A stretch of 64,000 bases of DNA. Source: an uncultured delta proteobacterium. GTDB lineage: Bacteria > Desulfobacterota > Binatia > Binatales > Binataceae. The translations under genes were made by a program, and so were the position numbers. Below, one piece after another: positions 1 to 64,000 of the stretch (position 1 is its first letter; every line of letters starts with the position of its first letter). Location of the stretch: contig CAWJET010000002.1 of assembly GCA_963842085.1 (NCBI GenBank), forward strand, positions 1,312,001 through 1,376,000, in the 5' to 3' direction. The notes under the pieces were generated by a model. It searched no databases. It saw only the letters and a program-made list of their open reading frames with translations, and was not told where the DNA came from.

Positions 1-110
1 ACGCTCATCGTATTTCTTACCGATGGCCGGAAGTTTTTCCGGCAGCGATTCTGCGAAGCCTGAGATCCGATGCTGCACCCAAGTGGCTTTGTTTTGTAAA
101 TTTCGATCGG

Positions 111-539
111 TCAGCCCGATTGCCTTCCTCCTATTGGTGATTTTCCGTCATCGGTTTTCCCGTTGAGGGCGGTCTCGTCGATGTCGGGTCGAGGGTCGTC
201 AAGGTTGACGTTCATGTCCACAACCCCGGGAGCGGGGACATGCTCTCCGGCACGCTTGGCCTGCAATCGTTCCAGTTCGTGCCGCGTTCTCATCAACGAA
301 CGGGAATGCGCAGCTTCGTGCCGCAAGAGGTCTGATAGCGGCTTAGAAGACTTTTCCAAGATGCGCGTGACATTGAAAGAAGAATCATCGAGTTCGGCCT
401 GCGCGCGCGCGAGCCTCTGCTTGGCATCCTCGTGAGCTTGACGGTCGGAGGCTTCCACCTTTTTCTCTTCCACCGTCACCTGCATCCTCTTGCTCAAGGT
501 CGATTCGTACTCCTTGACCGAATCCCCCGCTTGTCTCAC
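111..539 (-). CDS. Hypothetical protein; N-terminally truncated paralog of 853..1530
   Basis: C-terminal HEAAHSRSLMRTRHELERLQAKRAGEHVPAPGVVDMNVNLD aligns by eye with HEQALSREMLRNLHELERLQARRNGQFVPPPVRLDVNVDV of the neighbouring gene. Confidence 0.55.
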   Translation of the reverse strand: MRQAGDSVKEYESTLSKRMQVTVEEKKVEASDRQAHEDAKQRLARAQAELDDSSFNVTRILEKSSKPLSDLLRHEAAHSRSLMRTRHELERLQAKRAGEHVPAPGVVDMNVNLDDPRPDIDETALNGKTDDGKSPIGGRQSG

Positions 540-852
540 GAGTAATTCTCGATGACCGCGTCTACTGCCCGGTCTTAAACGCTAAGTGCGGCCATGTGCT
601 TCCCCCCTCTGGCATGGCGCTTCCGCCGATAACCATCGTTGCGGCGGCAACGCGCAGCCGGTGTTCTGCTTGTTCGTGGGATCAAGCATACGATTTTCGG
701 GGGGGTCACAAGCCTCGATGCGAACGGAAACGCCCAGCGTTGACTCAGCGTCGGCCCGGCGACCGCGATGCTGGTCGACGTGTGGGGTTCTTTGCCCAGT
801 CCTTTCAGTTTTCGCTCGCGGGTAACTCTGCCTCGGATCTCCGACGATGCAA

Positions 853-1530
853 TCATTCTTCAGCTTCAGGCGTTTCGGCCGACGCCCTTGCGGATTGATC
901 GCTGACATCAACGTTCACGTCCAGTCTGACCGGGGGTGGTACAAATTGCCCGTTGCGCCTGGCCTGAAGACGCTCGAGCTCGTGAAGATTCCGGAGCATC
1001 TCTCGTGAAAGCGCCTGCTCGTGCCGTGCGAGGTTTACAAACGTGGTCGACTTTTCTTCGAGTACTCGAATCACTTCAAATAGTGGGATCCTGAGCTTGC
1101 TGCTCTCGCGGGCAAGCTCAGCCTGCGCTCGTTCTGTATCCTCAGGATCGGCCAAATCAACCGACCGGCCAGCCGCGCCTAACTTCAACTTTTCTACTTT
1201 TTTTTCGATCATGCAGACAACTACCTCCTGTTGACTCCGCGCATATTGCGCCGCCTCGAGGATCGGGATCCTTCTGAGCCGCCACATGTCGCCGATGATC
1301 TGGTCGACGAAGAATTCCTCCCGGGCCCCTTGCGGATTGAAATCGTCCTGAAGTGCACTTCGAAACTCTTCGTATTGGTCCGGACTCTCGTTTTGGAGGA
1401 CGATGTCTTTCGCCGTGAGTCCATGTTTGAGCGCGTTCAACCCTACGCGCGATTTCCCCTCCGCCGAACGTGGCCCCGTGCTCTGCAGCGCATTTCCGCG
1501 GTTTGCTTCGATCTGTCGGACGCTTGCCAT
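853..1530 (-). CDS. Conserved hypothetical protein ('ANRxNAxxSTGPxxxEGK...NALKHGL' family)
   Basis: N-terminal motif QIEANRGNALQSTGPRSAEGKSRVGLNALKHGLTA; ATG at 1530 with purine-rich RBS. Confidence 0.75.
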   Translation of the reverse strand: MASVRQIEANRGNALQSTGPRSAEGKSRVGLNALKHGLTAKDIVLQNESPDQYEEFRSALQDDFNPQGAREEFFVDQIIGDMWRLRRIPILEAAQYARSQQEVVVCMIEKKVEKLKLGAAGRSVDLADPEDTERAQAELARESSKLRIPLFEVIRVLEEKSTTFVNLARHEQALSREMLRNLHELERLQARRNGQFVPPPVRLDVNVDVSDQSARASAETPEAEE

Positions 1531-1613
1531 TTTGCTTCTCCCCTTTGAAAGTTTTGACATCGGGCTGTTGCAAATTCCGATGCACTTGATTAATTTACCA
1601 CGGAATACGTCGT

Positions 1614-2288
1614 ATGTCAAGGGACGAATTACATCGTAATCGGGGCAAAGGAAAGCAGCGCTCCTTCGCTGCTCGCTTCGCGGTGTTGGTCAAGGAGTTC
1701 GGCAGCCGGTACCGGCTGGCCAAGGTCTCGGGGGTGCCGGAGTCAACGCTGCAGCAGTATGCGGATCAACAACTTCCTCCCCGCAGCGACATCCTGATTA
1801 AGCTCGCGCGCGCCGCCAACGTGTCGATCGAGTGGCTGGCAACGGGCCAGGGTGAAATGAGAGCCGCCGGACTGCTGCCGGGCGCAACGTTTGCCGATGT
1901 GGTTATGGTCGAGCTGCGCGACGTCCACGCGGCGCTTCACATGGAACAGATTCGCGCATTTCTTCCATTGAGCCGTTGGTGGCTCGAGCATCGGCTCGGT
2001 GTCAGCGAGCCAAAGGAGCTGATGCTGCTCGAAGCGGACCAGGATCTGCCGCCGGAAATCAGGAAGATGGATCTGTTATTGGTGGACCGGTCAGCCGGCC
2101 ACAAGCTGCCGCGGGGTGAAGGTCTCTATGTTTTTTCCGTGCCCACGGGACTCGCCGTGAGGCGGGTCGAGGTTGGTCTCAAGCGAGGATTCGTGGTTAC
2201 CGGGCCGGGGATATCGGAAGAGGTAGGACCGATGGAGATTGATCGGTTGCTTGTTGGCAGGGTGATTTTTCGAGGGGAGAGAATGTAG
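1614..2288 (+). CDS. CI-like repressor (XRE HTH plus degenerate S24-like C-terminal domain)
   Basis: HTH RYRLAKVSGVPESTLQQY...LARAANVSIEWLATGQGEM; S24-like DLLLVD...EGLYVF...LLVGRVIF. Confidence 0.8.
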   Translation: MSRDELHRNRGKGKQRSFAARFAVLVKEFGSRYRLAKVSGVPESTLQQYADQQLPPRSDILIKLARAANVSIEWLATGQGEMRAAGLLPGATFADVVMVELRDVHAALHMEQIRAFLPLSRWWLEHRLGVSEPKELMLLEADQDLPPEIRKMDLLLVDRSAGHKLPRGEGLYVFSVPTGLAVRRVEVGLKRGFVVTGPGISEEVGPMEIDRLLVGRVIFRGERM

Positions 2289-2311
2289 CGGAACTCACCC
2301 TAAGCAAGGAT

Positions 2312-2596
2312 TCAATCTCCTTCGCCGTTTTCATTTCTTTTCGGGGGCGGTTTCGAGCCGAGAGTTTGGCCTGCGAATTTTTTCACCGGAATACCTGATG
2401 CCTCTGACAACTTGAGTGCATCGGTGAGCCTTTCCACCCTCCATTCACGGATCCAGGAATAGACCGACTGACGGCTGACGCCACAAAGCCTTGACACCGC
2501 TGGTACGCCTCCCGCCAGCTCCACCGCCGCAGCAACCATGTTCGCCTGAGCCGCTCTTTGCTTTGCCGGTCGCGCTGAAGTTCTCCTCTTAGCCAT
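2312..2596 (-). CDS. Cro/YdaS-like small HTH regulator
   Basis: AVELAGGVPAVSRLCGVSRQSVYSW...ALKLSEASGIP, typical Cro-like HTH. Confidence 0.75.
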   Translation of the reverse strand: MAKRRTSARPAKQRAAQANMVAAAVELAGGVPAVSRLCGVSRQSVYSWIREWRVERLTDALKLSEASGIPVKKFAGQTLGSKPPPKRNENGEGD

Positions 2597-2605
2597 CGCC
2601 GCAAG

Positions 2606-2635
2606 AGTGTAGGGCCCGCTGTTTCGTCACGTCAA
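2606..2635 (-). promoter_or_regulatory. Sigma70-like promoter for the Cro-like gene (nearly leaderless)
   Basis: Minus strand TTGACG-18 bp-TACACT, 9 nt upstream of the ATG at 2596. Confidence 0.5.
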
Positions 2636-2769
2636 TTGAACGGTTCTCCCAAAAGAGACTCAGTGGTCTTAAAATTAACTGGACAATCGTGATTTGTTCT
2701 TTTTCCTTAATATTAGATATAATTCCGAAGCCACAGGGCGAAGGACACTCTCAATTGTGTAAATTAAAC

Positions 2770-2798
2770 TTGACAAACTGCCCAACGGAGACCATAAT
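2770..2798 (+). promoter_or_regulatory. Sigma70 promoter for the ERF-YqaJ-HNH-helicase operon
   Basis: TTGACA (2770-2775)-17 bp-CATAAT (2793-2798) in an AT-rich divergent intergenic region. Confidence 0.6.
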
Positions 2799-2921
2799 TT
2801 TAGGATGGATGGTGACAGTTCGAGGCGAGGTGGAAATCGCGTTGCTCCAGACAACAACAGCGGACTTCAAGGAAGAACGAATTACGTGAATCGAAATAGA
2901 CAATCACTGAGGTGGCAAACG

Positions 2922-4040
2922 ATGAAAGCAATTCTCGGATGCAGAGACGATTTTCTTTACGTCGTCGAAGAAGAAGACGTTGCGACCGGATCAGAGAAGA
3001 AGTGGCTTCGGGTCCGCATGGCGGACTGCGCCGAAGCCCAAACCCTCGAGGGCCGACCGGTCACGAGCGTGAATCAACAGGAGGGCATTTACGTGGACGA
3101 AGAAGGAAACGTGTATCAACTGGCAGACAAGGGCGAGACGAAGCCGATCGCAATCGAGCATCTCCCTGGAACGGAGAAAACCGAGCTCGAGGTACTACTG
3201 GAAGCTTCGCTGAAGGGAGGGAGGGCGAACGGAAAGAACGGCGGCGCCAAGCGCCTCTTGAAAAAGAATCGAAGCAGCGGTCGTGAGCAGCAAGAGTTGC
3301 AGATGGTAACCGCAAAGCCCGAGCCGCGCCCGGCCGAGGCACCTGCTGCGGTCGAGACCAGCGCCCCAACTTCCAATTTTGCGGCTACCGAAGCTCACGC
3401 CCAGTTGAATCTCCGACAGAAGCTCGCCGAAGTTCGCCGTCGCATCGGCTACATCCAGAAGCGCGGCCACAACGAGCGTCAGAACTACAGCTACGTCACC
3501 GCCGCCGATATCGCCGGCTCGGTCGGTGACATACTCGCCGAATTAGGGGTAGTCGTGATCCCCCGACTCGAAGACATCTCCTACGAATCGGCGGCGGGCC
3601 GTGGAGAAGCCACCCGGATGGCGCGAGTGGTAATGGCCTACACCTTCGCCGACGTCGACAGCGGCGAAGAGATCATCGCGAAGGTTGCGGGCCAGGGGCT
3701 CGATCCCGGCGACAAGGCGCCATACAAGGCGATGACCGGGGCATTGAAGTACGCGTTGCTGCAGTCCTTCCTGCTCGCCACTGGCGACGATCCCGAAGAT
3801 GAACGGGCTGACGGTCGTTACTCGGCAGGAAATCCAGAACGCCTGGTCAGCGCCGATCAAGTTCGCGAACTCCAGAAACTGATCGACGATACCGGAACCG
3901 AGCTCGAACGGGTGCTCACGTACTACAAGGTCGCGTCCCTCTCCGAATTGACCGAGACCGCCTACCGGCGCGCGCTCGAAGTGCTGAATCGCAAACTAGC
4001 CAGGCGCGGCAATCAGGAGACCGCCCATGCCCAGGATTGA
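2922..4040 (+). CDS. ERF-family single-strand annealing protein with a long N-terminal extension
   Basis: IQKRGHNERQNYSYVTAADI...GQGLDPGDKAPYKAMTGALKYALLQSFLLATGDDPE; RBS GAGGTGG before ATG 2922. Confidence 0.85.
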   Translation: MKAILGCRDDFLYVVEEEDVATGSEKKWLRVRMADCAEAQTLEGRPVTSVNQQEGIYVDEEGNVYQLADKGETKPIAIEHLPGTEKTELEVLLEASLKGGRANGKNGGAKRLLKKNRSSGREQQELQMVTAKPEPRPAEAPAAVETSAPTSNFAATEAHAQLNLRQKLAEVRRRIGYIQKRGHNERQNYSYVTAADIAGSVGDILAELGVVVIPRLEDISYESAAGRGEATRMARVVMAYTFADVDSGEEIIAKVAGQGLDPGDKAPYKAMTGALKYALLQSFLLATGDDPEDERADGRYSAGNPERLVSADQVRELQKLIDDTGTELERVLTYYKVASLSELTETAYRRALEVLNRKLARRGNQETAHAQD

Positions 4041-4905
4041 GCGGCTGCATCAGAACACTCCCGAATGGCACCGCTGGCGCAGGCAAGGGATCGGGGCCAG
4101 CGATGCTCCGGTGATCATGGGCGAGACCGCCTTCAAGAGCCCAAGAACGCTCTGGTCGATAAAAACCGGGCGTACGCAGGAAGCTGCGGCGGGTCCGGCA
4201 GCGCGACGCGGCCGCGAACTGGAGCTTTTCGCCCGTAGGGCGTACGAGCGCCAAACCGGAATCCAGGTGGAGCCACTGTGCCTGGTCCACCAGGAGTTCG
4301 AGTGGATGCGGGCGTCGTTGGACGGGCTTAGCTTCGACGGCTCCACGCTCGTGGAGATCAAATGCCCGCTCAGCCCGCGCGATCGCACAGCAGCAGAGCA
4401 AGGTCGCATCCCTTCCCAGTACCATGCGCAGCTGCAGCATCAACTGGAGGTCTCCGGTGCAGCGCAGGCGCACTACTGGTCTTTCCACGGGACCGACGGA
4501 GTCCTGGTCGAAATACGTCCCGACCGGGAATACGCCAAGCGGCTGGTAGAGGCAGAGGCCGCGTTCTGGCAGCTGGTGCAGGAAAACCGCTGGCCCGAAT
4601 CGGCCGACGAGGAACTGGACCTGAGCGCGGAGCCAAAATGGCGTCACGCCGCGCTCCGCTACCGTGAAGTCAGGCTCCAGCTGGAACACGCAGCGGCCGA
4701 AGAGCACAGGCTGCGCGCAACGCTTGCGTGTATGGCGACCGCGCGGCGGACCTACGGCTGTGGCGTCGAAGTATTGAAGAGCTCGCGCAAGGGCGCGGTC
4801 GATTACTCGGCGGTGCCGGAGCTCCGCGGGGTCAACCTCGAACCCTACCGTAAACCGCCGGTGGCGGTTGTGAAGATCAACTTCATCGAGCCCAACCGGC
4901 AATAG
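4027..4905 (+). CDS. YqaJ/lambda-exonuclease family recombinase-associated nuclease
   Basis: QNTPEWHRWRRQGIGASD, ASLDG, VEIKCP, QLQHQL motifs; overlaps the ERF gene. Confidence 0.9.
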   Translation: MPRIERLHQNTPEWHRWRRQGIGASDAPVIMGETAFKSPRTLWSIKTGRTQEAAAGPAARRGRELELFARRAYERQTGIQVEPLCLVHQEFEWMRASLDGLSFDGSTLVEIKCPLSPRDRTAAEQGRIPSQYHAQLQHQLEVSGAAQAHYWSFHGTDGVLVEIRPDREYAKRLVEAEAAFWQLVQENRWPESADEELDLSAEPKWRHAALRYREVRLQLEHAAAEEHRLRATLACMATARRTYGCGVEVLKSSRKGAVDYSAVPELRGVNLEPYRKPPVAVVKINFIEPNRQ

Positions 4906-4911
4906 ACCGTC

Positions 4912-5409
4912 ATGCAGGAATTTTTCGGCTTTCGCAATTTCCGTCAGTTCGAGCGCACCCGCCGAGAGCTCAAGCTGCCCTACGAGCTGCTGAACGACCT
5001 CCGGTTCCGTCAGCTGCCCGATGCCCGCAAGGCCCACCTGCTCTGCCTGCTGCTGCTCTCGGCGCGCATGAACAATCTGCTGCCCAACAGTCCGGTCAAG
5101 CTGGAGCGGCTGATCGGGGCGACCGAGCCCTTGGACTTAAGCGCCTTCGCCTACTTCGTCGACTTTGCCGTGGTGGAACAGCCGAGCTGGCAGGACCGCC
5201 TTGCCAACCGGCGGGTGCCCGATGGCATGCGGGCAGCGGTGCTGGTGCGCGACGGCGGACGCTGTCGAAGATGCCGTAGGGCGATCCAGCTGGAAATGGA
5301 TCACATCGTTCCGGTCAGCAAGGGCGGCAAGACCGAGGAAGCGAACCTTCAGACGCTCTGCCGGCGCTGCAACCGGGCCAAGTCCAAAAAGCTGGCTCCC
5401 AGGTTCTGA
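4912..5409 (+). CDS. HNH endonuclease with a phage replication-organiser-like N-terminal domain
   Basis: RDGGRCRRC...EMDHIVPVSKGG...NLQTLCRRCN. Confidence 0.85.
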   Translation: MQEFFGFRNFRQFERTRRELKLPYELLNDLRFRQLPDARKAHLLCLLLLSARMNNLLPNSPVKLERLIGATEPLDLSAFAYFVDFAVVEQPSWQDRLANRRVPDGMRAAVLVRDGGRCRRCRRAIQLEMDHIVPVSKGGKTEEANLQTLCRRCNRAKSKKLAPRF

Positions 5410-5412
5410 AAG

Positions 5413-7149
5413 ATGGGTGCGGCAGGCGAATCATCCCGCAGCGTCGCGGTCGAGTTGGCGCTGCTGTTCCTGCGCGAACTCGAGCCAACGGTCGCAGAAG
5501 ATCCGGAGCGGTTGGTCTCGACTGAGGCGGTGCTTTCCTTTGCCGCGGTCAGGCGAGGCGATCCGCTCACTTGGCAACACTGGCGCAGGATTCTCGAGAA
5601 GTACGAAAAGGCGGACTTGCTCGAGCACATGCTCGGCGGTCCAGTGCCCACGGAAACCGGCGACGGCAGCTCCGCCGCGGACAGATTGATCGGGATGGTG
5701 CTCGATTCTGGAATCGAGTTCTTTCACGATCCTGACCAGCACGGCTGGGCTTGCGTTCGGGTCGATGGGCACTTCGAGAATCATCCCGTCCGCTCCCGCC
5801 CGTTCCAGCTCTTCCTGCTGCGGACCTATTACCGGGAGACAGGCAACAGCCCGGGCGCCCAAGCCATCCGCGCCACGCTGGAGCTGTTCGAAGCCAAAGC
5901 CCTGTTCGACGGTGAGGAATCACCCATCAATCTTCGGGTCGCAAGTCACCGCGGCAAGCTTTATCTCGACCTATGCGACCGCGCCTGGCGGGCCGTTGAG
6001 ATCGATGCCGAAGGGTGGCAGATAGTAAATCGACCGCCGCCAAGATTTCATCGCACCCGCGGCTCCCGTCCGCTGCCCGCACCCGAGCGCGGCGGCGCTG
6101 TTGACGAACTGCGCCGCTTCCTGAACGTCGACCAACAGGGCTGGACGCTGATCAAGGCCTTCCTGGTCGCGGCGCTACGTCCCGGTGTGCCCTGTCCTAT
6201 CCTGATCGCCAAGGGTGAGCAGGGAGCGGGCAAGACCACTGCATGCAGAATCATCAGCGCGCTGATCGACCCGCGCACCGGGGCACTGCGGGGCGTCCCC
6301 CGTGAAGTTCGCGATCTGACGGCGGCGGCCAGAAACTCCTGGCTCGTATGCTTCGATAACCTGAGCCACCTGCCAGAGGAACTTGCCGATGCAGCCTGCC
6401 GACTAGCCACCGGCGGCGGCTTCGGTGGCCGGGAGCTCTATAGCGATCATGACGAAGCGATCTTCGACGCTATCCGGCCCATCGTGTTCAATGCGATTCC
6501 CGACCTAGGGGGCGCGCGGCCCGACTTTCTCGATCGCGCAGTGATTGTGGAGTTGCTTGACATGAAGCCCGAGCTGCGCCGCGACGAGACGCGGTTCTGG
6601 CACGAATTCGAAGAGGTACGACCGCGCATCCTCGGTGCGCTGCTCGATGCCGTTGTGACCGGACTCGGGAACCTGCCGGCTGTCACGCTCGAGCAACCGC
6701 CGCGGATGGCCGACTTCGCTATCTGGGTAAAGGCTTGCGAGGAAAGCCTCGGCATGAAACCAGGAGAGGCCCTGGCTACCTACCAGTCCAACCGCACCGA
6801 GACGCACAATCTGGCACTTGAGTCCTCGCCGCTGTACGAACCGGTTGCCCTACTGGCCCGCGAGGGCTTTACTGGGACGGTCGCAGAACTGCATTCACGG
6901 CTCAACTTCATGATGAGCGAAAGTATGCGCCGCTCGGTACGCTGGCCCAAGGCGCCCAATGCGCTGAGCAACGCGCTGCGCCGCATGGCCAGCAACCTCC
7001 GCGCTGTCGGAGTCGAGATCCAGTTCAGCCGCGCCGATATCCGCGGTAGGCGCCTGGTATCCCTGGTCTCTGTTTCCGAGCCTCGGAAAAGATCGTCAGT
7101 GATCGTCAGTGACCGTCAGTACGAGTGCCCGCTTCTCAGCCCGTTTTGA
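5413..7149 (+). CDS. Phage/plasmid-type P-loop ATPase (replicative helicase-like)
   Basis: Walker A GEQGAGKTT, Walker B-like VCFDN, RPDFLDR, PRMADF; last gene of a recombination/replication operon. ATG appears to be at 5413-5415. Confidence 0.75.
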   Translation: MGAAGESSRSVAVELALLFLRELEPTVAEDPERLVSTEAVLSFAAVRRGDPLTWQHWRRILEKYEKADLLEHMLGGPVPTETGDGSSAADRLIGMVLDSGIEFFHDPDQHGWACVRVDGHFENHPVRSRPFQLFLLRTYYRETGNSPGAQAIRATLELFEAKALFDGEESPINLRVASHRGKLYLDLCDRAWRAVEIDAEGWQIVNRPPPRFHRTRGSRPLPAPERGGAVDELRRFLNVDQQGWTLIKAFLVAALRPGVPCPILIAKGEQGAGKTTACRIISALIDPRTGALRGVPREVRDLTAAARNSWLVCFDNLSHLPEELADAACRLATGGGFGGRELYSDHDEAIFDAIRPIVFNAIPDLGGARPDFLDRAVIVELLDMKPELRRDETRFWHEFEEVRPRILGALLDAVVTGLGNLPAVTLEQPPRMADFAIWVKACEESLGMKPGEALATYQSNRTETHNLALESSPLYEPVALLAREGFTGTVAELHSRLNFMMSESMRRSVRWPKAPNALSNALRRMASNLRAVGVEIQFSRADIRGRRLVSLVSVSEPRKRSSVIVSDRQYECPLLSPF

Positions 7150-7244
7150 CCGGGATTTCATCGGAAAATATTGGAAACACGCAGCGATTAGGCGATGGTC
7201 GTTCGTGACTATTACCCACTGACGATCACTGACGATCTTTTCCG
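7084..7244. repeat. Perfect 28-bp inverted repeat built from 10-bp iterons; candidate replication origin
   Basis: CGGAAAAGATCGTCAGTGATCGTCAGTG at 7084-7111 and its exact reverse complement at 7217-7244; a third iteron GACCGTCAGT at 7111-7120. Confidence 0.8.
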
Positions 7245-7614
7245 GGTTTCAAGAAATCGCCGAGCCCAATCTGCCGGAGGCTCTTTTGCCTTTTAAGCGG
7301 TCAAAGTTGCGGTCTCGGCGATCCACCGCCGCGATTCTGGATCGGTGAGCAGCTGGACGCCCAGAGGGGAAACGGCCAAGGGCTACGAGCTCAGCGTCGC
7401 TGCGCGACCTGCTCTCCCAGCACTCTACCAATGCGGACCCGTCACAGGCGTCACACTCCAACAGCTTGAACGGATTCATGCAAATCTGCGATGCGTCTCA
7501 AGTAGCGGATGTCACGCGCCCGGATTGAAGGAATGGTCCAGCGGCAATCATCAACGCATGGTCAACGTAACTCCGAAAGCTGGAGAAGACCAATCCCAGC
7601 CAGCGTGACGAAGA

Positions 7615-9405
7615 TCACGCGGCTAGTTCTTGAGCCTCGCGCATCGCGCGGAACCGACCTGTTGGCCGCGCAGACAGCGCGTCCCAGTCGCCGGATTCGA
7701 CGACCCTGCCGTCTTCAATCACGTAGATTAGATCCGCCCACCTAACGGTTGCGATGCGATGAGCGATGAGGATGGTGGTGGTTCCTGCGCCTAGCTTTTC
7801 AAGCGCACTGAGAACGCGAGCCTCGCTCGCGGAATCGAGGTTGTTGGTTGCCTCGTCGAGTACCAAAAGCCGCGGACGCCTCAGTATCGCACGGGCAAGC
7901 GCTATCCTTTGCCGTTCGCCCTGCGATAATGCCACGCCCCTATCGCCGATGACCGTATCGAGCCCCATTGGGAGCGCCGCCAAGAAGTCGTCAGCCGCCG
8001 CGATCGAAAGTGCTTCTCGAATGTCCGTTTCACTCGCACCCGCTCGCGCCCATTCAACGTTGGCGCGAAGCGTGTCGTGGAAGAGAAACGTATCCGGCGC
8101 AACGTAGCCCACACACTCGCGCCATCGGCGCGCCTCCACGGGTGTCAACTCAGCTCCGTCGATCCTGATGAAACCCTCGTCGGGCGCGATCAACCCCATA
8201 GCTAGATCCGCCAACGTGCTCTTTCCGGCTCCCGATGGACCGACCAGCGCGACGACGGTACCGGCGGGAATGACCAGCTCGGCGCGATATACGGCTGGCG
8301 CCCGGTCGCGGCTGTACGAGAACGAGACGCGATCGAAGCGGATCTCGCGGCGCAGATCCGGCGCCGGCGCGTTCGGTATCCCCGGTTCGGCCGCCGCGGC
8401 GCATCGCTGCTCCAAGGCGATCAAGTTTCCAAAAGAAGGTAGGAGACCAGCGGCCGATCGCAATTGCTGATGACCAGACATCAACCGCGGCATGACGCGC
8501 GCGAACAGCACTAGCAGGATCAGAATTGCGGCGGGCGGAACCGAGAGCACCCGGATCGCCGCGTAGAGCACCGCGCCCATGATCGCGGCCGAGCCTAGCT
8601 CGAACCACGCCGTAGCCGCGGCCTGCGCACCGATCGCCGCAAGGTCGGCAGCCATGAGTGCGCGGCTTGAGCGGGCGAAGATCGAGAAGTTGCGCTCTTC
8701 AGCTCCGCAAGCTTTTGCTGTCTTCAGGCTGTGTAGATGTTCGATCGTCACTGCATATAGCGAGCCCCTGAAATCGGACTGTCTCTGGCCCGCTTGTTCA
8801 ATCGCGCGAGTGCGCCCGCGGAGCGCGATTGCGAGCACCGCAGCGCAGCTCAACACCAGCAGCGTCATCGCAGCCGAGAGCCGAAGCGCGAGCGCGCAAT
8901 ACACAGCGGTCAACACGATATTTGCCGCAACAAGCATGATGTCGTAGGCTGCCTCTCTTACGCGATCGAGTTCGCCGGTCAGCGCATGGGTGAAATCCGA
9001 TGCTCGGCTGCGGCAGATGAACAGCCAGTTAGCGTTCGTGATCGCGCGGTAGAGCCGCAGCCGCATCTCGAGCACGAACTGTTGCTGGACCGCGTACATA
9101 GCCAAGCTCTGCAGCCGACCGACGATCGTTCGCAGCGCAATCAACACGACCAACATGGCGAGCAGAATCTCAAGTGACGGTGTGATCCCCACAGCAGAAA
9201 ATGCGCGTTCGATCGTGCGCGCGTAGCGGCCCGCTGAACCCTGCCCTGCAAGATCGAGCCCCGCGGCTTGCAGGGTTGGCAGCAGGAGCAGGATGCCAAG
9301 GCCTTCGGTCATCGAGAACGCGACCATAAGCGCCACGGCCGCGGTAAGGCGCCACCCGGCGGACCTGGCGAGCTCGCGCACAAACCTGAGCGCCGCGCGG
9401 TTCAT
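7615..9405 (-). CDS. ABC exporter, fused TMD-NBD (lasso peptide D-type)
   Basis: TM helices, GPSGAGKST, LSQGERQR, LLVLDEAT; ATGA overlap with the upstream nucleotidyltransferase gene. Confidence 0.9.
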   Translation of the reverse strand: MNRAALRFVRELARSAGWRLTAAVALMVAFSMTEGLGILLLLPTLQAAGLDLAGQGSAGRYARTIERAFSAVGITPSLEILLAMLVVLIALRTIVGRLQSLAMYAVQQQFVLEMRLRLYRAITNANWLFICRSRASDFTHALTGELDRVREAAYDIMLVAANIVLTAVYCALALRLSAAMTLLVLSCAAVLAIALRGRTRAIEQAGQRQSDFRGSLYAVTIEHLHSLKTAKACGAEERNFSIFARSSRALMAADLAAIGAQAAATAWFELGSAAIMGAVLYAAIRVLSVPPAAILILLVLFARVMPRLMSGHQQLRSAAGLLPSFGNLIALEQRCAAAAEPGIPNAPAPDLRREIRFDRVSFSYSRDRAPAVYRAELVIPAGTVVALVGPSGAGKSTLADLAMGLIAPDEGFIRIDGAELTPVEARRWRECVGYVAPDTFLFHDTLRANVEWARAGASETDIREALSIAAADDFLAALPMGLDTVIGDRGVALSQGERQRIALARAILRRPRLLVLDEATNNLDSASEARVLSALEKLGAGTTTILIAHRIATVRWADLIYVIEDGRVVESGDWDALSARPTGRFRAMREAQELAA

Positions 9406-10613
9406 TGACGTGCGATCTGCGCAGTACGCGGCAAGATACGCGGTCCATGCTGAAGCAGGAGCCGCACTGGGCGCGTCAAGTAATAGGCCCAATAGAACGC
9501 TTTGGGCAGCGGCAGTGCTTCCCAGTCTTCGATCGTCGGGCGCAGGCCTCTGGTCAGCAAATACTGAAGGCGTAGTCCCAATCCTTCGATAGCGCTCAAT
9601 GGCACTACCCAGTCGCAGTATATCGATGGCAAAAGACCGGGCGCCGGAAAAAGCCGGCGGGCAATTCCGACGGCAAGCCGCATCACCCGGCCGTCGGAAG
9701 TAGATCGGCCTAGCACACCTTCAGGGACATGCCCACCTGCGAACGCTTGCGCAAGCACCGCACCAAGACGGAACATTCGCGTACATCCTAATCGCGCCAT
9801 CTCGTCTTCAGTTTGCTCCCAATCCGCCAAGCCTGTTGCGGTCAGCGCGGCGATGTCGCACATCGAGCGCAGCGACGCCCATCCCCATCCGTGCTTGGTC
9901 GCGTGCGCGATGCTGAAGATCAGGTGGTTGTCCGGGGCCAGCGTTTGCATCCACCGCCCATCGATCTCGACCACAACGCCGTTGCGCCAGACCGCTTCGT
10001 GGTTCGGACGATAGGGAAAATAGCTTGGCACCAGCGCTAGGTGCAGGTCGATCAGCAGACCGCCTTGCTTCTCGAACTGATCCTCGAAGGATCGGAAGAA
10101 ACCAAAATACGGAGCGCCGGATTGGTATCGCCGGGGGCGATAGCCCCGATCCGTAAGGATTCTGCCAACCTGCGGCAAGTCGCCTTGCCGGACGAGGATG
10201 TCCAGGTCGCCTGACTGACGGGCCGCGAGATCTCCATAGGCCTGAACTGCGAGCGCCGGTCCCTTGAGCGCGAGCATACCAAGCCCGGCTGCCGCGAACG
10301 CTTCATGAACCTCGACGAGCTCATGCGCCAGCCGGAGATGCGTGAGTGCGTTCGCCGCGTACCAGGCGTGAAGACGCGCGGCTATATCGGCTGGAACGCG
10401 GTCCGCGCAATGCGCGGCTAGGAAGCGATGCACGGGAGGTATGACGAAATGCCCCGCGGCCTCGGACGCAACTCGGTCCCAGTCGAGATCGCGGGCGGCA
10501 AGCGCAGTCGCGCGGGAACGCGACTCAGAGGTCGCAGGTGTCGAAATGCACGCAGCGATCAGCTGCCCCTCGAGCGGCAGCTCAGCACGCAGCGATTGGG
10601 CTATGTCATCCAT
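9402..10613 (-). CDS. Nucleotidyltransferase family protein (lasso-cluster associated, NTP_transf_5-like)
   Basis: LKGPALAVQAYGDLAARQSGDLDILV, IDLH, HATKHGW motifs. Confidence 0.85.
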   Translation of the reverse strand: MDDIAQSLRAELPLEGQLIAACISTPATSESRSRATALAARDLDWDRVASEAAGHFVIPPVHRFLAAHCADRVPADIAARLHAWYAANALTHLRLAHELVEVHEAFAAAGLGMLALKGPALAVQAYGDLAARQSGDLDILVRQGDLPQVGRILTDRGYRPRRYQSGAPYFGFFRSFEDQFEKQGGLLIDLHLALVPSYFPYRPNHEAVWRNGVVVEIDGRWMQTLAPDNHLIFSIAHATKHGWGWASLRSMCDIAALTATGLADWEQTEDEMARLGCTRMFRLGAVLAQAFAGGHVPEGVLGRSTSDGRVMRLAVGIARRLFPAPGLLPSIYCDWVVPLSAIEGLGLRLQYLLTRGLRPTIEDWEALPLPKAFYWAYYLTRPVRLLLQHGPRILPRTAQIARQ

Positions 10614-10659
10614 AAGAGGCAGGCGGTATGCCGATACGGCCGCCAGGTTACCGACCGGT

Positions 10660-11121
10660 TCAGTGGCGGGCGTCGTACTCCGTACTACGAAAGAGCGCAG
10701 CATAGCGGCCCGATTCGAACGCGCCGCCGATCACGATTCCCCCTTTGTACTCGACCCACGCGTGGGCAGCGAGTTGGCCCGTCGGACTCTTTGACGCGCC
10801 TATCCGCAACTCGCTGGTCAAACCGAGCCGGCTCAGCATACGCTGTACCGCTATCGCACGCACCAGACAGTTGCGCCCGCCCGGAACGCACGCGCTTGCG
10901 GCCGCCACGGCCCGTGCAACACGAGCCACAAGCAGCGCTGGATCGTGGTTGTACGTGCTGTTTCGAGCGGGTGCGCCAGCCCAATCGCGCACCCGAGCGA
11001 ACGGCAGCAGAAGCAGCCTTGCTCGTGCTGCAAGCACGGCGAGGAACGCTCTGGGTAGTATTATCCACTCCGCTACGGATAATGTGCGAATCCTTCGAAT
11101 GCGGGCAAGCACGGGGCTCAT
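10660..11121 (-). CDS. Lasso peptide leader peptidase B2 (transglutaminase-like)
   Basis: NCLVRA (catalytic Cys), LRIG, AHAWVE (catalytic His). Confidence 0.9.
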   Translation of the reverse strand: MSPVLARIRRIRTLSVAEWIILPRAFLAVLAARARLLLLPFARVRDWAGAPARNSTYNHDPALLVARVARAVAAASACVPGGRNCLVRAIAVQRMLSRLGLTSELRIGASKSPTGQLAAHAWVEYKGGIVIGGAFESGRYAALFRSTEYDARH

Positions 11122-11155
11122 GCGGGTGTTCATTGCGCCACGCGCAGGTCGAGCT

Positions 11156-12187
11156 TCAGCGCCCTGCTGAGAGCTTGGCACTCTCACGATTGCCGCCGCT
11201 CATATCCGCGAGCACCATCTCGCGTACCGCGGCTAACGCGGTGAAGTCGTTCGGAACTACGAGCTTCTTTACCGGCACTTTCGCGACGACCTGCTTGAGA
11301 AATCGAAGTTTGTGGAGATTGGCGGCGCGATCAGTTGATTCGAATAACCACGACGCTGACGCCAGTTCGACCAAGGATTCGGCCCAAGACATGTGCTCGA
11401 CCTTTGGCGCATGGGTCTGGTCCGCATCGTTGTCCAGCCGGTTCAATCGGTATATCCACTTGAGCGGCACCGATTTGGCCGCCAAACTGGCCCTGGGGTC
11501 GGCGGCGTCGTGCCGGCTCAAGCGAATAATCCGCCCGAGCGGCTGCGGTTGGGCGTTTGAATGGAGATCAGGCGCGCATCGCTCGGAGTTGTAGCCTGCG
11601 ACGGCGTCCGACCGAGCCGAGTCGATTCTCAGCGCTTCGACGCTTTCATTCGACAGCCACGCGCCTGGATAGCCGGGCGTGAGAACGATCTGGCCGCTGC
11701 CACTCAGACTCAGCACGACCCAGTCGTCGCCGAGCAGCGGGAAGCCCGCAAGTGCAAAGCTTGCCGCGAGCGTCGATTTTCCGGTACCTCCCGGGCCGAT
11801 GAATGCGCACGCTCCATAGTCGGTCAAAAAGGCGGTCGCGTGGATCGACTTGATTCCGATCAGATCGAGAACACCCGGGATGACGCCATTGAGAAGCCGA
11901 TGTCGCAGTACCTTGGGAAAAATTTCAGAGTGTACTCTGCAATACTCTATCGCGCGCACCAGACAATTGCGCCAACCGGGAACGCGCGCGCTTGCGGCTG
12001 CCACGGCCCGTCCAACACGCGCCGCAAGCAGCGCAGGTGCAGCAGCCCAATCGCGCACGCGCGCAAATGCCAGCCACAGCAGCCTCGCTCGCACGGCAAG
12101 CACGGCGAGCAGGGCCCCGGGCACCGGCTTGCGGTCAGCTTCGGATAATGCGCGGACCTTTCGGATCCGGGCGAAGGCGGTTCTCAT
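11156..12187 (-). CDS. Chimeric protein: B2 N-terminal half fused to an HPr-kinase-like domain
   Basis: N-terminus MRTAFARIRKVRALS...FARVRDW...NCLVRAI matches B2; C-terminal part has IHATA, GPGGTGKST, LLGDD. Confidence 0.75.
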   Translation of the reverse strand: MRTAFARIRKVRALSEADRKPVPGALLAVLAVRARLLWLAFARVRDWAAAPALLAARVGRAVAAASARVPGWRNCLVRAIEYCRVHSEIFPKVLRHRLLNGVIPGVLDLIGIKSIHATAFLTDYGACAFIGPGGTGKSTLAASFALAGFPLLGDDWVVLSLSGSGQIVLTPGYPGAWLSNESVEALRIDSARSDAVAGYNSERCAPDLHSNAQPQPLGRIIRLSRHDAADPRASLAAKSVPLKWIYRLNRLDNDADQTHAPKVEHMSWAESLVELASASWLFESTDRAANLHKLRFLKQVVAKVPVKKLVVPNDFTALAAVREMVLADMSGGNRESAKLSAGR

Positions 12188-12224
12188 TCCAACGACCAGT
12201 GTGTCGGCACCTGTAGTCTGAGCG

Positions 12225-13223
12225 TCAGCACACTTCGAGGAATCCCACGCTATCACGCTCGTGACCGCTCATATCCGCGAGCACCATCTCACGTGCCGCG
12301 GGTAACGCGGCGAAGTCGTTCGGAACTACGAGCTTCTTTATTGGCACTTTCGCGACGACCTGCTCGAGGAATCGGAATTGGCGGAGATTGGCAAAGCGAT
12401 CAGTTGGATTGAATCGATACGACGCTGACGCCAGCTCGATCAACGATTCGGCTCGAGACATGCGCTCGATCCTTGGCGCATAGGTCTGGTCCGCGACGTT
12501 GTCCGTCAGCCGGTTCAATCGGTATATTTGTTTGAGCGGCAGCGATTCGGTCGCGAAATTTCGCCTCAGGTCCGGAACCCGACGTTTCCAATCGTCGTCG
12601 CCGATAGTTTCCGATCGGGCCGGATAGATGCCGAGTGCGTCAAGGCTGTCACCCCACAGACGCGTGCCCGCGTAGCCAGGCGTCAGGACAATCTCTAGGG
12701 CGCTGCAAAGGACGACGCAATCGTCGCCGAGAAGGAGCGCTCCGCTGCGCACAAGACTTGTGGCCAAGGTGGACTTGCCGGCGCCGGTCGGACCGAGGAA
12801 CGCGCATGCGCCGCCATCGATTGCAACCGCCGTCGCATGAATCGCCTCGAAGCCACGGAGATCGAGCACGCGGGGAATTACGGCGTCCAATAAGAGATGC
12901 CGCAGCATATCGCGCGAAGTCGCATCGCAAAGCCCGCAGCACTCAATTTCATCACCGCCTTCGCTGACGAAGAAATCCGCCAGTCCGGGAAACCGCAACA
13001 GGTAGCCACCGGGGGTAGTCGCACAGATTAGCCACTCCTGCCCGTCGATATTGTCGTGACGTAAAAAGACCGCATCGGGATCGAATTCGATCAGTCTTGC
13101 AATCTGGAGGCGTACGCGCATCACAGCTTGCGGCTCATGCTCGCTGCCCGAGTACGGCGTTAGTTCCGGAAGAAGCACGTCGGAGTCGAGGCGGATTCCG
13201 TACACTGAATACGACGGCATCAT
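12225..13223 (-). CDS. HPr-kinase-like lasso peptide kinase (PadeK/ThcoK-like)
   Basis: IHATAV, Walker A GPTGAGKST, LLGDD; located in the lasso cluster. Confidence 0.85.
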   Translation of the reverse strand: MMPSYSVYGIRLDSDVLLPELTPYSGSEHEPQAVMRVRLQIARLIEFDPDAVFLRHDNIDGQEWLICATTPGGYLLRFPGLADFFVSEGGDEIECCGLCDATSRDMLRHLLLDAVIPRVLDLRGFEAIHATAVAIDGGACAFLGPTGAGKSTLATSLVRSGALLLGDDCVVLCSALEIVLTPGYAGTRLWGDSLDALGIYPARSETIGDDDWKRRVPDLRRNFATESLPLKQIYRLNRLTDNVADQTYAPRIERMSRAESLIELASASYRFNPTDRFANLRQFRFLEQVVAKVPIKKLVVPNDFAALPAAREMVLADMSGHERDSVGFLEVC

Positions 13224-13471
13224 TGAAGATCGATCTGGTCGAGAGACGCCCGCAGGCGCTGCTGGAACCTCCAGCGCAGATTTCGTTCAACCGGAAGAAT
13301 CACGCGCGTTCCCGTCGGCTCGGCCTCGTGAGAATTCTCGAGAGACCCGGAAAAAGTGCGGCTGTAGTCATGTCTCCTAGGTATCTTGAGCGCGGAATCC
13401 CGCGAGTCGGGACCCTTGTGGGGGTTAAGGCGCTTTGCGGCATACCCCCGTGCGTTGCGCCCAAGGTACGT

Positions 13472-13660
13472 TTACGGAAAGCCCGGAAACTGAAAGCCCT
13501 GCTTTTTGGTCATCCTGTCTGATCTTCTACCCGCACTGCCAGCGGTGAGCTTCGCAACGTCACCGTACCTCACCAAAGCGGGCTTTACATACAGCGGGCG
13601 AGGACTGGCGCAGTATTTCCCGATCGCAGGCGACGAACTGCTGTTGCTTTCGGGCTTCAT
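13472..13660 (-). CDS. Lasso peptide precursor; predicted core GSAGRRSDRMTKKQGFQFPGFP (Gly1-Asp8 ring)
   Basis: Leader motif YVKPALVRYGDVAKLT (YxxPxL...G...T at -2), Gly1 and Asp8; RBS AGGAGA 8 nt upstream. Confidence 0.9.
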   Translation of the reverse strand: MKPESNSSSSPAIGKYCASPRPLYVKPALVRYGDVAKLTAGSAGRRSDRMTKKQGFQFPGFP

Positions 13661-13940
13661 CCAAAATTCTCCTGCACCCGGTCAAATATAGTCAACTGAG
13701 TTAGCGAATTCCAGTCAGGGAAATCAATCAAATCGTCCGCTTCATGCCGCTAGTCATTGCCAAAGCTCCGTCGGCTAGCCCACTCCATAGTTCGAAATGA
13801 CGTGTGCCACGAATGGCTGCGCCTCGCGGGCATGTGAAACAGATCGGAATGCAATTCGTAAACCCGGCGCTCGATCTCCGCTCGTTCGCCGCGTCGGGTC
13901 GCACAGGTCAACGACCCAGCGCGCGCGGGCCACCACGGAG

Positions 13941-15932
13941 TCAGCACAAAGTAGGGGGCCTGTCTGGCGAGACTAGAGACATGCTCGAATCGCGATTTGT
14001 TTCGGTCGTTGCAATGCGGGCGAAGCCGCCCGAGAAGTGTCGAATCAGCATCTCAACTCCAAACAAGGCAAATCCGGTCCACATGTAATCGGTGCATCGA
14101 CAGTCGTGCGACTGATAGAATCGCCAGGCGGCTTCGTGCGCCTGCTTCAGCCGAGCCTGACTCACCCAGCCCATCTCCGCAATCTCCAGGCGATCGATCA
14201 GTGAATCACCAGTTTGCTTGACCGCTCTCATCATCAGGTCGCTGAAGTCACCCTTCGTGGTTCGCTTTCTGATCCGCTCGGGCAAGAGTTCCTTCATCGC
14301 ATGGCGCATGAGGAGCTTCGAAACTCCCTGGTTCCAGCGGTGCTCTTCAGCGAGCCCAGAGACAAATTCGATCACGCGGCGATCGCAAAATGGATGACGG
14401 TAATCAATACCGAGCCGCCCGGCGTCCCGCTCGCCTCCTTCAACCGCGTAGGTCAGCCATCCGTCGCGCATCAGGTACCACATCGCCCAGACCGCTTGTG
14501 GCTTTTCGTCCCACTCTCCAAGCGCCCGGCGCGCACGGTCCTCCAGATCAAAGCGCCTGGCAAAGGCCGGCTCGAGCCATGAGAGCCACGCAAATGAGGG
14601 GCTTTCGCCGCGGTTGAGCATTCGCCTGACGCGTTCTCGCGCGAACGCCGGCACGAACGGCCATACCGCCGAGCGAAAGACGACATCGATGAACCCGCGC
14701 TGGACCTCGCCTGACCCTATATTCTTTCTCAGCGATCGCAGGGCGTGGGCGAACCTCACCGGATGAACCCCGCGGACCAAAGCAGCGAGATCGCCGGTCC
14801 CTCCATCCATCGTGTGATCCCCGCCGTGACCGCTCAGCGCAACGCGCAGTCCCCGCGCAGCGACGTTCTGCATGAGGGTTTGCCCCATTGCGTAATTGGG
14901 ATACGGCGGCAATTCGAGGTGGCGATGCACGTAATCAGCGAACCAGGCGGCGTCCGGCTCGAATGCGTGGCATTCGTGGGTCGAGAAGTCGCACGCGCGC
15001 TCGACTTCGGCAATATATTCGCGCTCGTCCGCGTCAGGATCGGTATAATTCAGCGAGAATGGCTCGGCGCGATTGCTGACAATACCCCGGCGCATCAGAT
15101 CGTGTCCGATGCATACGATTGACGAGGAATCGAGGCCGCCGCTCAGATCGGCCGCAACATCACCCGGAGAGCGCATCCGGCATCGGACCGCCTCGACCAG
15201 GGTCTCGCGGAGGGCCGAAGCGGTATCGTCGTAAGTGGCAAAGCGAAGCGCCTTCGCTGCAGCCGGATCGTAGTACTCGCGATGCCTCATTCCCGAGCTG
15301 TCTACCGTGAGGCATGCCCCGCCTTCGAGTCTGAATATGTTGCGTATTACAGTCTCTCGACGCGTGAATGGACCGCCAGCTAGGCACTCTGCAAGAAACG
15401 CCTCGTTGAGCTTGCGGCCGATCGCATGGTCCTGAAGAATCTGGATCAGATCGGATGCGCACAGGAATCTTCTGCCGTCGAAGAAGTAGTGCAGCGGCTT
15501 GAAACCGAGCGGATCGCGCGCGCACAGCATCCTGCGTCTGCGGCCGTCCCATACCACGATCGCAAAATCGCCGAGCAAGCGGTTCCAGGCTCCTTCGTCC
15601 CAGAGCTCGAAGCATCGTCCGACGAGCTCTACATCGGTCGGTTCATCCAAGCTCGCGCCCGAAGATTCCAGTTCACGCAAGAGTTCCCTTCGGTTGTCGA
15701 TGCGCCCGTCGAAGATAACTCGGATGGTCGCGTCCGCGTTGACCCAGGGCTGGTCCTCGCGCACCGCCTCGGGTGTAGTGGCAAACTTCCGAAACGCCAT
15801 GCCCGCCGCCCCTTCGGTCCAGAACGCTGCACCGTCGGGACCGCGATCGCACACGGAGTCCACCATCGCGCGTAGCATAGCCCGGTCGGCCGGCCGCTCG
15901 TCGACGTTGAATATACCTGCGATCGCACTCAT
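13941..15932 (-). CDS. Lasso peptide cyclase (asparagine synthetase-like C protein)
   Basis: MSAIAG start (no glutaminase Cys), DGRIDN, ARDPLG, DLSGGLDSSSI, SGHGGD, RHPFCDRR. Confidence 0.9.
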   Translation of the reverse strand: MSAIAGIFNVDERPADRAMLRAMVDSVCDRGPDGAAFWTEGAAGMAFRKFATTPEAVREDQPWVNADATIRVIFDGRIDNRRELLRELESSGASLDEPTDVELVGRCFELWDEGAWNRLLGDFAIVVWDGRRRRMLCARDPLGFKPLHYFFDGRRFLCASDLIQILQDHAIGRKLNEAFLAECLAGGPFTRRETVIRNIFRLEGGACLTVDSSGMRHREYYDPAAAKALRFATYDDTASALRETLVEAVRCRMRSPGDVAADLSGGLDSSSIVCIGHDLMRRGIVSNRAEPFSLNYTDPDADEREYIAEVERACDFSTHECHAFEPDAAWFADYVHRHLELPPYPNYAMGQTLMQNVAARGLRVALSGHGGDHTMDGGTGDLAALVRGVHPVRFAHALRSLRKNIGSGEVQRGFIDVVFRSAVWPFVPAFARERVRRMLNRGESPSFAWLSWLEPAFARRFDLEDRARRALGEWDEKPQAVWAMWYLMRDGWLTYAVEGGERDAGRLGIDYRHPFCDRRVIEFVSGLAEEHRWNQGVSKLLMRHAMKELLPERIRKRTTKGDFSDLMMRAVKQTGDSLIDRLEIAEMGWVSQARLKQAHEAAWRFYQSHDCRCTDYMWTGFALFGVEMLIRHFSGGFARIATTETNRDSSMSLVSPDRPPTLC

Positions 15933-15956
15933 TGGCTGTTTCAGGAGGCGCGCGAT

Positions 15957-16226
15957 TTAAGCTGCAGTCTTGATCAGACCTTCGTTCGAGAGATCACTTA
16001 TGAGTTCGTCGAAATCGCGCTCAATCTGGTCGCGGGAAACGTTGTACTGGGTGGCTAGGGATTGCAAAATCTCTTCGCGTCTTCGGCCTGCCGCGATCAA
16101 GGTCCAGATACGCGCGCCGACCTGATTGAGACCGAAATAGATGCCAGTATCCAACTTTAGGATCACCACCTCATCATCGAGGTCGGTCCAGACCACGTCG
16201 TCGACAACTCGAAGGACATTCGTCAT
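15957..16226 (-). CDS. RiPP recognition element (PqqD-like B1/E protein)
   Basis: DDEVVILKLDTGIYFGLNQVGARIWTLI...LSNEGLI, 89 aa. Confidence 0.9.
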   Translation of the reverse strand: MTNVLRVVDDVVWTDLDDEVVILKLDTGIYFGLNQVGARIWTLIAAGRRREEILQSLATQYNVSRDQIERDFDELISDLSNEGLIKTAA

Positions 16227-16278
16227 GGCAGCAGAACCAGGTTGCCCTGAGTTGATTCGAGGATTGAATCGTCCACAC

Positions 16279-18132
16279 TCAGATCGGACGGGCCGTTCCG
16301 ATCGGCAAGGCACCGGGCGCTGCGCCCCCGCCGGAAGGTTCACGTGGCACGACCTCCTGCGTCTCGTTCAGTTGCATCGAGAATCTCCGCACAGGTATTC
16401 CGTGCGTCCGCCCAAAGCGGTGAAGTCTTTCCATCTGCCCGGGAGCGAGCTCTTCGTCCGCAACGATGATCTCGGTGAACGGCACCCGCGCGTGGATGGA
16501 CTCGATGTCCTCAGGTGTGCCCAGCACTTCCTCTCCGTGCAAGAGTTTGCCGTGCTTGAATGCATCCTCATCGACGAATCCAACAATCCGGGCCGAGCGT
16601 GTGCGCGCCTTCAACACGAATTCTGCGGCCACGGTTCCGATTTCTCCAGCTCCTACCACTAGTACCCTGTCAGTGACGGTCGCGAGGCGGCTGATCAGCC
16701 TGCGCAACACCTGGAACGACATCCGCGTCGCGACCAAAAGGTTGACGAGCAGCAGCGCGAACAGCACCGCGATTGATCCGGAATGCCTGATGGGCAGGAA
16801 ATTGGATCCGATTGCCACGAGGCTTGCAGCGAGCATCGCGCCGCCGGCGAACCGGAAGCTGTCCGTGAGACCCGCGTGGCGCCAGATTCCGCGATAAACG
16901 CCCGCGAGCAGAAATGCCGGGTACGTCAGCACGATCACCCACGGCAGCCCGCGCATCATCGATGCGAGCACCTCGGGAGTGAGGTTGAAATCGAGCCGCA
17001 ACGCGCACGCACCGAAATAAGCAGCGCTGATTAGCGCGATGTCCATCGTCGCATCAGCAATTCGTCGTTTGTAGCCGAGGGAAAGAATGTACCGTGCGAC
17101 CCCCTGAAGATAGCCGTATGCGACGCCCGGGGGATTCGCGTCGAAGATCAAATCGATCATGAAGAGCGCGATCACCGCCGCAGCGAGTGCGATAAACGGC
17201 AGCGCTGCGACAACGTCAGGGTGCGGCAACAGGTTAGCCGCAACCGCGCATACCGCAGTGACCGTCGCCACCGCCCAGATCGACGCGACAGTCCTCCGCT
17301 CCGAAAGTCCGAGCGAGAGCAGGCGATCGTGTACGTGCTCCAACCCATGCCGCGAAATCGCTTTCCCCGTCGCCAGTCGGGATGCCGTCACGATTCCCGT
17401 GTCGAGCAGTGGCACCAGCATCACCAGCACTGGGAAAACCCAAAGAGTGAGTCGCGTGTTCGTCGCGAGCGCTCCTCCTTGAAGCGCCAGTACTCCGAGC
17501 ATGTACCCGAGCGGGAGAGCGCCCGCGTCGCCCATAAAGATCGACGCGGGATAGATATTGAAGATCAGAAATCCCCCCAACGCTCCGGCGACGGCGAGGC
17601 TCGGCGCGGTTACCGCGGGCACTCCTCGCACGGTGCCGATCACCGCAATCGCAGCGGCGACCGTAAGTCCGATGCCCGCCGCCAGACCGTCAAGTCCGTC
17701 GACGAGGTTGAACGCGTTAGTCGCGGCGACCAGCCAGAAGATGCTGATCCCTACACCCAGAAATTGCCAAGGAGCGAACGCGTAACGGGGCAACGCGAAC
17801 ATAGCCGCCCACGTAACTATCGCGAGCTGGCATAACAATTTCTGCCGCGGGCTCAGCACCAGCGCATCGTCTACCAGACCGACTGCCAGCATCGCGCCGG
17901 CGCCTATCGCCACCCACGAGACCAGGTGGCTGGTCACCGCGAGGGCGACGACGATCGAGACAATAATCGAAATGCCACCCGTAGCAGGAACTCGTGCTTC
18001 GCTGAGCGGTGAAGCTACTTTCGCCGTGATGCCAATCCACCGCCCAAAGCGCATCGCAGCGGGCATCGTAACAATCGCCGCTAAGAACGCGATTGCTCCC
18101 GTCGTCCACGGATTTGTCAGTAGGGCGAGCAT
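16279..18132 (-). CDS. WecA/MraY-like polyprenyl-phosphate sugar-phosphotransferase fused to a CapD-type TM/Rossmann region
   Basis: GLVDD, NAFNLVDGLDGLA, IFMGDAG; C-terminal YRGIWR and VLVVGAGEIG. Confidence 0.85.
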   Translation of the reverse strand: MLALLTNPWTTGAIAFLAAIVTMPAAMRFGRWIGITAKVASPLSEARVPATGGISIIVSIVVALAVTSHLVSWVAIGAGAMLAVGLVDDALVLSPRQKLLCQLAIVTWAAMFALPRYAFAPWQFLGVGISIFWLVAATNAFNLVDGLDGLAAGIGLTVAAAIAVIGTVRGVPAVTAPSLAVAGALGGFLIFNIYPASIFMGDAGALPLGYMLGVLALQGGALATNTRLTLWVFPVLVMLVPLLDTGIVTASRLATGKAISRHGLEHVHDRLLSLGLSERRTVASIWAVATVTAVCAVAANLLPHPDVVAALPFIALAAAVIALFMIDLIFDANPPGVAYGYLQGVARYILSLGYKRRIADATMDIALISAAYFGACALRLDFNLTPEVLASMMRGLPWVIVLTYPAFLLAGVYRGIWRHAGLTDSFRFAGGAMLAASLVAIGSNFLPIRHSGSIAVLFALLLVNLLVATRMSFQVLRRLISRLATVTDRVLVVGAGEIGTVAAEFVLKARTRSARIVGFVDEDAFKHGKLLHGEEVLGTPEDIESIHARVPFTEIIVADEELAPGQMERLHRFGRTHGIPVRRFSMQLNETQEVVPREPSGGGAAPGALPIGTARPI

Positions 18133-18428
18133 TGATAAACTTTGTCAAAGCTTGTGTTTTATTCTCAAAGCATAGAATTACATGTAAAACTGTTGAATAT
18201 CAATAAGTTTAGCCAGATAAATCCGTTTAACCGTTGAATTTGACTTGCACTCCTGCTCCCGACAAGGCCGCGGCTCGGACCACCTGGGCGATACTGTCGT
18301 TCGCCTGCGAAGCTGCTGGAATGATCCGCGGCGAGGTTAGCTTGCTAGCGCTAGGGCGAATCTCACCAAGAAAACCCAATGCGATATTAATTTCGTAGCG
18401 AAAGAGACAGACTTCCGGAGTGCGGCGA

Positions 18429-19475
18429 TCAGGTAGGAGAGGATCCGGCTTCCTGCAGGAACTTTTCACGAACCTGCTGTTCAATCCAGGCGTAAGTGCG
18501 CGCGAGTCCCTCCTCCAGGGAAATCTCCGGCTCCCAGTTCAAGACCTCGCGCAGCCTAGTGTTGTCGGAATTGCGTCCGCGTACACCCTGAGGACCGGGC
18601 ACATGCTTGCGGCTGATTCGAATGCCCGCGATGCCCGCCACAATTCCGGCAAGTTCGTTTATCGTAACCATCCGGTCCTGGCCAAGATTGAGGGGCTCGT
18701 GGTAGTCCGATCGCATCAACTTTGAGATCCCGGTGATACAGTCGTCGATATAGCAGAACGAGCGGGTCTGCTCGCCGTCTCCCCAGATCTCCACTTCGTG
18801 ATTCCCCGTCAGCTTTGCGTGCGCTACTTTGCGACTCAATGCAGCAGGTGCCTTTTCGCGCCCGCCTTCCCAGGTGCCGTAGGGGCCGAACACATTATGG
18901 AAGCGGACTATCCGCGTCTCGATTCCGTAGTCTTCGCGATAGTGGGTGCACAATCGCTCGGTGATCAGCTTCTCCCACCCATAGGCGTCTTGCGGCTGCG
19001 CGGGGTAAGCGTCTTGCTCCTTAAGAGGAGCAACGTCGGTTTCGCTCTGCTTGTACTCCGGATAGACACAGGCCGACGAGCTGTACAAATAGCGGCGTAC
19101 GTCGTTGCGACGAGCAGCCTCCAGGGTCTGAAAATTGATCATCGCGTTGTTGTAGAGGATCTGCGAGTGATGGGAGGAGATGAAACCCATTCCGCCCATG
19201 TCCGCGGCGAGCGCATAGACCTCGTCGATTCCGCGCGTCGCCGCGACACAGTTCTCCCAGCTGCGAAGATCCAGGAGCAGAAATTCGTCGCAATCCGACG
19301 GAAGGAATTCCGGCTTCTTGATGTCCACGCCGCGGACCCAGTATCCGTCGCGTTTGAGGCGACTGGTCAGATGACTGCCGATGAATCCGCCCGCTCCGGT
19401 AACGAGAACTTTCGTCGTAATAAGTGTCACAACGGTTGATTTTACGTCGCGCTGCGTGAACTGAAATTCTATCAA
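18429..19475 (-). CDS. GDP-mannose 3,5-epimerase-like SDR (start uncertain)
   Basis: GAGGFIG, LAADMGGMGFI, SSACVYP, YGWEK, GGREKAPAA. Confidence 0.85.
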   Translation of the reverse strand: MIEFQFTQRDVKSTVVTLITTKVLVTGAGGFIGSHLTSRLKRDGYWVRGVDIKKPEFLPSDCDEFLLLDLRSWENCVAATRGIDEVYALAADMGGMGFISSHHSQILYNNAMINFQTLEAARRNDVRRYLYSSSACVYPEYKQSETDVAPLKEQDAYPAQPQDAYGWEKLITERLCTHYREDYGIETRIVRFHNVFGPYGTWEGGREKAPAALSRKVAHAKLTGNHEVEIWGDGEQTRSFCYIDDCITGISKLMRSDYHEPLNLGQDRMVTINELAGIVAGIAGIRISRKHVPGPQGVRGRNSDNTRLREVLNWEPEISLEEGLARTYAWIEQQVREKFLQEAGSSPT

Positions 19476-19506
19476 GCAGCGCCATCGGCGCCAGTAATGC
19501 GTCCGC

Positions 19507-20346
19507 TCAAAGTTCCGTGCGCTCGGCGGCGGCAGCCTGCCTCAAGCGAATCTCAACTGTCTCGGCGAGCGCACGGTAGAGAAACCGGGGGCCGTCGAGC
19601 AGGTCGCGCCGCCACAGCTTTGCTGGTTCCATAGCAAGCCGCCACAGCCACTCGAGACCAGCGCCGCCAACCCATCCAGGCGCCCGTCTCACCTGTCCGC
19701 TGACAAGGCGTAACGCTGCTCCAACCCCGACAACCACCGGAACCCGGAGCGCGTCTAGGTTTCGATGTATCCACCACTCCTGTTTTGGCAGGCCGAGGCC
19801 GACCCATAGCACGTGCGGACGTGCTTCGTTTATCTGCTCCACTATCGCCCGCTCTTCTTCGAGTTCCAACTCTCGGAAGGGCGGCGATAGGGTTCCAACT
19901 ACGCGATGGCCGGGATGCTGCCGCTCGAACCTCTCCTTCAGCGCGGCGAGCGTATCGTCGGTGTCGCCATAGAAAAAGCTCCGGTAGCCCGTCTGATTGG
20001 CGCGCGCGGCGAAGCGCACCAGCAATTCGGGCCCCGGAACCCGGCCCGGGAGCGGCATGCCGCGCAGCTGCGATATCCAGACCGGAGCAATCCCGTCGGG
20101 GCAGAAGAGATCCGCAGAGTTGAGCACGTCGCGCAGCCGCGGGTTCCTGTGTGCCTCCCAGATTCCATGAAATCCCGTGGCGACGACGAAGCGGCAGCGC
20201 TCCTCGGATAGTTCGATCCAGCGCTCGATGCGATTCAGCGCTTCATCGATAGTCACCCTGGAAACCGAGCTTCCCAGAATTTCGATCGACGGGGGTCGCT
20301 CTGGGCACTCGGCTCGGGACGTTTCGCTGCTGGCGATGGAACTCAT
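19507..20346 (-). CDS. WecB/TagA/CpsF family glycosyltransferase
   Basis: PDGI, SPPFR, LWVGLGLPKQE, RRAP...GLEWLWRL. Confidence 0.9.
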   Translation of the reverse strand: MSSIASSETSRAECPERPPSIEILGSSVSRVTIDEALNRIERWIELSEERCRFVVATGFHGIWEAHRNPRLRDVLNSADLFCPDGIAPVWISQLRGMPLPGRVPGPELLVRFAARANQTGYRSFFYGDTDDTLAALKERFERQHPGHRVVGTLSPPFRELELEEERAIVEQINEARPHVLWVGLGLPKQEWWIHRNLDALRVPVVVGVGAALRLVSGQVRRAPGWVGGAGLEWLWRLAMEPAKLWRRDLLDGPRFLYRALAETVEIRLRQAAAAERTEL

Positions 20347-20447
20347 CCGTCGTCAGCTCCGTGAGACAATGCGAAAGTCTTTCGGTATAGGCACTGACAA
20401 CAGAACCTTACCCGATGCGGTCGACGCGAAGTTTCTTATCCCAATCA

Positions 20448-21824
20448 TCAGCGGTAGGCTCGCGCATCGAATGCAACCGATGCGGCGCCGCGGGTCGTTG
20501 CCAAAGTCTCCGCTGCTTCGCTGGCATTTCGAAGATTCGCGGCACGAATCAATACTCCGAGGTACACCATGGCCGGCAGCTGCAGCATCAGGTCTACACT
20601 GAACAACGCGGCTGTATTCTCGGGAATGGTCCGGAGTGTGAAGAAGACCATCAAACCGGCCACCTGCGCGAACAGCATCGAATCATCCACCGGCACGATA
20701 TCCGGCCGCCATAGCGCGCGCGCAAGATACACGAGGGCGATGGCAAATCCCAGCGTCCAAGCGCCGCCACCGAGAAACCCTCCGCAGAGCAACGCATACA
20801 ATACGCCGTTCTGTGCATTGGCGAAGATAATCCGGCGGTCCCCCTGGGGCCCATAGCCGATGATCGGCGCGCGCAGGATGGCAAGCCAGGCATCCTGGAA
20901 AATATCGGTCCGCCCGGTCATCCGCATCAGATTGAGGTCGTGGCGCGTTGCATGGCGCCAGATGTAGTGCAGTGTTTCGTGCGACACGAAATTCAAGCTG
21001 ACTGAGCCGGCAGTCAGCACCAGCGCCAGAATACCGATCGTGCGTGCGCGTCCTCCCAGCAGCAGCATCACAACTCCCAATGCTGCCACGAATCCCACTA
21101 GCGATCCGCGCGACTGCATCACCCAAACTAACCACGCGCATCCGGCGAACAGCGCAAGCCACGTGACCCGGGTCCATCGCTCGGCCCGCCACATCGCTGC
21201 GCATGCAACGATTGCAACCGCACCCCCGAAGCGTGAAATCCCGGTTGGACGCAGCATCGCCATTCCGGCAACCGTCCGCATCCTCACGTTCACGCCATAG
21301 CCGGTTAGTCCCTCCCCTGTATCCTCTAAGAGATGGCCCCGGGAAACGTAAACGACGATCGCGAGAATCACGACGGCCGCGATCCAGCTCAGGCGGTTGA
21401 GTGATGCCGCGCCGGCAACCTCGCCGCCGCATTCTGCCAGGTACATTTCGCCCGCGCCCAGCGTCGCGATGAATGCGAGCCCCCAATAACCCGACGCAAA
21501 CCAGTTCTCCACCCCAATGCTCGCGACGAGACAGACAACCGCGTAAAAGAACCACAGCCACTCGGGCAGGGTCGGCTCGCGCATCCGGGTGTCGCTCCGG
21601 GCCAGCAAATGAAGAATCCAAATCGGCAGGACCACGAGCGGAAGCGTTGCGCGGACGCCGTTGAACGCGCCGGTCCATCCGCTCAGGATGCGGTTGAGAT
21701 CAATATCCCAAGGACTCGTGTTAATCGATCCCCAGAGCGCAAGCCAACACAGCGTAGGAACGACCGGGAGCATGATTCCGGCGACACTGTGCGGAGATCG
21801 GGTTGCTGACGGCGATCGCATCAT
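20448..21824 (-). CDS. O-antigen ligase/Wzy-like polymerase
   Basis: Many TM helices, QSRGS, TGRTDIF...PIIGYG, NAQN. Confidence 0.75.
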   Translation of the reverse strand: MMRSPSATRSPHSVAGIMLPVVPTLCWLALWGSINTSPWDIDLNRILSGWTGAFNGVRATLPLVVLPIWILHLLARSDTRMREPTLPEWLWFFYAVVCLVASIGVENWFASGYWGLAFIATLGAGEMYLAECGGEVAGAASLNRLSWIAAVVILAIVVYVSRGHLLEDTGEGLTGYGVNVRMRTVAGMAMLRPTGISRFGGAVAIVACAAMWRAERWTRVTWLALFAGCAWLVWVMQSRGSLVGFVAALGVVMLLLGGRARTIGILALVLTAGSVSLNFVSHETLHYIWRHATRHDLNLMRMTGRTDIFQDAWLAILRAPIIGYGPQGDRRIIFANAQNGVLYALLCGGFLGGGAWTLGFAIALVYLARALWRPDIVPVDDSMLFAQVAGLMVFFTLRTIPENTAALFSVDLMLQLPAMVYLGVLIRAANLRNASEAAETLATTRGAASVAFDARAYR

Positions 21825-23152
21825 AGAGGGTCGACCGCAGCCTCAGTTCTGGCGCGCGCCGAGTCGCTACGGGAGACGTTGCCAGCATTGACCCGAGCGT
21901 CATGATGCTGCAGCGCCTCGCGATAGACCCGCTCGATCGCCTCGGCCTTAGCCTCCGGCGAATAATCGCGCGCCCGGCTCAATGCTCCCGCGGCAAGCCT
22001 CTGGCGCCGCTCTTCGTCGGACGCAAGGTCGGCAACAGCGCCCGCAAGGCGTCGTTCGAATTCGTCCACGGAGTGAATGGGCAGCTTGATACCGCACTCG
22101 TCAGAGACCACGTCCGAAAATCCGCAATGGTCTGGGCAGATAACGGGAACCCCTTGTGCGAGAGCTTCGATGATCACCGTCGAGGTCAGATCCTTGAGAC
22201 TGGTGATGACGAACGCATGGGCGCGCCGCAGTCCGCTCAACACCTCATCGCGTGGGACCTCTCCGCGCCAGGTGCATCGATCATCGATCCCAAGACGCGA
22301 AGCCAATTTCTGCCAGCCGCTGCGGCAGGGACCGTCGCCCCAAATCTCCAGGCGCCAGTCGATGACCTCATGCATTGCGTGCAATGTATGCAGAAGCAAA
22401 TGAAGAGCCTTCCCGGGGAGATGACGTCCGCTCCATGCTATTCGGAGCGGTTCGCTGGGAGCGCGAATCGCGAATTCCGTCGCTGCCTCGAACGGGGCGC
22501 TCACCTCGGATATGACCTCGCTCGACACTCCATACCGGCGCAGAATTTCAGCCTGTATACCGGAAGTGGCCGCGATCACAGCGCTCGCGCGCCTGAATGC
22601 CTTGCGCGGTGCCCGCAAAAATCTTCTATGCCACGAGTTGACGACGTTTCTCGCCGCATAATAGGCGGCACCTTGAACGCCCATGGCTGGAACTAGCCGC
22701 CATGGGGTGTTCTCGAGGCCGCCTATCGGTCCCCACACGAACGGGACGCCGAGTTTCCACAGATAGCCCGGAAAACGGAACCCCACGTATGTAACCTGAT
22801 GGATGAGGTCGAAGCCTATTTCACGATGAAGCTGGGCGCCCAGAAGGAACGCGCCGCGCAACCATGACCGATAGGCCCAGTTCATCGCTGGCTTGACGAT
22901 GGAATTCTCGACCCGGATCCAGGCGGGGGTCGGCCGATAGTGCCACGGCTTCTCCTCGACGTAGACGAAGTGGAGACGGTCGCGCATTTCAGGTTCGCGG
23001 CGAATGGCGGCGTCGAGATCGCGCCGACGATACCCGGCGGTAAGCACCCACACCTCGTGATTCCGCGCGATCGCGTTCACCCAGCCCCAGCCAACGCCTT
23101 CTTCCGAGCCATGAAAAGGGTCACAGGCGTATGCGGTCGCGAGGATTTTCAC
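21821..23152 (-). CDS. Glycosyltransferase family 4
   Basis: AYACDPFHGSEEGVGW; IEALAQGVPVI. Confidence 0.9.
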   Translation of the reverse strand: MKILATAYACDPFHGSEEGVGWGWVNAIARNHEVWVLTAGYRRRDLDAAIRREPEMRDRLHFVYVEEKPWHYRPTPAWIRVENSIVKPAMNWAYRSWLRGAFLLGAQLHREIGFDLIHQVTYVGFRFPGYLWKLGVPFVWGPIGGLENTPWRLVPAMGVQGAAYYAARNVVNSWHRRFLRAPRKAFRRASAVIAATSGIQAEILRRYGVSSEVISEVSAPFEAATEFAIRAPSEPLRIAWSGRHLPGKALHLLLHTLHAMHEVIDWRLEIWGDGPCRSGWQKLASRLGIDDRCTWRGEVPRDEVLSGLRRAHAFVITSLKDLTSTVIIEALAQGVPVICPDHCGFSDVVSDECGIKLPIHSVDEFERRLAGAVADLASDEERRQRLAAGALSRARDYSPEAKAEAIERVYREALQHHDARVNAGNVSRSDSARARTEAAVDPL

Positions 23153-23250
23153 TGCCTCTGCTCACCGCCTGAGCAACGTCGCGTGGCACGGTTCTTTCGA
23201 TGGTTCAACACCATGTCAACTCCGAGCACGCGAGGTTGAACTGTCCAGAG

Positions 23251-24162
23251 TCATTTTCCCATCTTCTCGAAGTACGCGTTGAGTACCATCCCCGCATCAC
23301 ACCAGTCACTGAGTCTCATTGCAGCATAAGTTATTCTCCAGCCGACAGCACCAAGCGGGCGGACGCGGGCCAGACGTTCGATCCTCCGCCGTGGCACTTT
23401 TGACACTGTCTCGATGCGGCGCACGCTGAAGCCGTTTTTCGCAAACAACTCCGTGAGACCGCGCTGGCTGAAAAAGTTAAGGTGTTCGGGCGGACTTACG
23501 AACATATCGTTGGTGCCCTGAAGCCGTGACACGAGCGAGCCGAAGTGCGGCACCGCTATCGCCGCGATTCCGCCCGGCCGCAGCACCGTGTGAAGATTCC
23601 TCACCGTATCAAGCGGATGCGGCAAATGCTCCAGCACCTGGCTCAGTAGCGCGACGTCGTATGAACAGCACACTCGTTGCGCAAATGTGCGATCGAAGAA
23701 CCTTTTCTGCGGGCTGAACCCGTTAACTTCGGTGAACACGGCATGCGCGTTCTCATTGGGTTCTATCGCGCTCACCCGGAAACCACGCTTCGCCGCAACG
23801 TGCGAGAAGGTCCCATTGCCCGCCCCCACATCGAGGACGCTCCAGCCTTTGGCCAGTCGAACGCACCTGTTGATGATGGTTTCCGCGTCACCCCACGACG
23901 TCGGGTAGTATGCAGCGTCAATTGAGTCGGCGTCCTTACGAGTAGGCGACCCATAAGCGGGACTTGCATACAGGGCGGCTAGTTCGCTGTCGTCCGGCCG
24001 GGGCCATACGAATCCTGATCGGCATGATTGGCACCTCCAAACCGTGTACGTTCCGGACTCCGTAAGTTTGTCCTGCCAGAAGGTGGCGAGCCCTCCAGCG
24101 CAGAACAAACATCCCTCCGGGGTTGCGGAGTTGGAGCGGCACGACGTGTCACTTCTGGCCAT
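23251..24162 (-). CDS. Class I SAM-dependent methyltransferase (Cys-rich N-terminus)
   Basis: CLFC, CQSC, VLDVGAGNG, QVLEH, PPEHLNFF. Confidence 0.85.
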   Translation of the reverse strand: MARSDTSCRSNSATPEGCLFCAGGLATFWQDKLTESGTYTVWRCQSCRSGFVWPRPDDSELAALYASPAYGSPTRKDADSIDAAYYPTSWGDAETIINRCVRLAKGWSVLDVGAGNGTFSHVAAKRGFRVSAIEPNENAHAVFTEVNGFSPQKRFFDRTFAQRVCCSYDVALLSQVLEHLPHPLDTVRNLHTVLRPGGIAAIAVPHFGSLVSRLQGTNDMFVSPPEHLNFFSQRGLTELFAKNGFSVRRIETVSKVPRRRIERLARVRPLGAVGWRITYAAMRLSDWCDAGMVLNAYFEKMGK

Positions 24163-24267
24163 CAGCAGGAGCCTTTCGGCAATATGCGAGATCTCAGCCC
24201 GCTAAGTGTCCGGTACATAATTTCGTCGGCCATTTCGACGCAGTTGCCCAGCGCGCGAGACGCCACA

Positions 24268-24579
24268 CTAGTGTCCTGAGTTAGAAGTCCGCGTAATAAA
24301 AATGGGAGTAATCGAGGCCCCTCTTGCCTCATCCTGAGCGCGTGAGCCGGAGCCCTGAGGCGAAGCCGAACGGGGAAGGATCTCGCACGGTCCTCCGGGC
24401 GTGTCGCTGGGCGTGGGGGGTCTGACGCGCGCGGGAGCGCGCGGGATCCTTCACGGAGTTTACCCTGGAGGCGCACTGCGGGCCCCTTCGCTGCGCTCAG
24501 GGCCTTCGGCTGCGCCGAAGGGTTCAGGATGACGGGGCACGGGTCGTTTTGTAAACCAATTTCCAACTCGCCACACTAG
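24268..24579. mobile_element. MITE-like insertion flanked by CTAG, containing REP-like palindromes
   Basis: CTAG at 24268-24271 and 24576-24579; imperfect inverted ends ctagtgtcctgagttagaagt / ctagtgtggcgagttggaaat (16/21); internal inverted tcatcctga...gaaggatc units. Confidence 0.5.
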
Positions 24580-24582
24580 CAC

Positions 24583-25785
24583 TCACCGGTTTAACCCCGC
24601 TGCGCGCACGGCTTGGGGGCAAGCGCCCTGGTTAGGGGTCCTGCCAGCCATAAGCATGTCGTCCTCGAACTTGCGCACGATGGCGTCCCATGAGAATTTC
24701 GAGGCGGCCTTGAGGCGCCCCCGCTCGCACAAGCGGGCGACAGGATGGGGATTATCGAACAATTCCGAAATACGCCGGACGAATTCGTCCCCGTCGCGGG
24801 CGAAAAGAATATCTTCGCCATGCTTGAGCCCAAGGCCCTCGGCGGCTTTCTCCGTAGCCACAACCGGGATGCCGGCGGCCATCGCTTCGAGAATCTTGAG
24901 GCGCGTCCCGGAACCCCAGAAAATCGGCGCGACGGCGACACCACATGCCGCTACGAAGCCCGGAAATTCATCGTAAGGCAGGGAGCCCGCATTCCTGATC
25001 CACGGCTCGCGGTACGGAGCGCCGCCTCCCGTCAGCGCCAGTGTCGCCGACGGGTGCCTCTGCCGCAGCGCCGGCACCACGGACGTGACCAGGAAATCGA
25101 TCGCCTCGCGATTAGGAGGGAAGGCATAAAATCCCGCGAAGAGCAGCGTGCGGCTGTCGATCCCGTATTTCGCCCGCAGGCTCGCAATTGTTTGGCGATC
25201 GAGCGGGGCAAATCGTTCGGTGTCAACACCGTTGGGCAGCAGTATCGGCTTTACACCGTAGAGCCGGACAAAATGCGACTGATCGACTTCCGAAACTGCG
25301 GTGACCAGGTCGGCATCGCGAGCAAGCCGCCTCTCGGCGAGGCGTGTCAGGAGCGCGACGGCCCGGCCGTTGCGGATCGAGCGCAGGAGATACTCGACGG
25401 CGTGCGAGTGGTAAACGACTTTGGTTTGCGGAATCGCTCGCCGAATTCGCCGCAGCAGCATCCAGTGGTAAAACGCCCACGAGGCGCCTTCGAGAATCAC
25501 CACATCGGGTTCCGCCATGCGGATTTCCGCGATCATCCGATTGACGAAGCCCGGCAGCCGAATGAGTCTTTCGCGGCGCGATTCGGACGCGCCGGCGAGC
25601 GTCACAACCTCCACGCCATCTGCGGTAACGAAGCGCCCGTCGTGGCAGCCGAGCTGTACCAGCACGCTGGAACCGCTGGCGAATTTCGCGAGGTTATAGC
25701 TGACGCTCGCCGAGCCGTGTGCCGGCGGATAGCCCTGATAAAAGCAGCAGAAAACAATCTTCAAAATTCGCTCCTGCGTTACCAC
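24583..25785 (-). CDS. Glycosyltransferase family 4
   Basis: PNGVD, PPNREA, GSGTRLKILEAMAAGIPVVAT. Confidence 0.9.
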   Translation of the reverse strand: MVTQERILKIVFCCFYQGYPPAHGSASVSYNLAKFASGSSVLVQLGCHDGRFVTADGVEVVTLAGASESRRERLIRLPGFVNRMIAEIRMAEPDVVILEGASWAFYHWMLLRRIRRAIPQTKVVYHSHAVEYLLRSIRNGRAVALLTRLAERRLARDADLVTAVSEVDQSHFVRLYGVKPILLPNGVDTERFAPLDRQTIASLRAKYGIDSRTLLFAGFYAFPPNREAIDFLVTSVVPALRQRHPSATLALTGGGAPYREPWIRNAGSLPYDEFPGFVAACGVAVAPIFWGSGTRLKILEAMAAGIPVVATEKAAEGLGLKHGEDILFARDGDEFVRRISELFDNPHPVARLCERGRLKAASKFSWDAIVRKFEDDMLMAGRTPNQGACPQAVRAAGLNR

Positions 25786-26014
25786 CCGAGCGTTAGATTC
25801 GAAGTGATGCGAAGAGAGAAACTCAGTTCTTCATTAGGAGGAATTGCCCGCGAGTGACGCTCGGCGCCGACAAAGCGACCCGCCGCGTCTGAAGGCAGGC
25901 TATATTGCCGTCTATGTCTCAAAAGGATTCATACGGTGTTAACAGACCGCGGAAAAATGCCGAATAGTCATAAAACAAGAGGCTGGTCCATCAATGGCTC
26001 CCCAAGAGGACAAA

Positions 26015-26974
26015 TCATACGAATGCACAATACTTATGGGCAAAGTCATATGGCATCTGGAAGACCTCTCCTCCGCGTCGGTCCACTTCATCCCTCAAGT
26101 CTTCCGCGTAAGGGAAGGCGGCGCAGGATCCTTGGTAGGCTAGCAACAGTCCACGCGCTCCAAACCACCCAGAATCCGCGACCGCCATCTGTGCCGTCTT
26201 GTTGGATTCGCTCAACGCCCAAGTGGAGATGAACAGATCTCCCACAATGTCGCGTCGCGGCAACATCGACACCGGAAGAATATTGATCCGCCCCGGCAGC
26301 ACCGGGTGGCTCGGCAAAGTCACGGCGACGACGCTGTCCGGCCCGAGCACAGCGGACAGGTAATGCCATTGGATGGTGGCCATGATCGGCGTATCAAAGA
26401 TCACATAGGTCAGATCCCGGCGTCGCAAGCGGTGCCAGATACTGGCAAGCCCACCAAATCCCCCACCAAATTCAATAATCCTTGAGATGGTCGGGTCATA
26501 GGCATTGATTCGCCGATAACTGAGATATCGCAGCAGCATCCAGGCGTGCAAGATGCGTCCGGGCGATGTCATGTGCGCCCGGTCGCAAATCCGAGGATTA
26601 CCGACGAGATCCTCCTCCAGAAGCAGTTCGACCGGTTCCGATTCCGCGAAGGTCAGCACATCGGCCAAGTAAGGCTTCCAGATGGGCCTGATCGGATTTA
26701 GGCTCATCGTATGACAGAAGATCTCTTCATTAAGAAAGCCGACGGGCAAAGCAGGATTACAAAGGGTCACGAATCGATCGTTGAACTCTTGCCACGTATC
26801 CAGAATATACGGCGAGCAATCATTGCGCGCGAAGCTTGCATAGACTTCCTGGAAATCGTGGGAAAGGCTCCGAAAACGATCACCTTGTTCTCCCTTTCTC
26901 AAACCAAGCTCGGTATCCTGCGCATGAAGGAAATGTCGTCGAATCAGGTTCTTTATGTTTCTGCGGACACTCAT
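26015..26974 (-). CDS. Putative sugar O-methyltransferase (NanM-like)
   Basis: IIEFGGGFGGLA, YVIFD, DLFISTWALSE; appears lower in GC than neighbours. Confidence 0.7.
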   Translation of the reverse strand: MSVRRNIKNLIRRHFLHAQDTELGLRKGEQGDRFRSLSHDFQEVYASFARNDCSPYILDTWQEFNDRFVTLCNPALPVGFLNEEIFCHTMSLNPIRPIWKPYLADVLTFAESEPVELLLEEDLVGNPRICDRAHMTSPGRILHAWMLLRYLSYRRINAYDPTISRIIEFGGGFGGLASIWHRLRRRDLTYVIFDTPIMATIQWHYLSAVLGPDSVVAVTLPSHPVLPGRINILPVSMLPRRDIVGDLFISTWALSESNKTAQMAVADSGWFGARGLLLAYQGSCAAFPYAEDLRDEVDRRGGEVFQMPYDFAHKYCAFV

Positions 26975-27023
26975 TTAGTCAGTTGAGGCCGGTCCTTGGT
27001 TGCAACAAGAAAAGAGATCGTTT

Positions 27024-28334
27024 TCACAGAGGTGCCTGTAATGAGCGCGCCGGGCCGCAAGCGGCCATTGAGGCGCCAGCCGACAGGCTGGATTTGGCGA
27101 GAAACTTTTCGACGGCGGCGCGGAAGTCGCGCATGAAGTTCTCGGCGGAAAACTTTTCGGCCTGCCGCCAGAGATGTTCCAAAAGGCTCGCCTGCAACGC
27201 CGGCCGGCTGAGCACCGCGCAGATCTTCTCCACGGCGTCATCCTCGTCGCGGTAGAGCAAGCTGTCGTGGTCAAGAATCTCCGCCGGTCCGCCCTCCGCC
27301 GGAGCAAACGTGATGCACCCGGCCTTGACCATCTCGGCCACCGCTATGCCGAACGCCTCGCCTTTGCGCGCGTGGATTCCATATCGACAGTCCGTAAGTA
27401 TTCGTAGCTTATCCTCGCCGGCGCGCGACCCTTCCAGCAACACCCATTCAGGATGCCCTAGAGCGAGCGAACCTATCCTCTTTGAGTATGGGGAGTTATC
27501 GAGCGGACCAATTATCCTGATCCGCACATTGTGCCCTCGGCTGCGAACGACGCCGACCATTCTGATCATTCGTTCGATTCTCTTTTCCGGCGAGATCCGA
27601 CCAATGCATGCGAAGTCATCGCTCCGACGTTCCCTCGGAACATCCGGAAACTCACCGGTAACCGGCTCATAAAGCACTTCCGAGGCGGCGCCGTACCTGT
27701 CGCGCAGTATTTGCGCGGTCCACTGCGAGTTGGCGAGAATCAGATCTTCTCCGGAGAAAAGATTGCGACTCGACGACATTTGAACTCTCCGGCCCAGCGC
27801 GAGATAAGCGCGCCGAAGCCAGAGATGGCGATGGAAGATGCCGCGGATCCCACTGGGAGCAGGATCGTGTTTCGTCCGCAGTTCCTCATCCCATGAGAAG
27901 TCGGAAATCCTGTGAATGCCGGGCGCTCCGAAATCGCAGAGATTGTAGCCGCTGATCAACATGTCATACTCGTCCGCGATCGAACGGACGGTGCGCTGGA
28001 AAAATGCGCCGCGGAGCGCGGCGGCACCGCTGAGGCGGGCGAGCAACGGAGGCGTCACCAACCTGCGGAGGGTGATTTCTTCTTCGCCAAGCGAGGTCCC
28101 GTAAAACTCGTTCATCGCTCCAAGGTTGAGCGTACTGCTGGTTACAATGGAGGTTTCGAAGTCGCGCTTGAGAGCCTCGGCTCCCCACATAACTGCAGCT
28201 TCAGATCCCCCGCCCCCCATCCCGGGATGGACGATGGCGACGGAAACTTTTCGGTGTTTAATCAATGTTGGTTTGGTGCAAACCGCCGCACCGGGACCGC
28301 GTCGCCGGCGACACCCTGGAGAGGCATTTCCCAA
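27024..28334 (-). CDS. Glycosyltransferase family 4 (true start probably near 28250)
   Basis: HPGMGGGGSE, ANS, IGRISPEKR, EAFGIAVAEMVKAGC. Confidence 0.85.
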   Translation of the reverse strand: MGNASPGCRRRRGPGAAVCTKPTLIKHRKVSVAIVHPGMGGGGSEAAVMWGAEALKRDFETSIVTSSTLNLGAMNEFYGTSLGEEEITLRRLVTPPLLARLSGAAALRGAFFQRTVRSIADEYDMLISGYNLCDFGAPGIHRISDFSWDEELRTKHDPAPSGIRGIFHRHLWLRRAYLALGRRVQMSSSRNLFSGEDLILANSQWTAQILRDRYGAASEVLYEPVTGEFPDVPRERRSDDFACIGRISPEKRIERMIRMVGVVRSRGHNVRIRIIGPLDNSPYSKRIGSLALGHPEWVLLEGSRAGEDKLRILTDCRYGIHARKGEAFGIAVAEMVKAGCITFAPAEGGPAEILDHDSLLYRDEDDAVEKICAVLSRPALQASLLEHLWRQAEKFSAENFMRDFRAAVEKFLAKSSLSAGASMAACGPARSLQAPL

Positions 28335-28590
28335 TCACCGCAGTGTGCGTGTGATGGCGCCGCGCGTTGCCGGCATCGAGGCACACCCTGCGCGCCGCTC
28401 GCAAGCCACGGAGATCCGTATTTCGCGGGCGAGCAGTCGCTGGCGCCGAAAGATCGAAATCCCGGTTGAGGTCTTCGAGATCGATGGTGTTGGTCGCAAG
28501 GATCGAAATCTCGGAGCCGCCCTTCGGCGCTTCGAATGACGGTCAATTCGGACCCGCCGTGCCCGATCCGTGGATGCGCGATCGCCACCG
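28335..28590 (-). pseudogene. Frameshifted relic of the N-terminus of a paralogous GT4
   Basis: VAIAHPRIGHGGSE / ISILATNTIDLEDLN / PATRGAITRTLR in three frames match VAIVHPGMGGGGSE / TSIVTSSTLNLGAMN / AALRGAFFQRTVR. Confidence 0.65.
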
Positions 28591-28747
28591 ACTGGCGCCC
28601 GCGCAATGAGGAGGCCGCCGTGTTTTGGTGCAGGTGTGATTGCCGAAACATGTTGCCAACAGGTGTCGGCACCCATTCACACTACCGAAGCCACGCGCCC
28701 CATAGGCGGCCGCCCGAGCATCCGGCTGGAAGGTCAATTCGCTTGCA

Positions 28748-29731
28748 TTAATGAACGAAGATCAAGTCCTTGACCGCCGTGCGGATGCCGCTGGAAAACC
28801 GGTGATATCGGCGAGCGAAGAGTTCGTTTGCTATGTGCGGAATCCGGGCGATCCTGTTCTTGGGCAGCAGGTAGCGCGTGCGCCAGTGTTGCAAAAGCGC
28901 GGCGCGTAACTCCGACGGCGGAAGCCGCCTTGTCTCAGCTTTTTCCAAATGCTCGATCAGAACGGGCACTATCGGAAGCGCCCGCTTGTGACGCGCCTTC
29001 CACAAAGCCGCGAGCCTGACGCCGACCGAGGCGGTCGCATTTCCGCTGGTGTTGTGCTCGTGCTGGCGGAACGCAAGCAACGCGCGATCGACCAGCAATA
29101 TTCCGCCCGCACCCAGCAGCACGGCGGTCCAGACCAGATATCTGTCGAACCATCCCCGAAGGACCTGATCAGAGTCGGGTAGTGGGAGGACTACGTCGCG
29201 AGTCTTGGCTCGGATCGCAAGACAATTGGCCGCGGCTGGTATGGTCGGATTAAGTATCTGACTCCGTTCGAGCGCCGCGCGGTCGGTCCTGACGGCCTTG
29301 AAGTTGTAGACGTTCCAGACGGTCTCGCCCAGCGGCTTTAACGCAGCATCGACGATATCTGCATTGCACACGGCTACAGCGGCATGCGGAGAATTGGCTA
29401 GCGCATCTGTCATGATCCGGATTTTCTCAGGATACCAGACGTCATCACAGTCACAGAGGAAGATGATTTCGCCTGCGCACTTGAGCATAGCGCGCTCGAA
29501 GTTCCTGCTCACTCCGAGGTTCGAGTCGTTGATGAATAACCGCACCGGAAACGGGGCGCGAACAGCGAAGTCGCGGACGATCTCAACCGTGCGATCGGTC
29601 GAAGCGTTGTCGCTGACTACCAACTCATCAGGGGGTCGCGTCTGGCGAACTAAGCTATCGAGCTGCTCCCGTATGAAGCGCTCGCCGTTGTACACCGCCA
29701 TCGCAATAGAGATTTTCGATCCGGTGCTCAC
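28748..29731 (-). CDS. Glycosyltransferase family 2
   Basis: SIAMAVYNGERFI, SDNASTD, FLCDCDDVW. Confidence 0.9.
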   Translation of the reverse strand: MSTGSKISIAMAVYNGERFIREQLDSLVRQTRPPDELVVSDNASTDRTVEIVRDFAVRAPFPVRLFINDSNLGVSRNFERAMLKCAGEIIFLCDCDDVWYPEKIRIMTDALANSPHAAVAVCNADIVDAALKPLGETVWNVYNFKAVRTDRAALERSQILNPTIPAAANCLAIRAKTRDVVLPLPDSDQVLRGWFDRYLVWTAVLLGAGGILLVDRALLAFRQHEHNTSGNATASVGVRLAALWKARHKRALPIVPVLIEHLEKAETRRLPPSELRAALLQHWRTRYLLPKNRIARIPHIANELFARRYHRFSSGIRTAVKDLIFVH

Positions 29732-30807
29732 TTGCGGGCCTCCAGAAGAAGCTCATCCGCAACGAGCGGGTTCCACAGGCGCATCAGCATCTCGACAAAT
29801 GCCGCCGCGCGCGCGTAAAGAAGCTCCGGCCGGGCCGGCGGGCGCATCATGTCGCCGCGCCCAAACCGGCGAATGAGACGGCTCTGAGTAAACACGTACG
29901 GCGTGATCCGAAGCGTGCTCGAAACATCGCTCTGGACGAACCCGGCGCGCCTTGCCAGCGCGGTCAAGCTATTGGTGTTGAAGATCTGCAGGTGTCGCGG
30001 CGGTTCCAGCCCGCGCCAGTTGGGACCGAAGTGACGGTGGCCCCAGCTCCCAGCGTTGGGCGTTGTGACCGCCAATGTACCGCCCATGCGCAGCACCCGG
30101 CGGATTTCGCGAAGCGTCGCGAGCGGATCGTGGACGTGCTCGATCACGTGGCTCATCAGAACCAGATCGAATGACTCGTCCGGGTAGCGCTGCTCGGCCA
30201 GACGTCCAAGCCTGACGGAAAGTCCCCTGCACCGTCCCGTTTCAACCGCGCGCGCATCGAAGTCCACGCCCTCGGCGTTCCAGCCAAGCTCTTGGGCGAG
30301 CTTTAACACCGAGCCGTCGCCGCATCCGACATCGAGCACGCATCCCTTTTCGGGAACGGCGAGATAGCGAAGCGGAATGTCCAGCGCATCGCATTCAATG
30401 CGCGAGAGCAGGATCGGCAGCGCAAGCAACCAGCGCAATGGTTTTCCGGCGTCATCTCCATAATTAAAGCGCCAGGCACGATAGGCCGACCTGCAAAGCT
30501 CTGCCGCGCGCTGGAGCGCTCCAGGCGGGGCTGGTGGCGGCGTATCCTCAGAGGCGGCATGGGTGAAATAGGTCCCGTAAGCAATCCCGATATCCTCCTC
30601 GAGCGGCATCGGGTCGAGCCATAGAAGACCGCATTCGGGGTTCGGGCATCGCTTGAGGTTCCATCTGCCTGGTGCGTTGAACAGCCGATCTTTGAGCCCC
30701 TCGTACAGCGGCTCGCCGCCAGTGCCACACAGGGGGCAGTCCGGGCACGGGAACGAGCGGATCCCGCTCCCTAAATCTGATCTGATTTCGGCGGCTGCAG
30801 TGTTCAT
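29728..30807 (-). CDS. Class I SAM-dependent methyltransferase (Cys-rich N-terminus)
   Basis: CPLC, VLDVGCGDG, HVIEHV, TPN, EPPRHL. Confidence 0.85.
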   Translation of the reverse strand: MNTAAAEIRSDLGSGIRSFPCPDCPLCGTGGEPLYEGLKDRLFNAPGRWNLKRCPNPECGLLWLDPMPLEEDIGIAYGTYFTHAASEDTPPPAPPGALQRAAELCRSAYRAWRFNYGDDAGKPLRWLLALPILLSRIECDALDIPLRYLAVPEKGCVLDVGCGDGSVLKLAQELGWNAEGVDFDARAVETGRCRGLSVRLGRLAEQRYPDESFDLVLMSHVIEHVHDPLATLREIRRVLRMGGTLAVTTPNAGSWGHRHFGPNWRGLEPPRHLQIFNTNSLTALARRAGFVQSDVSSTLRITPYVFTQSRLIRRFGRGDMMRPPARPELLYARAAAFVEMLMRLWNPLVADELLLEARK

Positions 30808-30811
30808 CGGC

Positions 30812-32326
30812 TCACCGCGACATCAGCGGCATCGCGGCGCGCAGGCGCATGCGCACCGTTTCGCGTTCCGTCGGCGCCAGCATCATGCGCCAGCCCCACG
30901 TCCCGAATCCGGCAACGACTAGGGCCACGTAGGCGGCGCGAAGAGAAGGAGCCGCGATAGTAAATGCCAAGCCGATCGCGACTGCTCCTCCGGCAAGGCG
31001 CAATGCGGTACGCATAACCGCGGCGCGCACGCCCGGTAATATCCGCGCTGCAGCCCAGTAGAGGAGTGCGGCATCGAGCGCAACCCGTCCAAGGTACACG
31101 AACGCGGCGCCCTCTACTCCGAACAGGCGCAGCCCGAGCCAGAGCCCCGCCAGGTAAACGGGAACCTCGACCACGTGGAATTTCGCGGTCAGGTCGGGCC
31201 GATGCGCGGCCTGCAGCAAGGTGTAGGGAAGATAGGCGAGACCGTTTACCATAACTGCTAGCCCGATCCATCGCATCACCCAGAAGCTGCGTGCACCGAA
31301 GTCGCTCCCGATCCAAAACGTCATGATCTCCGGAGCGAATACCGCCATCACCAATGCCGCCGGAAACAGCGCGATGAAGACATAGGTCACGGCGCGATCG
31401 AACAGGCGCGCCGCGCGCGCCGTGTCGGCGGCAAGCTCCGTAGACAGCGCCGGGAACATCACGCTCGCCAGCGCGCCGGGCACGATCATCAGCGTCGATG
31501 CGGCCTTCTGAGGCACCGAGTAGTAGGCGACCGCGGCCACCGAAATCATCGCGCTGATGAAGAAGCGGTCGAAGTAGGACATGATCGGGCCGGTAATCCC
31601 GGACACCGTGACCCATCCGCCGAACGAGAACAGCGGCGCGAGCATCGCGCGGCGCACCACGATGCGCCTGCCGAATGGAGGAAATACACGTATGCACAAA
31701 AGAAGGTGCACGCCCAATGATGCTGCACGGCCGACCACTAACACTGCGACAATCCAGAAGACGCTGTGCGAGAAGGGCAGCACCGCGAGCGGGGCGAGGT
31801 AGCTGAAGAATCCGAATGGTACGCGGACGGCGTTCAGAAGGTCGAAGCGCTGGAATGCCGCGAGCATCCCTGCCAGCGTGCCTGCGCAGATGATTAGCGG
31901 AAACGCGACTGCGAGCAGCCAGAAGGTGTGAAGCGCCTCGGATTGCAGGGTCGGAGGTATATTGAGGACTCGGTGCACTAGCCATGGCGATACCGCCGCC
32001 ATCGCAGCGCCGCCGAGCACGCCAGACACCGTCATCATCGTGAGGGCAGTCCATGCGACCGCGGCGACGTTGCCTTGCTCGTCGGCGCCCAACGCCTCGG
32101 CTATGAGCTTGGTCGCGGCGCTACCCAGGCCTAGGTCGAAGACGCCGAGATAACCGACCACCAGCCACGCGAGCGTCATCACCCCGTACCGCTCGTAGCC
32201 GAGACGATGCACGAGAATCGGAATCGCGACCAGCGCGACCAGGAAGGGCGCGGCTTGTCCCAGCAGGTTCAGGACCGTGTTGCGCGCAAGCAGGCGGCCG
32301 CCGGTGAGGTCAGAGGATTGACTCAT
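30812..32326 (-). CDS. wzx: Wzx flippase
   Basis: LARNTVLNLLG, FDLGLG, FDRFFI, many TM helices. Confidence 0.85.
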   Translation of the reverse strand: MSQSSDLTGGRLLARNTVLNLLGQAAPFLVALVAIPILVHRLGYERYGVMTLAWLVVGYLGVFDLGLGSAATKLIAEALGADEQGNVAAVAWTALTMMTVSGVLGGAAMAAVSPWLVHRVLNIPPTLQSEALHTFWLLAVAFPLIICAGTLAGMLAAFQRFDLLNAVRVPFGFFSYLAPLAVLPFSHSVFWIVAVLVVGRAASLGVHLLLCIRVFPPFGRRIVVRRAMLAPLFSFGGWVTVSGITGPIMSYFDRFFISAMISVAAVAYYSVPQKAASTLMIVPGALASVMFPALSTELAADTARAARLFDRAVTYVFIALFPAALVMAVFAPEIMTFWIGSDFGARSFWVMRWIGLAVMVNGLAYLPYTLLQAAHRPDLTAKFHVVEVPVYLAGLWLGLRLFGVEGAAFVYLGRVALDAALLYWAAARILPGVRAAVMRTALRLAGGAVAIGLAFTIAAPSLRAAYVALVVAGFGTWGWRMMLAPTERETVRMRLRAAMPLMSR

Positions 32327-32365
32327 CGCGTTGAACCCGATCCGGCAGCGGAGGAGGTCGCCATG

Positions 32366-33289
32366 TTATTCTAGGCGCTCGCTTGCGAGAGATTCGCGCG
32401 AACGCCACCACTCGATCGTCTGAGCCACTCCATCGCCGAGCTGCCACCGCTGCCGAAAACCGACCTCATCGCGCAGGCGACGGATATCGGCGACGACACG
32501 CGGCGAGTCGCCGGGCGCAGCAGCGATCGCTCCGAACTCGAGCATCGCGCGCGGCGCACCGACCGCGTCTGCAATCTTCTCTACGAGCGTGCGGACAGAG
32601 ATTTCCTGGCCCGACGCGATATTCACGATCCCCTCGACTTCTCCGTCGAGGATCGCCGCGAACGCCGACGCGACGTCGGCGACGTGCAGGTAGTCGCGAA
32701 GCTGGCGTCCGTGGGTGCAGCGCGCCGGCTTGTCGCGCAGGAGCGACTCGATCACCGATGGCACCAGGCGCGACGGATGCTCGCCCGGACCGTAAAGGTA
32801 GAAGATTCTTCCCCACGCTGTGCTGAGATCGGCCGGCGGGTGCCTCACAATTTCGGACAGGGCAAGCTTGCATGCGCCGTAGCGAGTGGTAGGAGCGCTT
32901 CGCGTGTCCGTTTCCGAGCACACGCCCGCCGAATGATCGTATTCAAAGCAGCTGCCGGCGAAGACCGCGCGGCGGCCGCCAGCCGCGGCGAATGCGCGCA
33001 GCAGATCAATTCCCGCGCGACACCAGAGGTAGTTCTGTTCCGACATCTGGTACTTGCCCGGCTCTGCGTACCACGCAAGGTGAAGCAGATGGGTCGGCCT
33101 AGCCCACTCGAGCACCTGCCTCATGGCCGGTTCATTCAGAAGATCCGCACGATGCCACTTTACGCCACTTGCGGGCGCTGGCTGGCCGCGATTTGCCACG
33201 GCATGCACCTCGTAGCCGCGCTCGACAAGAAACGGCAACACGTGGCTTCCGATCCATCCCGATGCCCCAGTTACCATCACCCGCTTCAT
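32366..33289 (-). CDS. NAD-dependent epimerase/reductase (NDP-4-keto-6-deoxyhexose reductase-like)
   Basis: VTGASGWIG, HLAW, YGACK, RDYLHV. Confidence 0.85.
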   Translation of the reverse strand: MKRVMVTGASGWIGSHVLPFLVERGYEVHAVANRGQPAPASGVKWHRADLLNEPAMRQVLEWARPTHLLHLAWYAEPGKYQMSEQNYLWCRAGIDLLRAFAAAGGRRAVFAGSCFEYDHSAGVCSETDTRSAPTTRYGACKLALSEIVRHPPADLSTAWGRIFYLYGPGEHPSRLVPSVIESLLRDKPARCTHGRQLRDYLHVADVASAFAAILDGEVEGIVNIASGQEISVRTLVEKIADAVGAPRAMLEFGAIAAAPGDSPRVVADIRRLRDEVGFRQRWQLGDGVAQTIEWWRSRESLASERLE

Positions 33290-33816
33290 GGCACGAAATC
33301 CGGGTGTGCGCGATCGCGTTCGGAGATCACCGACGGCTCGAATGGCCATCGGATGCCGAAGGCGCCATCGTTCCATCTAACGCCGCGCTCAGCCTCGGGC
33401 GCATGGCACGCGGATACCTGGTAGAAGACTTCGGTCCCGTCCGCGAGTGTAAGATAGCCGTGGGCACATCCCTCCGGCACATAGAGCATCCTGCGGTTGG
33501 CCGCGGTCAGCTCGACGCCGTACCAGCGGCAGTACGCGGCAGACACGGGCCTGAGGTCGACGATTACATCGAAGATCTCGCCTGCGGTGCATCTGACCAG
33601 CTTCGCTTCGGCCTGCGGTGCCAGTTGGTAATGCATCCCGCGCAGTGTTCCTCGAACGTGGTTGTATGAGATGTTGCACTGCACGACCGCGGGATTGATA
33701 CCGTGCGTCTCGAATTCGCGCGCGCAGAAGGAGCGCGCAAAGAAGCCGCGCGAATCGGTCCGCTGCTCCAGATCGATAACCCAGGCTCCCGGAATGTCGG
33801 TTTCGTGAAAAATCAC
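33286..33816 (-). CDS. rfbC: RmlC/RfbC-like NDP-4-keto-6-deoxyglucose 3,5-epimerase
   Basis: DSRGFFAR, GTLRGMHYQ, EAKLVRC, GCAHGYLTL. Confidence 0.9.
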   Translation of the reverse strand: MIFHETDIPGAWVIDLEQRTDSRGFFARSFCAREFETHGINPAVVQCNISYNHVRGTLRGMHYQLAPQAEAKLVRCTAGEIFDVIVDLRPVSAAYCRWYGVELTAANRRMLYVPEGCAHGYLTLADGTEVFYQVSACHAPEAERGVRWNDGAFGIRWPFEPSVISERDRAHPDFVP

Positions 33817-34928
33817 GGCGACACTCCGTTCGTGCCGCGGCGCGCGTCGGGCGCCGCAGTCTCGGCGACTTGGCAATAGTGCCGGATCTGTTCGACGCTG
33901 AGGTCGTAAAGGCGCGGTCCGCGTAGAGCCAGCGCGGTGCGGTACCATTCGATGGTGAGATCAACGGCCTCGCGCAGCGAAAGCCGAGGGCGCCAACCGA
34001 GCCGCGTGCGTGCCTTGGCGGTCGCGAGCCGCAGCATCCGCGCCTCGGCGGGCCCGTCGGCGGCTGGCTGGATGCGCCATCGCGCGCCACCCCACGCATC
34101 GCTCATAATCTCGACGAGCTGCGCAACCGTCGCAGTGGCGGAGTCTTCTGGGCCGAAATTCCACGCACCGGAGAATTTCCGGCCGCGCTCGATCAGTGCG
34201 CGGGCAAGCGCAAGGTACCCCGATAGCGGCTCGAGCACGTGCTGCCACGGCCGAATCGCGCCGGGATTGCGGACCATCAGGATTTGATCGTGTCCAAACG
34301 CTCGCATCGCGTCGGGGACAATCCGATCCTCGGCGAAATCACCGCCCCCGATCACGTTGCCCGCTCGGGCGGTCGCAAGCGCGACCGGAGGGTCGCGCCT
34401 TTCCAGGAACGAGCGGCGCCACGCGTGCGCAACGATCTCGGCGCAGCCCTTGCTCGCGCTATAGGGATCCGATCCACCAAGTCTGTCCCGTTCGTGAAAC
34501 GCGCGCGCGTTCTCTGGGTTCTCGTAGCACTTGTCGCTCGTCACCACGACCACCGCGCGCACCGACGGCGTGTACCGCACCGCCTCCAGCACGTTGGCTG
34601 TGCCGATCACATTGGTCTCAAGAGTCGCGATCGACTCGCAATAGGAGCGGCGCACGAGCGGCTGAGCCGCCAGATGAAAAACGATCTCCGGCTGAGTTTG
34701 CTCGAACGCTCCACGCAGGCGCTCGCGGTCGCGGATGTCGCCGATGCGCGAGTCAATCACTCCTTCAAGCTTGCACGCAGAGAAGATTCCGTCGGGCGAC
34801 TGTGGCGCAAGCGCATAGCCCGACACGTGAGCGCCGAGCTCGCGGAGCCACATCGCGAGCCAGCCTCCCTTGAAGCCGGTGTGGCCAGTTACCAGGACGC
34901 GGCGGCGTTTCCAGAATTGATCGACCAC
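33813..34928 (-). CDS. rfbG: CDP-glucose 4,6-dehydratase
   Basis: TGHTGFKGGWL, HLAAQPLVR, TSDKCY, DPYSASK, RPWQHVLEPL. Confidence 0.95.
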   Translation of the reverse strand: MVDQFWKRRRVLVTGHTGFKGGWLAMWLRELGAHVSGYALAPQSPDGIFSACKLEGVIDSRIGDIRDRERLRGAFEQTQPEIVFHLAAQPLVRRSYCESIATLETNVIGTANVLEAVRYTPSVRAVVVVTSDKCYENPENARAFHERDRLGGSDPYSASKGCAEIVAHAWRRSFLERRDPPVALATARAGNVIGGGDFAEDRIVPDAMRAFGHDQILMVRNPGAIRPWQHVLEPLSGYLALARALIERGRKFSGAWNFGPEDSATATVAQLVEIMSDAWGGARWRIQPAADGPAEARMLRLATAKARTRLGWRPRLSLREAVDLTIEWYRTALALRGPRLYDLSVEQIRHYCQVAETAAPDARRGTNGVSP

Positions 34929-35702
34929 CTAGCTCCAGACCTTCCAGGGCGCGGCACCCGCATCCCATATCGCGTTAAGCTGCTGGGCCTCGCGATAAGT
35001 ATCCATGCACTGCCAAAAACCTTCGTGCTGATAAACCGAGAGCTCGTTGCGCTCGGCCAGGCGCGGGAGGAGCCCCGTCTCAAGCGTGTCGTTGTCACCC
35101 TGGATCAGGTCGAACACGCCGGGCTCGAAGACGAAAAACCCTCCGTTGATCCACCCCGAAGTGACCTGCGGCTTTTCCTGGAACAGCGTCACGCCACCGT
35201 CGCGAATGGCGAGCTCGCCGTAGCGCGACGAAGGGCGCACGGCGGTGACAGTCGCGAGCCGGCGTTGGTGCGAGTGATAGGCCACAAGTTGGGCGACATC
35301 CACGTTAGCCACTCCGTCGCCGTAGGTCGCCAGGAAGGCGGAGTCACCGACGTAGGACCGGATCTTGCGGATGCGGCCTCCGGTCATCGCCGATTGTCCG
35401 GTCTCCGCCAACGTCACACGCCATCCGGATTCCCCGTGGCCGTCGTGCACCTCCAGCTCGCGGGAGCCCAGCGTCACGGTAAAGTCGCGGTTGCGCAGCT
35501 CGTAGTTCAGAAAATAGTCGCGAATCACGTCGCCCTTGTAGCCCAAGCAAATCACGAAGTCGCTGAATCCATTCGCCGCATAGATCTTCATGATGTGCCA
35601 GAGAATCGGGCGCCCGCCGATCTCCACCATCGGCTTGGGCCGGAACTCGGTCTCTTCGCGAAGCCGCGTGCCGAGTCCGCCCGCCAAAATTACCACTTTC
35701 AT
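34929..35702 (-). CDS. rfbF: Glucose-1-phosphate cytidylyltransferase
   Basis: ILAGGLGTRLREET, PKPMVEIG, TGGR, GFWQCMDT. Confidence 0.95.
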   Translation of the reverse strand: MKVVILAGGLGTRLREETEFRPKPMVEIGGRPILWHIMKIYAANGFSDFVICLGYKGDVIRDYFLNYELRNRDFTVTLGSRELEVHDGHGESGWRVTLAETGQSAMTGGRIRKIRSYVGDSAFLATYGDGVANVDVAQLVAYHSHQRRLATVTAVRPSSRYGELAIRDGGVTLFQEKPQVTSGWINGGFFVFEPGVFDLIQGDNDTLETGLLPRLAERNELSVYQHEGFWQCMDTYREAQQLNAIWDAGAAPWKVWS

Positions 35703-35928
35703 CGCGCCGGTGCCCTCAAACTTTTTCCGCCAGAAGGTCCGCTCTGCTTCGGCGACCGAACGAAATTCTCGCGGGCCTCAGTAAAACTCCCCTTAACCTC
35801 AGAACCAGCCGGACGAGGGCCACGCGGACTCAAGGAAAACGACTCTTGGCGCGCTATCGAATACCCACAAATCAAAGGAAATGTTTACTGAAGATCGAGA
35901 TCAGTATCAGCTCGACAGCTACTAACTA

Positions 35929-38781
35929 TCACGGCAATTTGTCGGCGCTGCCCGCCCCCATAGCCGCCGTACCACTCTGCGCACGCCCAGCAGCCAGCTT
36001 CTTCTGAAACGCTGCGTAGCTGTCGCGCACCTCGATGTCGTTCGGGGCAAGCGCGCGCGCGTGTAGGTAGTCGCGGTCGGCCGCAACGTATTCGTAGGCG
36101 CCGTCCTCGGCAACTGCCAGCTCAACCCACGCCCGGGGTTTCGTCGGATCGACTTCCGTGGCGCGGCGGAAGGTTTGAGATGCTCGCTCATAGTCGCGCG
36201 CCCCCAAGTAGAAAGAACCCAGGCGGAGGAGGTTGTCGTAGGTCGGCTCGTACTCGACCACTTTCACCAAGGCCGCGCGCTCCTTATCGGGTTGCCCCGA
36301 GGCCTCTGCCACTTGCGCGAACGCTGCATACAGAGGTACCGGGTCGACGCCCGCATCCAGCCCTTCCCTAAGGACGCTCTCTGCGCCAGACGTGTCCTTC
36401 CGCACGGCAAACACCTCGGTCAGTAGCGCAGAATACGGCTCCGGGTCTTCTGGGCGAAAGTCGCGGACCTCCTCAAAGCAGTGGCGCGCGTGGTCAAGTT
36501 GTCCCGCGCTCGCATAGGTCTGCCCAGCTCCCATCAGAAGTTGCGCACGACGATTTGGATCCTGCTCGGAGGCTGCGCCGCGCTCGTAAACCTGCGCCGC
36601 CTCCAGAGAGCGCCCGGTGCTCAGGTAGAAGGAACCAAGGCTGCCGATCGCTTCGGAGTATCCGCGCGCCGTCGCTTCGAGGAGACCCTGTTCGATGGCC
36701 CCGCGATCGGGCGTCGCCAAGTAGGGCATTACCCGAGGGTTGAGATAGATGTGGCTGCTGGAGCTGGGCGCCCGCATCACCGAGATCGTAATCTGATTAA
36801 GGGCCTGAGCGATGCGCCCATCGTCGGCCAGGCTACTGGCGTAGAGGTCGCGTGCGAACGGATTGCGCGGATCGATCCATACTGCGCGCGAAATCTCGGC
36901 GAGCCCAATAGGCGAGTTCCCGTACCACGACGCCAAGGCGAGGTGCAGTCCGGCGTTGGCCGGATGCAGCAACACCATCGTGCGCGCAGCATCAAACGTC
37001 CGAGGTGGCGGATAGTAGGGATAAACGACGCTGCCCTGGAGCGTCGACGCGACCGCGAGGATCACTGCGGCCGCAGCGGCATAGGGACCAGCGCCTCGAA
37101 CAAAAAGGCGGGCGCGGATCGCGGACTCAGTTTCCGGGGCGCCGGCGACCGCGATCCTCACCAACAATGCTGCGTAGATCGTGAACAGAAATCCGATCGC
37201 CGCAGTCGTGAGGCTGAAATCAAACAGCTCGTGGAATCCTTCCACCGACATTCCGGCCACCAGAGCGGCCAGCGTCAGCTGCGCGCGCGGCGAAACGCGG
37301 TTCCATCGCTTCGATATCACCCGTGCGATTCGCCATACGATCATCGCGAATGCGGCACCGCCCAGGATTCCGAGCTCCGCGGCAGTTTGGATGTAGTCGT
37401 TGTGGGCGTTGCGCAAAAACTGCACAGGCCATGGACCTGTCTGATAGTGAGGGAACATCTCAGGCCACGATCCGAAGCCGACCCCAAGCAACGCATAGTC
37501 TCGGACCATTCGGAGCGTGTCGCGCCAGATATGCACGCGGAACCAAAAGTCGACTTCGCTGCCGACACTCTGGCCAACCCGGGTGTCGACCTGCCCCCGG
37601 CCGGCGGAACCGATGAGCGCCATCGACAGAGCGGCGACCGCAAGCGCCGCAAGCAGAAGCCTGGGCACCCAGGCGCGCGCACCATGGGCGCGCGCGCGGA
37701 ACACAGTGGGTGTTCTTATTCGACTAGCCAGCATCGCAAACAGTACGCAGGACAGGACTGCCCCAGCCCAGATTGCGCGCGATTCACTCAAAAGTATGGC
37801 GCACACCAGAACGACCAGCCCCGCGCTGCACAGAATCGGCACCGTCTCATCGCGTTCCCGCGCGCCGTCCGCTGCCAGCGCGCCCCAGCCCTGCGAGATG
37901 AACAGCGGTAGAGTCATCGCGAGATAGGCTGCAAAATGGTCGGGATCCACAAAAGGTCCCATCATGCGCGGGGGGTTCGGGTTTGGCGCACCCCAATCGA
38001 GCGGGACAAAGAACCACAGCACCTTGCCATTCCACGTGACCTGCTGCGCCAGGCCGATGACCGCAACGACAAATCCGCTGATCAGGATCACCGTCACGAG
38101 CAACCGGGTGAGTGGATCCTCGTCGCGCGGGGTCGCCTCGGGGGTGACCGGGTAGAGCGCCACAATCACGAAGAGCCCAAACGCCGCAAAAAGCTGCGGC
38201 GCGCTTGCAATCCCGAGCGGAGGCGCGAGCGACAATGGCCGCCACACAGTTCCATACCAGCCCGGGTCCGCCGGAGAGCGCCCCACCACCGGCGGCGAAA
38301 CCGCCCCACCGCTCCCGCGCTTCGAGGTGAATGGAACCGGCGCGCCACTCTTCACCTCGCTCTCGGTCGGCAATACGACCATTCGGGTCTCGGAGTTAGC
38401 AGACTGCGCCGGCTGGGCCTTCGGCCGGGCGTAGTCAACCGTTTTAGGCCAGCCGTCCAGCGCGTGCTGATAAAAATCGTATGCCCCTGGCGAAAGGACG
38501 TGCAGAAGCGACGGCGGCAAAGGTGCCAGCTGGAAACTGATGAGCAGCACCAGTACCGCAGCGGGCGCGGCGATGCTCAGCACCGCCGCTGCACCTTTGA
38601 TCGCCGGCTGCGCCGCGCGCATCCGCAAGAACGTCGCCGCTAGCATGGCGAAGACCGCGGTTTCGGCGGTGCGATACGCCCAGGGATGAACCGTCCCGAA
38701 GCACAGGGGCGTGACAAGGATCAGAAGGACCAGCCCCCCGATAACGGCACGGTCGGTCAAATTAATCAGCTTGGTGCGCAC
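35929..38781 (-). CDS. O-antigen ligase family protein with C-terminal TPR repeats
   Basis: GPFVDPDHFA, SESR, GVGFGSW, AHNDYIQ followed by TPR-like helices. Confidence 0.85.
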   Translation of the reverse strand: MRTKLINLTDRAVIGGLVLLILVTPLCFGTVHPWAYRTAETAVFAMLAATFLRMRAAQPAIKGAAAVLSIAAPAAVLVLLISFQLAPLPPSLLHVLSPGAYDFYQHALDGWPKTVDYARPKAQPAQSANSETRMVVLPTESEVKSGAPVPFTSKRGSGGAVSPPVVGRSPADPGWYGTVWRPLSLAPPLGIASAPQLFAAFGLFVIVALYPVTPEATPRDEDPLTRLLVTVILISGFVVAVIGLAQQVTWNGKVLWFFVPLDWGAPNPNPPRMMGPFVDPDHFAAYLAMTLPLFISQGWGALAADGARERDETVPILCSAGLVVLVCAILLSESRAIWAGAVLSCVLFAMLASRIRTPTVFRARAHGARAWVPRLLLAALAVAALSMALIGSAGRGQVDTRVGQSVGSEVDFWFRVHIWRDTLRMVRDYALLGVGFGSWPEMFPHYQTGPWPVQFLRNAHNDYIQTAAELGILGGAAFAMIVWRIARVISKRWNRVSPRAQLTLAALVAGMSVEGFHELFDFSLTTAAIGFLFTIYAALLVRIAVAGAPETESAIRARLFVRGAGPYAAAAAVILAVASTLQGSVVYPYYPPPRTFDAARTMVLLHPANAGLHLALASWYGNSPIGLAEISRAVWIDPRNPFARDLYASSLADDGRIAQALNQITISVMRAPSSSSHIYLNPRVMPYLATPDRGAIEQGLLEATARGYSEAIGSLGSFYLSTGRSLEAAQVYERGAASEQDPNRRAQLLMGAGQTYASAGQLDHARHCFEEVRDFRPEDPEPYSALLTEVFAVRKDTSGAESVLREGLDAGVDPVPLYAAFAQVAEASGQPDKERAALVKVVEYEPTYDNLLRLGSFYLGARDYERASQTFRRATEVDPTKPRAWVELAVAEDGAYEYVAADRDYLHARALAPNDIEVRDSYAAFQKKLAAGRAQSGTAAMGAGSADKLP

Positions 38782-38851
38782 GCAGTCGCAAACCTATGCG
38801 GACGCGCATCGCTACAGAGATTGTAGACGAGCGAAGCGGTGAGGAGCCCGC

Positions 38852-41230
38852 CTAGTTGCCGTCGTTCGCGCGCTTGGGACCGGCGCCAGCTGGCGAAGCG
38901 TCCTCGAACGATGCTTCCTCGGCGTCTACGCGATCGAAACCCTGGTAGTATCCTTGGTAGGCCTTTGAGTAATAGTGCGGGAAATCGGCTTTGTGCAGCC
39001 GCACCTTGTTGAGTACGACGCCCAGGATCTTGGCGTTCGCGTACTCCAGGCGGCCCAGCGCCGCGGCGACCTGCTGGCGGGGCGTGTGCCCCCCCGCCGT
39101 AACCAGCACCACCCCGTCAACTACTTGAGCAAGATCCAGCGGGTCGCTCACCAGCATCACCGGCGACGAGTCGACGATGATGTAGTCATACGTTTCAGAA
39201 AGTTCCAGAAGGAATTGCTTCATCCGCGCCGAACCGAGCAGCTCGCTTGGGTTCGGAGGAATCCTCCCGCAACCCAGAAAAAATAGATTTTCGACCGAGG
39301 TCGGCTGCAGCAGCTCCGTTCCGCCCGTCCCGGTCAGCGCCTCGCTCAGCCCCGCCCCGTTTTTCAAACCAAGTAAACGATGGCACCGGGGGCGCCGCAT
39401 GTCCGCGTCGATTATCAAGACTTTCGAGCCGGTGTGCGCGAACACCGAGGCGGTGTTGACGGTAACCGTGGTCTTTCCTTCGCCGGGAACGGCACTGGTG
39501 AACATGGTCACCTTGGGTGGCGCCCCCGCCCGCGATAGCCGCAGAGCGGTGCGAAGCTGGCGAAAGGACTCGCCCAGCACGGAGTATTTCCCGTAGGTCG
39601 CGACCAGGTCCCGTCCGTGCGCGCCATCGGCGGGCAACTCGGCCGCCGGGGGCTTTGCCAGGTATCCCGCGTTGTAGCGCGCGCCGAGGGAGATGGCGCT
39701 GTTGAAGTCAGGTATCATCGCCAGACCCGGAAGCTTCAGATAGCGTTCCAGCTCTTCGGTGGTCTTGAGGGTATTGTCGAGCCGTTCGATGAACAGCGCT
39801 CCGCAAATCCCCAATAGCAATCCCAGCGCCGCCGCGGCTACCAGGTCGCGTTTGGTGCGTGGGCTCGACGGACCAAGCGGCGGTTGCGCCGCGTCTACGA
39901 TCGAAACATTGGAGGTATGCGAGTCCGCGACGACGGTCAGGTTCTTCATCCGCTTGAGCACGGCGCTGTAAAGCTCGCGGTTGGTTTCGGCCTCGCGCTC
40001 AAGCATCACGTATTTGATCGCGGCGTCGTTGAGCCCCAGCGCAAACGTCTTCTGCTTGTCGAGCTCCCCGGCGATCGCTCCTTCGCTCTTGAGCGCTGCC
40101 TGATATTCCTCGTTTACACTCGCGACCGCGGTCTTGAGTTCGCGATCCAGAACCGCGCGCGTCCCGTCGATCTTTTCGCGAAGCTCTCGCATTTCGGGAT
40201 AGTCATCGGTGTACTCGCCGCGCATACTGGCGTAGCGCGATTCGAGCTGGTCAAGGTCACCTTTCAATCCCTGGATAACCTTGTTGTCCATTACTTGGGG
40301 AAGAGCATCAGTGCGGCCGGCCTTTACGAGCTCGAGCTGGGTGCCCAAGTTGATGGTCTTGAGGTGCGCTTCCTGAAGGTCACGGTTGAGTTTGTTGAGC
40401 TGCTCGACCACCACATCCTGGTTGCCGTTGAGCGAGATCAGGCCTGGGACGATACCCTTGTCACGCCGGTAGTTGTTGAGCGCCAACTCCGATTGCTCGA
40501 CGCGCTGCTTGAGTTCGTCGAGCTTACCGGCCAGAAATCGCTGAGCCTCATCACTCGCTTGGGCGTTGAGCTCGATTCCCTGCCGAATGAATGCGCGGGC
40601 GTGGGCATTCGCCATTCGCGCTGACAACTTCGGATCCGAGGTCGTGAATTCGACCCGCACCAGCTGCGTGTTTTCGATGGGCTCGACCCGCAGCGCACCC
40701 AAGTACCACTGGACCACAGAACTTGGAACGCTGTCCGCCAGTGGATCGTCGTCCAACGCAGGTGTAACGGGCTTGGCCGCCAGGCTTGGAAACCACCGGG
40801 ACAACCACGATGTGGAGGCGTGCGAGGACGGGGCCTGCAGCTTAATTAATCCTTGGTCGAGAATCACCCGGGTTGCGAGGCTGCTTGACTTGAGCAGCTC
40901 GTCCTGCGTGTCATCGTACGGTTCCTGAGACGAATCCTGCGCCGAGGAAAGGCTTTCGTCCTGGAATACCCGCGACGGGGCATAGCGTACGAGTAGCGTG
41001 GTGCTGGCGGTGTAAGTCGGCTCCGCCATCAAATCGTGCATAAGCGTGAGACCTACACATACAGCCGCGATCACAAGCACCAGCCGCAGGTGCTTGTGCA
41101 CGATGCGACGATATTCGTGAAACTCAACCCACCCCTCGTGACCCCCATTGCGCGCTGAGCGGTGCACGAAATGCGCTTCCACGACCTGCGGACGCTCGTC
41201 ACCCGGTTCCAACATTGTGACTTGTCGCAT
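38852..41230 (-). CDS. wzc: Wzc/GumC chain-length regulator and tyrosine autokinase
   Basis: Two TM segments, coiled coil, PGEGKTT, IDADMRRP, PPNPSELL, Tyr-rich tail. Confidence 0.92.
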   Translation of the reverse strand: MRQVTMLEPGDERPQVVEAHFVHRSARNGGHEGWVEFHEYRRIVHKHLRLVLVIAAVCVGLTLMHDLMAEPTYTASTTLLVRYAPSRVFQDESLSSAQDSSQEPYDDTQDELLKSSSLATRVILDQGLIKLQAPSSHASTSWLSRWFPSLAAKPVTPALDDDPLADSVPSSVVQWYLGALRVEPIENTQLVRVEFTTSDPKLSARMANAHARAFIRQGIELNAQASDEAQRFLAGKLDELKQRVEQSELALNNYRRDKGIVPGLISLNGNQDVVVEQLNKLNRDLQEAHLKTINLGTQLELVKAGRTDALPQVMDNKVIQGLKGDLDQLESRYASMRGEYTDDYPEMRELREKIDGTRAVLDRELKTAVASVNEEYQAALKSEGAIAGELDKQKTFALGLNDAAIKYVMLEREAETNRELYSAVLKRMKNLTVVADSHTSNVSIVDAAQPPLGPSSPRTKRDLVAAAALGLLLGICGALFIERLDNTLKTTEELERYLKLPGLAMIPDFNSAISLGARYNAGYLAKPPAAELPADGAHGRDLVATYGKYSVLGESFRQLRTALRLSRAGAPPKVTMFTSAVPGEGKTTVTVNTASVFAHTGSKVLIIDADMRRPRCHRLLGLKNGAGLSEALTGTGGTELLQPTSVENLFFLGCGRIPPNPSELLGSARMKQFLLELSETYDYIIVDSSPVMLVSDPLDLAQVVDGVVLVTAGGHTPRQQVAAALGRLEYANAKILGVVLNKVRLHKADFPHYYSKAYQGYYQGFDRVDAEEASFEDASPAGAGPKRANDGN

Positions 41231-42501
41231 CAGAATCCACTCATGATCGCCGCGGTCGGGCCCATCGTAACTATCCCCTGCGCCGCGAGGTAGATGGCGT
41301 ATCCCGGAATTTTCACCGCCGAATATCCAACTTCCACAACGTCGTTCGCTTGCAGCGCGACGTCGGGTGCCTCACCTTGCTGAACTGCCGCCAGATTTAC
41401 GTGGATTACTTTGGTCTGGTCACCCGGTTCGCGCCGCATGATCTTCACTGTGGTCGGATCTGCCGCGTACAACATACCTCCGGCCGCGGAAACAGCACCC
41501 AGCGCCGTCAAACCGTGAGTCACCGGAAGCACCGTGGGCTTATATACCCAGCCAATCACCGAAGTCTGGCCCGCAAGTGGCACATACAGAGTATCGCCAG
41601 GCCGTACCTGGAGATTGACATATTTCCGATAGGGCGAACTACCGTCCAAAGTGATCGCATAGGCCGAGCCGCCGTCGAATTCGTCGTCGGAGGGCGGCTG
41701 CAACAACGGGGTATAATCGCCTTTCAGAGCCGTGTTGGTGACGACACCCGAAAGCTGTGCGTTTGAATTGTCGACAGCACCGAGTGCAGTGGTCGGAACT
41801 TCAGGCGGCTCGGGCACCGCCGTGCCATTCGCGCCCTGCTGCGCGAGCGAGTAACTGTTCGAGCCTGGCCGCGCGGGGGTGAGCAGCACCTCATGCGCCG
41901 CGTTATCGGAAAGCCCTCCAGCTCGTTCGATCAGATCACGAACGGTGTCATTTGGGCCGTTGAGGACGTAAAGCCCCGGGGTGCGTACAGCTCCCATCAC
42001 CCCCACCACCCTGCTGGAATAGGTCTTCACCAGCAGATTGATTTCCGGATGGTACACATACTTGTGGAGCGCGTTAGCCAGCTGATCGATGATCTCCGGT
42101 TCCGTAAGTCCCGCAGCGTGGAGCGATCCCACCAGTGGAAGCATGATGTTGCCCTTTCCGTCGACGCGCACGGTACGGTCCGCCAGTTCCTTTACGTTCG
42201 GCACCGAAATTTGCAGCACGTCGCCCGGTCCGATTGTCAAATCCTTCTGTTCCGTCGCGCGTTGCTGCCAGAGCTTGTCAAGTTCTGTATCCGATTGTGC
42301 GGCGGGAAGCTGCGCTGCTGAAGGTGAGCCCGCGGCGGCGGGCGCCGGTGGCTCCTGCGATGCGCACCCGGCGAGCGCCGCGGCAAGTAAGGCCAGCAGC
42401 GCCACCTGAAACCTGGGAACGCCGCCGAGACGAGGTGCTATTGCAGTCCGAGTCAAACCGAGCCCACCCGTTGCCGATCGCATTCTCTCAGCGCAGCGCA
42501 T
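41230..42501 (-). CDS. wza: Wza-like polysaccharide export lipoprotein (SLBB domains)
   Basis: Lipobox LAGC, IGPGDVLQI, VDGKGNIMLPLVG, SLBB repeats. Confidence 0.88.
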   Translation of the reverse strand: MRCAERMRSATGGLGLTRTAIAPRLGGVPRFQVALLALLAAALAGCASQEPPAPAAAGSPSAAQLPAAQSDTELDKLWQQRATEQKDLTIGPGDVLQISVPNVKELADRTVRVDGKGNIMLPLVGSLHAAGLTEPEIIDQLANALHKYVYHPEINLLVKTYSSRVVGVMGAVRTPGLYVLNGPNDTVRDLIERAGGLSDNAAHEVLLTPARPGSNSYSLAQQGANGTAVPEPPEVPTTALGAVDNSNAQLSGVVTNTALKGDYTPLLQPPSDDEFDGGSAYAITLDGSSPYRKYVNLQVRPGDTLYVPLAGQTSVIGWVYKPTVLPVTHGLTALGAVSAAGGMLYAADPTTVKIMRREPGDQTKVIHVNLAAVQQGEAPDVALQANDVVEVGYSAVKIPGYAIYLAAQGIVTMGPTAAIMSGF

Positions 42502-42600
42502 GGATCGAACCTCTTTGTAAATCGCATGATCCCGCGACGCTCAAACAAGTCACCTTAAGCCCTGTGGGTTACGATACTAACTCTGCGTTCAAGCGGAAAA

Positions 42601-43143
42601 CTAACCGGCCGTGACAAGAGCGCTCATGGTCCTACCGCTACGAGCAACCGAGTCCCGTCTGGCGCCGACGGCCGCCGCGCTTGTGCGCGTACAAGTTCCA
42701 GCTCTCGCGCCTGGCCGCCCCGTCGCGAGAGCACCGGCGCTTTGCGAAACCATCCAGTAGAGGCAAAGCCCCTCCGGCGGCACGCCGGTCTCGATGGTCT
42801 GGCCCTGGTACTTGGTCCCGGGCAAGGTCAGGGATATGCTGTATTCGCCGATCGCAATCGCTCCTATCAAGTAGCGTCCGTGGGCATCTGCATCCGCCTT
42901 GCCAACGACGTTGCCGGCTTGGTCTGTCACGCTGATGTGCGCCGAGGTTACAGGAAGGTTCTGAGTGTCGGTGACCGAGCCGGCGATTTCGGCCGACCGG
43001 GCCTGCGCTGCGAACATAATCACACCCAGCGCAATCGTAAGCACGCGTCCGCCATGCCTTTCCGTCTTGAAACGGCGGCTACGCCTCGATCTCCCATGAT
43101 CGTCAACTTCTATACAGCCTAAGCGAGGGATGTTACGCTTCAA
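42601..43143 (-). CDS. Secreted carboxypeptidase-regulatory-like domain protein
   Basis: Signal-like segment then IAGSVTD...ADADAHGRYLI...GEYSI. Confidence 0.6.
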   Translation of the reverse strand: MKRNIPRLGCIEVDDHGRSRRSRRFKTERHGGRVLTIALGVIMFAAQARSAEIAGSVTDTQNLPVTSAHISVTDQAGNVVGKADADAHGRYLIGAIAIGEYSISLTLPGTKYQGQTIETGVPPEGLCLYWMVSQSAGALATGRPGARAGTCTRTSAAAVGARRDSVARSGRTMSALVTAG

Positions 43144-43950
43144 CCAATCCCACCGCTTCAGTTCATTTTTACTGGGTCAGAGGCCTAATAATAGTGCAAA
43201 TTGAAGGTCAATGATACTTTCTCCGCAGAATTATTCAAAGTCTGCAGTTTTTCCTGTCAATCCGAAACGGTTTAAGTACAAAAGTTAGAGCGGCCGGAAC
43301 TTTTGGCACGGAGTCGGACAGTTGGGTCAACCCTGGCGAGGAATTGAAGCGAACTCGCTCTTCCAACGTCGGAGTTTGCCCAGCAATTTGCCGCAGTTGT
43401 TGAAATCCCCGGCTTCCGTTGAGGTTGCAACTTGGGCAGATAACGGACCACTGATGAAGCATTTTGAAATCGGCCCGGATCGCAAATCAGGCGAGAGCAT
43501 ACGTCGCCGGGCTCGCGCAAGTCAACGCTGGCGCTCGGTCTCGTAAGCCGCAGTGCCGGGGCGACGCACAGCGCGTGACCGCCACTTAACGTCCGAAACC
43601 GGACTCCGGAACCCAACGGACCTTAGGAAACCGGTAACAACGGCCAACCTCTCTCTCGAGAGTGAATACATCGCAATCGGGGCGAAGGAAACCGATGATC
43701 CTTCGCTGATCGCCTCGCGCGGCTGGCAAATGCCGTGGAGCCTCACTAGCTGCAGCCGCGATTTCTTCACGAGCTGGAGCGCCTTAGAGGCGAGGTGCGT
43801 CGGGAAGTTTGCACCAACCCCGGAGCGTGTCGCCGTATGAGACTGGACCGCGCCGTCCGTGACGATCAGGGCGGGAAGCCACGCTATACCGGGAAATAGA
43901 AGCGGCAATGTGGAGGGCCGCCGCGCTTTGCTGTTTCAGCTGGAGAGCTA

Positions 43951-44721
43951 CTATTTCGCGGCACTCACCGGGCTGCTACTGCTGCCGCTGCCAAACCCTC
44001 CAACTCCAGCCGCAATACCCACACCGGCGCCGGCCGCTACTCCAACTCCGGCAACTCCGAGCCCTACCGTACCCGCCGTGCCCAAGCCTCCCCCAGACGA
44101 TGTGCTCGCCTCGAAGAATCCGCAGCATGCGACCTTGATGTGATTACCGGCGGTGAGATCCTGGCACTCGCGTCTTTTGCACTGCTTCTCGTCATTGCAC
44201 ACATGCACCGTGCCTTCGCTGACATCAACGGTAGTGAACTGAATGCAATTCGCGTATACCGGTTCCGGCAAGTTGCTGTAAGTCATAAGCCACCCAGTTC
44301 CGCGAACGGCTCCGATGGCGTTGGGAGTATGCACTTCGAAGGTCGTCGTACTGCCCTTCATCGCGCCGAGAATCAGAGTGTGCAGGTCGCCGCCCAACAG
44401 TCCGACCTTGCTCGGTGCGCCGACACCGTTCACCAGGACGCTTTCGTCTATCGTCAACGTGGATGACGCGCCCAGTTGTAGCGAGCTGTTATCGACCAGA
44501 CCGATCGTCAGGGAAGCGTTCGCCTCTGTCACAATCTTGTCGTGCAGCATGATCGCCATGTTCTGCGCTGCTGCGATGGTCGCACCCCCGCGTTGGATGT
44601 TCGCCACTCCTTGAATTTGCGTGATCGTTCCAACCGGGTTTTGTGCGTCCGCGGATTGTACCGACGTCATAATAGTCAGCATTGCCAGTACAAACAGGGC
44701 TGCAATTCGCAGGAAATTCAT
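43951..44721 (-). CDS. Secreted FecR-domain protein with a Gly/Ala/Val-rich C-terminal tail
   Basis: Signal peptide; FEVHTPNAIGAVRGT; VDVSEGTV. Confidence 0.8.
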   Translation of the reverse strand: MNFLRIAALFVLAMLTIMTSVQSADAQNPVGTITQIQGVANIQRGGATIAAAQNMAIMLHDKIVTEANASLTIGLVDNSSLQLGASSTLTIDESVLVNGVGAPSKVGLLGGDLHTLILGAMKGSTTTFEVHTPNAIGAVRGTGWLMTYSNLPEPVYANCIQFTTVDVSEGTVHVCNDEKQCKRRECQDLTAGNHIKVACCGFFEASTSSGGGLGTAGTVGLGVAGVGVAAGAGVGIAAGVGGFGSGSSSSPVSAAK

Positions 44722-45099
44722 ATCGTCTGTTTTCTTTCTTCGCTGCGGACGCGTCCTGCACTATGGCATATCACTAATCCTGATGAAAAGGCGTGCTTTT
44801 GAGAGCGTTTGATTAAGGACATGCCGAGGCTCGCGGCGACCACCTGCTTACGCTCGACGCCGAACAGTCCACGAACCCGATTACATTGTAAAGATGTGGC
44901 AGGCCTAAACTGGCAGTGATATCGTGATCACGTCTCGCTGCGCGGCCGACAGCTTCGGGAGTTGGCGGCTGCGTGCCGGCGGCAAATACTCTCGGTGCCG
45001 GCGCACAAATATGAATTCCGAGGTGCAGAACGAAATCCGGGTCAAAGCTTGCACCAGTGGATTCATCATCGTCGAAGTTCCGCTCACCTATTTCCGCGC

Positions 45100-45430
45100 G
45101 GCGCGGGCCGCGGGATTGGACATGCCGCAAGGCATTGCAATTGGATAGCAAAAACAACATTTATGTGGCGAACGTATTTGCGGCCAGTATCACCGTCTAC
45201 AGTGCCGGCAGCAATGTCAACGTCGCTCCCATCGCTGCTATCAGCGGCCCGAACACTCATCTGGCTTTCCCGTTCGGCATCGCGCTGGACTCCAGCGACA
45301 ACATCCGTCGCCGACTTCGGCCGTATTATTGTCTTCGCAGCCGGTAGCAACGGAAATGTTCCCCCGATGAGTGAATTCGGCGACCCCGAATGCCTCCTCG
45401 CTGAACCTGCCGGCCTGGCGATCGGTCCCG
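45100..45430 (+). pseudogene. NHL-repeat protein fragment, frameshifted
   Basis: MPQGIA/LDSKNNIYVAN...PFGIALDSSDNI/VADFGRIIVFAAGSNGNVPP...PAGLAIGP split across frames. Confidence 0.65.
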
Positions 45431-45829
45431 AGGGAATTTGCGGCCGATGGCTGATGCCCTCGACGTCCCGCGCAATGATTCATCATCGCGCCTCCTGTCA
45501 GCAGTGTCACCTCGCTGTTCGCTCTAGATTGAAAGCGACCTGTGGCGATCGCTGCTTGCACCGCGTCGTGTTCGAGAATGGTGGCTCAACCGTTCCAATG
45601 GAATTGCAACAGCGACAAGCACCTTGAGGAAGTGTTACAAATATAAGCGCGTCGACAACGACGCGAGGAACAAGAAGAGGATGGCCATCGTTGAAACAGG
45701 TATCGTAGAGGCAACTCCGCGCCCGGATCTCGGCACAGGATCGGTCGGTCGGATCTGGCCCGAGCGGCGGCCGGCGACGGCCTTGAATCGCGATGCGATA
45801 CATCGAAGTGCCCGACGGGCGAACTGGGT

Positions 45830-46507
45830 ATGAAGCCGCTCGCGATCGCCCTCGCGATCGGGCTCGGCGGATGCGCTGTGGCGCCTGCACCGATCGCGCA
45901 TACGCCCAACGTCGTCACGACCCCAAAGCCTGGCCGTCTCGCCGTCAGCGTGCAGTCCGCGCCGGCAGTCGGCGAAGTCATCCCTGTCTATGTTTCAATC
46001 GCCAACGGCACCGACGATACGCCCACCGTCGTACCTAATCAGATCTTCGCGCTCAACGGGGTCGGCGAACGCGTCGCGCCTTTGCCGCCTGGCGCGGCCG
46101 CCCGCCAGGCCGGCAGTGCCAAGGAACTCGAAGGAGCGATGCAAAGCGCAACCATCAGCGGCGTCGGGGGCGCCGCCGTTGGCGCCGCTGCCGGAGCCGT
46201 CGCCGGTGCTGGCGGTAACTCAGGTGGTGGATGGGGATTTAATTCCCCTGGCCAGGGCGCATTGGTCGGTACCGGATTCGGCGGTGCATGGGGCGTTTTC
46301 AGCGGTGCCGAAAAAGGCCAGTCGAAAGCCGACCAGCAGGCCGATCAGCAGATCGAAGCGCTCTCACTCAAGCCCGAAGAAGTTCGTCGCGACTTCACCG
46401 TCAACGGGTACGTCTTCTTCCCCAAGGGTGACTACAACCAGCTCGAGATGGTGCTGGTTGATCGCGAAACCGGTGGCACCCAGATTCTCCGCGAACCTTG
46501 GCATTGA
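45830..46507 (+). CDS. Hypothetical lipoprotein with a glycine-zipper segment
   Basis: Lipobox LGGC; GAAVGAAAGAVAG. Confidence 0.75.
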   Translation: MKPLAIALAIGLGGCAVAPAPIAHTPNVVTTPKPGRLAVSVQSAPAVGEVIPVYVSIANGTDDTPTVVPNQIFALNGVGERVAPLPPGAAARQAGSAKELEGAMQSATISGVGGAAVGAAAGAVAGAGGNSGGGWGFNSPGQGALVGTGFGGAWGVFSGAEKGQSKADQQADQQIEALSLKPEEVRRDFTVNGYVFFPKGDYNQLEMVLVDRETGGTQILREPWH

Positions 46508-46679
46508 CCGTCGGTTCGCGTGTGAATCGGTTACTTGATGAAGATCGAAATGCCGGCGCTGCTTGCCTGGTGAGCGTGCGTGCGAATGCGCTCCCCACCC
46601 GTCTCAATCATCTATGCGCGCACGCTCGCTCGATGCCGGTCTGCAAAGGCCGACGGAGTTGATTGAGGGCCTGCATCAT

Positions 46680-47957
46680 TCATCTGGGTTGATTCTCCGT
46701 GGCTGCGGTGATGCTCCGTCGCGAGAGGACCGGACGTAGTCGCGCGATCTCTTCCTCGAGCGGAATACACGCGTATATCGCAAGCGCCGCTCCCAACCAC
46801 ATCGCCGCGAATACGCAGAATGCAGTGGCGTAGCTGCCGCTCACATCGAAGATCCGTCCGGCCGCGACAGGACCGATTGCGGCGCCGATAGTGGCGAGGA
46901 TTCCTGCCGCGCCCTGCACCGATCCCAGACGCTTCAGCCCCAGTGACTGGATGAACACCAGCGGCAGCAGCACCAGCGGCGTGCCCGCTGCGATCCCCAC
47001 CAGCACGATGAATCCCGCCAACATCAATCCGCTCCGCGCCGCGAGCAGCAGCGTCGTGCCGACTGCCGCTCCGACGAAGACGAGCGAGAGCACGACCCGA
47101 GGACTGAGCCGATCCGCGGAGGGACCCAGCGAAAGCTTCCCCACGGTCGACATCAGATAGATCATGCTGAGACTGCTGGCGGAAATGCTGGCCGTGTACC
47201 CTGTTCCAATCAGATAGACGACCAGATGAACCAGAATCCCGCCGATTGCGCAGGCATAGAAGAACTCGGCAATCGCGATCAGCCAAAATGAACGCGTCCG
47301 AAACGCCTCGGTCAATTCAACGCCGGGCACAACGATTGGCCCGGGACGGGTGCGAGTCAGCTCCGGTGAGTCGCTGTCCCGCAAGGGACGACTCCTACCA
47401 CGAACAGCACCAGCGGGGCCACGATCACCAGCATCGGCAGTGCCATCGCGACATAGCCGGCCCGCCAACCTCCGAAGGCGATCGCCTTGTTTGCCACCAC
47501 GATTATCACTGCGCCGCCCAGTGAAGTGCCCGCGAACGTGAGACCCATCGCGAGTCCTCGTCGTTCCTCGAACCAGCTTGCGATCACCAACGATGCCGGG
47601 ATCAACGTCGCCGCGGTGACGCCGATTGCGACCATCAGATCGGCGGCAAGCAGGGGATAGTACGAATCGCAGCGGTTGGCGGCGATGAAACCAACTCCGA
47701 CGGTGATCGCACCGACCAGCATCACTCGGCGCGCGTCGATCCGATCGACGAGGCAGCCGACAAGCGGGCCGCACGCGCCCGCCATCAGCGCGCCCGCGGA
47801 CGCGAGCGTCGAAAACTCTGGCACGGGTCCAGCAGAAGTACTTGAGCAGCGGCGGAAGGAATACCGGTCCCGTGTTCACGCCGCCGCCCCACACCAGGAA
47901 CAGCGTGACGAACACACTCGCCGCAATAATCCAGGCCTGACGCTCCCGCGGGCTCAT
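46680..47957 (-). pseudogene. MFS transporter with two compensating frameshifts
   Basis: MFS N- and C-termini in one frame; the middle (GCLVDRIDARRVML, WFEERRGLAMG) is in another frame; shifts near 47812 and 47395. Confidence 0.75.
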
Positions 47958-48817
47958 CGTTTCCTCGCTGTTTCCGCCCACTCCTTCTACTCCCCCTGAT
48001 GTGCGTACGAGGCGACGGGCCCTTGCGCGCCGCGCTGCGCGACTTCTTTGACCTCGCTTGCACTATTGGCGATCGCGATAAATCGCGCTACCAGAATCTC
48101 GCGTCCCGCGGCAGAGGAAGCCGTAGACATACTCATGGCCGATCTCCGACGTAGGGACTACACTCAAACGCGAGTTGTATTGATCGGGCCTGGAGGCGAA
48201 TGGCTATTCGACCGATGCATCCGCGAGAACGCAACTTACGTTTTCAACCTTAATCCGCGGCGGCGAGCTGCGCACAAGTGGCCTGCTCTGCACTGACGTT
48301 CGGATGAGAACGCACGCGCCCGATTTCACTGAGACATTCGCCTTCCCTAGAGAGACAGGATCCGGAAAAACAGGATCGCCAGCCTGACGACGATTGCCGC
48401 GTGTGTTCAATCGGCAATTTGATGGCGCAGCGCGATCATTTCCCAGAGCCAATGCGGTGTGGCTCCAGGGAAACCACCAATGATCCGTGCGGATTAAGTT
48501 TTGATGAGGGACAGCCGTGCCGGTTGGTGAAGACCGCCGCGCGGACTGGTCTCCGGTTCTGCCGGCGGGCGGGAATTGACTTCGACGGAGATTGCCGGTG
48601 TAGAGCAATTTCCGTCGAACAACAGGGGGAGCTCCTGCACGCTCCAGAACTGCGACCTCCACCAAACAGGCACAAACCCACGGTGCGCTTCGCGGAAATA
48701 AGCGAAAACCCCGGCCGAGTGTGGGCGCCCGGCTCACTGCCGACGAAAAAGCGGCTCTCCTCACGGGGAGCAGGCTTTCGTTTTGACTTTTTTACTGAGC
48801 GCGAGCGCTCGCGCTCG

Positions 48818-50626
48818 CTACGGTCCCACGTACGCCGGGACGAACAGGTTCATATCGATGGTGCCCCAACCGCTGGCTTTGTCATAGCCGGGGCCCGCGG
48901 AAAATCCGGTGACTCCTTTGAAAGCGTTGTTACCCGACGTCACGTCGCGAATTCCGGTCGTTGCTCCGTCGGCCTCCGCGCCGAGTTGGTAGATTCGGCT
49001 ATTGAGATTGCCGACCGGATCGCCCATTTCCTGCGAGATCAGCCGGCTGATGCCCGCCCATGCCGGAGCGCCGATACTGGTGCCCCCAATGCAGCATTCG
49101 ACGGCAGGCACGTTGCTAGGGTCGCGGCCGCCAAAGAAAAAACCGGGCGATGCGGGACTGGCGCCTAACGAGATGTCGGGAACGTCGCGCTTTTTATCCT
49201 TGGGAATGAGCCCCTTCTGAAAGGCGGGCTTCTTGAAGACCTTGCTCTGGCCACCGCCGGAGGCGCCGTCGCCGTCATTCCACACGGATTCTGAAACGAA
49301 GCCGACGTTGTCGCCGCCCGAGTAATCAGGCGTGAACTCGGTGCCGCCAATCGCGGTCACGTTTGGCGACGCCGCCAATTCGTTGACGTTGGCCGTCGTG
49401 CCGGTTATGCAGCTGTCCGTCTTTTTCTCCAGTTGGAGTCCCGCCGCGCCGGCGTCGCCGGTCGCGACGAACACGGACTGACCTTGCGAAGCCGCCTGCT
49501 CAAAGAAACTGTTCTGGGTTTCGTAGAAGCCCTTCGAGCCGCCGCAGAATCCGAAGCTGATGCCAATCGCGGTGCACGGGCTGTTCTTTTCCATCACCGC
49601 TGCATGGATTGCATCGAGGACAGCCGAGGAAGTGGCGTTCGGATCCCCGAGATAGATGCGGATGCTCGAACCGGGCGCGACGGCATGCGAATAGTTCACG
49701 TCCACCATCGTCTCGGCTTCGTCCCCATTCTCGTGCGGGTCGGTGCCATCAACCAGCACGATACTGAAGTTCGTCGAGGTCAGCGCGGGCAGCGCGAACT
49801 GCGCATTGAAAGCGTCCGCGGCATCCTGGTCGATGTTCGAGTCCTCAACCACCGCGATGCATCCGGCGCCGCTGCCGTCGATAGGGGTAACCGCGTTCAG
49901 CAGCGGCGTTTCGTCGTAGAAAGTATAAATGTCGGGGGGGCCGAATGCCGGGCCCGTGCTGCCGACGACCGAGGCGGGCGAACTCGCGCTCGAACCGCGC
50001 TGCGACACGCGATGCACCATGGCCTTGCTGTGCAGCAGGTTGTCGAGGCCGCGGACCGATTCGATCAGCGGTGCGAGGGCGGCAGGTACGGCAGGGTCAG
50101 TGGTATTGGAATACAGACGGCCGTCGGCCGTCGCCGCAGTTTTCACGGCGAAAACCTTTTCCGCCTGCGCCACCGTGCCAGCGAAAGAGACCTCTCGGGT
50201 CGAGGCGTCGGCAGACTTGACGGTGAAGCCTTTGTTCTTAAGCCATCGCGCAACTCGTGCTAGGCCGGCGTGCGTGGGTCCGAAACGACTGGTGAACTCG
50301 GCCGGCGTCAGCCATCGATGGTATTGCGGTGACGCGGGATCCTGCTGAGCGGCAAGCAGGCGCGTCAGCTCGTCGCGGTTGCGCAGCGCCATCGTGAAAA
50401 CCATCGCGAGCGGCTGCGAAGGTGATGCGGCGGCCTCGCCCACAACTCCTGCGGCTTCATCTGGGTGGTTGCCCACGAGGATCGTGGCCGCATCGCCGGC
50501 CGCGGCGGGCCGCGCGGCCGCGACGATCAAAGCGAGTCCCGTCATTAGGATAAACTGGTGGAACGTCCCCAACCTGCCCATCAAACCTCCTTCATTATAT
50601 ACGGAATTGAACCCAGATAGATTCAA
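48818..50626 (-). CDS. S53 (sedolisin/kumamolisin-like) peptidase with prodomain
   Basis: Signal, WLTPAEFTSRFGP prodomain, ETMVD, GDAG, GGTSIGAP, GYDKASGWG. Confidence 0.9.
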   Translation of the reverse strand: MNLSGFNSVYNEGGLMGRLGTFHQFILMTGLALIVAAARPAAAGDAATILVGNHPDEAAGVVGEAAASPSQPLAMVFTMALRNRDELTRLLAAQQDPASPQYHRWLTPAEFTSRFGPTHAGLARVARWLKNKGFTVKSADASTREVSFAGTVAQAEKVFAVKTAATADGRLYSNTTDPAVPAALAPLIESVRGLDNLLHSKAMVHRVSQRGSSASSPASVVGSTGPAFGPPDIYTFYDETPLLNAVTPIDGSGAGCIAVVEDSNIDQDAADAFNAQFALPALTSTNFSIVLVDGTDPHENGDEAETMVDVNYSHAVAPGSSIRIYLGDPNATSSAVLDAIHAAVMEKNSPCTAIGISFGFCGGSKGFYETQNSFFEQAASQGQSVFVATGDAGAAGLQLEKKTDSCITGTTANVNELAASPNVTAIGGTEFTPDYSGGDNVGFVSESVWNDGDGASGGGQSKVFKKPAFQKGLIPKDKKRDVPDISLGASPASPGFFFGGRDPSNVPAVECCIGGTSIGAPAWAGISRLISQEMGDPVGNLNSRIYQLGAEADGATTGIRDVTSGNNAFKGVTGFSAGPGYDKASGWGTIDMNLFVPAYVGP

Positions 50627-50739
50627 CCGCCAGAAAAGAGCTGAGAATGTGGCAGAATTTCATAAGTCTCGAGAATCGACGAGAAAGCCTTGATCCGAGG
50701 CATACAAAGTGTTTCTGCCGCGTCCGGATCGGCGGCCTG

Positions 50740-50900
50740 CTGCTCAATCCGATCTCTATTTGCGACTGGATCGTAGATAGTGCCCTGATCGGTCCAAATC
50801 TCGCCACTGCCGCCATTAAGAACATAATCGTGATTTTAGCTGTATTCGCCGCCGATTATGACCAATCGACCGTCAGGCAACACGGCCGAGGTAAAGCGGG
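50740..50900 (-). pseudogene. Kelch-type repeat protein fragment
   Basis: SAVLPDGRLVIIGGEYS*...WTDQGTIYDPVAN with an in-frame stop. Confidence 0.5.
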
Positions 50901-51539
50901 GACCTGTCCTCAAACGGAAACAGGCCCGGAATTCCGGGCCTGCTCCTACCCCCTCGGACCTGCTCGCGATGGCGTCCCCCTCCCAGCATCGCAACCCAGA
51001 AGAAACTGGCTCAGCGTGGCGCGACGCGGCTCTTCCCCCCACCCCCAGACTCGCGGCAAATTCCGCCAGGCTGTGAAGCATCTTCGAGACAACGATCACT
51101 ATCGCGATCGTCGTCCCAACAACCGAACCCCGATTTAGGCATCAATCCTCGACTGGTTCACATCGAACCGCTCCCAGCGTCTTGCCTTGCCCTCCTGCCC
51201 AGTCGTTTTACGCAAGACCTGGGCCATGCGACGGGCAGGATCGGAAATATCACAGCGTTTACGGGGACCGTCCAACTGTCATTGATTTTTTCCTTTAATT
51301 CAGTCGACGATTCTCTTGTCGTTCACTCCGCTGGCCCGAATCCTCGTGTTTGAATCTTACATTTTGTAGCGCTACCCGCAAAATCATGGTTGCACTGATG
51401 CACCTCGTTTCCGACGATTTGATCTGAGCGGGCTCCCGCAACGGTGATTCCCCTTGATCTGCCGATGACGGCGGCATCAGAGATTCGCTGCGCGCGATGC
51501 TCCAATAGCGCAAAGTCCCGGTCAAAGATTTGACGCGCG

Positions 51540-51883
51540 CATGGCTCTCGCTTCACCGCGGGCCGTAATCGTTTTTTTTTGCCGGCAAATCCTTCAGCGC
51601 CCGAATATCGAGCGCCTGGTCGGCCACGATCGACTTCAGCCCCGGGTTCTCCTCTTCCAGTTGCTGCACCCCCCGCATCTCGGAGACCTCCAGCTCGCCG
51701 TTTACTTGTTCCGCCAAGCGTAAAAGGCCGCGTCCGAGATCCCGTGCCGCCTGCACAACTCGCCGACCTTCGCCCCGCCTCGGCCACCCCAATGATCTGT
51801 TCCTCGCTAAACCCTCCTCGTTTCATGCCTGCCTTTCCGGCAGATACTAACTCATCGCTGGGTTCTTGCGGGGGTAAGGCCCA
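51540..51883 (-). mobile_element. Degenerate IS3-family (IS407-like) remnant: left end, orfA, slippery site
   Basis: MKRGGFSEEQIIGV..., QLEEEN..LKSIVADQALDIRALKDL, A9 run at 51572-51580, TG-start IR TGGGCCTTACCCCC. Confidence 0.8.
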
Positions 51884-52540
51884 GTGCGGCGGGCACCGTT
51901 CGATTTGGCGAACATGGACGCTCGCGCGGCAATTTAGTAATCGAGGATTGCTGGCTGGTCTTTGCCCCCCATTTACCCAGTCGGCAACGGGCTGGCGAAT
52001 GGACTCTTCGCCGGCCCGTTCTTTTTAGTTTCTCCTTGAAGCGAGGACAAGGCTGAAGGGACGCTATTCGTTGCGTCTGTCGCAACTCTCCAGACCTCGA
52101 GCGGGCTCGCACTCGATGAAATTTCGCAGGGCAACGCGCCTTCCACCACGCACTGCGCGACTCTCAATGATTCGGTTCTTATCGCGATGCCGCGCTCGTT
52201 TTCTGACTAGATTCGGCTCACAGTCAGTTGCTTACTGGTGCAACTTGAAAGTTAGAAGTCCTTGGCGAGGTGGGCGAGATTATTGGCGACAGTGTGTGGC
52301 AGCATTGCCACAAAGAAATTGACCCTGAGAAACGACGCATCGAAGATTTAGAAGCGGTTGACCAGAAGAAAATGACGTTCAACTTCCAAATCGGAGATTT
52401 GAGGGGTTATTGAGGCTCTCGATTAGATTCGCAGCATCATACGTCGACTAAGCATTTTGCTCCTCTTCATGCCATGACTCGAGCATAAACTCAGAGAGGT
52501 GGCACGGCAATTGGATGATTTGCTTGACCGAGCTTTACCC

Positions 52541-52585
52541 GGCTTCGTTCAGGCAACTTAATGGGCTTCGTCCAGGCAACTTAAT
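52541..52585. repeat. Tandem 22-bp direct repeat upstream of a response regulator
   Basis: ggcttcgttcaggcaacttaat (52541-52562) and ggcttcgtccaggcaacttaat (52564-52585). Confidence 0.8.
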
Positions 52586-52635
52586 AATTGATACGCGTTG
52601 AAACCGGCTGCCCAGGATTTGGTCAGGTGACGGCG

Positions 52636-53124
52636 ATGAGCGACCAAGAAAAAGAAAAGGAAAAGGAACAAGACGAAGAGCTCAGTTTGTTGAATCCTAC
52701 GGTCAGGATTTTCCTGGTCGAAGATAATCCGGACCACGGCTTTATCACGCTCACCGTAGTAAGGCAGGTGCTGGGCGACGATATCGAATTGGTGCACGCG
52801 GAGAATGCCGACGAGGCATTGCTCATGATCCCGCAGTTCACCGAGTATGATCATCCAGATCTGTTTTTGCTAGATTTGCGGCTGCCCGACAATGGAGGGT
52901 TCTCTGTATTGCAGGCGGCCCGCGCGAACGAGGTGCTAACAGCGGTGCCAATGTTCGTGATTACCAGTTCACTCTACGACCGTGACATTGCGGAAAGCTA
53001 CCAACTGGGCGCGTCTGCCGTTTTGTGCAAGCCGCTCTCTCGCGCCAAGCTGCGAGACGAGCTTGTGCGCGTAGGCGCACTGCCCCTCTCGCAGCGGCCC
53101 GCAGATCCCGCATATCGCAATTAG
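52636..53124 (+). CDS. Stand-alone response regulator receiver (Rcp1-like)
   Basis: FLVEDN, PDLFLLDLRLP, ITSS, SYQLGA...KP. Confidence 0.9.
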   Translation: MSDQEKEKEKEQDEELSLLNPTVRIFLVEDNPDHGFITLTVVRQVLGDDIELVHAENADEALLMIPQFTEYDHPDLFLLDLRLPDNGGFSVLQAARANEVLTAVPMFVITSSLYDRDIAESYQLGASAVLCKPLSRAKLRDELVRVGALPLSQRPADPAYRN

Positions 53125-53316
53125 AGCGGGCTGGATCGCATTCGCGTACGGTCTGTAAGTCGCCAATTCACGTCCTGTCCGTACCGTTGAGCCACCATAG
53201 AGCGTAGCCGGGAACCTCGGGCGCACGACCGCCTTTTTTCACATCAAATACAGCCCACAAGCGTGAGCAAGCTGCGTGGCGGCGTTTCATCGACTTGTCG
53301 ATTCCAAAAAAGGTCT

Positions 53317-54600
53317 TCACCTTGGCGCGCTGGTCTCGCGATTGTAGCTCTGGTCAACTTGCTCTGCGATATTCTGAAAGACTTCGCGCCAGTACGGCGG
53401 GTCGATTCCATCCTCGTCTGCCGTACGCACGATCACGACCTTTGTCCTTGGCGAGACGAAAATAAACTGGCCATAGGTGCCGATGCCCATGTAGCTGTAG
53501 TCGCTCTTTCCCTGCGACGCACCCCACCAGAAGTATTTGTAGTAGCCGCCCTTGTCCTGCCATCGGGAGAAAGTCTCCCACGGACGATGGTCATTCGGAT
53601 CCCTGCTGGTGGATTCAATGACCCAGTGCTCGGGGACGATCTGCCTACCGTTCCAATTGCCGTTATTCAAGTACAGCCGCCCGAATTTGGCCAAGTCTAT
53701 AGCTCTCGCGTTGAGCAGTATCGGCGTTATTTCGAAGCCGTCCTGCTCGCTGTCGATGCTCCAGGTGGCTGGAAATTCCATACCTATCGGCTTCCAGATT
53801 TTTTCTTGAAGATACTGGCTGGGCTGCTTATGCGTCGACCGTTCGAGGATCATGCCAATGAGTTCGGCGTTGAAGTTGTTGTAATGAAAGGATTGTCCCG
53901 GCGGCTCTGTGATCTTCAGGTCCGATAGCAGCAGTTGCCTTAGATTGGGGTAGTAGCCAGCTAGCACAAATTCGTCCCATGGGAAAAAACCGATCCGGTA
54001 CTGAATCCCCGATCCCATCGTCAGAAGATTTTTGATCGTAATCGCTGCGAAGCCCCGGTCTTTGAGCTCTGGCAGGTAATTTGTGATCGGATCGTCGAGG
54101 TTCTTGATATAGCCATCAGAGATCGCGATTCCCACCAGTGCCGAGGTGACGGACTTTGATAGCGACCATGAGGTGCTGAGAGAGTCGCGGGCGAAGCCGT
54201 TGAAGTAATTTTCGTATAGCAACTGGTTGTCTCTGACGACGATGAATGCATGAGTGCCGGTCGAGCGAAGCAACTCAGGTAGCGCGACCCGCTTCACGCC
54301 TGCGCTGTCTTCGTATTCCACCACATCCGGAACCAAATCGCGCTTGCCCGGCGCAAAGTGAAATGCGTCCGGCGACTTGTCGATTGAGTGGTATCGGTAA
54401 CTCTTGTATTCGTCGGAACGGGATGAGATGGGGCGTTGGGCGCCCCACACGAAATAGCGGTAGAGGTAACCCGGTTGTGTCCAAGCGGCGGCACTCGCCG
54501 GCGAGGCCAACATCAAACCCGCGGAGAGGCAGAGTAGCACCGTGAGAGGCCGATCGACCCAGCGCCTCCATATTTCAACGATGTACCGGTCTAGTCGCAT
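53317..54600 (-). CDS. Serine hydrolase, beta-lactamase (class C-like) family
   Basis: SWSLSKS (SxxK), LLTMGSG, FHYNN, GTYGQFIFV. Confidence 0.9.
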   Translation of the reverse strand: MRLDRYIVEIWRRWVDRPLTVLLCLSAGLMLASPASAAAWTQPGYLYRYFVWGAQRPISSRSDEYKSYRYHSIDKSPDAFHFAPGKRDLVPDVVEYEDSAGVKRVALPELLRSTGTHAFIVVRDNQLLYENYFNGFARDSLSTSWSLSKSVTSALVGIAISDGYIKNLDDPITNYLPELKDRGFAAITIKNLLTMGSGIQYRIGFFPWDEFVLAGYYPNLRQLLLSDLKITEPPGQSFHYNNFNAELIGMILERSTHKQPSQYLQEKIWKPIGMEFPATWSIDSEQDGFEITPILLNARAIDLAKFGRLYLNNGNWNGRQIVPEHWVIESTSRDPNDHRPWETFSRWQDKGGYYKYFWWGASQGKSDYSYMGIGTYGQFIFVSPRTKVVIVRTADEDGIDPPYWREVFQNIAEQVDQSYNRETSAPR

Positions 54601-54761
54601 TCTAGCTGGCAAGCGCGAGCGCGGCGGCGTGGCGCGGCTTCATGCTACGATTGTCCTGGTCTAGGCGAAGAGTCTCAAACTTGCAGCGTCTGAGATATCC
54701 ACCCTCGGGGATCTCCAAGAATTGCACCGGGACCGCACTGTCGGCTCGCAGAAGCGCACGT

Positions 54762-55001
54762 TCACTTCGGGTATGGGAGGACGAATCGCTTTTCCCTGAA
54801 AGACTCCAGCTCTTCAACCAGATGCCGATGTCCTCGCGTGATGTCCCGCCCGTTGCGGGTGCACAGGCGGGTCGAAGCACCATCGCGAATAGCGAGGATT
54901 CGGAATCCATCATGCTTTATCTCGAAAAACCAATCGTCGCCGTCGAACTGTATGGGGACCAACCTAACGATCCGAAGCGGGAACTCAGCGGGCGTGAGCA
55001 T
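54762..55001 (-). pseudogene. ATP-dependent DNA ligase (LigD-like) N-terminal fragment
   Basis: DWFFEIKHDGFRILA...TRNGRD (KxDG motif I), truncated. Confidence 0.7.
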
Positions 55002-55616
55002 GTCGATTCATGATCTTTTATCACTCCGCTCGCCGATGTCGTTAGCGCCAATCGCGGCCGGTCGAATATCTCGAAACCGCGCTTGCGTTCGCGAGCAATC
55101 ACGGCCTCGGCATTGCGATCGCAGAGTTCGATTCGACGAACCGGGCGACCCGCCGCGTCGATCTTCCGGAGAAACTATCGTCGCGTGGCTCGTCGCGCAT
55201 TGCGTCGCTCGGCACTGCGCCGGGTAGCCGCGTCGGCCAATCTAACCCAGTCGGAGCGGGATCGAAGTCCGTTTCAAGCATCCTCTGATCTCTATAACGA
55301 TTTACGCTCTCTGAGCGCTTTCGCAGCGCTCCAAGTTCGCATCTATCAATTGCATAAGACGCGCGTAGGCATATAGATGAGCAAAGGATCCGAGGACTGC
55401 TTCACGAGGCCGCCGCACTGCGTTTGAAGACACATTTGAGACATGGACCGGCCTCTTTGCGGATCGGCTAACGGACACCACAATCCATTGGACCGGTTCG
55501 GCGCAGCCACTCCTGGCTAGCGTCGCCTATTTCAACGCGCGTGCGTGCCGGTCGTCATGAGGTGGGCGCAACGCTTGCAAACAACGAACCGTCGAAAGGA
55601 CCTTGAGAGCGCCTGC

Positions 55617-55943
55617 TCAGGAAGCTTTCGCCTTCCTCTCCGCCCAGCGCTTTTTCATCGCTTCGGACAACCTCTTCCTCCCTGCGGGTGTGAGTCGCCC
55701 ACGTCTCTTTGGCGCGGCAGCCTTAGCGGACAATTTTTTTGCCCGCCGCTGCGCCCAACGTCTTTTCATCGCCAGTGACAATCGGCGTCGCCCTGCCGGG
55801 GTAATGCCACCCCGTCTCTTAGGCGCAGGTTTTCGAGTGGCGCTTTTGCCACTCACACCCGCGCTTCCGATCAGGGCGGCAATTGCCCGAGCTATCTTGT
55901 CTCTCTCACCTTTCAATTCTGCAATGATTGCGCTTAGGTCCAA
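55617..55943 (-). CDS. Small highly basic protein with two tandem PAGR.RLS.AMK.RWA repeats (putative DNA-binding)
   Basis: RBS AGGAGA plus TTG start; coiled-coil N-terminus; Lys/Arg-rich repeats. Confidence 0.75.
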   Translation of the reverse strand: MDLSAIIAELKGERDKIARAIAALIGSAGVSGKSATRKPAPKRRGGITPAGRRRLSLAMKRRWAQRRAKKLSAKAAAPKRRGRLTPAGRKRLSEAMKKRWAERKAKAS

Positions 55944-56125
55944 TATGGGCTCTCCTTGACCGAAGAGTTGAGACAGTATCGACAGTATCGTGTCTGCGCG
56001 AAGGAACTTCAATAGCTTCCGCCGTCGCTCAAACGCCCAACACAACAGAGGTGCCCCGTGGGGAGTTGAATCGCCGGTAGCATTGGGTGTAGCGGAAGCT
56101 TCCCAATAGCGGTAGGAGGCCATCC

Positions 56126-56425
56126 ATGAAACACGAGAGCGACGAACTATTGGACTTTCCGTTGCTGTTAGACGAGGAGATCAAAAGCTGGCGTCGGGAT
56201 ATTGAGGCGCTCCAGCACGGCGAGAAAACCGGCCGTGGCCCTGACTTCTGGAACCGCGTCACAGTCGAGATGCAGCGGCGGCAAGCGAACTTCCAAATCC
56301 GGGCCGCGGAGTCGCAGCGGCGTGCGGCCTGGTGGTTGGTGGTCGCGACCATCTGCCTGATCGGAACCTCGATCGCATCGGTGGTGATTCAGGCCAGGAT
56401 CTTTGGGCCTGGATGGAAACTCTAA
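56126..56425 (+). CDS. Hypothetical membrane protein
   Basis: RBS AGGAGG; C-terminal TM helix. Confidence 0.55.
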   Translation: MKHESDELLDFPLLLDEEIKSWRRDIEALQHGEKTGRGPDFWNRVTVEMQRRQANFQIRAAESQRRAAWWLVVATICLIGTSIASVVIQARIFGPGWKL

Positions 56426-56628
56426 GATTCCGTCGTTTGCAGCGTAAGCCGTAGACAACCGTCACAACGGTGATGGTTATGGCCCTGAGCCCGAAACCGA
56501 TAATGAAACCTTTCCTACCAGCCGCCTCCGTTCAGATTCTCGCTCATTCTGCCGAGGCGAATCGCGCGTTAGCCATTCGGAACGCTGCGGTTGTATATAC
56601 CGTCCAGAAGCAACTGGAGGATCCTTAT

Positions 56629-57459
56629 ATGGCGATCGATTACAGCGAATACGAATTTCTCAAAGTGGAAGTGGCCGAGCGTGTTGCGACGATAACGATC
56701 AATCGGCCGGAGTCGCTCAACGCGGTCAACAGCGTGGTTCATCATGAATTGGAGCAGATCTGGATTGACGTGCGCGCCGATCAGGACGTCAACGCGATCA
56801 TTCTCACCGGCGCCGGCCGCGCGTTTTGCGCCGGTGGTGATGTGAAGGGCATGGCGGGCGGTAGCCTGGTCGGGCCGACCGGTAAGAAGGGCAAGGGCCG
56901 CGGGCGCGGTCCCATCGCCGCATCAAATGGCCGCCGCCTGGTGGATAATATGCTCGATGTCGAGCAACCGATCATCGGTGCCATCAATGGTGACGCGGTC
57001 GGTCTCGGCGCGACGCTCGCGCTGCTGTGCGACATCACGGTGGTTTCCGAGAAGGCGCGCTTTGCCGATACCCACGTCAAGGTGGGAATCGTCGCCGGCG
57101 ACGGCGGCGCGGTCATCTGGCCGCTGTTGATCGGACCGCATCGCGCCAAGGAATTCCTGATGCGCGGCAATTTCATCAGCGGGGCCGAGGCGGGCCGCAT
57201 CGGGATGGTGAATTACGCGGTGGCGCCGGAGCAGGTAATGACGAAAGCGCGCGAGCTCGCGCAGGAACTCGCTGATGGTCCCACTCTGGCGATCAGATGG
57301 AGCAAGCTCGCAGTCAACAAATGGCTCAAGCAGCAGTCCAATCTGATTATGGACGCGTCGCTGGCGTATGAGATGATGACCTTCAACACCAGGGATCATG
57401 ACGAGGCGGTGAAGGCGTTCGTCGAAAAGCGCAAGCCTAATTTCGTCGGTGTGAAATAG
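56629..57459 (+). CDS. Enoyl-CoA hydratase/isomerase family protein
   Basis: INRPESLNA, GRAFCAGGD, INGDAVGLG, VAGDGG; RBS GGAGG. Confidence 0.92.
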   Translation: MAIDYSEYEFLKVEVAERVATITINRPESLNAVNSVVHHELEQIWIDVRADQDVNAIILTGAGRAFCAGGDVKGMAGGSLVGPTGKKGKGRGRGPIAASNGRRLVDNMLDVEQPIIGAINGDAVGLGATLALLCDITVVSEKARFADTHVKVGIVAGDGGAVIWPLLIGPHRAKEFLMRGNFISGAEAGRIGMVNYAVAPEQVMTKARELAQELADGPTLAIRWSKLAVNKWLKQQSNLIMDASLAYEMMTFNTRDHDEAVKAFVEKRKPNFVGVK

Positions 57460-57538
57460 CCCTTCGAACGAGTGCCACAGGAAATCCGCTTTAGCAGACT
57501 TCTCCCTTGCCCCCCGTACGCGGAGTCGCGATCGTGGT

Positions 57539-57850
57539 CTACTTTGTCGCAAATATCAGCGGCGACGGAGACGGCGCCGGGATCGTCTTGACGATGCGGA
57601 ATCCCGCTTCTTTCAGCCATGTGCAGTATTCGCGCATCGTGAAAACGTCAGCGCCGGGCGTCGCGCGCATCAGCATGTTGAGCCCGAATAGCATCGGTAT
57701 CATCGGCCCGGTCCGCTCGTCATTCGGAATGAAATCCGCGATCAGAAGCTGACCCTTGTCCTTGAGGGCATACGCGGTTTTCCCAATCAGCTTCTGCCCC
57801 CAGTCGGCGCCCTCGCCATGGACGATGTGGCCGTTGGCAACGCCGATCGC
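57539..57850 (-). pseudogene. O-methyltransferase C-terminal fragment
   Basis: GHIVHGEG...LIADFIPNDERTGP...FGLNML...WLKEAGF; N-terminus missing. Confidence 0.7.
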
Positions 57851-58106
57851 GAGTTCGCCATAATGCAATCGCGCGGTAAGGCTGCGGCGCACGAATCGTC
57901 AAAAACGCGCGCGATTGTTGTAGTCAGCGAAGTCTCGAAATGGCTCGCCGACGATGAGGCGCGGCAACGGGCGGGCCGGCACGTGCATGGCGCAATGAGA
58001 AGGAGGTCGGGCGGCCGGTCCGCAAAGATGCTCAATACTTGAAATAGAGTCTTGCGTACTTTAATTTGCTTAGCGGGCGGATTGACGTTGTGGAGGTGGG
58101 CTTCAC

Positions 58107-58787
58107 ATGAATGTGGAGTGCTGGTTGGGGCGATGGGCAAGCGCCGGCCGAATTACCCTTGTGATTGTTCTCCCTGCAACGGTCACGCTCCTTAGTGCCT
58201 GCTGGGAGTGGGACGTTGCTGGTCCACTCATTGGCGTTGGCGCTGCGGGTACCGGGGCGACGATCGTTGCTGTCGAAGGTGCGCCCTCGTCGCGCTCAAG
58301 CGTATCAGTAGAGAGCCAACGTGGCGACAATAGTAATCCAGTCGTGGCGCACTCTGCGAACCCGCAGCCGTTAGACGCTGCGAGCGGTCCGGTTACGGCG
58401 GCTTTGCCCGCCTTTGCTCCGTCCACGACTCCGCCGCGCACCGTCGCGGCCGCAAGACATTCGCGCAACTCGCGTCTGCGTCAACAGCGTAAGAGCAAGA
58501 CTCAAGATGTCGCGCGCTCAGGCAACGCGCGCCGTCCACATCGTAGGGTTGGCCCGCTTGTGACGGGTTCAAAATCGTCGACAACGCTCGCAACTCGCTC
58601 CCCCAACATCGCTGCTGCCAAGGGTCCGCCTAGACCGCGTCTGAGTCACCCGCGAGGCAGTATTACTCGAGTTATTGCCAGCACCGCCAAGCCGCAGCCT
58701 TCGGATCATCGCAGTGGCCCAGTTACCGCGGCTCTACCGGACACCGCGCCGCCTGGAGAGCTCCCGGCCACCACGATCGTTCAGTGA
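58107..58787 (+). CDS. Hypothetical low-complexity lipoprotein-like protein
   Basis: LLSAC lipobox-like; internal repeat PQP....SGPVTAALP twice. Confidence 0.45.
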   Translation: MNVECWLGRWASAGRITLVIVLPATVTLLSACWEWDVAGPLIGVGAAGTGATIVAVEGAPSSRSSVSVESQRGDNSNPVVAHSANPQPLDAASGPVTAALPAFAPSTTPPRTVAAARHSRNSRLRQQRKSKTQDVARSGNARRPHRRVGPLVTGSKSSTTLATRSPNIAAAKGPPRPRLSHPRGSITRVIASTAKPQPSDHRSGPVTAALPDTAPPGELPATTIVQ

Positions 58788-58832
58788 TCCGAACATCGCG
58801 TACGAAGCACTCTCTCCCTCCAGCCCCAAGAG

Positions 58833-58958
58833 GTTCGTCGCGACTTCACCGTCAACGGCTACGTCTTCTTCCCCAAGGGTGACTACGACCAGGTCGAGAT
58901 GGTGCTGGTTGATCACGAAACCGGTGGCATCCAGATCCTCCGCGAACCTTGGCATTGA
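58833..58958 (+). repeat. Second copy of the last 126 bp of the 45830..46507 gene
   Basis: 120/126 identical by manual alignment to 46382-46507, ending at the same TGA. Confidence 0.9.
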
Positions 58959-59400
58959 TCCGCTCATCGCTGTGAACGAAGCCTATTCGCTTTGCTGAAA
59001 AGTCGAAGACCTTCGAAACGGCTCAGTGACGATGAGGCGCGATCACGTGCAGGCCGGCACGCGCATGCCGCGCTCAGCTGAAGGTCGGGCGGCGCGCGGT
59101 TCGCCTTGAAGGCGATCGAAAGGCTGATTTAATGGCGTTGCTTGAACCACCGAGACCTGCGATCAAAGACTGCGCGCGCAGATTTTGGCTTGCCATCAGG
59201 CGGAACCGGCAGCGGTAAAGCAAATCGCGGAACTCTTTTAGGATCGATTCGCCGCGTATGTCGCGTTTCGTTTGCGACCTTCACCAGCGCAATTCCATCG
59301 CAATTCGGATCACCGCCAAAGTTCCGGTTCAGATAAAATTTTTAATTGGGACAGGTCGGCGCTATGTTTGCTACCAGCAGCACGACAAGGAGCACGGCAA

Positions 59401-60771
59401 ATGAGGTTCGGACTCTTCTATGAACATCAACTTCCCCGCCCTTGGAGCGAGCACAGCGAAGAGCAGCTGATTCATCACGCGCTCGAACAGATTGAGCTCG
59501 CCGACCGGCTCGGCTTTCACAGCGTTTGGGAGGTCGAGCACCACTTCCTCGAGGAGTATTCGCATTCGAGCGCGCCTGAAGTGTTTTTGGCCGCCGCAAG
59601 CCAGCGCACCACGAACATCCGCCTCGGACATGGCATCATTCTCACCGCGCCCAGCTACAATCATCCTGCGCGCACCGCGGAGCGGGTCGCGATGCTCGAC
59701 CTGGTCTCCCACGGGCGCGTCGAATTCGGATCGGGTGAATCGGGGTCGCTGTCCGAACTGGGCGGATTCAACCTTGCTCCCGCGCTCAAGCGCGAGATGT
59801 GGCGCGAGGGCCTCGAAGTCGCGATCCGCTGCATGAGCGAGACGCCATTCGCCGGCTTCGACGGCAAGTACGTGCGGATGGAGCCGCGCAACGTGGTGCC
59901 CAAGCCGGTCCAGAAGCCACATCCGCCGTTATGGGTTGCCTGCTCGCGCCGCGAGACCATCCTGCTCGCGGCAGAACTGGGGATCGGCGCGCTGACATTC
60001 TCCTTCATCGACCCGGAAGAGGCGGTCCATTGGATGACGGATTACCGCAAGACGCTCGCCGAGCGTTGCGTGCCGATTGGCCGCGCGATCAATCCAGAAG
60101 TCGCGTGCGTGACGCCGATGATGGTCCATCACGACGAACGCGAGGCGATCATTCGCGGGCTCGAGGGTGGAAATTTCTTCGGCTACTCGCTGGGCCACTT
60201 CTACATCTTCGGCGACCACAAGCCCGGGCGCACCGACGTGTGGGGCGAATTTCAGAAGCGGCGCGCCGAGCGCGGCTTCTCACCGGATGTGGCAGTCGCG
60301 ATGCGCCAGCGGCGGCTTGCCACCCGGCTCGCCGATTCCAGCGGCGCCGAGCAGGGAATCCGGGGCGCCATCGGGACCCCCGAACAGTTGCGCGAGTATC
60401 TTCGTCGGTACGAGGAAGCCGGCGTCGATCAGATGATCTTCGTAATGCAGGCCGGCAAAAATCGGCACGAGCACATCATGGAGGCGGTTGAACTGTTCGC
60501 GCGCGAAGTGTTGCCGGAGTTCGCAGAGCGCGACGACGAAGCGCGCCGCCGCAAGCTCGATCTACTCGCCCCCGCTATCGAGGCGGCGATGAGCCGCAAG
60601 CCGGATCGCGCGCCGACGGTGCGCGACGACTACACGGTGCCGGCGCTGGCTAAGGTGCTGGTCGAGGCGCACGGCGGCCACGAACTGGTCGAGAAGCTGG
60701 CCGGCGATTCCGCGATCGGAATCCCGCGGCCGCGCGATTTGCAGGAACAACTGCTACAGCGCCGGCGCTAG
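59401..60771 (+). CDS. LLM-class flavin-dependent oxidoreductase
   Basis: MRFGLFYEHQLPRPW, VEHHFLEEYSHSSAPE, PKPVQKPHPPLW. Confidence 0.92.
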   Translation: MRFGLFYEHQLPRPWSEHSEEQLIHHALEQIELADRLGFHSVWEVEHHFLEEYSHSSAPEVFLAAASQRTTNIRLGHGIILTAPSYNHPARTAERVAMLDLVSHGRVEFGSGESGSLSELGGFNLAPALKREMWREGLEVAIRCMSETPFAGFDGKYVRMEPRNVVPKPVQKPHPPLWVACSRRETILLAAELGIGALTFSFIDPEEAVHWMTDYRKTLAERCVPIGRAINPEVACVTPMMVHHDEREAIIRGLEGGNFFGYSLGHFYIFGDHKPGRTDVWGEFQKRRAERGFSPDVAVAMRQRRLATRLADSSGAEQGIRGAIGTPEQLREYLRRYEEAGVDQMIFVMQAGKNRHEHIMEAVELFAREVLPEFAERDDEARRRKLDLLAPAIEAAMSRKPDRAPTVRDDYTVPALAKVLVEAHGGHELVEKLAGDSAIGIPRPRDLQEQLLQRRR

Positions 60772-60924
60772 AGTGTCGCAGCGAAGCACGCGCAACGCTT
60801 CACCGGATGCCGTCATGAGCACCACTCACACTCTCGTCGTGAACCGACCGCCGCACCGGGTGACCGTCGATCACTGGCACTGCCGCAAGCGCCAGGAGAC
60901 CGTTCTGGGGAGGTAGCAAAGGAA

Positions 60925-61881
60925 ATGACCAAGCATCCGATTCGATTTGGATTCCAGTCCGGGCAACAAAACGTCACGTGGGAACGGATGCGCGACGTCT
61001 GGGAGAAATTCGACGCTTGGGGCTACGACTCGCTGTGGGCCTTCGATCACTTCTATCCGATCTTCACGCCCGACCCGGCCGGTCCCTGCATGGAGAACTG
61101 GACGCTGCTGAGCGCGCTCAGCCAGCGCACCAGGCGCGCCCGCATCGGCGCGCTCGTCAACGGCAACACCTATCGCAATCCGTGCCTGACCGCGAAGATG
61201 GCGGCCACGCTCGACCACGTAAGCGGCGGCAGGCTCAATCTCGGCCTTGGCGCCGGATGGAATGAGCTCGAGCATCGGAGCTTCGGGATCGACTTCAAAA
61301 CCGTCCACGGGCGCCTCGAAGCGCTCGACGAGTCGTGCCAGATCGTCAAGGGAATGTTCACCCAGGACAGAACCACGGTCGAGGGCACGCACTACCGCGT
61401 GCTCGACGCGGTCTGTAATCCCAAACCGCTCCAGAAGCCGCACATCCCGTTGATGATCGGCGGACGCGGAGAAAGATCCCTCCTCAAGATCGTCGCCAAG
61501 CATGCCGATATGTGGAATACCATGCATGCGAATCCCGCCGAGATGAAACGCCTGATCGACGTTATCGAGCGGCACGGTGACACGGTCGGACGCAACACCG
61601 ACGAAATCGAAAAGACCATCATGATGCCGCTGTGCTACCAGGCGTCTAAGGAGCGCCAGCAGATGATCTCCGCGGGTGTGGCGAGCATGGCGCGGATCAC
61701 GCCCGAGCAGGCGCGCGATCGAATCATGATCGGCGGCAAGGACGAATGCCTCGACAGGATCGCGCAGTACGCCGAGGTCGGCGTCACGCACTTCATCTTC
61801 AGCTTGCGCTGGCCGATTCTCGTCGAGGAAGAGTTTCAGGCGTTCGCCGAAGAAGTCATTCCGGCGAGCCGCCCGCGGTGA
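60925..61881 (+). CDS. LLM-class, probably F420-dependent, oxidoreductase
   Basis: WAFDHF, GNTYRNP, TLDHVSGGRL.LGLGAGW, PKPLQKPH, IGGRGE. Confidence 0.9.
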   Translation: MTKHPIRFGFQSGQQNVTWERMRDVWEKFDAWGYDSLWAFDHFYPIFTPDPAGPCMENWTLLSALSQRTRRARIGALVNGNTYRNPCLTAKMAATLDHVSGGRLNLGLGAGWNELEHRSFGIDFKTVHGRLEALDESCQIVKGMFTQDRTTVEGTHYRVLDAVCNPKPLQKPHIPLMIGGRGERSLLKIVAKHADMWNTMHANPAEMKRLIDVIERHGDTVGRNTDEIEKTIMMPLCYQASKERQQMISAGVASMARITPEQARDRIMIGGKDECLDRIAQYAEVGVTHFIFSLRWPILVEEEFQAFAEEVIPASRPR

Positions 61882-62040
61882 GGACCGGCTCAGCCAGTGG
61901 ATCATCACGCGTCGAGAAGTGCTTACCGTTGGTGCCACCAACTGGGCGCTAGAATGGTATTGGCGCGACGGCTCGTCAAGAATCGAAGAGATCGGAGGTC
62001 ATCATGGAGCAAACCCAATACGAGTGTTAGAGGAAGAATC

Positions 62041-62555
62041 GGCACTGGTTCAATTTGAAAGTTTGCGACTGGATCAATCGAACAGCAACATGACTGTCTG
62101 AAATCGGCTTGAGATTTGGCGACTCCGCATGCCACGATTCTCTAGCAAGGAAACAGTAAACCTCTGGCTTGAACGAACCAAAAGGACACGCGATGAAAGC
62201 GAACCACGTTCACGTCGGCGTTCGTCATCTGCCCGCTGCGCTGGAATGGCCTGAACGAGTTTGGGAGCTCAAGCCAGTGTTTCAGATTCCACAGATGGCG
62301 ATTTACGCGGTTGGCGACTTCAGTCTTTTCGTCGATGCTGAGGCTCACGACTCTCTGGTAACAATCGGATTCGTAAGTGAAGACTGCGACGCCGACTATG
62401 CGCGAGTAGTATCGCGCGGTGCCGTCGTCGTCAGCGCACCGGAGAACAAACCCTACGGCTCGCGAGCCGCCTATGTTAGAGGACCCGCCGCGATGACGTT
62501 CGAGATTGAGCAGCCACTAACGAAGTGAGTCTTCGGGCCAAATTGAACCAGTGCC
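62041..62555. mobile_element. 515-bp cassette bounded by perfect 17-bp terminal inverted repeats
   Basis: GGCACTGGTTCAATTTG (62041-62057) and CAAATTGAACCAGTGCC (62539-62555). Confidence 0.6.
62193..62528 (+). CDS. VOC/glyoxalase family protein
   Basis: NHVHVGV...DCDADYARVVSRGA...PENKPYGSRAAYVRGP..FEIEQ. Confidence 0.85.
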   Translation: MKANHVHVGVRHLPAALEWPERVWELKPVFQIPQMAIYAVGDFSLFVDAEAHDSLVTIGFVSEDCDADYARVVSRGAVVVSAPENKPYGSRAAYVRGPAAMTFEIEQPLTK

Positions 62556-62662
62556 CGAAATCTCGAATCCTTGCGACACATGGGAATTTTCACTATGGAT
62601 ATCTATGAGTCCGCAGATTCATAATGGGAAATCTCGGATGAACCGTCCGGAGAACGATCGTT

Positions 62663-63340
62663 ATGGAGCGCAATGAAGTCAGGCCAACGCGCAATCCTTC
62701 ACTGCACCAGCGAACCCTCGCACAGAGCGAAATTCGAGCCGGCCGCGCACCGTTCTCGAGACTCATCGCGCGCTGGACGATAGCCGCCTGGTTGATGGCG
62801 GGAGTCGTGTTCGCGGCCGGCGCGCCAGCAGCTACGGCGGGCCAAACCGCTTCGGAACAGGGCCTCGGGTCGGTCGACGATTACATGCAGAGCAATCCGG
62901 ACTCTTACGTGCGGAACTATCCGGACTTGGTGGACACTTACGAGAGTCCCCTGTTGGGCATCGCGGTGAAGAGCGGGGCGGGCGGGCTGGAACACGGCAG
63001 CTTGGTAAGCGGAGTAGAGATTCTCACGGTAACTCCCGGCAGCCCCGGCGGAACGGCCGGCTTGCAGGGCTCCCGCCCGGGAGCAGTCCGAACGACGGTT
63101 CTGATCGTCGGGATGGTTGCGGCGGCGGTTTTCTTTCCGCCGGCGATAATGGGCGTGATGGCGCTGAGCGGGATTGGCGAGGCGCACCAGACGATCATCG
63201 CGGTGGATGGAGCGCGCACTCGTGATGTCACCGACTTTGCAGAGGCGATCGAAGAGGCCAGGGCTGGCGAGATAGTATACCTGACCGTTGTCAGTGGCGG
63301 CCGGCGCGAACAAATTCGCGTGGCATTGCCGGTCCAATGA
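62663..63340 (+). CDS. PDZ-domain membrane/secreted protein
   Basis: LLGI, GVEILTVTPGSPGGTAGL, IIAVDG, PDZ split by a hydrophobic insert. Confidence 0.75.
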   Translation: MERNEVRPTRNPSLHQRTLAQSEIRAGRAPFSRLIARWTIAAWLMAGVVFAAGAPAATAGQTASEQGLGSVDDYMQSNPDSYVRNYPDLVDTYESPLLGIAVKSGAGGLEHGSLVSGVEILTVTPGSPGGTAGLQGSRPGAVRTTVLIVGMVAAAVFFPPAIMGVMALSGIGEAHQTIIAVDGARTRDVTDFAEAIEEARAGEIVYLTVVSGGRREQIRVALPVQ

Positions 63341-63439
63341 GTCCCCGTCGGACTTGGTGTAGACGACTGTTTCCGGAACCCGGTTTGAACATTCGTGGCG
63401 ATGGGTAGGCTCCCGGCGGCGTGGCGGACGCTTCGCTCC

Positions 63440-63580
63440 AGGGAAAGGCTTCGGTCAACTGGCCCATTTCGTCGGCGGTCGCCTTGGCCCTACCCTCGAG
63501 TCCGCTCCTGCCGCTCGCCTCGCCGTAGATTTTCGCCCCGATCGGGTTGGCGGTGGCAATCGCCACTGCTGCTGGCATTC
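63440..63580 (-). pseudogene. Fragment resembling the C-terminus of DUF4410-like proteins
   Basis: AVAIATANPIG.KIYGEASGRSGLEGRAKATADE; recognised from memory only. Confidence 0.35.
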
Positions 63581-64000
63581 GTGACCGAGACCGTGCGTTC
63601 GGGTCGGCGTACACCCGGCGCGACAACAAGGTCCGAACCCACGATCTCCAGGAGTCTCCTGAGAGCAGGACAGGAATCGTGCCCTCACGTCCCGTCAGGA
63701 CACTGCCGTCAGGACACCGTGTTCCGGGAGGCCCGTAACTCCGTAGTGCTGGTCGCCTATCACGCGATAAGCGCCATGGTCTGATTGCCCGACGACATCG
63801 GGCTGCGCGGATTGCTCGGCGACTTCCTGCCGCAGAAAGCCGAGAGAGGCGGGTCATAGCGCGCGTGTGTCGGGTTGGTTTCAGAGAATCGAACTGCCGC
63901 CGCCGCTTGCGTGGTGAGCGTGCGCATGCGCCTGCAACCTGTATCAGTCATCATGCGCACGCTTCTCTCTCGATGTCGGTTAATTGAGCGCCTGCGTCAT

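Follow-up and report, generated by a model that had tools for sequence, protein, structure and literature searches.

Described kinase-tailored lasso peptide systems

Pseudomycoidin of Bacillus pseudomycoides DSM 12442 is encoded by the psmCAKB1B2ND cluster, and PsmN is required for the placement of a hexose on the phosphate of the peptide (PMC6993621). Paeninodin of Paenibacillus dendritiformis C454 is a further kinase-tailored lasso peptide, with a kinase that acts on the C-terminal Ser (PMC8498205). In characterised lasso systems, phosphorylation and glycosylation have been demonstrated only on the C-terminal Ser. Kinase-type lasso clusters were reported in 2026 to co-localise with polysaccharide loci in Bacilli, including paeninodin-like clusters in capsular polysaccharide loci, and pbaB1 and an eps gene are up-regulated synchronously in P. 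alginolyticus; as to the function of such peptides, the authors speculate about biofilm (PMC13381572).

The locus described here lies in a window of 64,000 nucleotides (the whole stretch of DNA that was analysed). Like the pseudomycoidin cluster, it encodes a precursor with its cyclase, a kinase of the HprK type, B1 and B2 as separate proteins, and an NTP transferase of the PF14907 type between B2 and the ABC exporter, and neither cluster has other tailoring genes (PMC6993621). It departs from pseudomycoidin in that the B1 gene comes ahead of that for the cyclase, a further kinase of chimeric make-up is encoded, the final residue of the core is Pro in place of Ser, the host belongs to an uncultured lineage of Gram-negative type, and the lasso genes follow directly on a Wza/Wzc locus. 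The core also lacks the residue on which the paeninodin kinase acts (PMC8498205). The published co-localisation concerns CpsD/Eps-type loci of Bacilli, whereas the window has a Wza/Wzc/Wzx/Wzy locus and neither a SipW-like peptidase nor a second RRE (PMC13381572).

The lpp cluster of Paenibacillus alginolyticus, for linear polyphosphorylated peptides (LPP), resembles the window cluster in its HprK-like kinase, discrete RRE, NTP transferase, MsbA-like exporter, and YxxPx[LV] leader, and both lie in polysaccharide loci; however, LPP clusters have a SipW-like signal peptidase and neither cyclase nor B2, both of which are present here (PMC13381572). No peptidase of the S26 family was found among the cluster proteins with Pfam, and with its cyclase the window cluster falls outside the LPP type. 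The window adds a case to a pattern already in print (PMC13381572) and is by itself no discovery.

Composition of the lasso peptide cluster

A complete lasso peptide gene set occupies positions 7615–16226 of the window on the minus strand. Each element named in the initial annotation is present on that strand, at the same or nearly the same coordinates:

15957–16226, minus strand: RRE / B1 (PqqD-like), 89 aa, start codon ATG at 16226; PF05402, E 7e-18; NF033536
13941–15932, minus strand: lasso cyclase (C); PF00733 Asn_synthase and PF13537 GATase; NF033535 is the best NCBIfam match
13472–13660, minus strand: precursor, 62 aa; GGAG 8 nt upstream of the ATG; lasso leader model NF033521, 25.9 bits (cut-off 19)
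12225–13223, minus strand: HprK-like peptide kinase (K); weak matches to PF07475 (Hpr_kinase_C) and TIGR04352
11156–12256, minus strand: chimeric second kinase (B2'-kinase), a B2-like N-terminus followed by a kinase remainder
10660–11187, minus strand: B2 leader peptidase; PF13471, E 1.8e-20; NF033537, 92.8 bits (cut-off 33)
9402–10703, minus strand: PF14907 nucleotidyltransferase (N); E 9e-55
7615–9492, minus strand: ABC exporter (lasso D); PF00664 ABC_membrane and PF00005 ABC_tran

All eight ORFs are intact, and the set includes the asparagine-synthetase-like macrolactam cyclase, the RRE (PqqD-like B1), and the transglutaminase-like B2 peptidase of lasso systems. The cyclase matches NF033535 with E 2.5e-117 and 393 bits, under the strict cut-off of 525 for this model. 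A reading of the cluster as an XrtA/PEP-CTERM amidotransferase system was discarded (TIGR03108, 200 bits against a cut-off of 817; the lasso cyclase model fits far better). The best NCBIfam matches of the exporter are the HepA and MsbA families, both under cut-off; its ORF begins with TTG and, because it overlaps the stop of the nucleotidyltransferase gene, the true start may lie downstream.

The cluster (61.2% G+C) and the polysaccharide locus (61.4%) agree in base composition. Scans of the whole window against Rfam, at the gathering threshold, and for tRNA genes gave no matches: no att-type tRNA landmark was found, and the 248- and 280-bp spacers flanking the precursor gene contain no riboswitch known to Rfam. 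A promoter-like match at 13695–13666 was rejected, as it overlaps the ribosome-binding site of the precursor.

Precursor peptide and site of phosphorylation

The predicted leader (residues 1–40) contains Y24-x-x-P27-x-L29 and T39 at position −2, and the predicted core (residues 41–62) would close its ring between G41 and D48. The YxxPxL motif, the Thr at −2, and the G1/D8 geometry of the core fit a lasso precursor. The core ends in ...PGFP, so that it has no C-terminal Ser of the paeninodin/pseudomycoidin type. None of the 22 precursors found in the clade ends in Ser and two end in Thr; the missing Ser is on this account a trait of the clade and not a sign of decay. The locus suggests that phosphorylation would fall elsewhere than on a C-terminal Ser, and the best precedent is LPP, whose phosphorylated Ser (S3) lies close to the start of the core (PMC13381572). 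The initial assignment of the cluster to the paeninodin/pseudomycoidin type is upheld by the kinases and the PF14907 protein; the C-terminal Ser of that type is absent.

Kinases and nucleotidyltransferase

The first kinase scores below every curated family cut-off, with 21 bits against Hpr_kinase_C, also under cut-off. The alignment and the tree nevertheless identify it as an HprK-like kinase: the Walker A motif GxxGxGKST and the DD pair (G144, G147, G149, K150, S151, D167, D168) are invariant in the family alignment, and in the tree it groups with kinases of lasso clusters, including those of Paenibacillus, Cohnella, and Neobacillus. Membership in the HPr-rel-A system (TIGR04352/TIGR04355) was rejected (29.7 and 27.5 bits against a cut-off of 200); the likeness to these kinases is distant and lies around the P-loop.

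The second kinase is a fusion. Its residues 24–112 are 60% identical to residues 23–121 of B2, and its residues 91–359 are 53% identical to the first kinase. The N-terminus copies the first two-thirds of B2, with the Cys retained and the His and Asp lost; the remainder copies the kinase from about residue 77, retaining the Walker A and DD motifs and missing the N-terminal ~76 residues. The arrangement is accompanied by direct repeats:

11181–12504, no strand assigned: tandem duplication that made the chimera, with direct repeats 1066–1096 bp apart

The longest repeat, of 255 nt, joins 11181–11435 with 12250–12504 (85% identical). Read from these repeats, the second kinase arose as a side effect of a tandem duplication of ~1.07 kb, in which the catalytic part of the kinase was joined to an N-terminal stretch of B2, and two species have kept it.

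The nucleotidyltransferase gene lies between those of B2 and the exporter (order B2-N-D), as in the pseudomycoidin subtype. Residues D166 and D168 are invariant across 17 homologues. The folds nearest to its structure model (pLDDT 82.9) are ANT(2'')-Ia, LnuA, and MenT, with a weak resemblance to FKRP (rank 29, E 0.026). A search of PDB sequences gave no match for the nucleotidyltransferase and only P-loop noise for the kinase.

Polysaccharide locus and its junction with the lasso genes

Upstream of the RRE gene lies a Wzx/Wzy-type locus:

16227–16278, minus strand: spacer of exactly 52 bp separating the wecA stop and the RRE start codon
16279–18132, minus strand: WecA/MraY-family priming transferase, Glycos_transf_4 with C-terminal CoA_binding_3; last gene of the polysaccharide locus
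18133–18428, minus strand: whole Epim1-wecA spacer, 296 bp, larger than the AT-rich gap 18133–18240
18429–42501, minus strand: rest of the Wzx/Wzy-type locus, from profile matches to Pfam/NCBIfam families

The last of these encodes epimerases/dehydratases, WecG, two Wzy_C proteins, three GT1 and one GT2 glycosyltransferases, methyltransferases, Wzx, a sugar-1-phosphate nucleotidyltransferase, Wzc, and Wza. The matches to PF00953, PF01943, PF04932 (twice), and PF13807, together with PF02706 and PF02563, identify the locus as Wzx/Wzy-dependent. The polysaccharide genes are co-oriented from 16279 to the Wza gene (41230–42501), that is, over 26.2 kb; this and the spacer length agree with the approximate values of 26 kb and 52 bp proposed at first. 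A promoter/terminator scan found no terminator-like site in the 52-bp spacer, and the lasso cluster probably shares a transcript with the priming transferase gene.

The initial annotation had suggested a promoter in the AT-rich gap 18133–18240, and this proposal was not borne out. The piece has 28.7% G+C against ~61% in its surroundings, and a TTTACA-16-GAGAAT match lies in the spacer at 18188–18161; however, the number of promoter-like matches (5) does not exceed that in shuffled sequences (3.4 ± 2.3), and the AT-rich piece occurs only in this genome, being absent from the sibling with the same wecA-lasso arrangement. The sibling spacers are 63–248 bp long with 57–60% G+C.

Sibling species and relatives of the clade

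An orthologous polysaccharide locus is present in three sibling species (G056, G041, and G062), with WecA orthologues of 84–86% identity. In G062, the lasso cluster occupies the same place with the same wecA junction and a 56-bp spacer. In G056 and G041, homology to the window breaks off with the stop codon of wecA, beyond which lie unrelated housekeeping genes; elsewhere these genomes have only nucleotidyltransferase paralogues of 33–34% identity. The distal edge of the cluster is as follows:

1614–7149, plus strand: phage-like genes convergent on the lasso cluster (CI-type repressor, ERF, YqaJ, HNH, 578-aa unknown)

The corresponding flank in G062 is different (a MazF-type toxin gene and others), which marks the 3' end of wecA as a site that varies and can take up unrelated DNA. 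Relative to G062, dN/dS is 0.20–0.45 for the seven scorable genes, with 0.45 for the chimera, which is intact there; the exporter gene of G062 carries a frameshift and is truncated.

A further 18 kinase loci, of which 15 come from the same genus and three from one genome of the same class, have no match to any polysaccharide protein of the window within −7/+12 kb.

Recurrence in distant kinase loci

Related loci were searched for with a seven-sequence alignment. Of 80 distant kinase loci, 12 have a hallmark polysaccharide gene no more than 10 kb away according to tblastn; the other 68 show none, and 24 of the 80 loci are shorter than 12 kb. Pfam, which in one of its rounds covered the 68 of 105 called ORFs nearest to the cassette, confirmed nine of the 12 (L089, L099, L100, L102, L107, L116, L121, L141, and L144), and tblastn matches in L113, L115, L149, and L087 found no Pfam confirmation on the ORFs called. 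As a baseline resting on one genome and one class, hallmark genes occur at two places in this genome of 4.93 Mb, which leaves ~1.5% of positions within 10 kb of one. The 39 published relatives carry 86 Wza genes, ~2.2 per genome (two unpublished genomes left out). On a kinase tree of 72 rows, the linkage requires at least seven changes.

In the window, L116, and L141, which represent three unrelated lineages, a gene for a priming phosphoglycosyl transferase is the immediate neighbour of the cassette, and in L089 a Bac_transf gene is one gene away. The lasso genes of L141 (Ruminococcus) are flanked by the genes of a CpsD-like kinase and a Bac_transf priming transferase, all on one strand, with a gap of 14 bp; in L141 and L100, the cluster is operon-like and embedded. 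In L099 and L121, pairs of kinase and nucleotidyltransferase genes with no cyclase gene adjoin Wzy/Wza genes.

The adjacency emphasised in the initial annotation is accordingly upheld as a pattern that recurs in unrelated lineages and not as a general rule: it is missing from all 18 loci of relatives and from most distant loci. That annotation had named homologous clusters unlinked to EPS loci as evidence against its proposal, and this describes most relatives; moreover, two of the three siblings keep the polysaccharide locus with no lasso cluster. The link between kinase-type lasso clusters and polysaccharide loci is real but facultative.

Interpretation

We consider it reasonably probable (roughly 65%) that the window holds a complete, selectively maintained lasso cluster with kinase and PF14907 nucleotidyltransferase, appended to a polysaccharide locus with which it is likely co-regulated or shares activated sugars, and producing a free, exported, modified peptide. 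Its placement is one case of a recurrent, facultative association of RiPP kinase/nucleotidyltransferase cassettes with polysaccharide loci; co-regulation or shared use of activated sugars is the likeliest meaning of this placement, and a free, exported, modified peptide the most likely product. By analogy with pseudomycoidin, the peptide is probably phosphorylated and sugar-decorated.

The steps can be outlined from characterised homologues. The RRE would bind the YxxPxL leader of the 62-aa precursor, and the HprK-like kinase would phosphorylate Ser/Thr, most likely near the N-terminus of the core, cf. S3 of LPP peptides; the residue would not be C-terminal because the core ends in Pro. B2 would then cleave off the leader after T39-A40, the cyclase would join G1 to D8, the nucleotidyltransferase would add a further group to the phosphate (hexose in pseudomycoidin), and the ABC pump would export the product.

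A placement with no functional tie, in which the cluster merely landed in the recombination-prone end of a polysaccharide island, would account for the differences in the DNA beyond the wecA stop among all four species that carry the orthologous locus, for the presence/absence polymorphism of the cluster, and for the lack of linkage in the 18 loci of relatives. We regard it as unlikely, since 9–12 linked loci among 80 exceed the ~1.5% expected and fall in at least seven separate places of the kinase tree, the clusters in L141 and L100 are embedded as operons would be, and the 52–56 bp junction is conserved between two species at a synonymous divergence of ~0.4. The synchronous up-regulation of pbaB1 and eps in P. 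alginolyticus, in the independent account of Bacilli, also argues against it (PMC13381572).

A covalent hybrid is a speculation to which we give a low probability. Here the phosphorylated peptide would be joined to a repeat-unit sugar or to the finished polymer, or would serve as a primer for the polymer, with the nucleotidyltransferase forming or activating the phosphodiester, and the result would be a peptide-decorated polysaccharide. The PsmN-dependent hexose on phosphate in pseudomycoidin means that a peptide-O-P-O-sugar link exists (PMC6993621), and the abutting priming transferase genes, the cyclase-free pairs beside Wzy/Wza genes, and the weak modelled likeness to FKRP, a phosphodiester-forming transferase acting on glycans, are consistent with such a product. 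However, the cluster brings its own ABC exporter of peptide type, siblings with no cassette have a complete polysaccharide locus, most relatives are unlinked, the folds closest to the nucleotidyltransferase model are small-molecule adenylyltransferases, and no such chemistry has been demonstrated for any member. It is equally improbable, in our estimate, that kinase and PF14907 protein form a general "phospho-linker" module, which would phosphorylate a ribosomal peptide, activate its phosphate or couple it to a sugar, and so bond peptides through phosphodiesters to lipid-linked repeat units or the finished polymer of the neighbouring priming transferase and Wzx/Wzy machinery; if true, this would amount to an unrecognised class of peptide-decorated bacterial polysaccharides over many phyla, with the lasso fold just one of several peptide cargoes.

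Decay of the cluster, to which the broken G062 exporter, the lack of a C-terminal Ser, and the duplicated chimera with its lost residues might point, is very improbable given intact ORFs throughout the cluster, dN/dS below 0.5 for each scored gene including the chimera, and a clade in which no precursor ends in Ser.

The pairing with polysaccharide genes is not restricted to Bacilli: lineages of Gram-negative type have it too, at Wza/Wzc/Wzx/Wzy loci, and it falls in at least seven places of the kinase tree. The locus bears on the question of what phosphorylated, glycosylated lasso peptides are for, and sibling species that share the polysaccharide locus but differ in whether the cassette is present provide a natural contrast. 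Between siblings, the precursor/kinase cassette is swapped.

Gene Organization of the Lasso Cluster and the Adjoining Polysaccharide Locus

ORF calling of the window places every long ORF from 7615 to 42501 on the minus strand. Pfam and NCBIfam profile matches identify the polysaccharide genes, in order of transcription, as follows.

Polysaccharide locus (Pfam/NCBIfam matches)
41230–42501, minus: Wza
38852–41230, minus: Wzc
after Wzc, minus: Wzy_C-TPR protein, sugar-1-phosphate nucleotidyltransferase, dehydratase/epimerases
30812–32326, minus: Wzx
after Wzx, minus: methyltransferases, one GT2, three GT1, second Wzy_C protein
then, minus: WecG, followed by an epimerase at 18429–19475
16279–18132, minus: WecA-like protein of 617 aa, the final gene of the locus

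A spacer of 52 bp separates the wecA stop from the ATG of the RRE gene (16226), which is followed by the cyclase, a 280-bp spacer, a 62-aa ORF, a 248-bp spacer, the kinase, the second kinase, the leader peptidase B2, the PF14907 nucleotidyltransferase (NTase), and an ABC exporter. The last five genes, from the kinase to the exporter, overlap successively by 32, 32, 44, and 91 nt. The G+C content is equal in the lasso (61.2%) and polysaccharide (61.4%) parts, and a genome search found the cyclase of the cluster to be the only lasso cyclase of its genome. The arrangement seen in the initial annotation, this lasso gene set beside a Wzx/Wzy locus with a wecA–RRE gap of about 52 bp, is correct in every particular according to Pfam, NCBIfam, and the sequence itself.

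The N-terminal half of the WecA-like protein is a WecA/MraY-family (Glycos_transf_4) priming transferase and the C-terminal half is CoA_binding_3, an unusual fusion, as CoA_binding_3 normally stands at the front of WbaP/CapD-type proteins. The fused protein is conserved genus-wide, with matches in 42 of the 46 other genomes of the genus (the unpublished G023 and G018 included).

Downstream of the lasso cluster, phage-like genes (CI-type repressor, ERF, YqaJ, HNH) occupy positions 1614–7149 of the plus strand; this recombination module with its YqaJ exonuclease and a family-less 578-aa protein converge on the lasso exporter. A tRNA scan of the whole window found no tRNA genes. Beyond the window, its contig (C2) holds another PF14907-type NTase (36% identical) at ~935,560–937,460. 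A kinase fragment (39% across the last 100 residues) adjoins it, and no cyclase match lies near; the two are a remnant or else a kinase/NTase pair that lacks a cyclase.

Transcription around wecA

The promoter/terminator scan found no terminator-like site in the 52-bp wecA–RRE spacer, and co-transcription of wecA with the lasso genes is plausible. The 108-bp piece in front of wecA (18133–18240), proposed in the initial annotation as a promoter, is indeed AT-rich (28.7% G+C) and holds a TTTACA-16-GAGAAT match, but such matches are no commoner than in shuffled sequences, and the piece is absent from three sibling species, whose spacers measure 63–248 bp with 57–60% G+C. It may be a small insertion bringing a promoter.

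Sibling Genomes with and without the Cluster

The WecA-like orthologues of three genomes of the genus are 84–86% identical. In one sibling species, G062, the entire lasso cluster starts 56 bp past wecA, with protein identities to the window of 80% (RRE), 64% (cyclase), 58% (kinase), 69% (chimeric second kinase), 78% (B2), and 74% (NTase); its exporter gene is frameshifted and shortened. In the siblings G056 and G041, homology with the window at the DNA level ends at the wecA stop (window positions 16276 and 16251). Unrelated genes lie beyond: one genome has Lon, H+-PPase, and others, the other a metallo-beta-lactamase-fold protein, GH127, and others. Elsewhere in these two genomes the best NTase matches reach 33–34% identity and are not orthologous.

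Synonymous divergence between the window and G062 is 0.27–0.51 for wecA, the epimerase, RRE, B2, the chimera, and NTase, reaches 1.4–1.7 for the cyclase and first kinase, and is saturated for the precursor, whose core has 22 residues in the window vs. 15 in G062. The strongly diverged segment, window 12250–14650 vs. 12360–14366 of the G062 locus, takes in the precursor together with the first kinase and the cyclase 3' part. Because of this excess over the flanking genes, and because blastn gave no match to G062 across window ~13043–14650, the cassette of cyclase 3' part, precursor, and kinase has either been exchanged or diverged far faster than the rest; it has the look of a swapped specificity cassette.

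Precursor and Predicted Modification Site

The 62-aa ORF is preceded by GGAG, 8 nt before its ATG, and scores above the cut-off of NF033521, a lasso leader model. The leader carries Y24-x-x-P27-x-L29 and T39 in the penultimate position; the core (residues 41–62) begins with Gly, has Asp at position 8 and Ser/Thr at positions 2, 7, and 11, and ends in Pro. Gly1 and Asp8 predict a ring of eight residues followed by a tail of 14 in which Phe, Pro, and Lys abound.

The HprK-like kinases PadeK (paeninodin) and PsmK (pseudomycoidin) are reported to target the C-terminal Ser of the precursor (PMC8498205, PMC6993621), and LppK of the linear polyphosphorylated peptide cluster is reported to target S3 of the linear core (PMC13381572). 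Since the core considered here ends in Pro, we infer by analogy that its phosphorylation site would not be C-terminal. Next to kinase relatives, 22 additional precursors built alike were found, none ending in Ser and two in Thr; in each of them Ser or Thr occurs at least once among the first six core residues. Several cores (L029, L030, L031, L081, L082, and L085) share a C-terminal Cys-Leu (e.g., ...GSCL, ...GGCL), a dipeptide conserved in this clade. The precursor of the Ruminococcus locus L141 (7751–7957) has a predicted Ser-ended core of ~50 residues, much longer than usual for a lasso peptide.

Two Kinases and the Nucleotidyltransferase

The GxxGxGKST P-loop and the DD pair are invariant across the first kinase and its relatives in the family alignment. 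In the second kinase (11156–12256), residues 24–112 are 60% identical to B2 residues 23–121, with the context of the catalytic Cys kept and His and Asp missing, and residues 91–359 are 53% identical to the first kinase from residue 77 onward. Together with direct DNA repeats at 1066–1096 bp spacing across the region, these sequence relations show that the chimera was born by tandem duplication of the 3' part of the kinase plus the 5' part of B2, which yields exactly the order kinase, B2'-kinase, B2. G062 retains an intact chimera, and the constraint on it is moderate (dN/dS 0.45 overall, 0.49 in the B2-like part, 0.42 in the kinase part). At residues ~240–290 the window chimera has ~25 extra residues relative to the G062 orthologue; they resemble the stretch just before and look like a small internal duplication.

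A sequence search gave no solved structural relative of the NTase. Its AlphaFold model (pLDDT 82.9, pTM 0.82) was built on a 17-sequence alignment, in which D166 and D168 are invariant. The Foldseek neighbours of its core are minimal nucleotidyltransferases, namely MenT toxins, LnuA, and ANT(2'')-Ia (E 7e-4 to 8e-3), the same ANT lead having been obtained by Zyubko et al.; FKRP is a weaker likeness (E 0.026). The modelled fold would fit either a nucleotidyl- or a phospho-transfer reaction. In the pseudomycoidin system, PsmN is reported to be required for one or two hexoses on the kinase-added phosphate (PMC6993621).

Taken together, the lasso cluster is genuine and maintained and belongs to the kinase/nucleotidyltransferase type, in which it is a variant by its lack of a C-terminal Ser, its duplication-born B2'-kinase, and its near-Binataceae host with a Wza/Wzc locus.

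Recurrence beside Polysaccharide Genes

Of the 24 genomes of the genus that were searched, 17 have kinase relatives of 28–43% identity (16 of 23 if the unpublished G023 is left out). We took 18 loci, 15 from the genus and three from one genome of the same class, at −7/+12 kb around the kinase, two being cut by contig ends. Most contain RRE, cyclase, B2, and NTase; none of the 18 matches the window's 18 polysaccharide-locus proteins or 15 hallmark queries (tblastn, E ≤ 1e-5).

The wide survey combined a 7-kinase alignment with a pattern scan, one genome per species, and kept the best 80 of 108 confirmed relatives, each flanked by up to 10 kb. 'Deltaproteobacteria'/Binataceae and Nitrospira MAGs are the closest named records; one locus from the genus of the window shares 79% DNA identity with a Binataceae record. 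Fifteen Pfam-verified hallmark proteins (priming transferases, Wzx, Wzy, Wzc/CpsD, Wza) were searched by tblastn (E ≤ 1e-6, coverage ≥ 35%). A hallmark gene was found in 12 of these best 80 loci; Pfam on called ORFs confirmed nine, and L113, L115, and L149 have tblastn matches only.

Gene order in the nine Pfam-confirmed loci
L141 (Ruminococcus): CpsD-like / ? / ABC / NTase / 68-aa Ser-ended precursor / cyclase / kinase / RRE / B2, then after 14 bp Bac_transf / GT2 / GT1 / pyruvyl transferase / ? / Wzy / Wzx; one strand from CpsD-like to Wzx
L100 (Neobacillus): cyclase / kinase / RRE / B2 / NTase / ABC, then CpsD-like, CapD-like, sugar nucleotidyltransferase, EpsG
L116 (Acidobacteriota): ABC / precursor / RRE / cyclase / kinase, then a Glycos_transf_4 gene and GDP-mannose dehydratase
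L089 (Acidobacteriota): carbamoyltransferase, GT1, Bac_transf immediately before RRE and cyclase
L099, L102, L107 (Sphingomicrobium, Sphingomonas): GT1 / Wza / Wzc / Wzy, then NTase, B2, kinase, cyclase (L099: NTase and kinase only)
L121 (Blastomonas): NTase and kinase, 3 kb from GT2 / Wzy / Wza
L144 (Nodosilinea): Wza fragment / Wzc-like / GT1 / NTase / kinase / methyltransferase / B2 / cyclase

As a baseline, the same queries match two places in the window's 4.93-Mb genome, so that ~1.5% of positions lie within 10 kb of one, a rough value computed for this genome alone; 39 published relatives have a mean of 2.2 Wza genes per genome. On a quick IQ-TREE kinase tree of 72 rows (L113 included in the label set, L144 absent because its match is too short), the 'polysaccharide-linked' label requires eight changes, and at least seven are forced by well-supported branches; therefore, the linkage is not one inherited event.

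Co-localisation of lasso and polysaccharide genes in Bacilli is already in print (PMC13381572), and the wecA–lasso junction is one case of this recurrent, facultative association. The same source describes a joint rise of an eps gene and the lasso RRE gene in stationary phase and gives the role as unknown. A full-text literature search returned no further paper on a lasso peptide–polysaccharide link; glycosyltransferases are reported in 36% of rumen lasso clusters (PMC7533575). The covalent peptide–polysaccharide product that the initial annotation had raised is speculative and appears unlikely. The unit that associates with polysaccharide genes may be the pair of kinase and PF14907 protein and not the lasso machinery.

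In two sphingomonads, such a pair stands at a Wzy/Wza edge with neither cyclase nor B2 (L099, 8833–10855; L121, 8305–10729).

Follow-up and report, generated by a model that had tools for sequence, protein, structure and literature searches.

Does a gene assembled from parts of two of its neighbors encode a new enzyme? Within the window, by which we mean the whole 64,000-nucleotide stretch of DNA analyzed here, the hybrid gene CH lies in a lasso peptide cluster carrying A, B1, B2, and C (Table 1); its start derives from the leader peptidase B2 and its remainder from an HprK/PEPCK-like kinase. An initial annotation read CH as a snapshot of a new RiPP tailoring enzyme arising by tandem duplication, in which a protease-dead B2 N terminus could dock a second, leader-dependent kinase of different site specificity onto the RRE-leader complex. 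Here, we ask how the hybrid formed, how old it is, and what its product may do.

Table 1. Features of the lasso cluster and its hybrid gene, in window coordinates with the strand in parentheses
Feature	Position	Basis or remark
B1 (RRE), PqqD-family leader-binding protein	15957..16223 (-)	PF05402, E 7e-18; NF033536; alignment
C, lasso cyclase, asparagine-synthetase-like	13941..15932 (-)	PF00733; NF033535, E 2.5e-117, under model cutoff
A, precursor, 62 aa	13472..13660 (-)	NF033521, above cutoff; motif scan
K1, full-length HprK/PEPCK-like kinase, 332 aa	12225..13223 (-)	structure model; family columns
Repeat copy 1: kinase from codon 93 onward, spacer, first 80 B2-like codons	11948..12947 (-)	
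K1-to-hybrid spacer	12188..12224 (-)	spacer and start compared with L040 and L041
Hybrid gene CH, 343 aa	11156..12187 (-)	ORF; P0039-P0044 of public collections are identical or nearly so
B2-derived part of CH, residues 1-80	11948..12187 (-)	blastp; model pLDDT 41-61 over residues 1-70
Junction, 4-nt microhomology ATAG	11947..11950 (-)	in the kinase of unduplicated relatives, same frame as in B2
His116, Walker A (131-139), and Asp154-Asp155 of CH, all intact	11723..11842 (-)	
Asn100 (for D113), further changed family residue of CH		upstream of the lost basic residues
Lost family residues of CH: Trp177 (for R188), Glu202 (for K213), Cys204 (for R215)	11576..11659 (-)	
Extra stretch of 25 residues in CH	11417..11491 (-)	pLDDT 51-61; repeats one beta-strand motif
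Repeat copy 2: kinase part of CH, spacer, B2 codons 1-90	10852..11950 (-)	
B2, intact leader peptidase, Cys85 and His120	10660..11121 (-)	NF033537, above cutoff; PF13471
PsmN-like nucleotidyltransferase	9402..10703 (-)	PF14907, E 9e-55
ABC exporter	7615..9492 (-)	PF00005, PF00664

The lasso cluster and its kinase K1

The B1 frame is open from a GTG at 16343, with the ATG at 16223 as its likely start. The precursor has a YxxPxL leader motif and a Thr at position -2, and by the Thr-2 rule its core would start GSAGRRSD, with a Gly1-Asp8 ring. With this inferred boundary, the core has Ala at position 3 and Ser at positions 2 and 7 and ends in Pro, so that the known acceptor sites (a C-terminal Ser, or Ser/Thr3) are absent. 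The lasso leader model and the motif scan each returned one match in the genome, in both cases this precursor, and thus no second substrate was found there. K1 comprises an N-terminal beta domain (residues 1 to 97) and a catalytic domain (98 to 320; model pLDDT 90), retains all 27 columns conserved in at least 90% of the family, and superimposes with residues 1 to 328 on E. coli PEPCK 119 to 474 (VIA Z 16.7; 278 aligned residues; rmsd 4.7).

The closest described parallel in gene content is the bsf lasso cluster of Bradymonas sediminis, which has the same set of A, B1, B2, C, D, kinase, and nucleotidyltransferase, and whose kinase BsfK shares the HprK-like H...GxxGxGKS...DD motif with the window kinase (PMC10368454). 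As excerpted, that report shows that this kind of kinase can be RRE dependent and act inside the ring, and its bsf cluster has one kinase and no hybrid, unlike the window cluster (PMC10368454). BsfK, likened to the window kinase by description and not by sequence, targets Ser3, where the inferred core of the window precursor has Ala (PMC10368454). Since the precursor lacks a C-terminal Ser, as in bsf, an internal phosphorylation site is likely. PadeK, ThcoK, SyanK, and PsmK have the same His-Lys-Asp-Asp motif as the hybrid and a split B1/B2, and the psm cluster also places a nucleotidyltransferase between B2 and D; these kinases, however, phosphorylate a C-terminal Ser, and the accessible parts of the reports describe no peptidase-derived N terminus (PMC9266682, PMC6993621).

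An old duplication with breakpoints inside two genes

Tandem repeats lie where the initial annotation had seen them, at 11181-11435 versus 12250-12504 (85% identical, spacing 1069) and 10851-10941 versus 11947-12037 (88%, spacing 1096), together with further segments (D3 to D5). The duplication itself is thus real, although its unit, given as about 1.05 kb, measures 1000 nt in one copy and 1099 nt in the other. Gapped blastn aligns the kinase 3' part, spacer, and B2 5' part of the two copies at 480/644 nt (75%, E 1e-124), and the kinase catalytic part at only 181/278 nt (65%). The data support a tandem origin with breakpoints inside two adjacent genes, B2 and the kinase. The in-frame fusion, which had been placed at about 11900-11947, falls exactly at the Ile codon 11950-11948, where CH reads RAI-EYC against RAI-AVQ in B2 and IECC in the kinase; the kinase does not begin at LRHRLL, as had been thought, and no linker separates the junction from that motif. 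Unduplicated relatives have the same spacer before intact B2, so CH inherits the translation start of B2.

A recent duplication in the window genome, or an assembly artifact, would account for the parts of the two copies that are 85 to 88% identical. Runs X1 and X2 may moreover be where the DNA came from. However, a 4504-nt contig of run X8, which carries no such mark and belongs to an independent study (P3), covers 10500-13386 with 90 differing letters and gaps listed near 10629-10637 only, and contigs of X4, X5, and X6 (study P2) and of X7 also bridge the junction. Furthermore, the catalytic parts of CH and K1 are just 51% identical, and an AU test rejects their grouping (p=2e-5). With the junction shared across lineages in independent assemblies, this highly improbable explanation is refuted. 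It follows from the AU test that the catalytic part of CH is not a copy of the window genome's own K1; judged from its sequence, it is of a kinase type no longer intact in that genome.

The hybrid is also too widely shared to be a snapshot of an enzyme just arising. The same junction and a 10- to 11-residue deletion occur in all eight hybrid sequences examined and in five diverged lineages, with kinase parts 63 to 79% identical to that of the window and a dS of about 0.44 to the G144 copy. The seven full-length hybrids have a common 2-residue insertion, found in P0007 as well; the eighth, P0127, has 115 aa and is cut or broken. Close relatives carry no hybrid (L040, L035, and L041/L042, apparently identical in sequence and counted once) or one (the window genome, L039, and G144), and one contig, of 5753 nt, probably carries two; L043 had no match to the cluster genes and was left out. 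The hybrid kinase parts fall on one side of a branch (support 69/80), which neither shows nor rejects monophyly, and the presence of the hybrid in related bacteria makes a single, old origin likely. A search for independent fusions elsewhere found none: 3894 candidates of 172 to 548 aa gave four hybrids and one B2, of 13503 representatives, three among the 150 best have a match that starts at profile position 20 or before it, and the fusion search returned, within the genus, 2 of 47 genomes and, in genomes of the species, 1 of 56 pattern matches. The hybrid was found in one narrow clade only.

A retained catalytic motif, lost basic residues, and a truncated B2 piece

Residues 80 to 336 of CH match K1 93 to 325 (141/258 identical, 55%). 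The model gives this part an HprK/PEPCK-like fold (AlphaFold pLDDT mostly 80 to 97, about 90 in the catalytic domain), with HprK/P (E 1e-5) and PEPCK as the best Foldseek matches; both CH and K1 resemble these families in fold, but at 10 to 16% identity, and neither reaches an HprK cutoff. The isolated catalytic domain of HprK is active. As had been claimed, the 343-codon frame is open and keeps the catalytic His, Walker A (GPGGTGKST), and DD; H116, K137, D154, and D155 make up the His-Lys-Asp-Asp motif with its P-loop, which is kept in 7/7 full-length hybrids. This is the published catalytic motif of such kinases, as far as the available portions of two reports define it (PMC9266682, PMC10368454).

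Outside this motif, the window hybrid lacks R188, K213, and R215, a near-invariant basic set defined within this analysis. Among 185 family kinases, position 188 is R or K in all, K213 is present in 183, and R215 is present in 171; 169 lack none of the three, 16 lack one, and none lacks two or three. The hybrids of G144, P0002, P0003, and P0004 retain all three, and in those of G144 and P0002 none of the 27 columns conserved in at least 90% of the family is altered. W190 is changed in all seven full-length hybrids. Arg203, which adjoins the lost K213/R215 pair, is still present in CH. From their conservation and charge, we infer that the three residues likely hold phosphate or substrate; to our knowledge, nobody has mutated them. 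An hhalign alignment to PEPCK (probability 94, 197 columns) places R188 three positions past the invariant Lys of PEPCK, and K213 and R215 miss its invariant Arg. Changes at conserved columns number 2/23 inside the P-loop core and 16/43 outside it (p=0.011, with the core boundary picked after the data were seen). Four such changes do not in themselves set CH apart, since 17/185 family kinases differ at no fewer than four of the 27 best-conserved columns. A working second kinase is plausible in relatives and doubtful for the window copy, in which three near-invariant basic residues are gone.

Dn/dS near 1 had been named as evidence against the proposal. Between the window and L039, the kinase part has 13 synonymous changes over 198 sites and 10 nonsynonymous over 594 (omega 0.25, p=0.001), so its product is under purifying selection. 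For residues 80 to 230, the 14 changes of this one strain pair (10 synonymous, 4 nonsynonymous) give omega 0.13; with only 51% identity to K1, overwriting by K1 is impossible there. Little selection is seen in the 3' kinase part (3 versus 6, omega 0.62) and none is evident in the B2 part (2 synonymous, 4 nonsynonymous, omega 0.85); the NT row of this window-L039 comparison, taken out of frame, was set aside. The stem branch to the window lineage has omega 0.57 (dS at or below dN in 8% of bootstraps) and the G144 copy 0.23, both branch rates coming from pairwise distances alone and not from a codon model. Because 0.9 to 16% of neutral simulation runs at d=0.44 stayed stop-free, the open frame by itself is weak proof of selection. 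As to expression, none of the listed carriers among 10 runs is an RNA run, which speaks neither for nor against it.

Residues 1 to 80 align with B2 (59/99 identities over the blastp segment, with a 10-residue deletion) and derive from the helical half of that family (TfuB2/FusB, PsmB2; NF033537), including the catalytic Cys; they take the place of K1 residues 1 to 92, leaving CH without an N-terminal beta domain. They are modeled as helices only, with no beta-sheet. The piece is indeed protease-dead, with Cys75 present, the AHAW His absent, and no Asp/Glu (B2 His120 lies 30 residues beyond the hybrid breakpoint), and CH has no match to NF033537 or PF13471 at E<=0.01, where intact B2 matches both. 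Docking in the manner of B2 does not hold: the RRE-binding hydrophobic patch of TfuB2 lies in a C-terminal beta-sheet at least 22 residues past the catalytic Cys (bioRxiv 10.1101/2022.04.06.487251), and the B2 part of CH ends at Cys+5. Lacking His, Asp/Glu, and beta-sheet, the piece therefore has neither protease activity nor a canonical RRE patch, and even its Cys is lost in three of eight hybrids (P0002, P0004, and P0127). No solved structure related to B2 was found by sequence. A role as membrane anchor was rejected, as hydrophobicity and amphipathicity are no higher than in intact B2.

Complex prediction with RRE, precursor residues 18 to 62, and the hybrid scored 0.50, against 0.00 for the best of three controls; runs agreed in at least 36% of contacts with partner pLDDT of at least 58 and gave no interface. 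Binding of the whole hybrid to the RRE, to some degree, is thereby weakly supported. In calibration, the mark was reached by 116/157 solved and 2/215 mismatched pairs, and at 0.60 or below by 18/157 solved pairs and both mismatched ones. A score of 0.50 falls in a range that is more often wrong than right, and it may reflect B2-RRE or kinase-RRE likeness.

What the hybrid may do

Our preferred explanation, held tentatively, is that B2 codons 1 to 80 were joined to kinase codon 93 onward, probably by one ancient crossover at a 4-nt microhomology, and that in the window lineage the product is likely a nucleotide-binding, kinase-impaired partner of the RRE-precursor complex and not a new kinase. 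Relatives carry the kinase-3'/spacer/B2-5' unit once (K-B2) or twice (K-CH-B2). Unequal crossing-over, with ATAG in B2 slipping onto ATAG in the kinase, would have made the tandem copy; as both lie in the same frame, the product would have been open from birth, with the B2 start signal. Distances and trees indicate that a foreign C-A-K1 module displaced the upstream one of the window lineage by recombination, presumably after the fusion, and that recombination also put K1-type sequence into the 3' half of the hybrid, 25 codons out of register. This patch, present in the window lineage only, is predicted to loop out of a fold that would consist of a complete HprK-like catalytic domain and loosely packed B2 helices. 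The hybrids of G144, P0002, P0003, and P0004 would still be active second kinases, whereas the window lineage would have kept the ATP/Mg core and lost the basic residues before purifying selection resumed. Possibly, the hybrid sits on the RRE-loaded precursor and, ahead of cleavage by B2, either holds this precursor or dampens K1's phosphorylation of it. At the clade level it is dispensable, being absent from close relatives, which speaks against a partner role.

That variable copy number (0, 1, or probably 2) would also suit a translated passenger without a task, in an array that re-forms by recombination and whose open, foldable frame safeguards the downstream translation of B2, N, and D; selection would then remove only frameshifts and misfolding changes. 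The loss of basic residues and the out-of-register patch resemble decay; the weak evidence of the open frame, the change of W190, and the short P0127 also count in favor of this reading. We nonetheless find this reading somewhat doubtful, because omega for residues 80 to 230 is as low as in the cyclase (0.23) and exporter (0.15) of the same strains, the hybrid has persisted for a dS of about 0.4 to 0.6 in several lineages even though one crossover between the repeats would delete it cleanly, and all seven full-length hybrids keep the catalytic motif. The intact motif and P-loop, changes concentrated outside the nucleotide core, purifying selection at the tips, the well-modeled catalytic domain with its HprK/P match, the complete columns of the G144 and P0002 hybrids, the weak RRE prediction, and the BsfK precedent (PMC10368454) would equally fit an active second kinase, its substrate face remodeled after intake of a foreign cyclase, precursor, and K1, and its acceptor another core Ser/Thr or some other target, with or without docking by the B2 piece. 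Against this, which we regard as doubtful, all 185 natural members have R or K at 188 and at least two of the three basic residues, Trp and Glu stand in place of two of these in CH, the N-terminal beta domain that forms one wall of the PEPCK-like cleft is missing, the retained piece excludes the B2 patch and, in three of eight hybrids, its Cys, and only one precursor was found in the genome.

A more specific form of the kinase-impaired partner reading, which we consider unlikely, makes the hybrid a RiPP pseudokinase: a second kinase on the RRE-leader complex in several lineages and, here, a selected noncatalytic regulator of lasso phosphorylation. If true, active, disabled, doubled, and B2-fused states coexist and are comparable at the bench. 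The locus offers a clean natural series that follows a fusion gene from its birth in a RiPP pathway, of a reach limited by the narrow clade and by the chance that the hybrid is a passenger, with unduplicated parents, a mapped 4-nt breakpoint, diverged descendants, one residue-losing lineage, and a read-through fusion with B2. It permits tests of whether the N-terminal beta domain of lasso kinases engages the RRE-precursor and of what the invariant R188, K213, and R215 do. LPP clusters with LppK share an RRE, HprK-like kinase, NTP transferase, and exporter with the window cluster; their SipW-like peptidase and second RRE with precursor were not found in it, and, like them, it lies inside a polysaccharide locus, theirs being capsular (PMC13381572).

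Structure and setting of the hybrid gene

The minus-strand lasso cluster runs in the order RRE leader-binding protein (B1), cyclase (C), precursor (A), HprK/PEPCK-like kinase (K1), hybrid (CH), leader peptidase (B2), nucleotidyltransferase and ABC exporter. The repeats, open frame and motifs that the initial annotation described at 10851 to 12900 are present. CH residues 1-80 align to B2, with a 10-residue deletion in CH, and residues 80-336 align to K1 93-325 at 55% identity. The junction is exact, at an Ile codon (11950-11948), and because ATAG stands at the breakpoint in the same reading frame in both B2 and the kinase of unduplicated relatives, one slip suffices for an in-frame fusion. A single contig from sequencing run X8 covers 10500-13386, differing there in 90 letters without a listed gap inside CH, and contigs from runs X4-X6 and X7 bridge the junction, which rules out assembly error as the origin of CH. 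The runs containing the DNA are for the most part soil metagenomes.

Features of the hybrid locus and its surroundings in the window
Feature	Coordinates	Strand	Remarks
Kinase K1	13223-12225	minus	
Hybrid CH	12187-11156	minus	343 codons
Peptidase B2	11121-10660	minus	
Precursor tail	13472-13500		indel difference from close strain L039
Wzx/Wzy polysaccharide locus	16279-42501		glycosyltransferases, flippase, two Wzy_C proteins, chain-length and export proteins
Phage-like module	2805-7244		ERF, YqaJ, HNH, 578-aa P-loop protein
Perfect 28-nt inverted repeat	7084-7111 / 7217-7244		internal 10-nt tandem; overlaps end of last gene

The polysaccharide locus is co-directional and closed by the lasso cluster; LPP and paeninodin-like clusters are likewise reported with a polysaccharide locus. 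The phage-like module faces the cluster end.

Age, spread and mosaic history

The hybrid is real, old, restricted to a clade and under selection. The initial annotation saw in it a snapshot of a new enzyme arising, a view at odds with a junction common to all hybrids examined and with a dS of 0.44 between the window's CH and the copy in genome G144, similar to that of B2 (0.36) and the nucleotidyltransferase (0.52). Since all eight hybrid sequences examined share the break codon and the deletion, a single origin appears most likely; branch support in the tree (69/80) neither proves nor rejects it. At least 92% of CH is covered by 4 of 38 homologues (P0001, from the window's lineage, P0002, P0003 and P0004), and P0127 is an additional hybrid fragment. 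Of the 47 genomes of the genus that were searched, two contain the hybrid, and across 151 genomes from the family these two alone showed another kinase match, next to the first and beginning at residue 93. The order K1-CH-B2 recurs in G144, and plain kinase-B2 pairs lacking the hybrid occur in relatives (loci L040, L041/L042 and L035). A literature search by title and abstract start found no paper on a B2-kinase hybrid.

Proteins P0042, P0002 and P0058 (a B2) are each encoded on an NCBI contig of 5753 nt, and these protein records suggest two hybrids in tandem; short contigs in X4-X6 carry a kinase end and then a second hybrid start at 86% identity. P0004 reads through in frame into a complete B2, giving one chain of 484 aa (B2 N-terminal half, kinase and whole B2). 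An alternative route to two kinase domains is seen in P0126 (685 aa), with two tandem kinases of the K1/CH family. In G144, K1 and the hybrid are separated by about 200 extra nt (L044 7746-8000), the last of which are left over from an older kinase stop region, and the ABC exporter (L044 10704-11508) is frameshifted and shortened. In genome G000 a related kinase is represented by an orphan 3' piece lying beside a second nucleotidyltransferase (L004 1507-3301; G000:C2:935557-937462), and there is a second RRE-like gene at G000:C2:1226982.

Relative to G144, dS is 1.5-1.7 for C and K1 (window 12500-15932, C plus most of K1) and 0.36-0.52 for downstream genes; the K1 catalytic part clusters with G023 and P0010 (support 100/99), and a single group of K1 and CH catalytic parts is rejected (AU p 2e-5). 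We therefore infer that the window's lineage took in a C-A-K1 module from another cluster type, CH retaining the older kinase type. The 3' half of CH (dS 0.21 from K1) was overwritten, probably later, by sequence of the K1 type offset by 25 codons, which accounts for the young-duplication look of the 3' parts. A recent event or an artefact is highly improbable.

Protein anatomy and selection

In the K1 model (pLDDT 90), a beta domain (1-97) precedes the P-loop domain, and the model as a whole matches PEPCK (Z 16.7, 278 aligned, rmsd 4.7). The breakpoint falls at the start of the beta domain's last strand, so CH is modeled as keeping the whole catalytic domain and missing one cleft wall. In its own model, which best matches HprK/P, residues 1-80 form only helices at low confidence, the kinase domain is confident and a 25-residue patch is looped out.

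An open reading frame by itself is little proof of selection. In the kinase part, the window's copy and that of L039, which are both post-fusion, differ by 13 synonymous changes at 198 sites and by 10 nonsynonymous ones at 594 (omega 0.25, p 0.001), and within residues 80-230 by 10 and 4 (omega 0.13). The 3' part (3 versus 6, omega 0.62) and the B2 part (2 versus 4, omega 0.85) carry little information. Control omegas were 0.23 for C, 0.23 for K1, 0.15 for the exporter and 0.67 for B2, which changes fast between these strains of about 97% identity (10.5 synonymous, 19.5 nonsynonymous). Against G144, the B2 part of CH has an omega of 0.49 (p 0.011), close to the real B2's 0.39. Relative rates put omega at 0.57 on the branch to the window's lineage (dS at or below dN in 8% of bootstraps) and at 0.23 on the one leading to G144's hybrid, while the tips have 0.03 and 0.17; the window's lineage thus appears to have passed through a relaxed phase and then renewed constraint.

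Docking and possible function

The initial annotation proposed that the B2 piece could dock CH onto the RRE-leader complex. TfuB2 comprises a helical part (17-96), with Cys at 79, and a beta-sheet (97-138); in the complex as predicted, V101, V103, F109, L134 and I135 point towards the RRE-leader sheet, and changes in them abolish activity (bioRxiv 10.1101/2022.04.06.487251). PMC13381572 also terms the B1-B2 contact a beta sandwich. Because its B2-derived part terminates at Cys+5, CH cannot dock in B2's fashion; nor is it itself a B2, and the B2-derived Cys is missing in three of eight hybrids. A predicted complex of RRE, precursor 18-62 and CH nevertheless received weak support: it scored 0.50 against 0.00 for the best of 3 controls, its runs shared at least 36% of contacts, and partner pLDDT was no lower than 58. 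In calibration, solved pairs reached the mark in 116 of 157 cases and mismatched pairs in 2 of 215; 18 of the 157 and both mismatches reached it with a score of 0.60 or under. As no interface was given, the prediction does not discriminate between the B2 helices and the kinase domain; BsfK, which has no B2 piece, is RRE-stimulated (PMC10368454).

The window's cluster belongs to the Bsf/Psm kind (PMC10368454, PMC6993621, PMC9266682, PMC10885120). CH would work, if at all, like those lasso kinases; it departs from them in its N-terminal domain and basic residues, and in having no known acceptor site in the precursor. The data fit an apparently working kinase in the G144-type copies and not in that of the window, for which an active kinase with changed specificity is unlikely. 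His, P-loop and Asp-Asp are present in all seven full hybrids, and all 27 best-conserved columns are intact in the G144 and P0002 hybrids, but the single lineage of the window, L039 and P0042 has lost R188, K213 and R215, and D113 too. Among 185 full-length homologues, R/K188 is found in all, K213 in 183 and R215 in 171, and none lacks more than one; a role for these residues is presumed, the alignment to PEPCK not having placed it. That CH is a passenger is rather doubtful. Our tentative preference is for the window's CH as a kinase-impaired partner.
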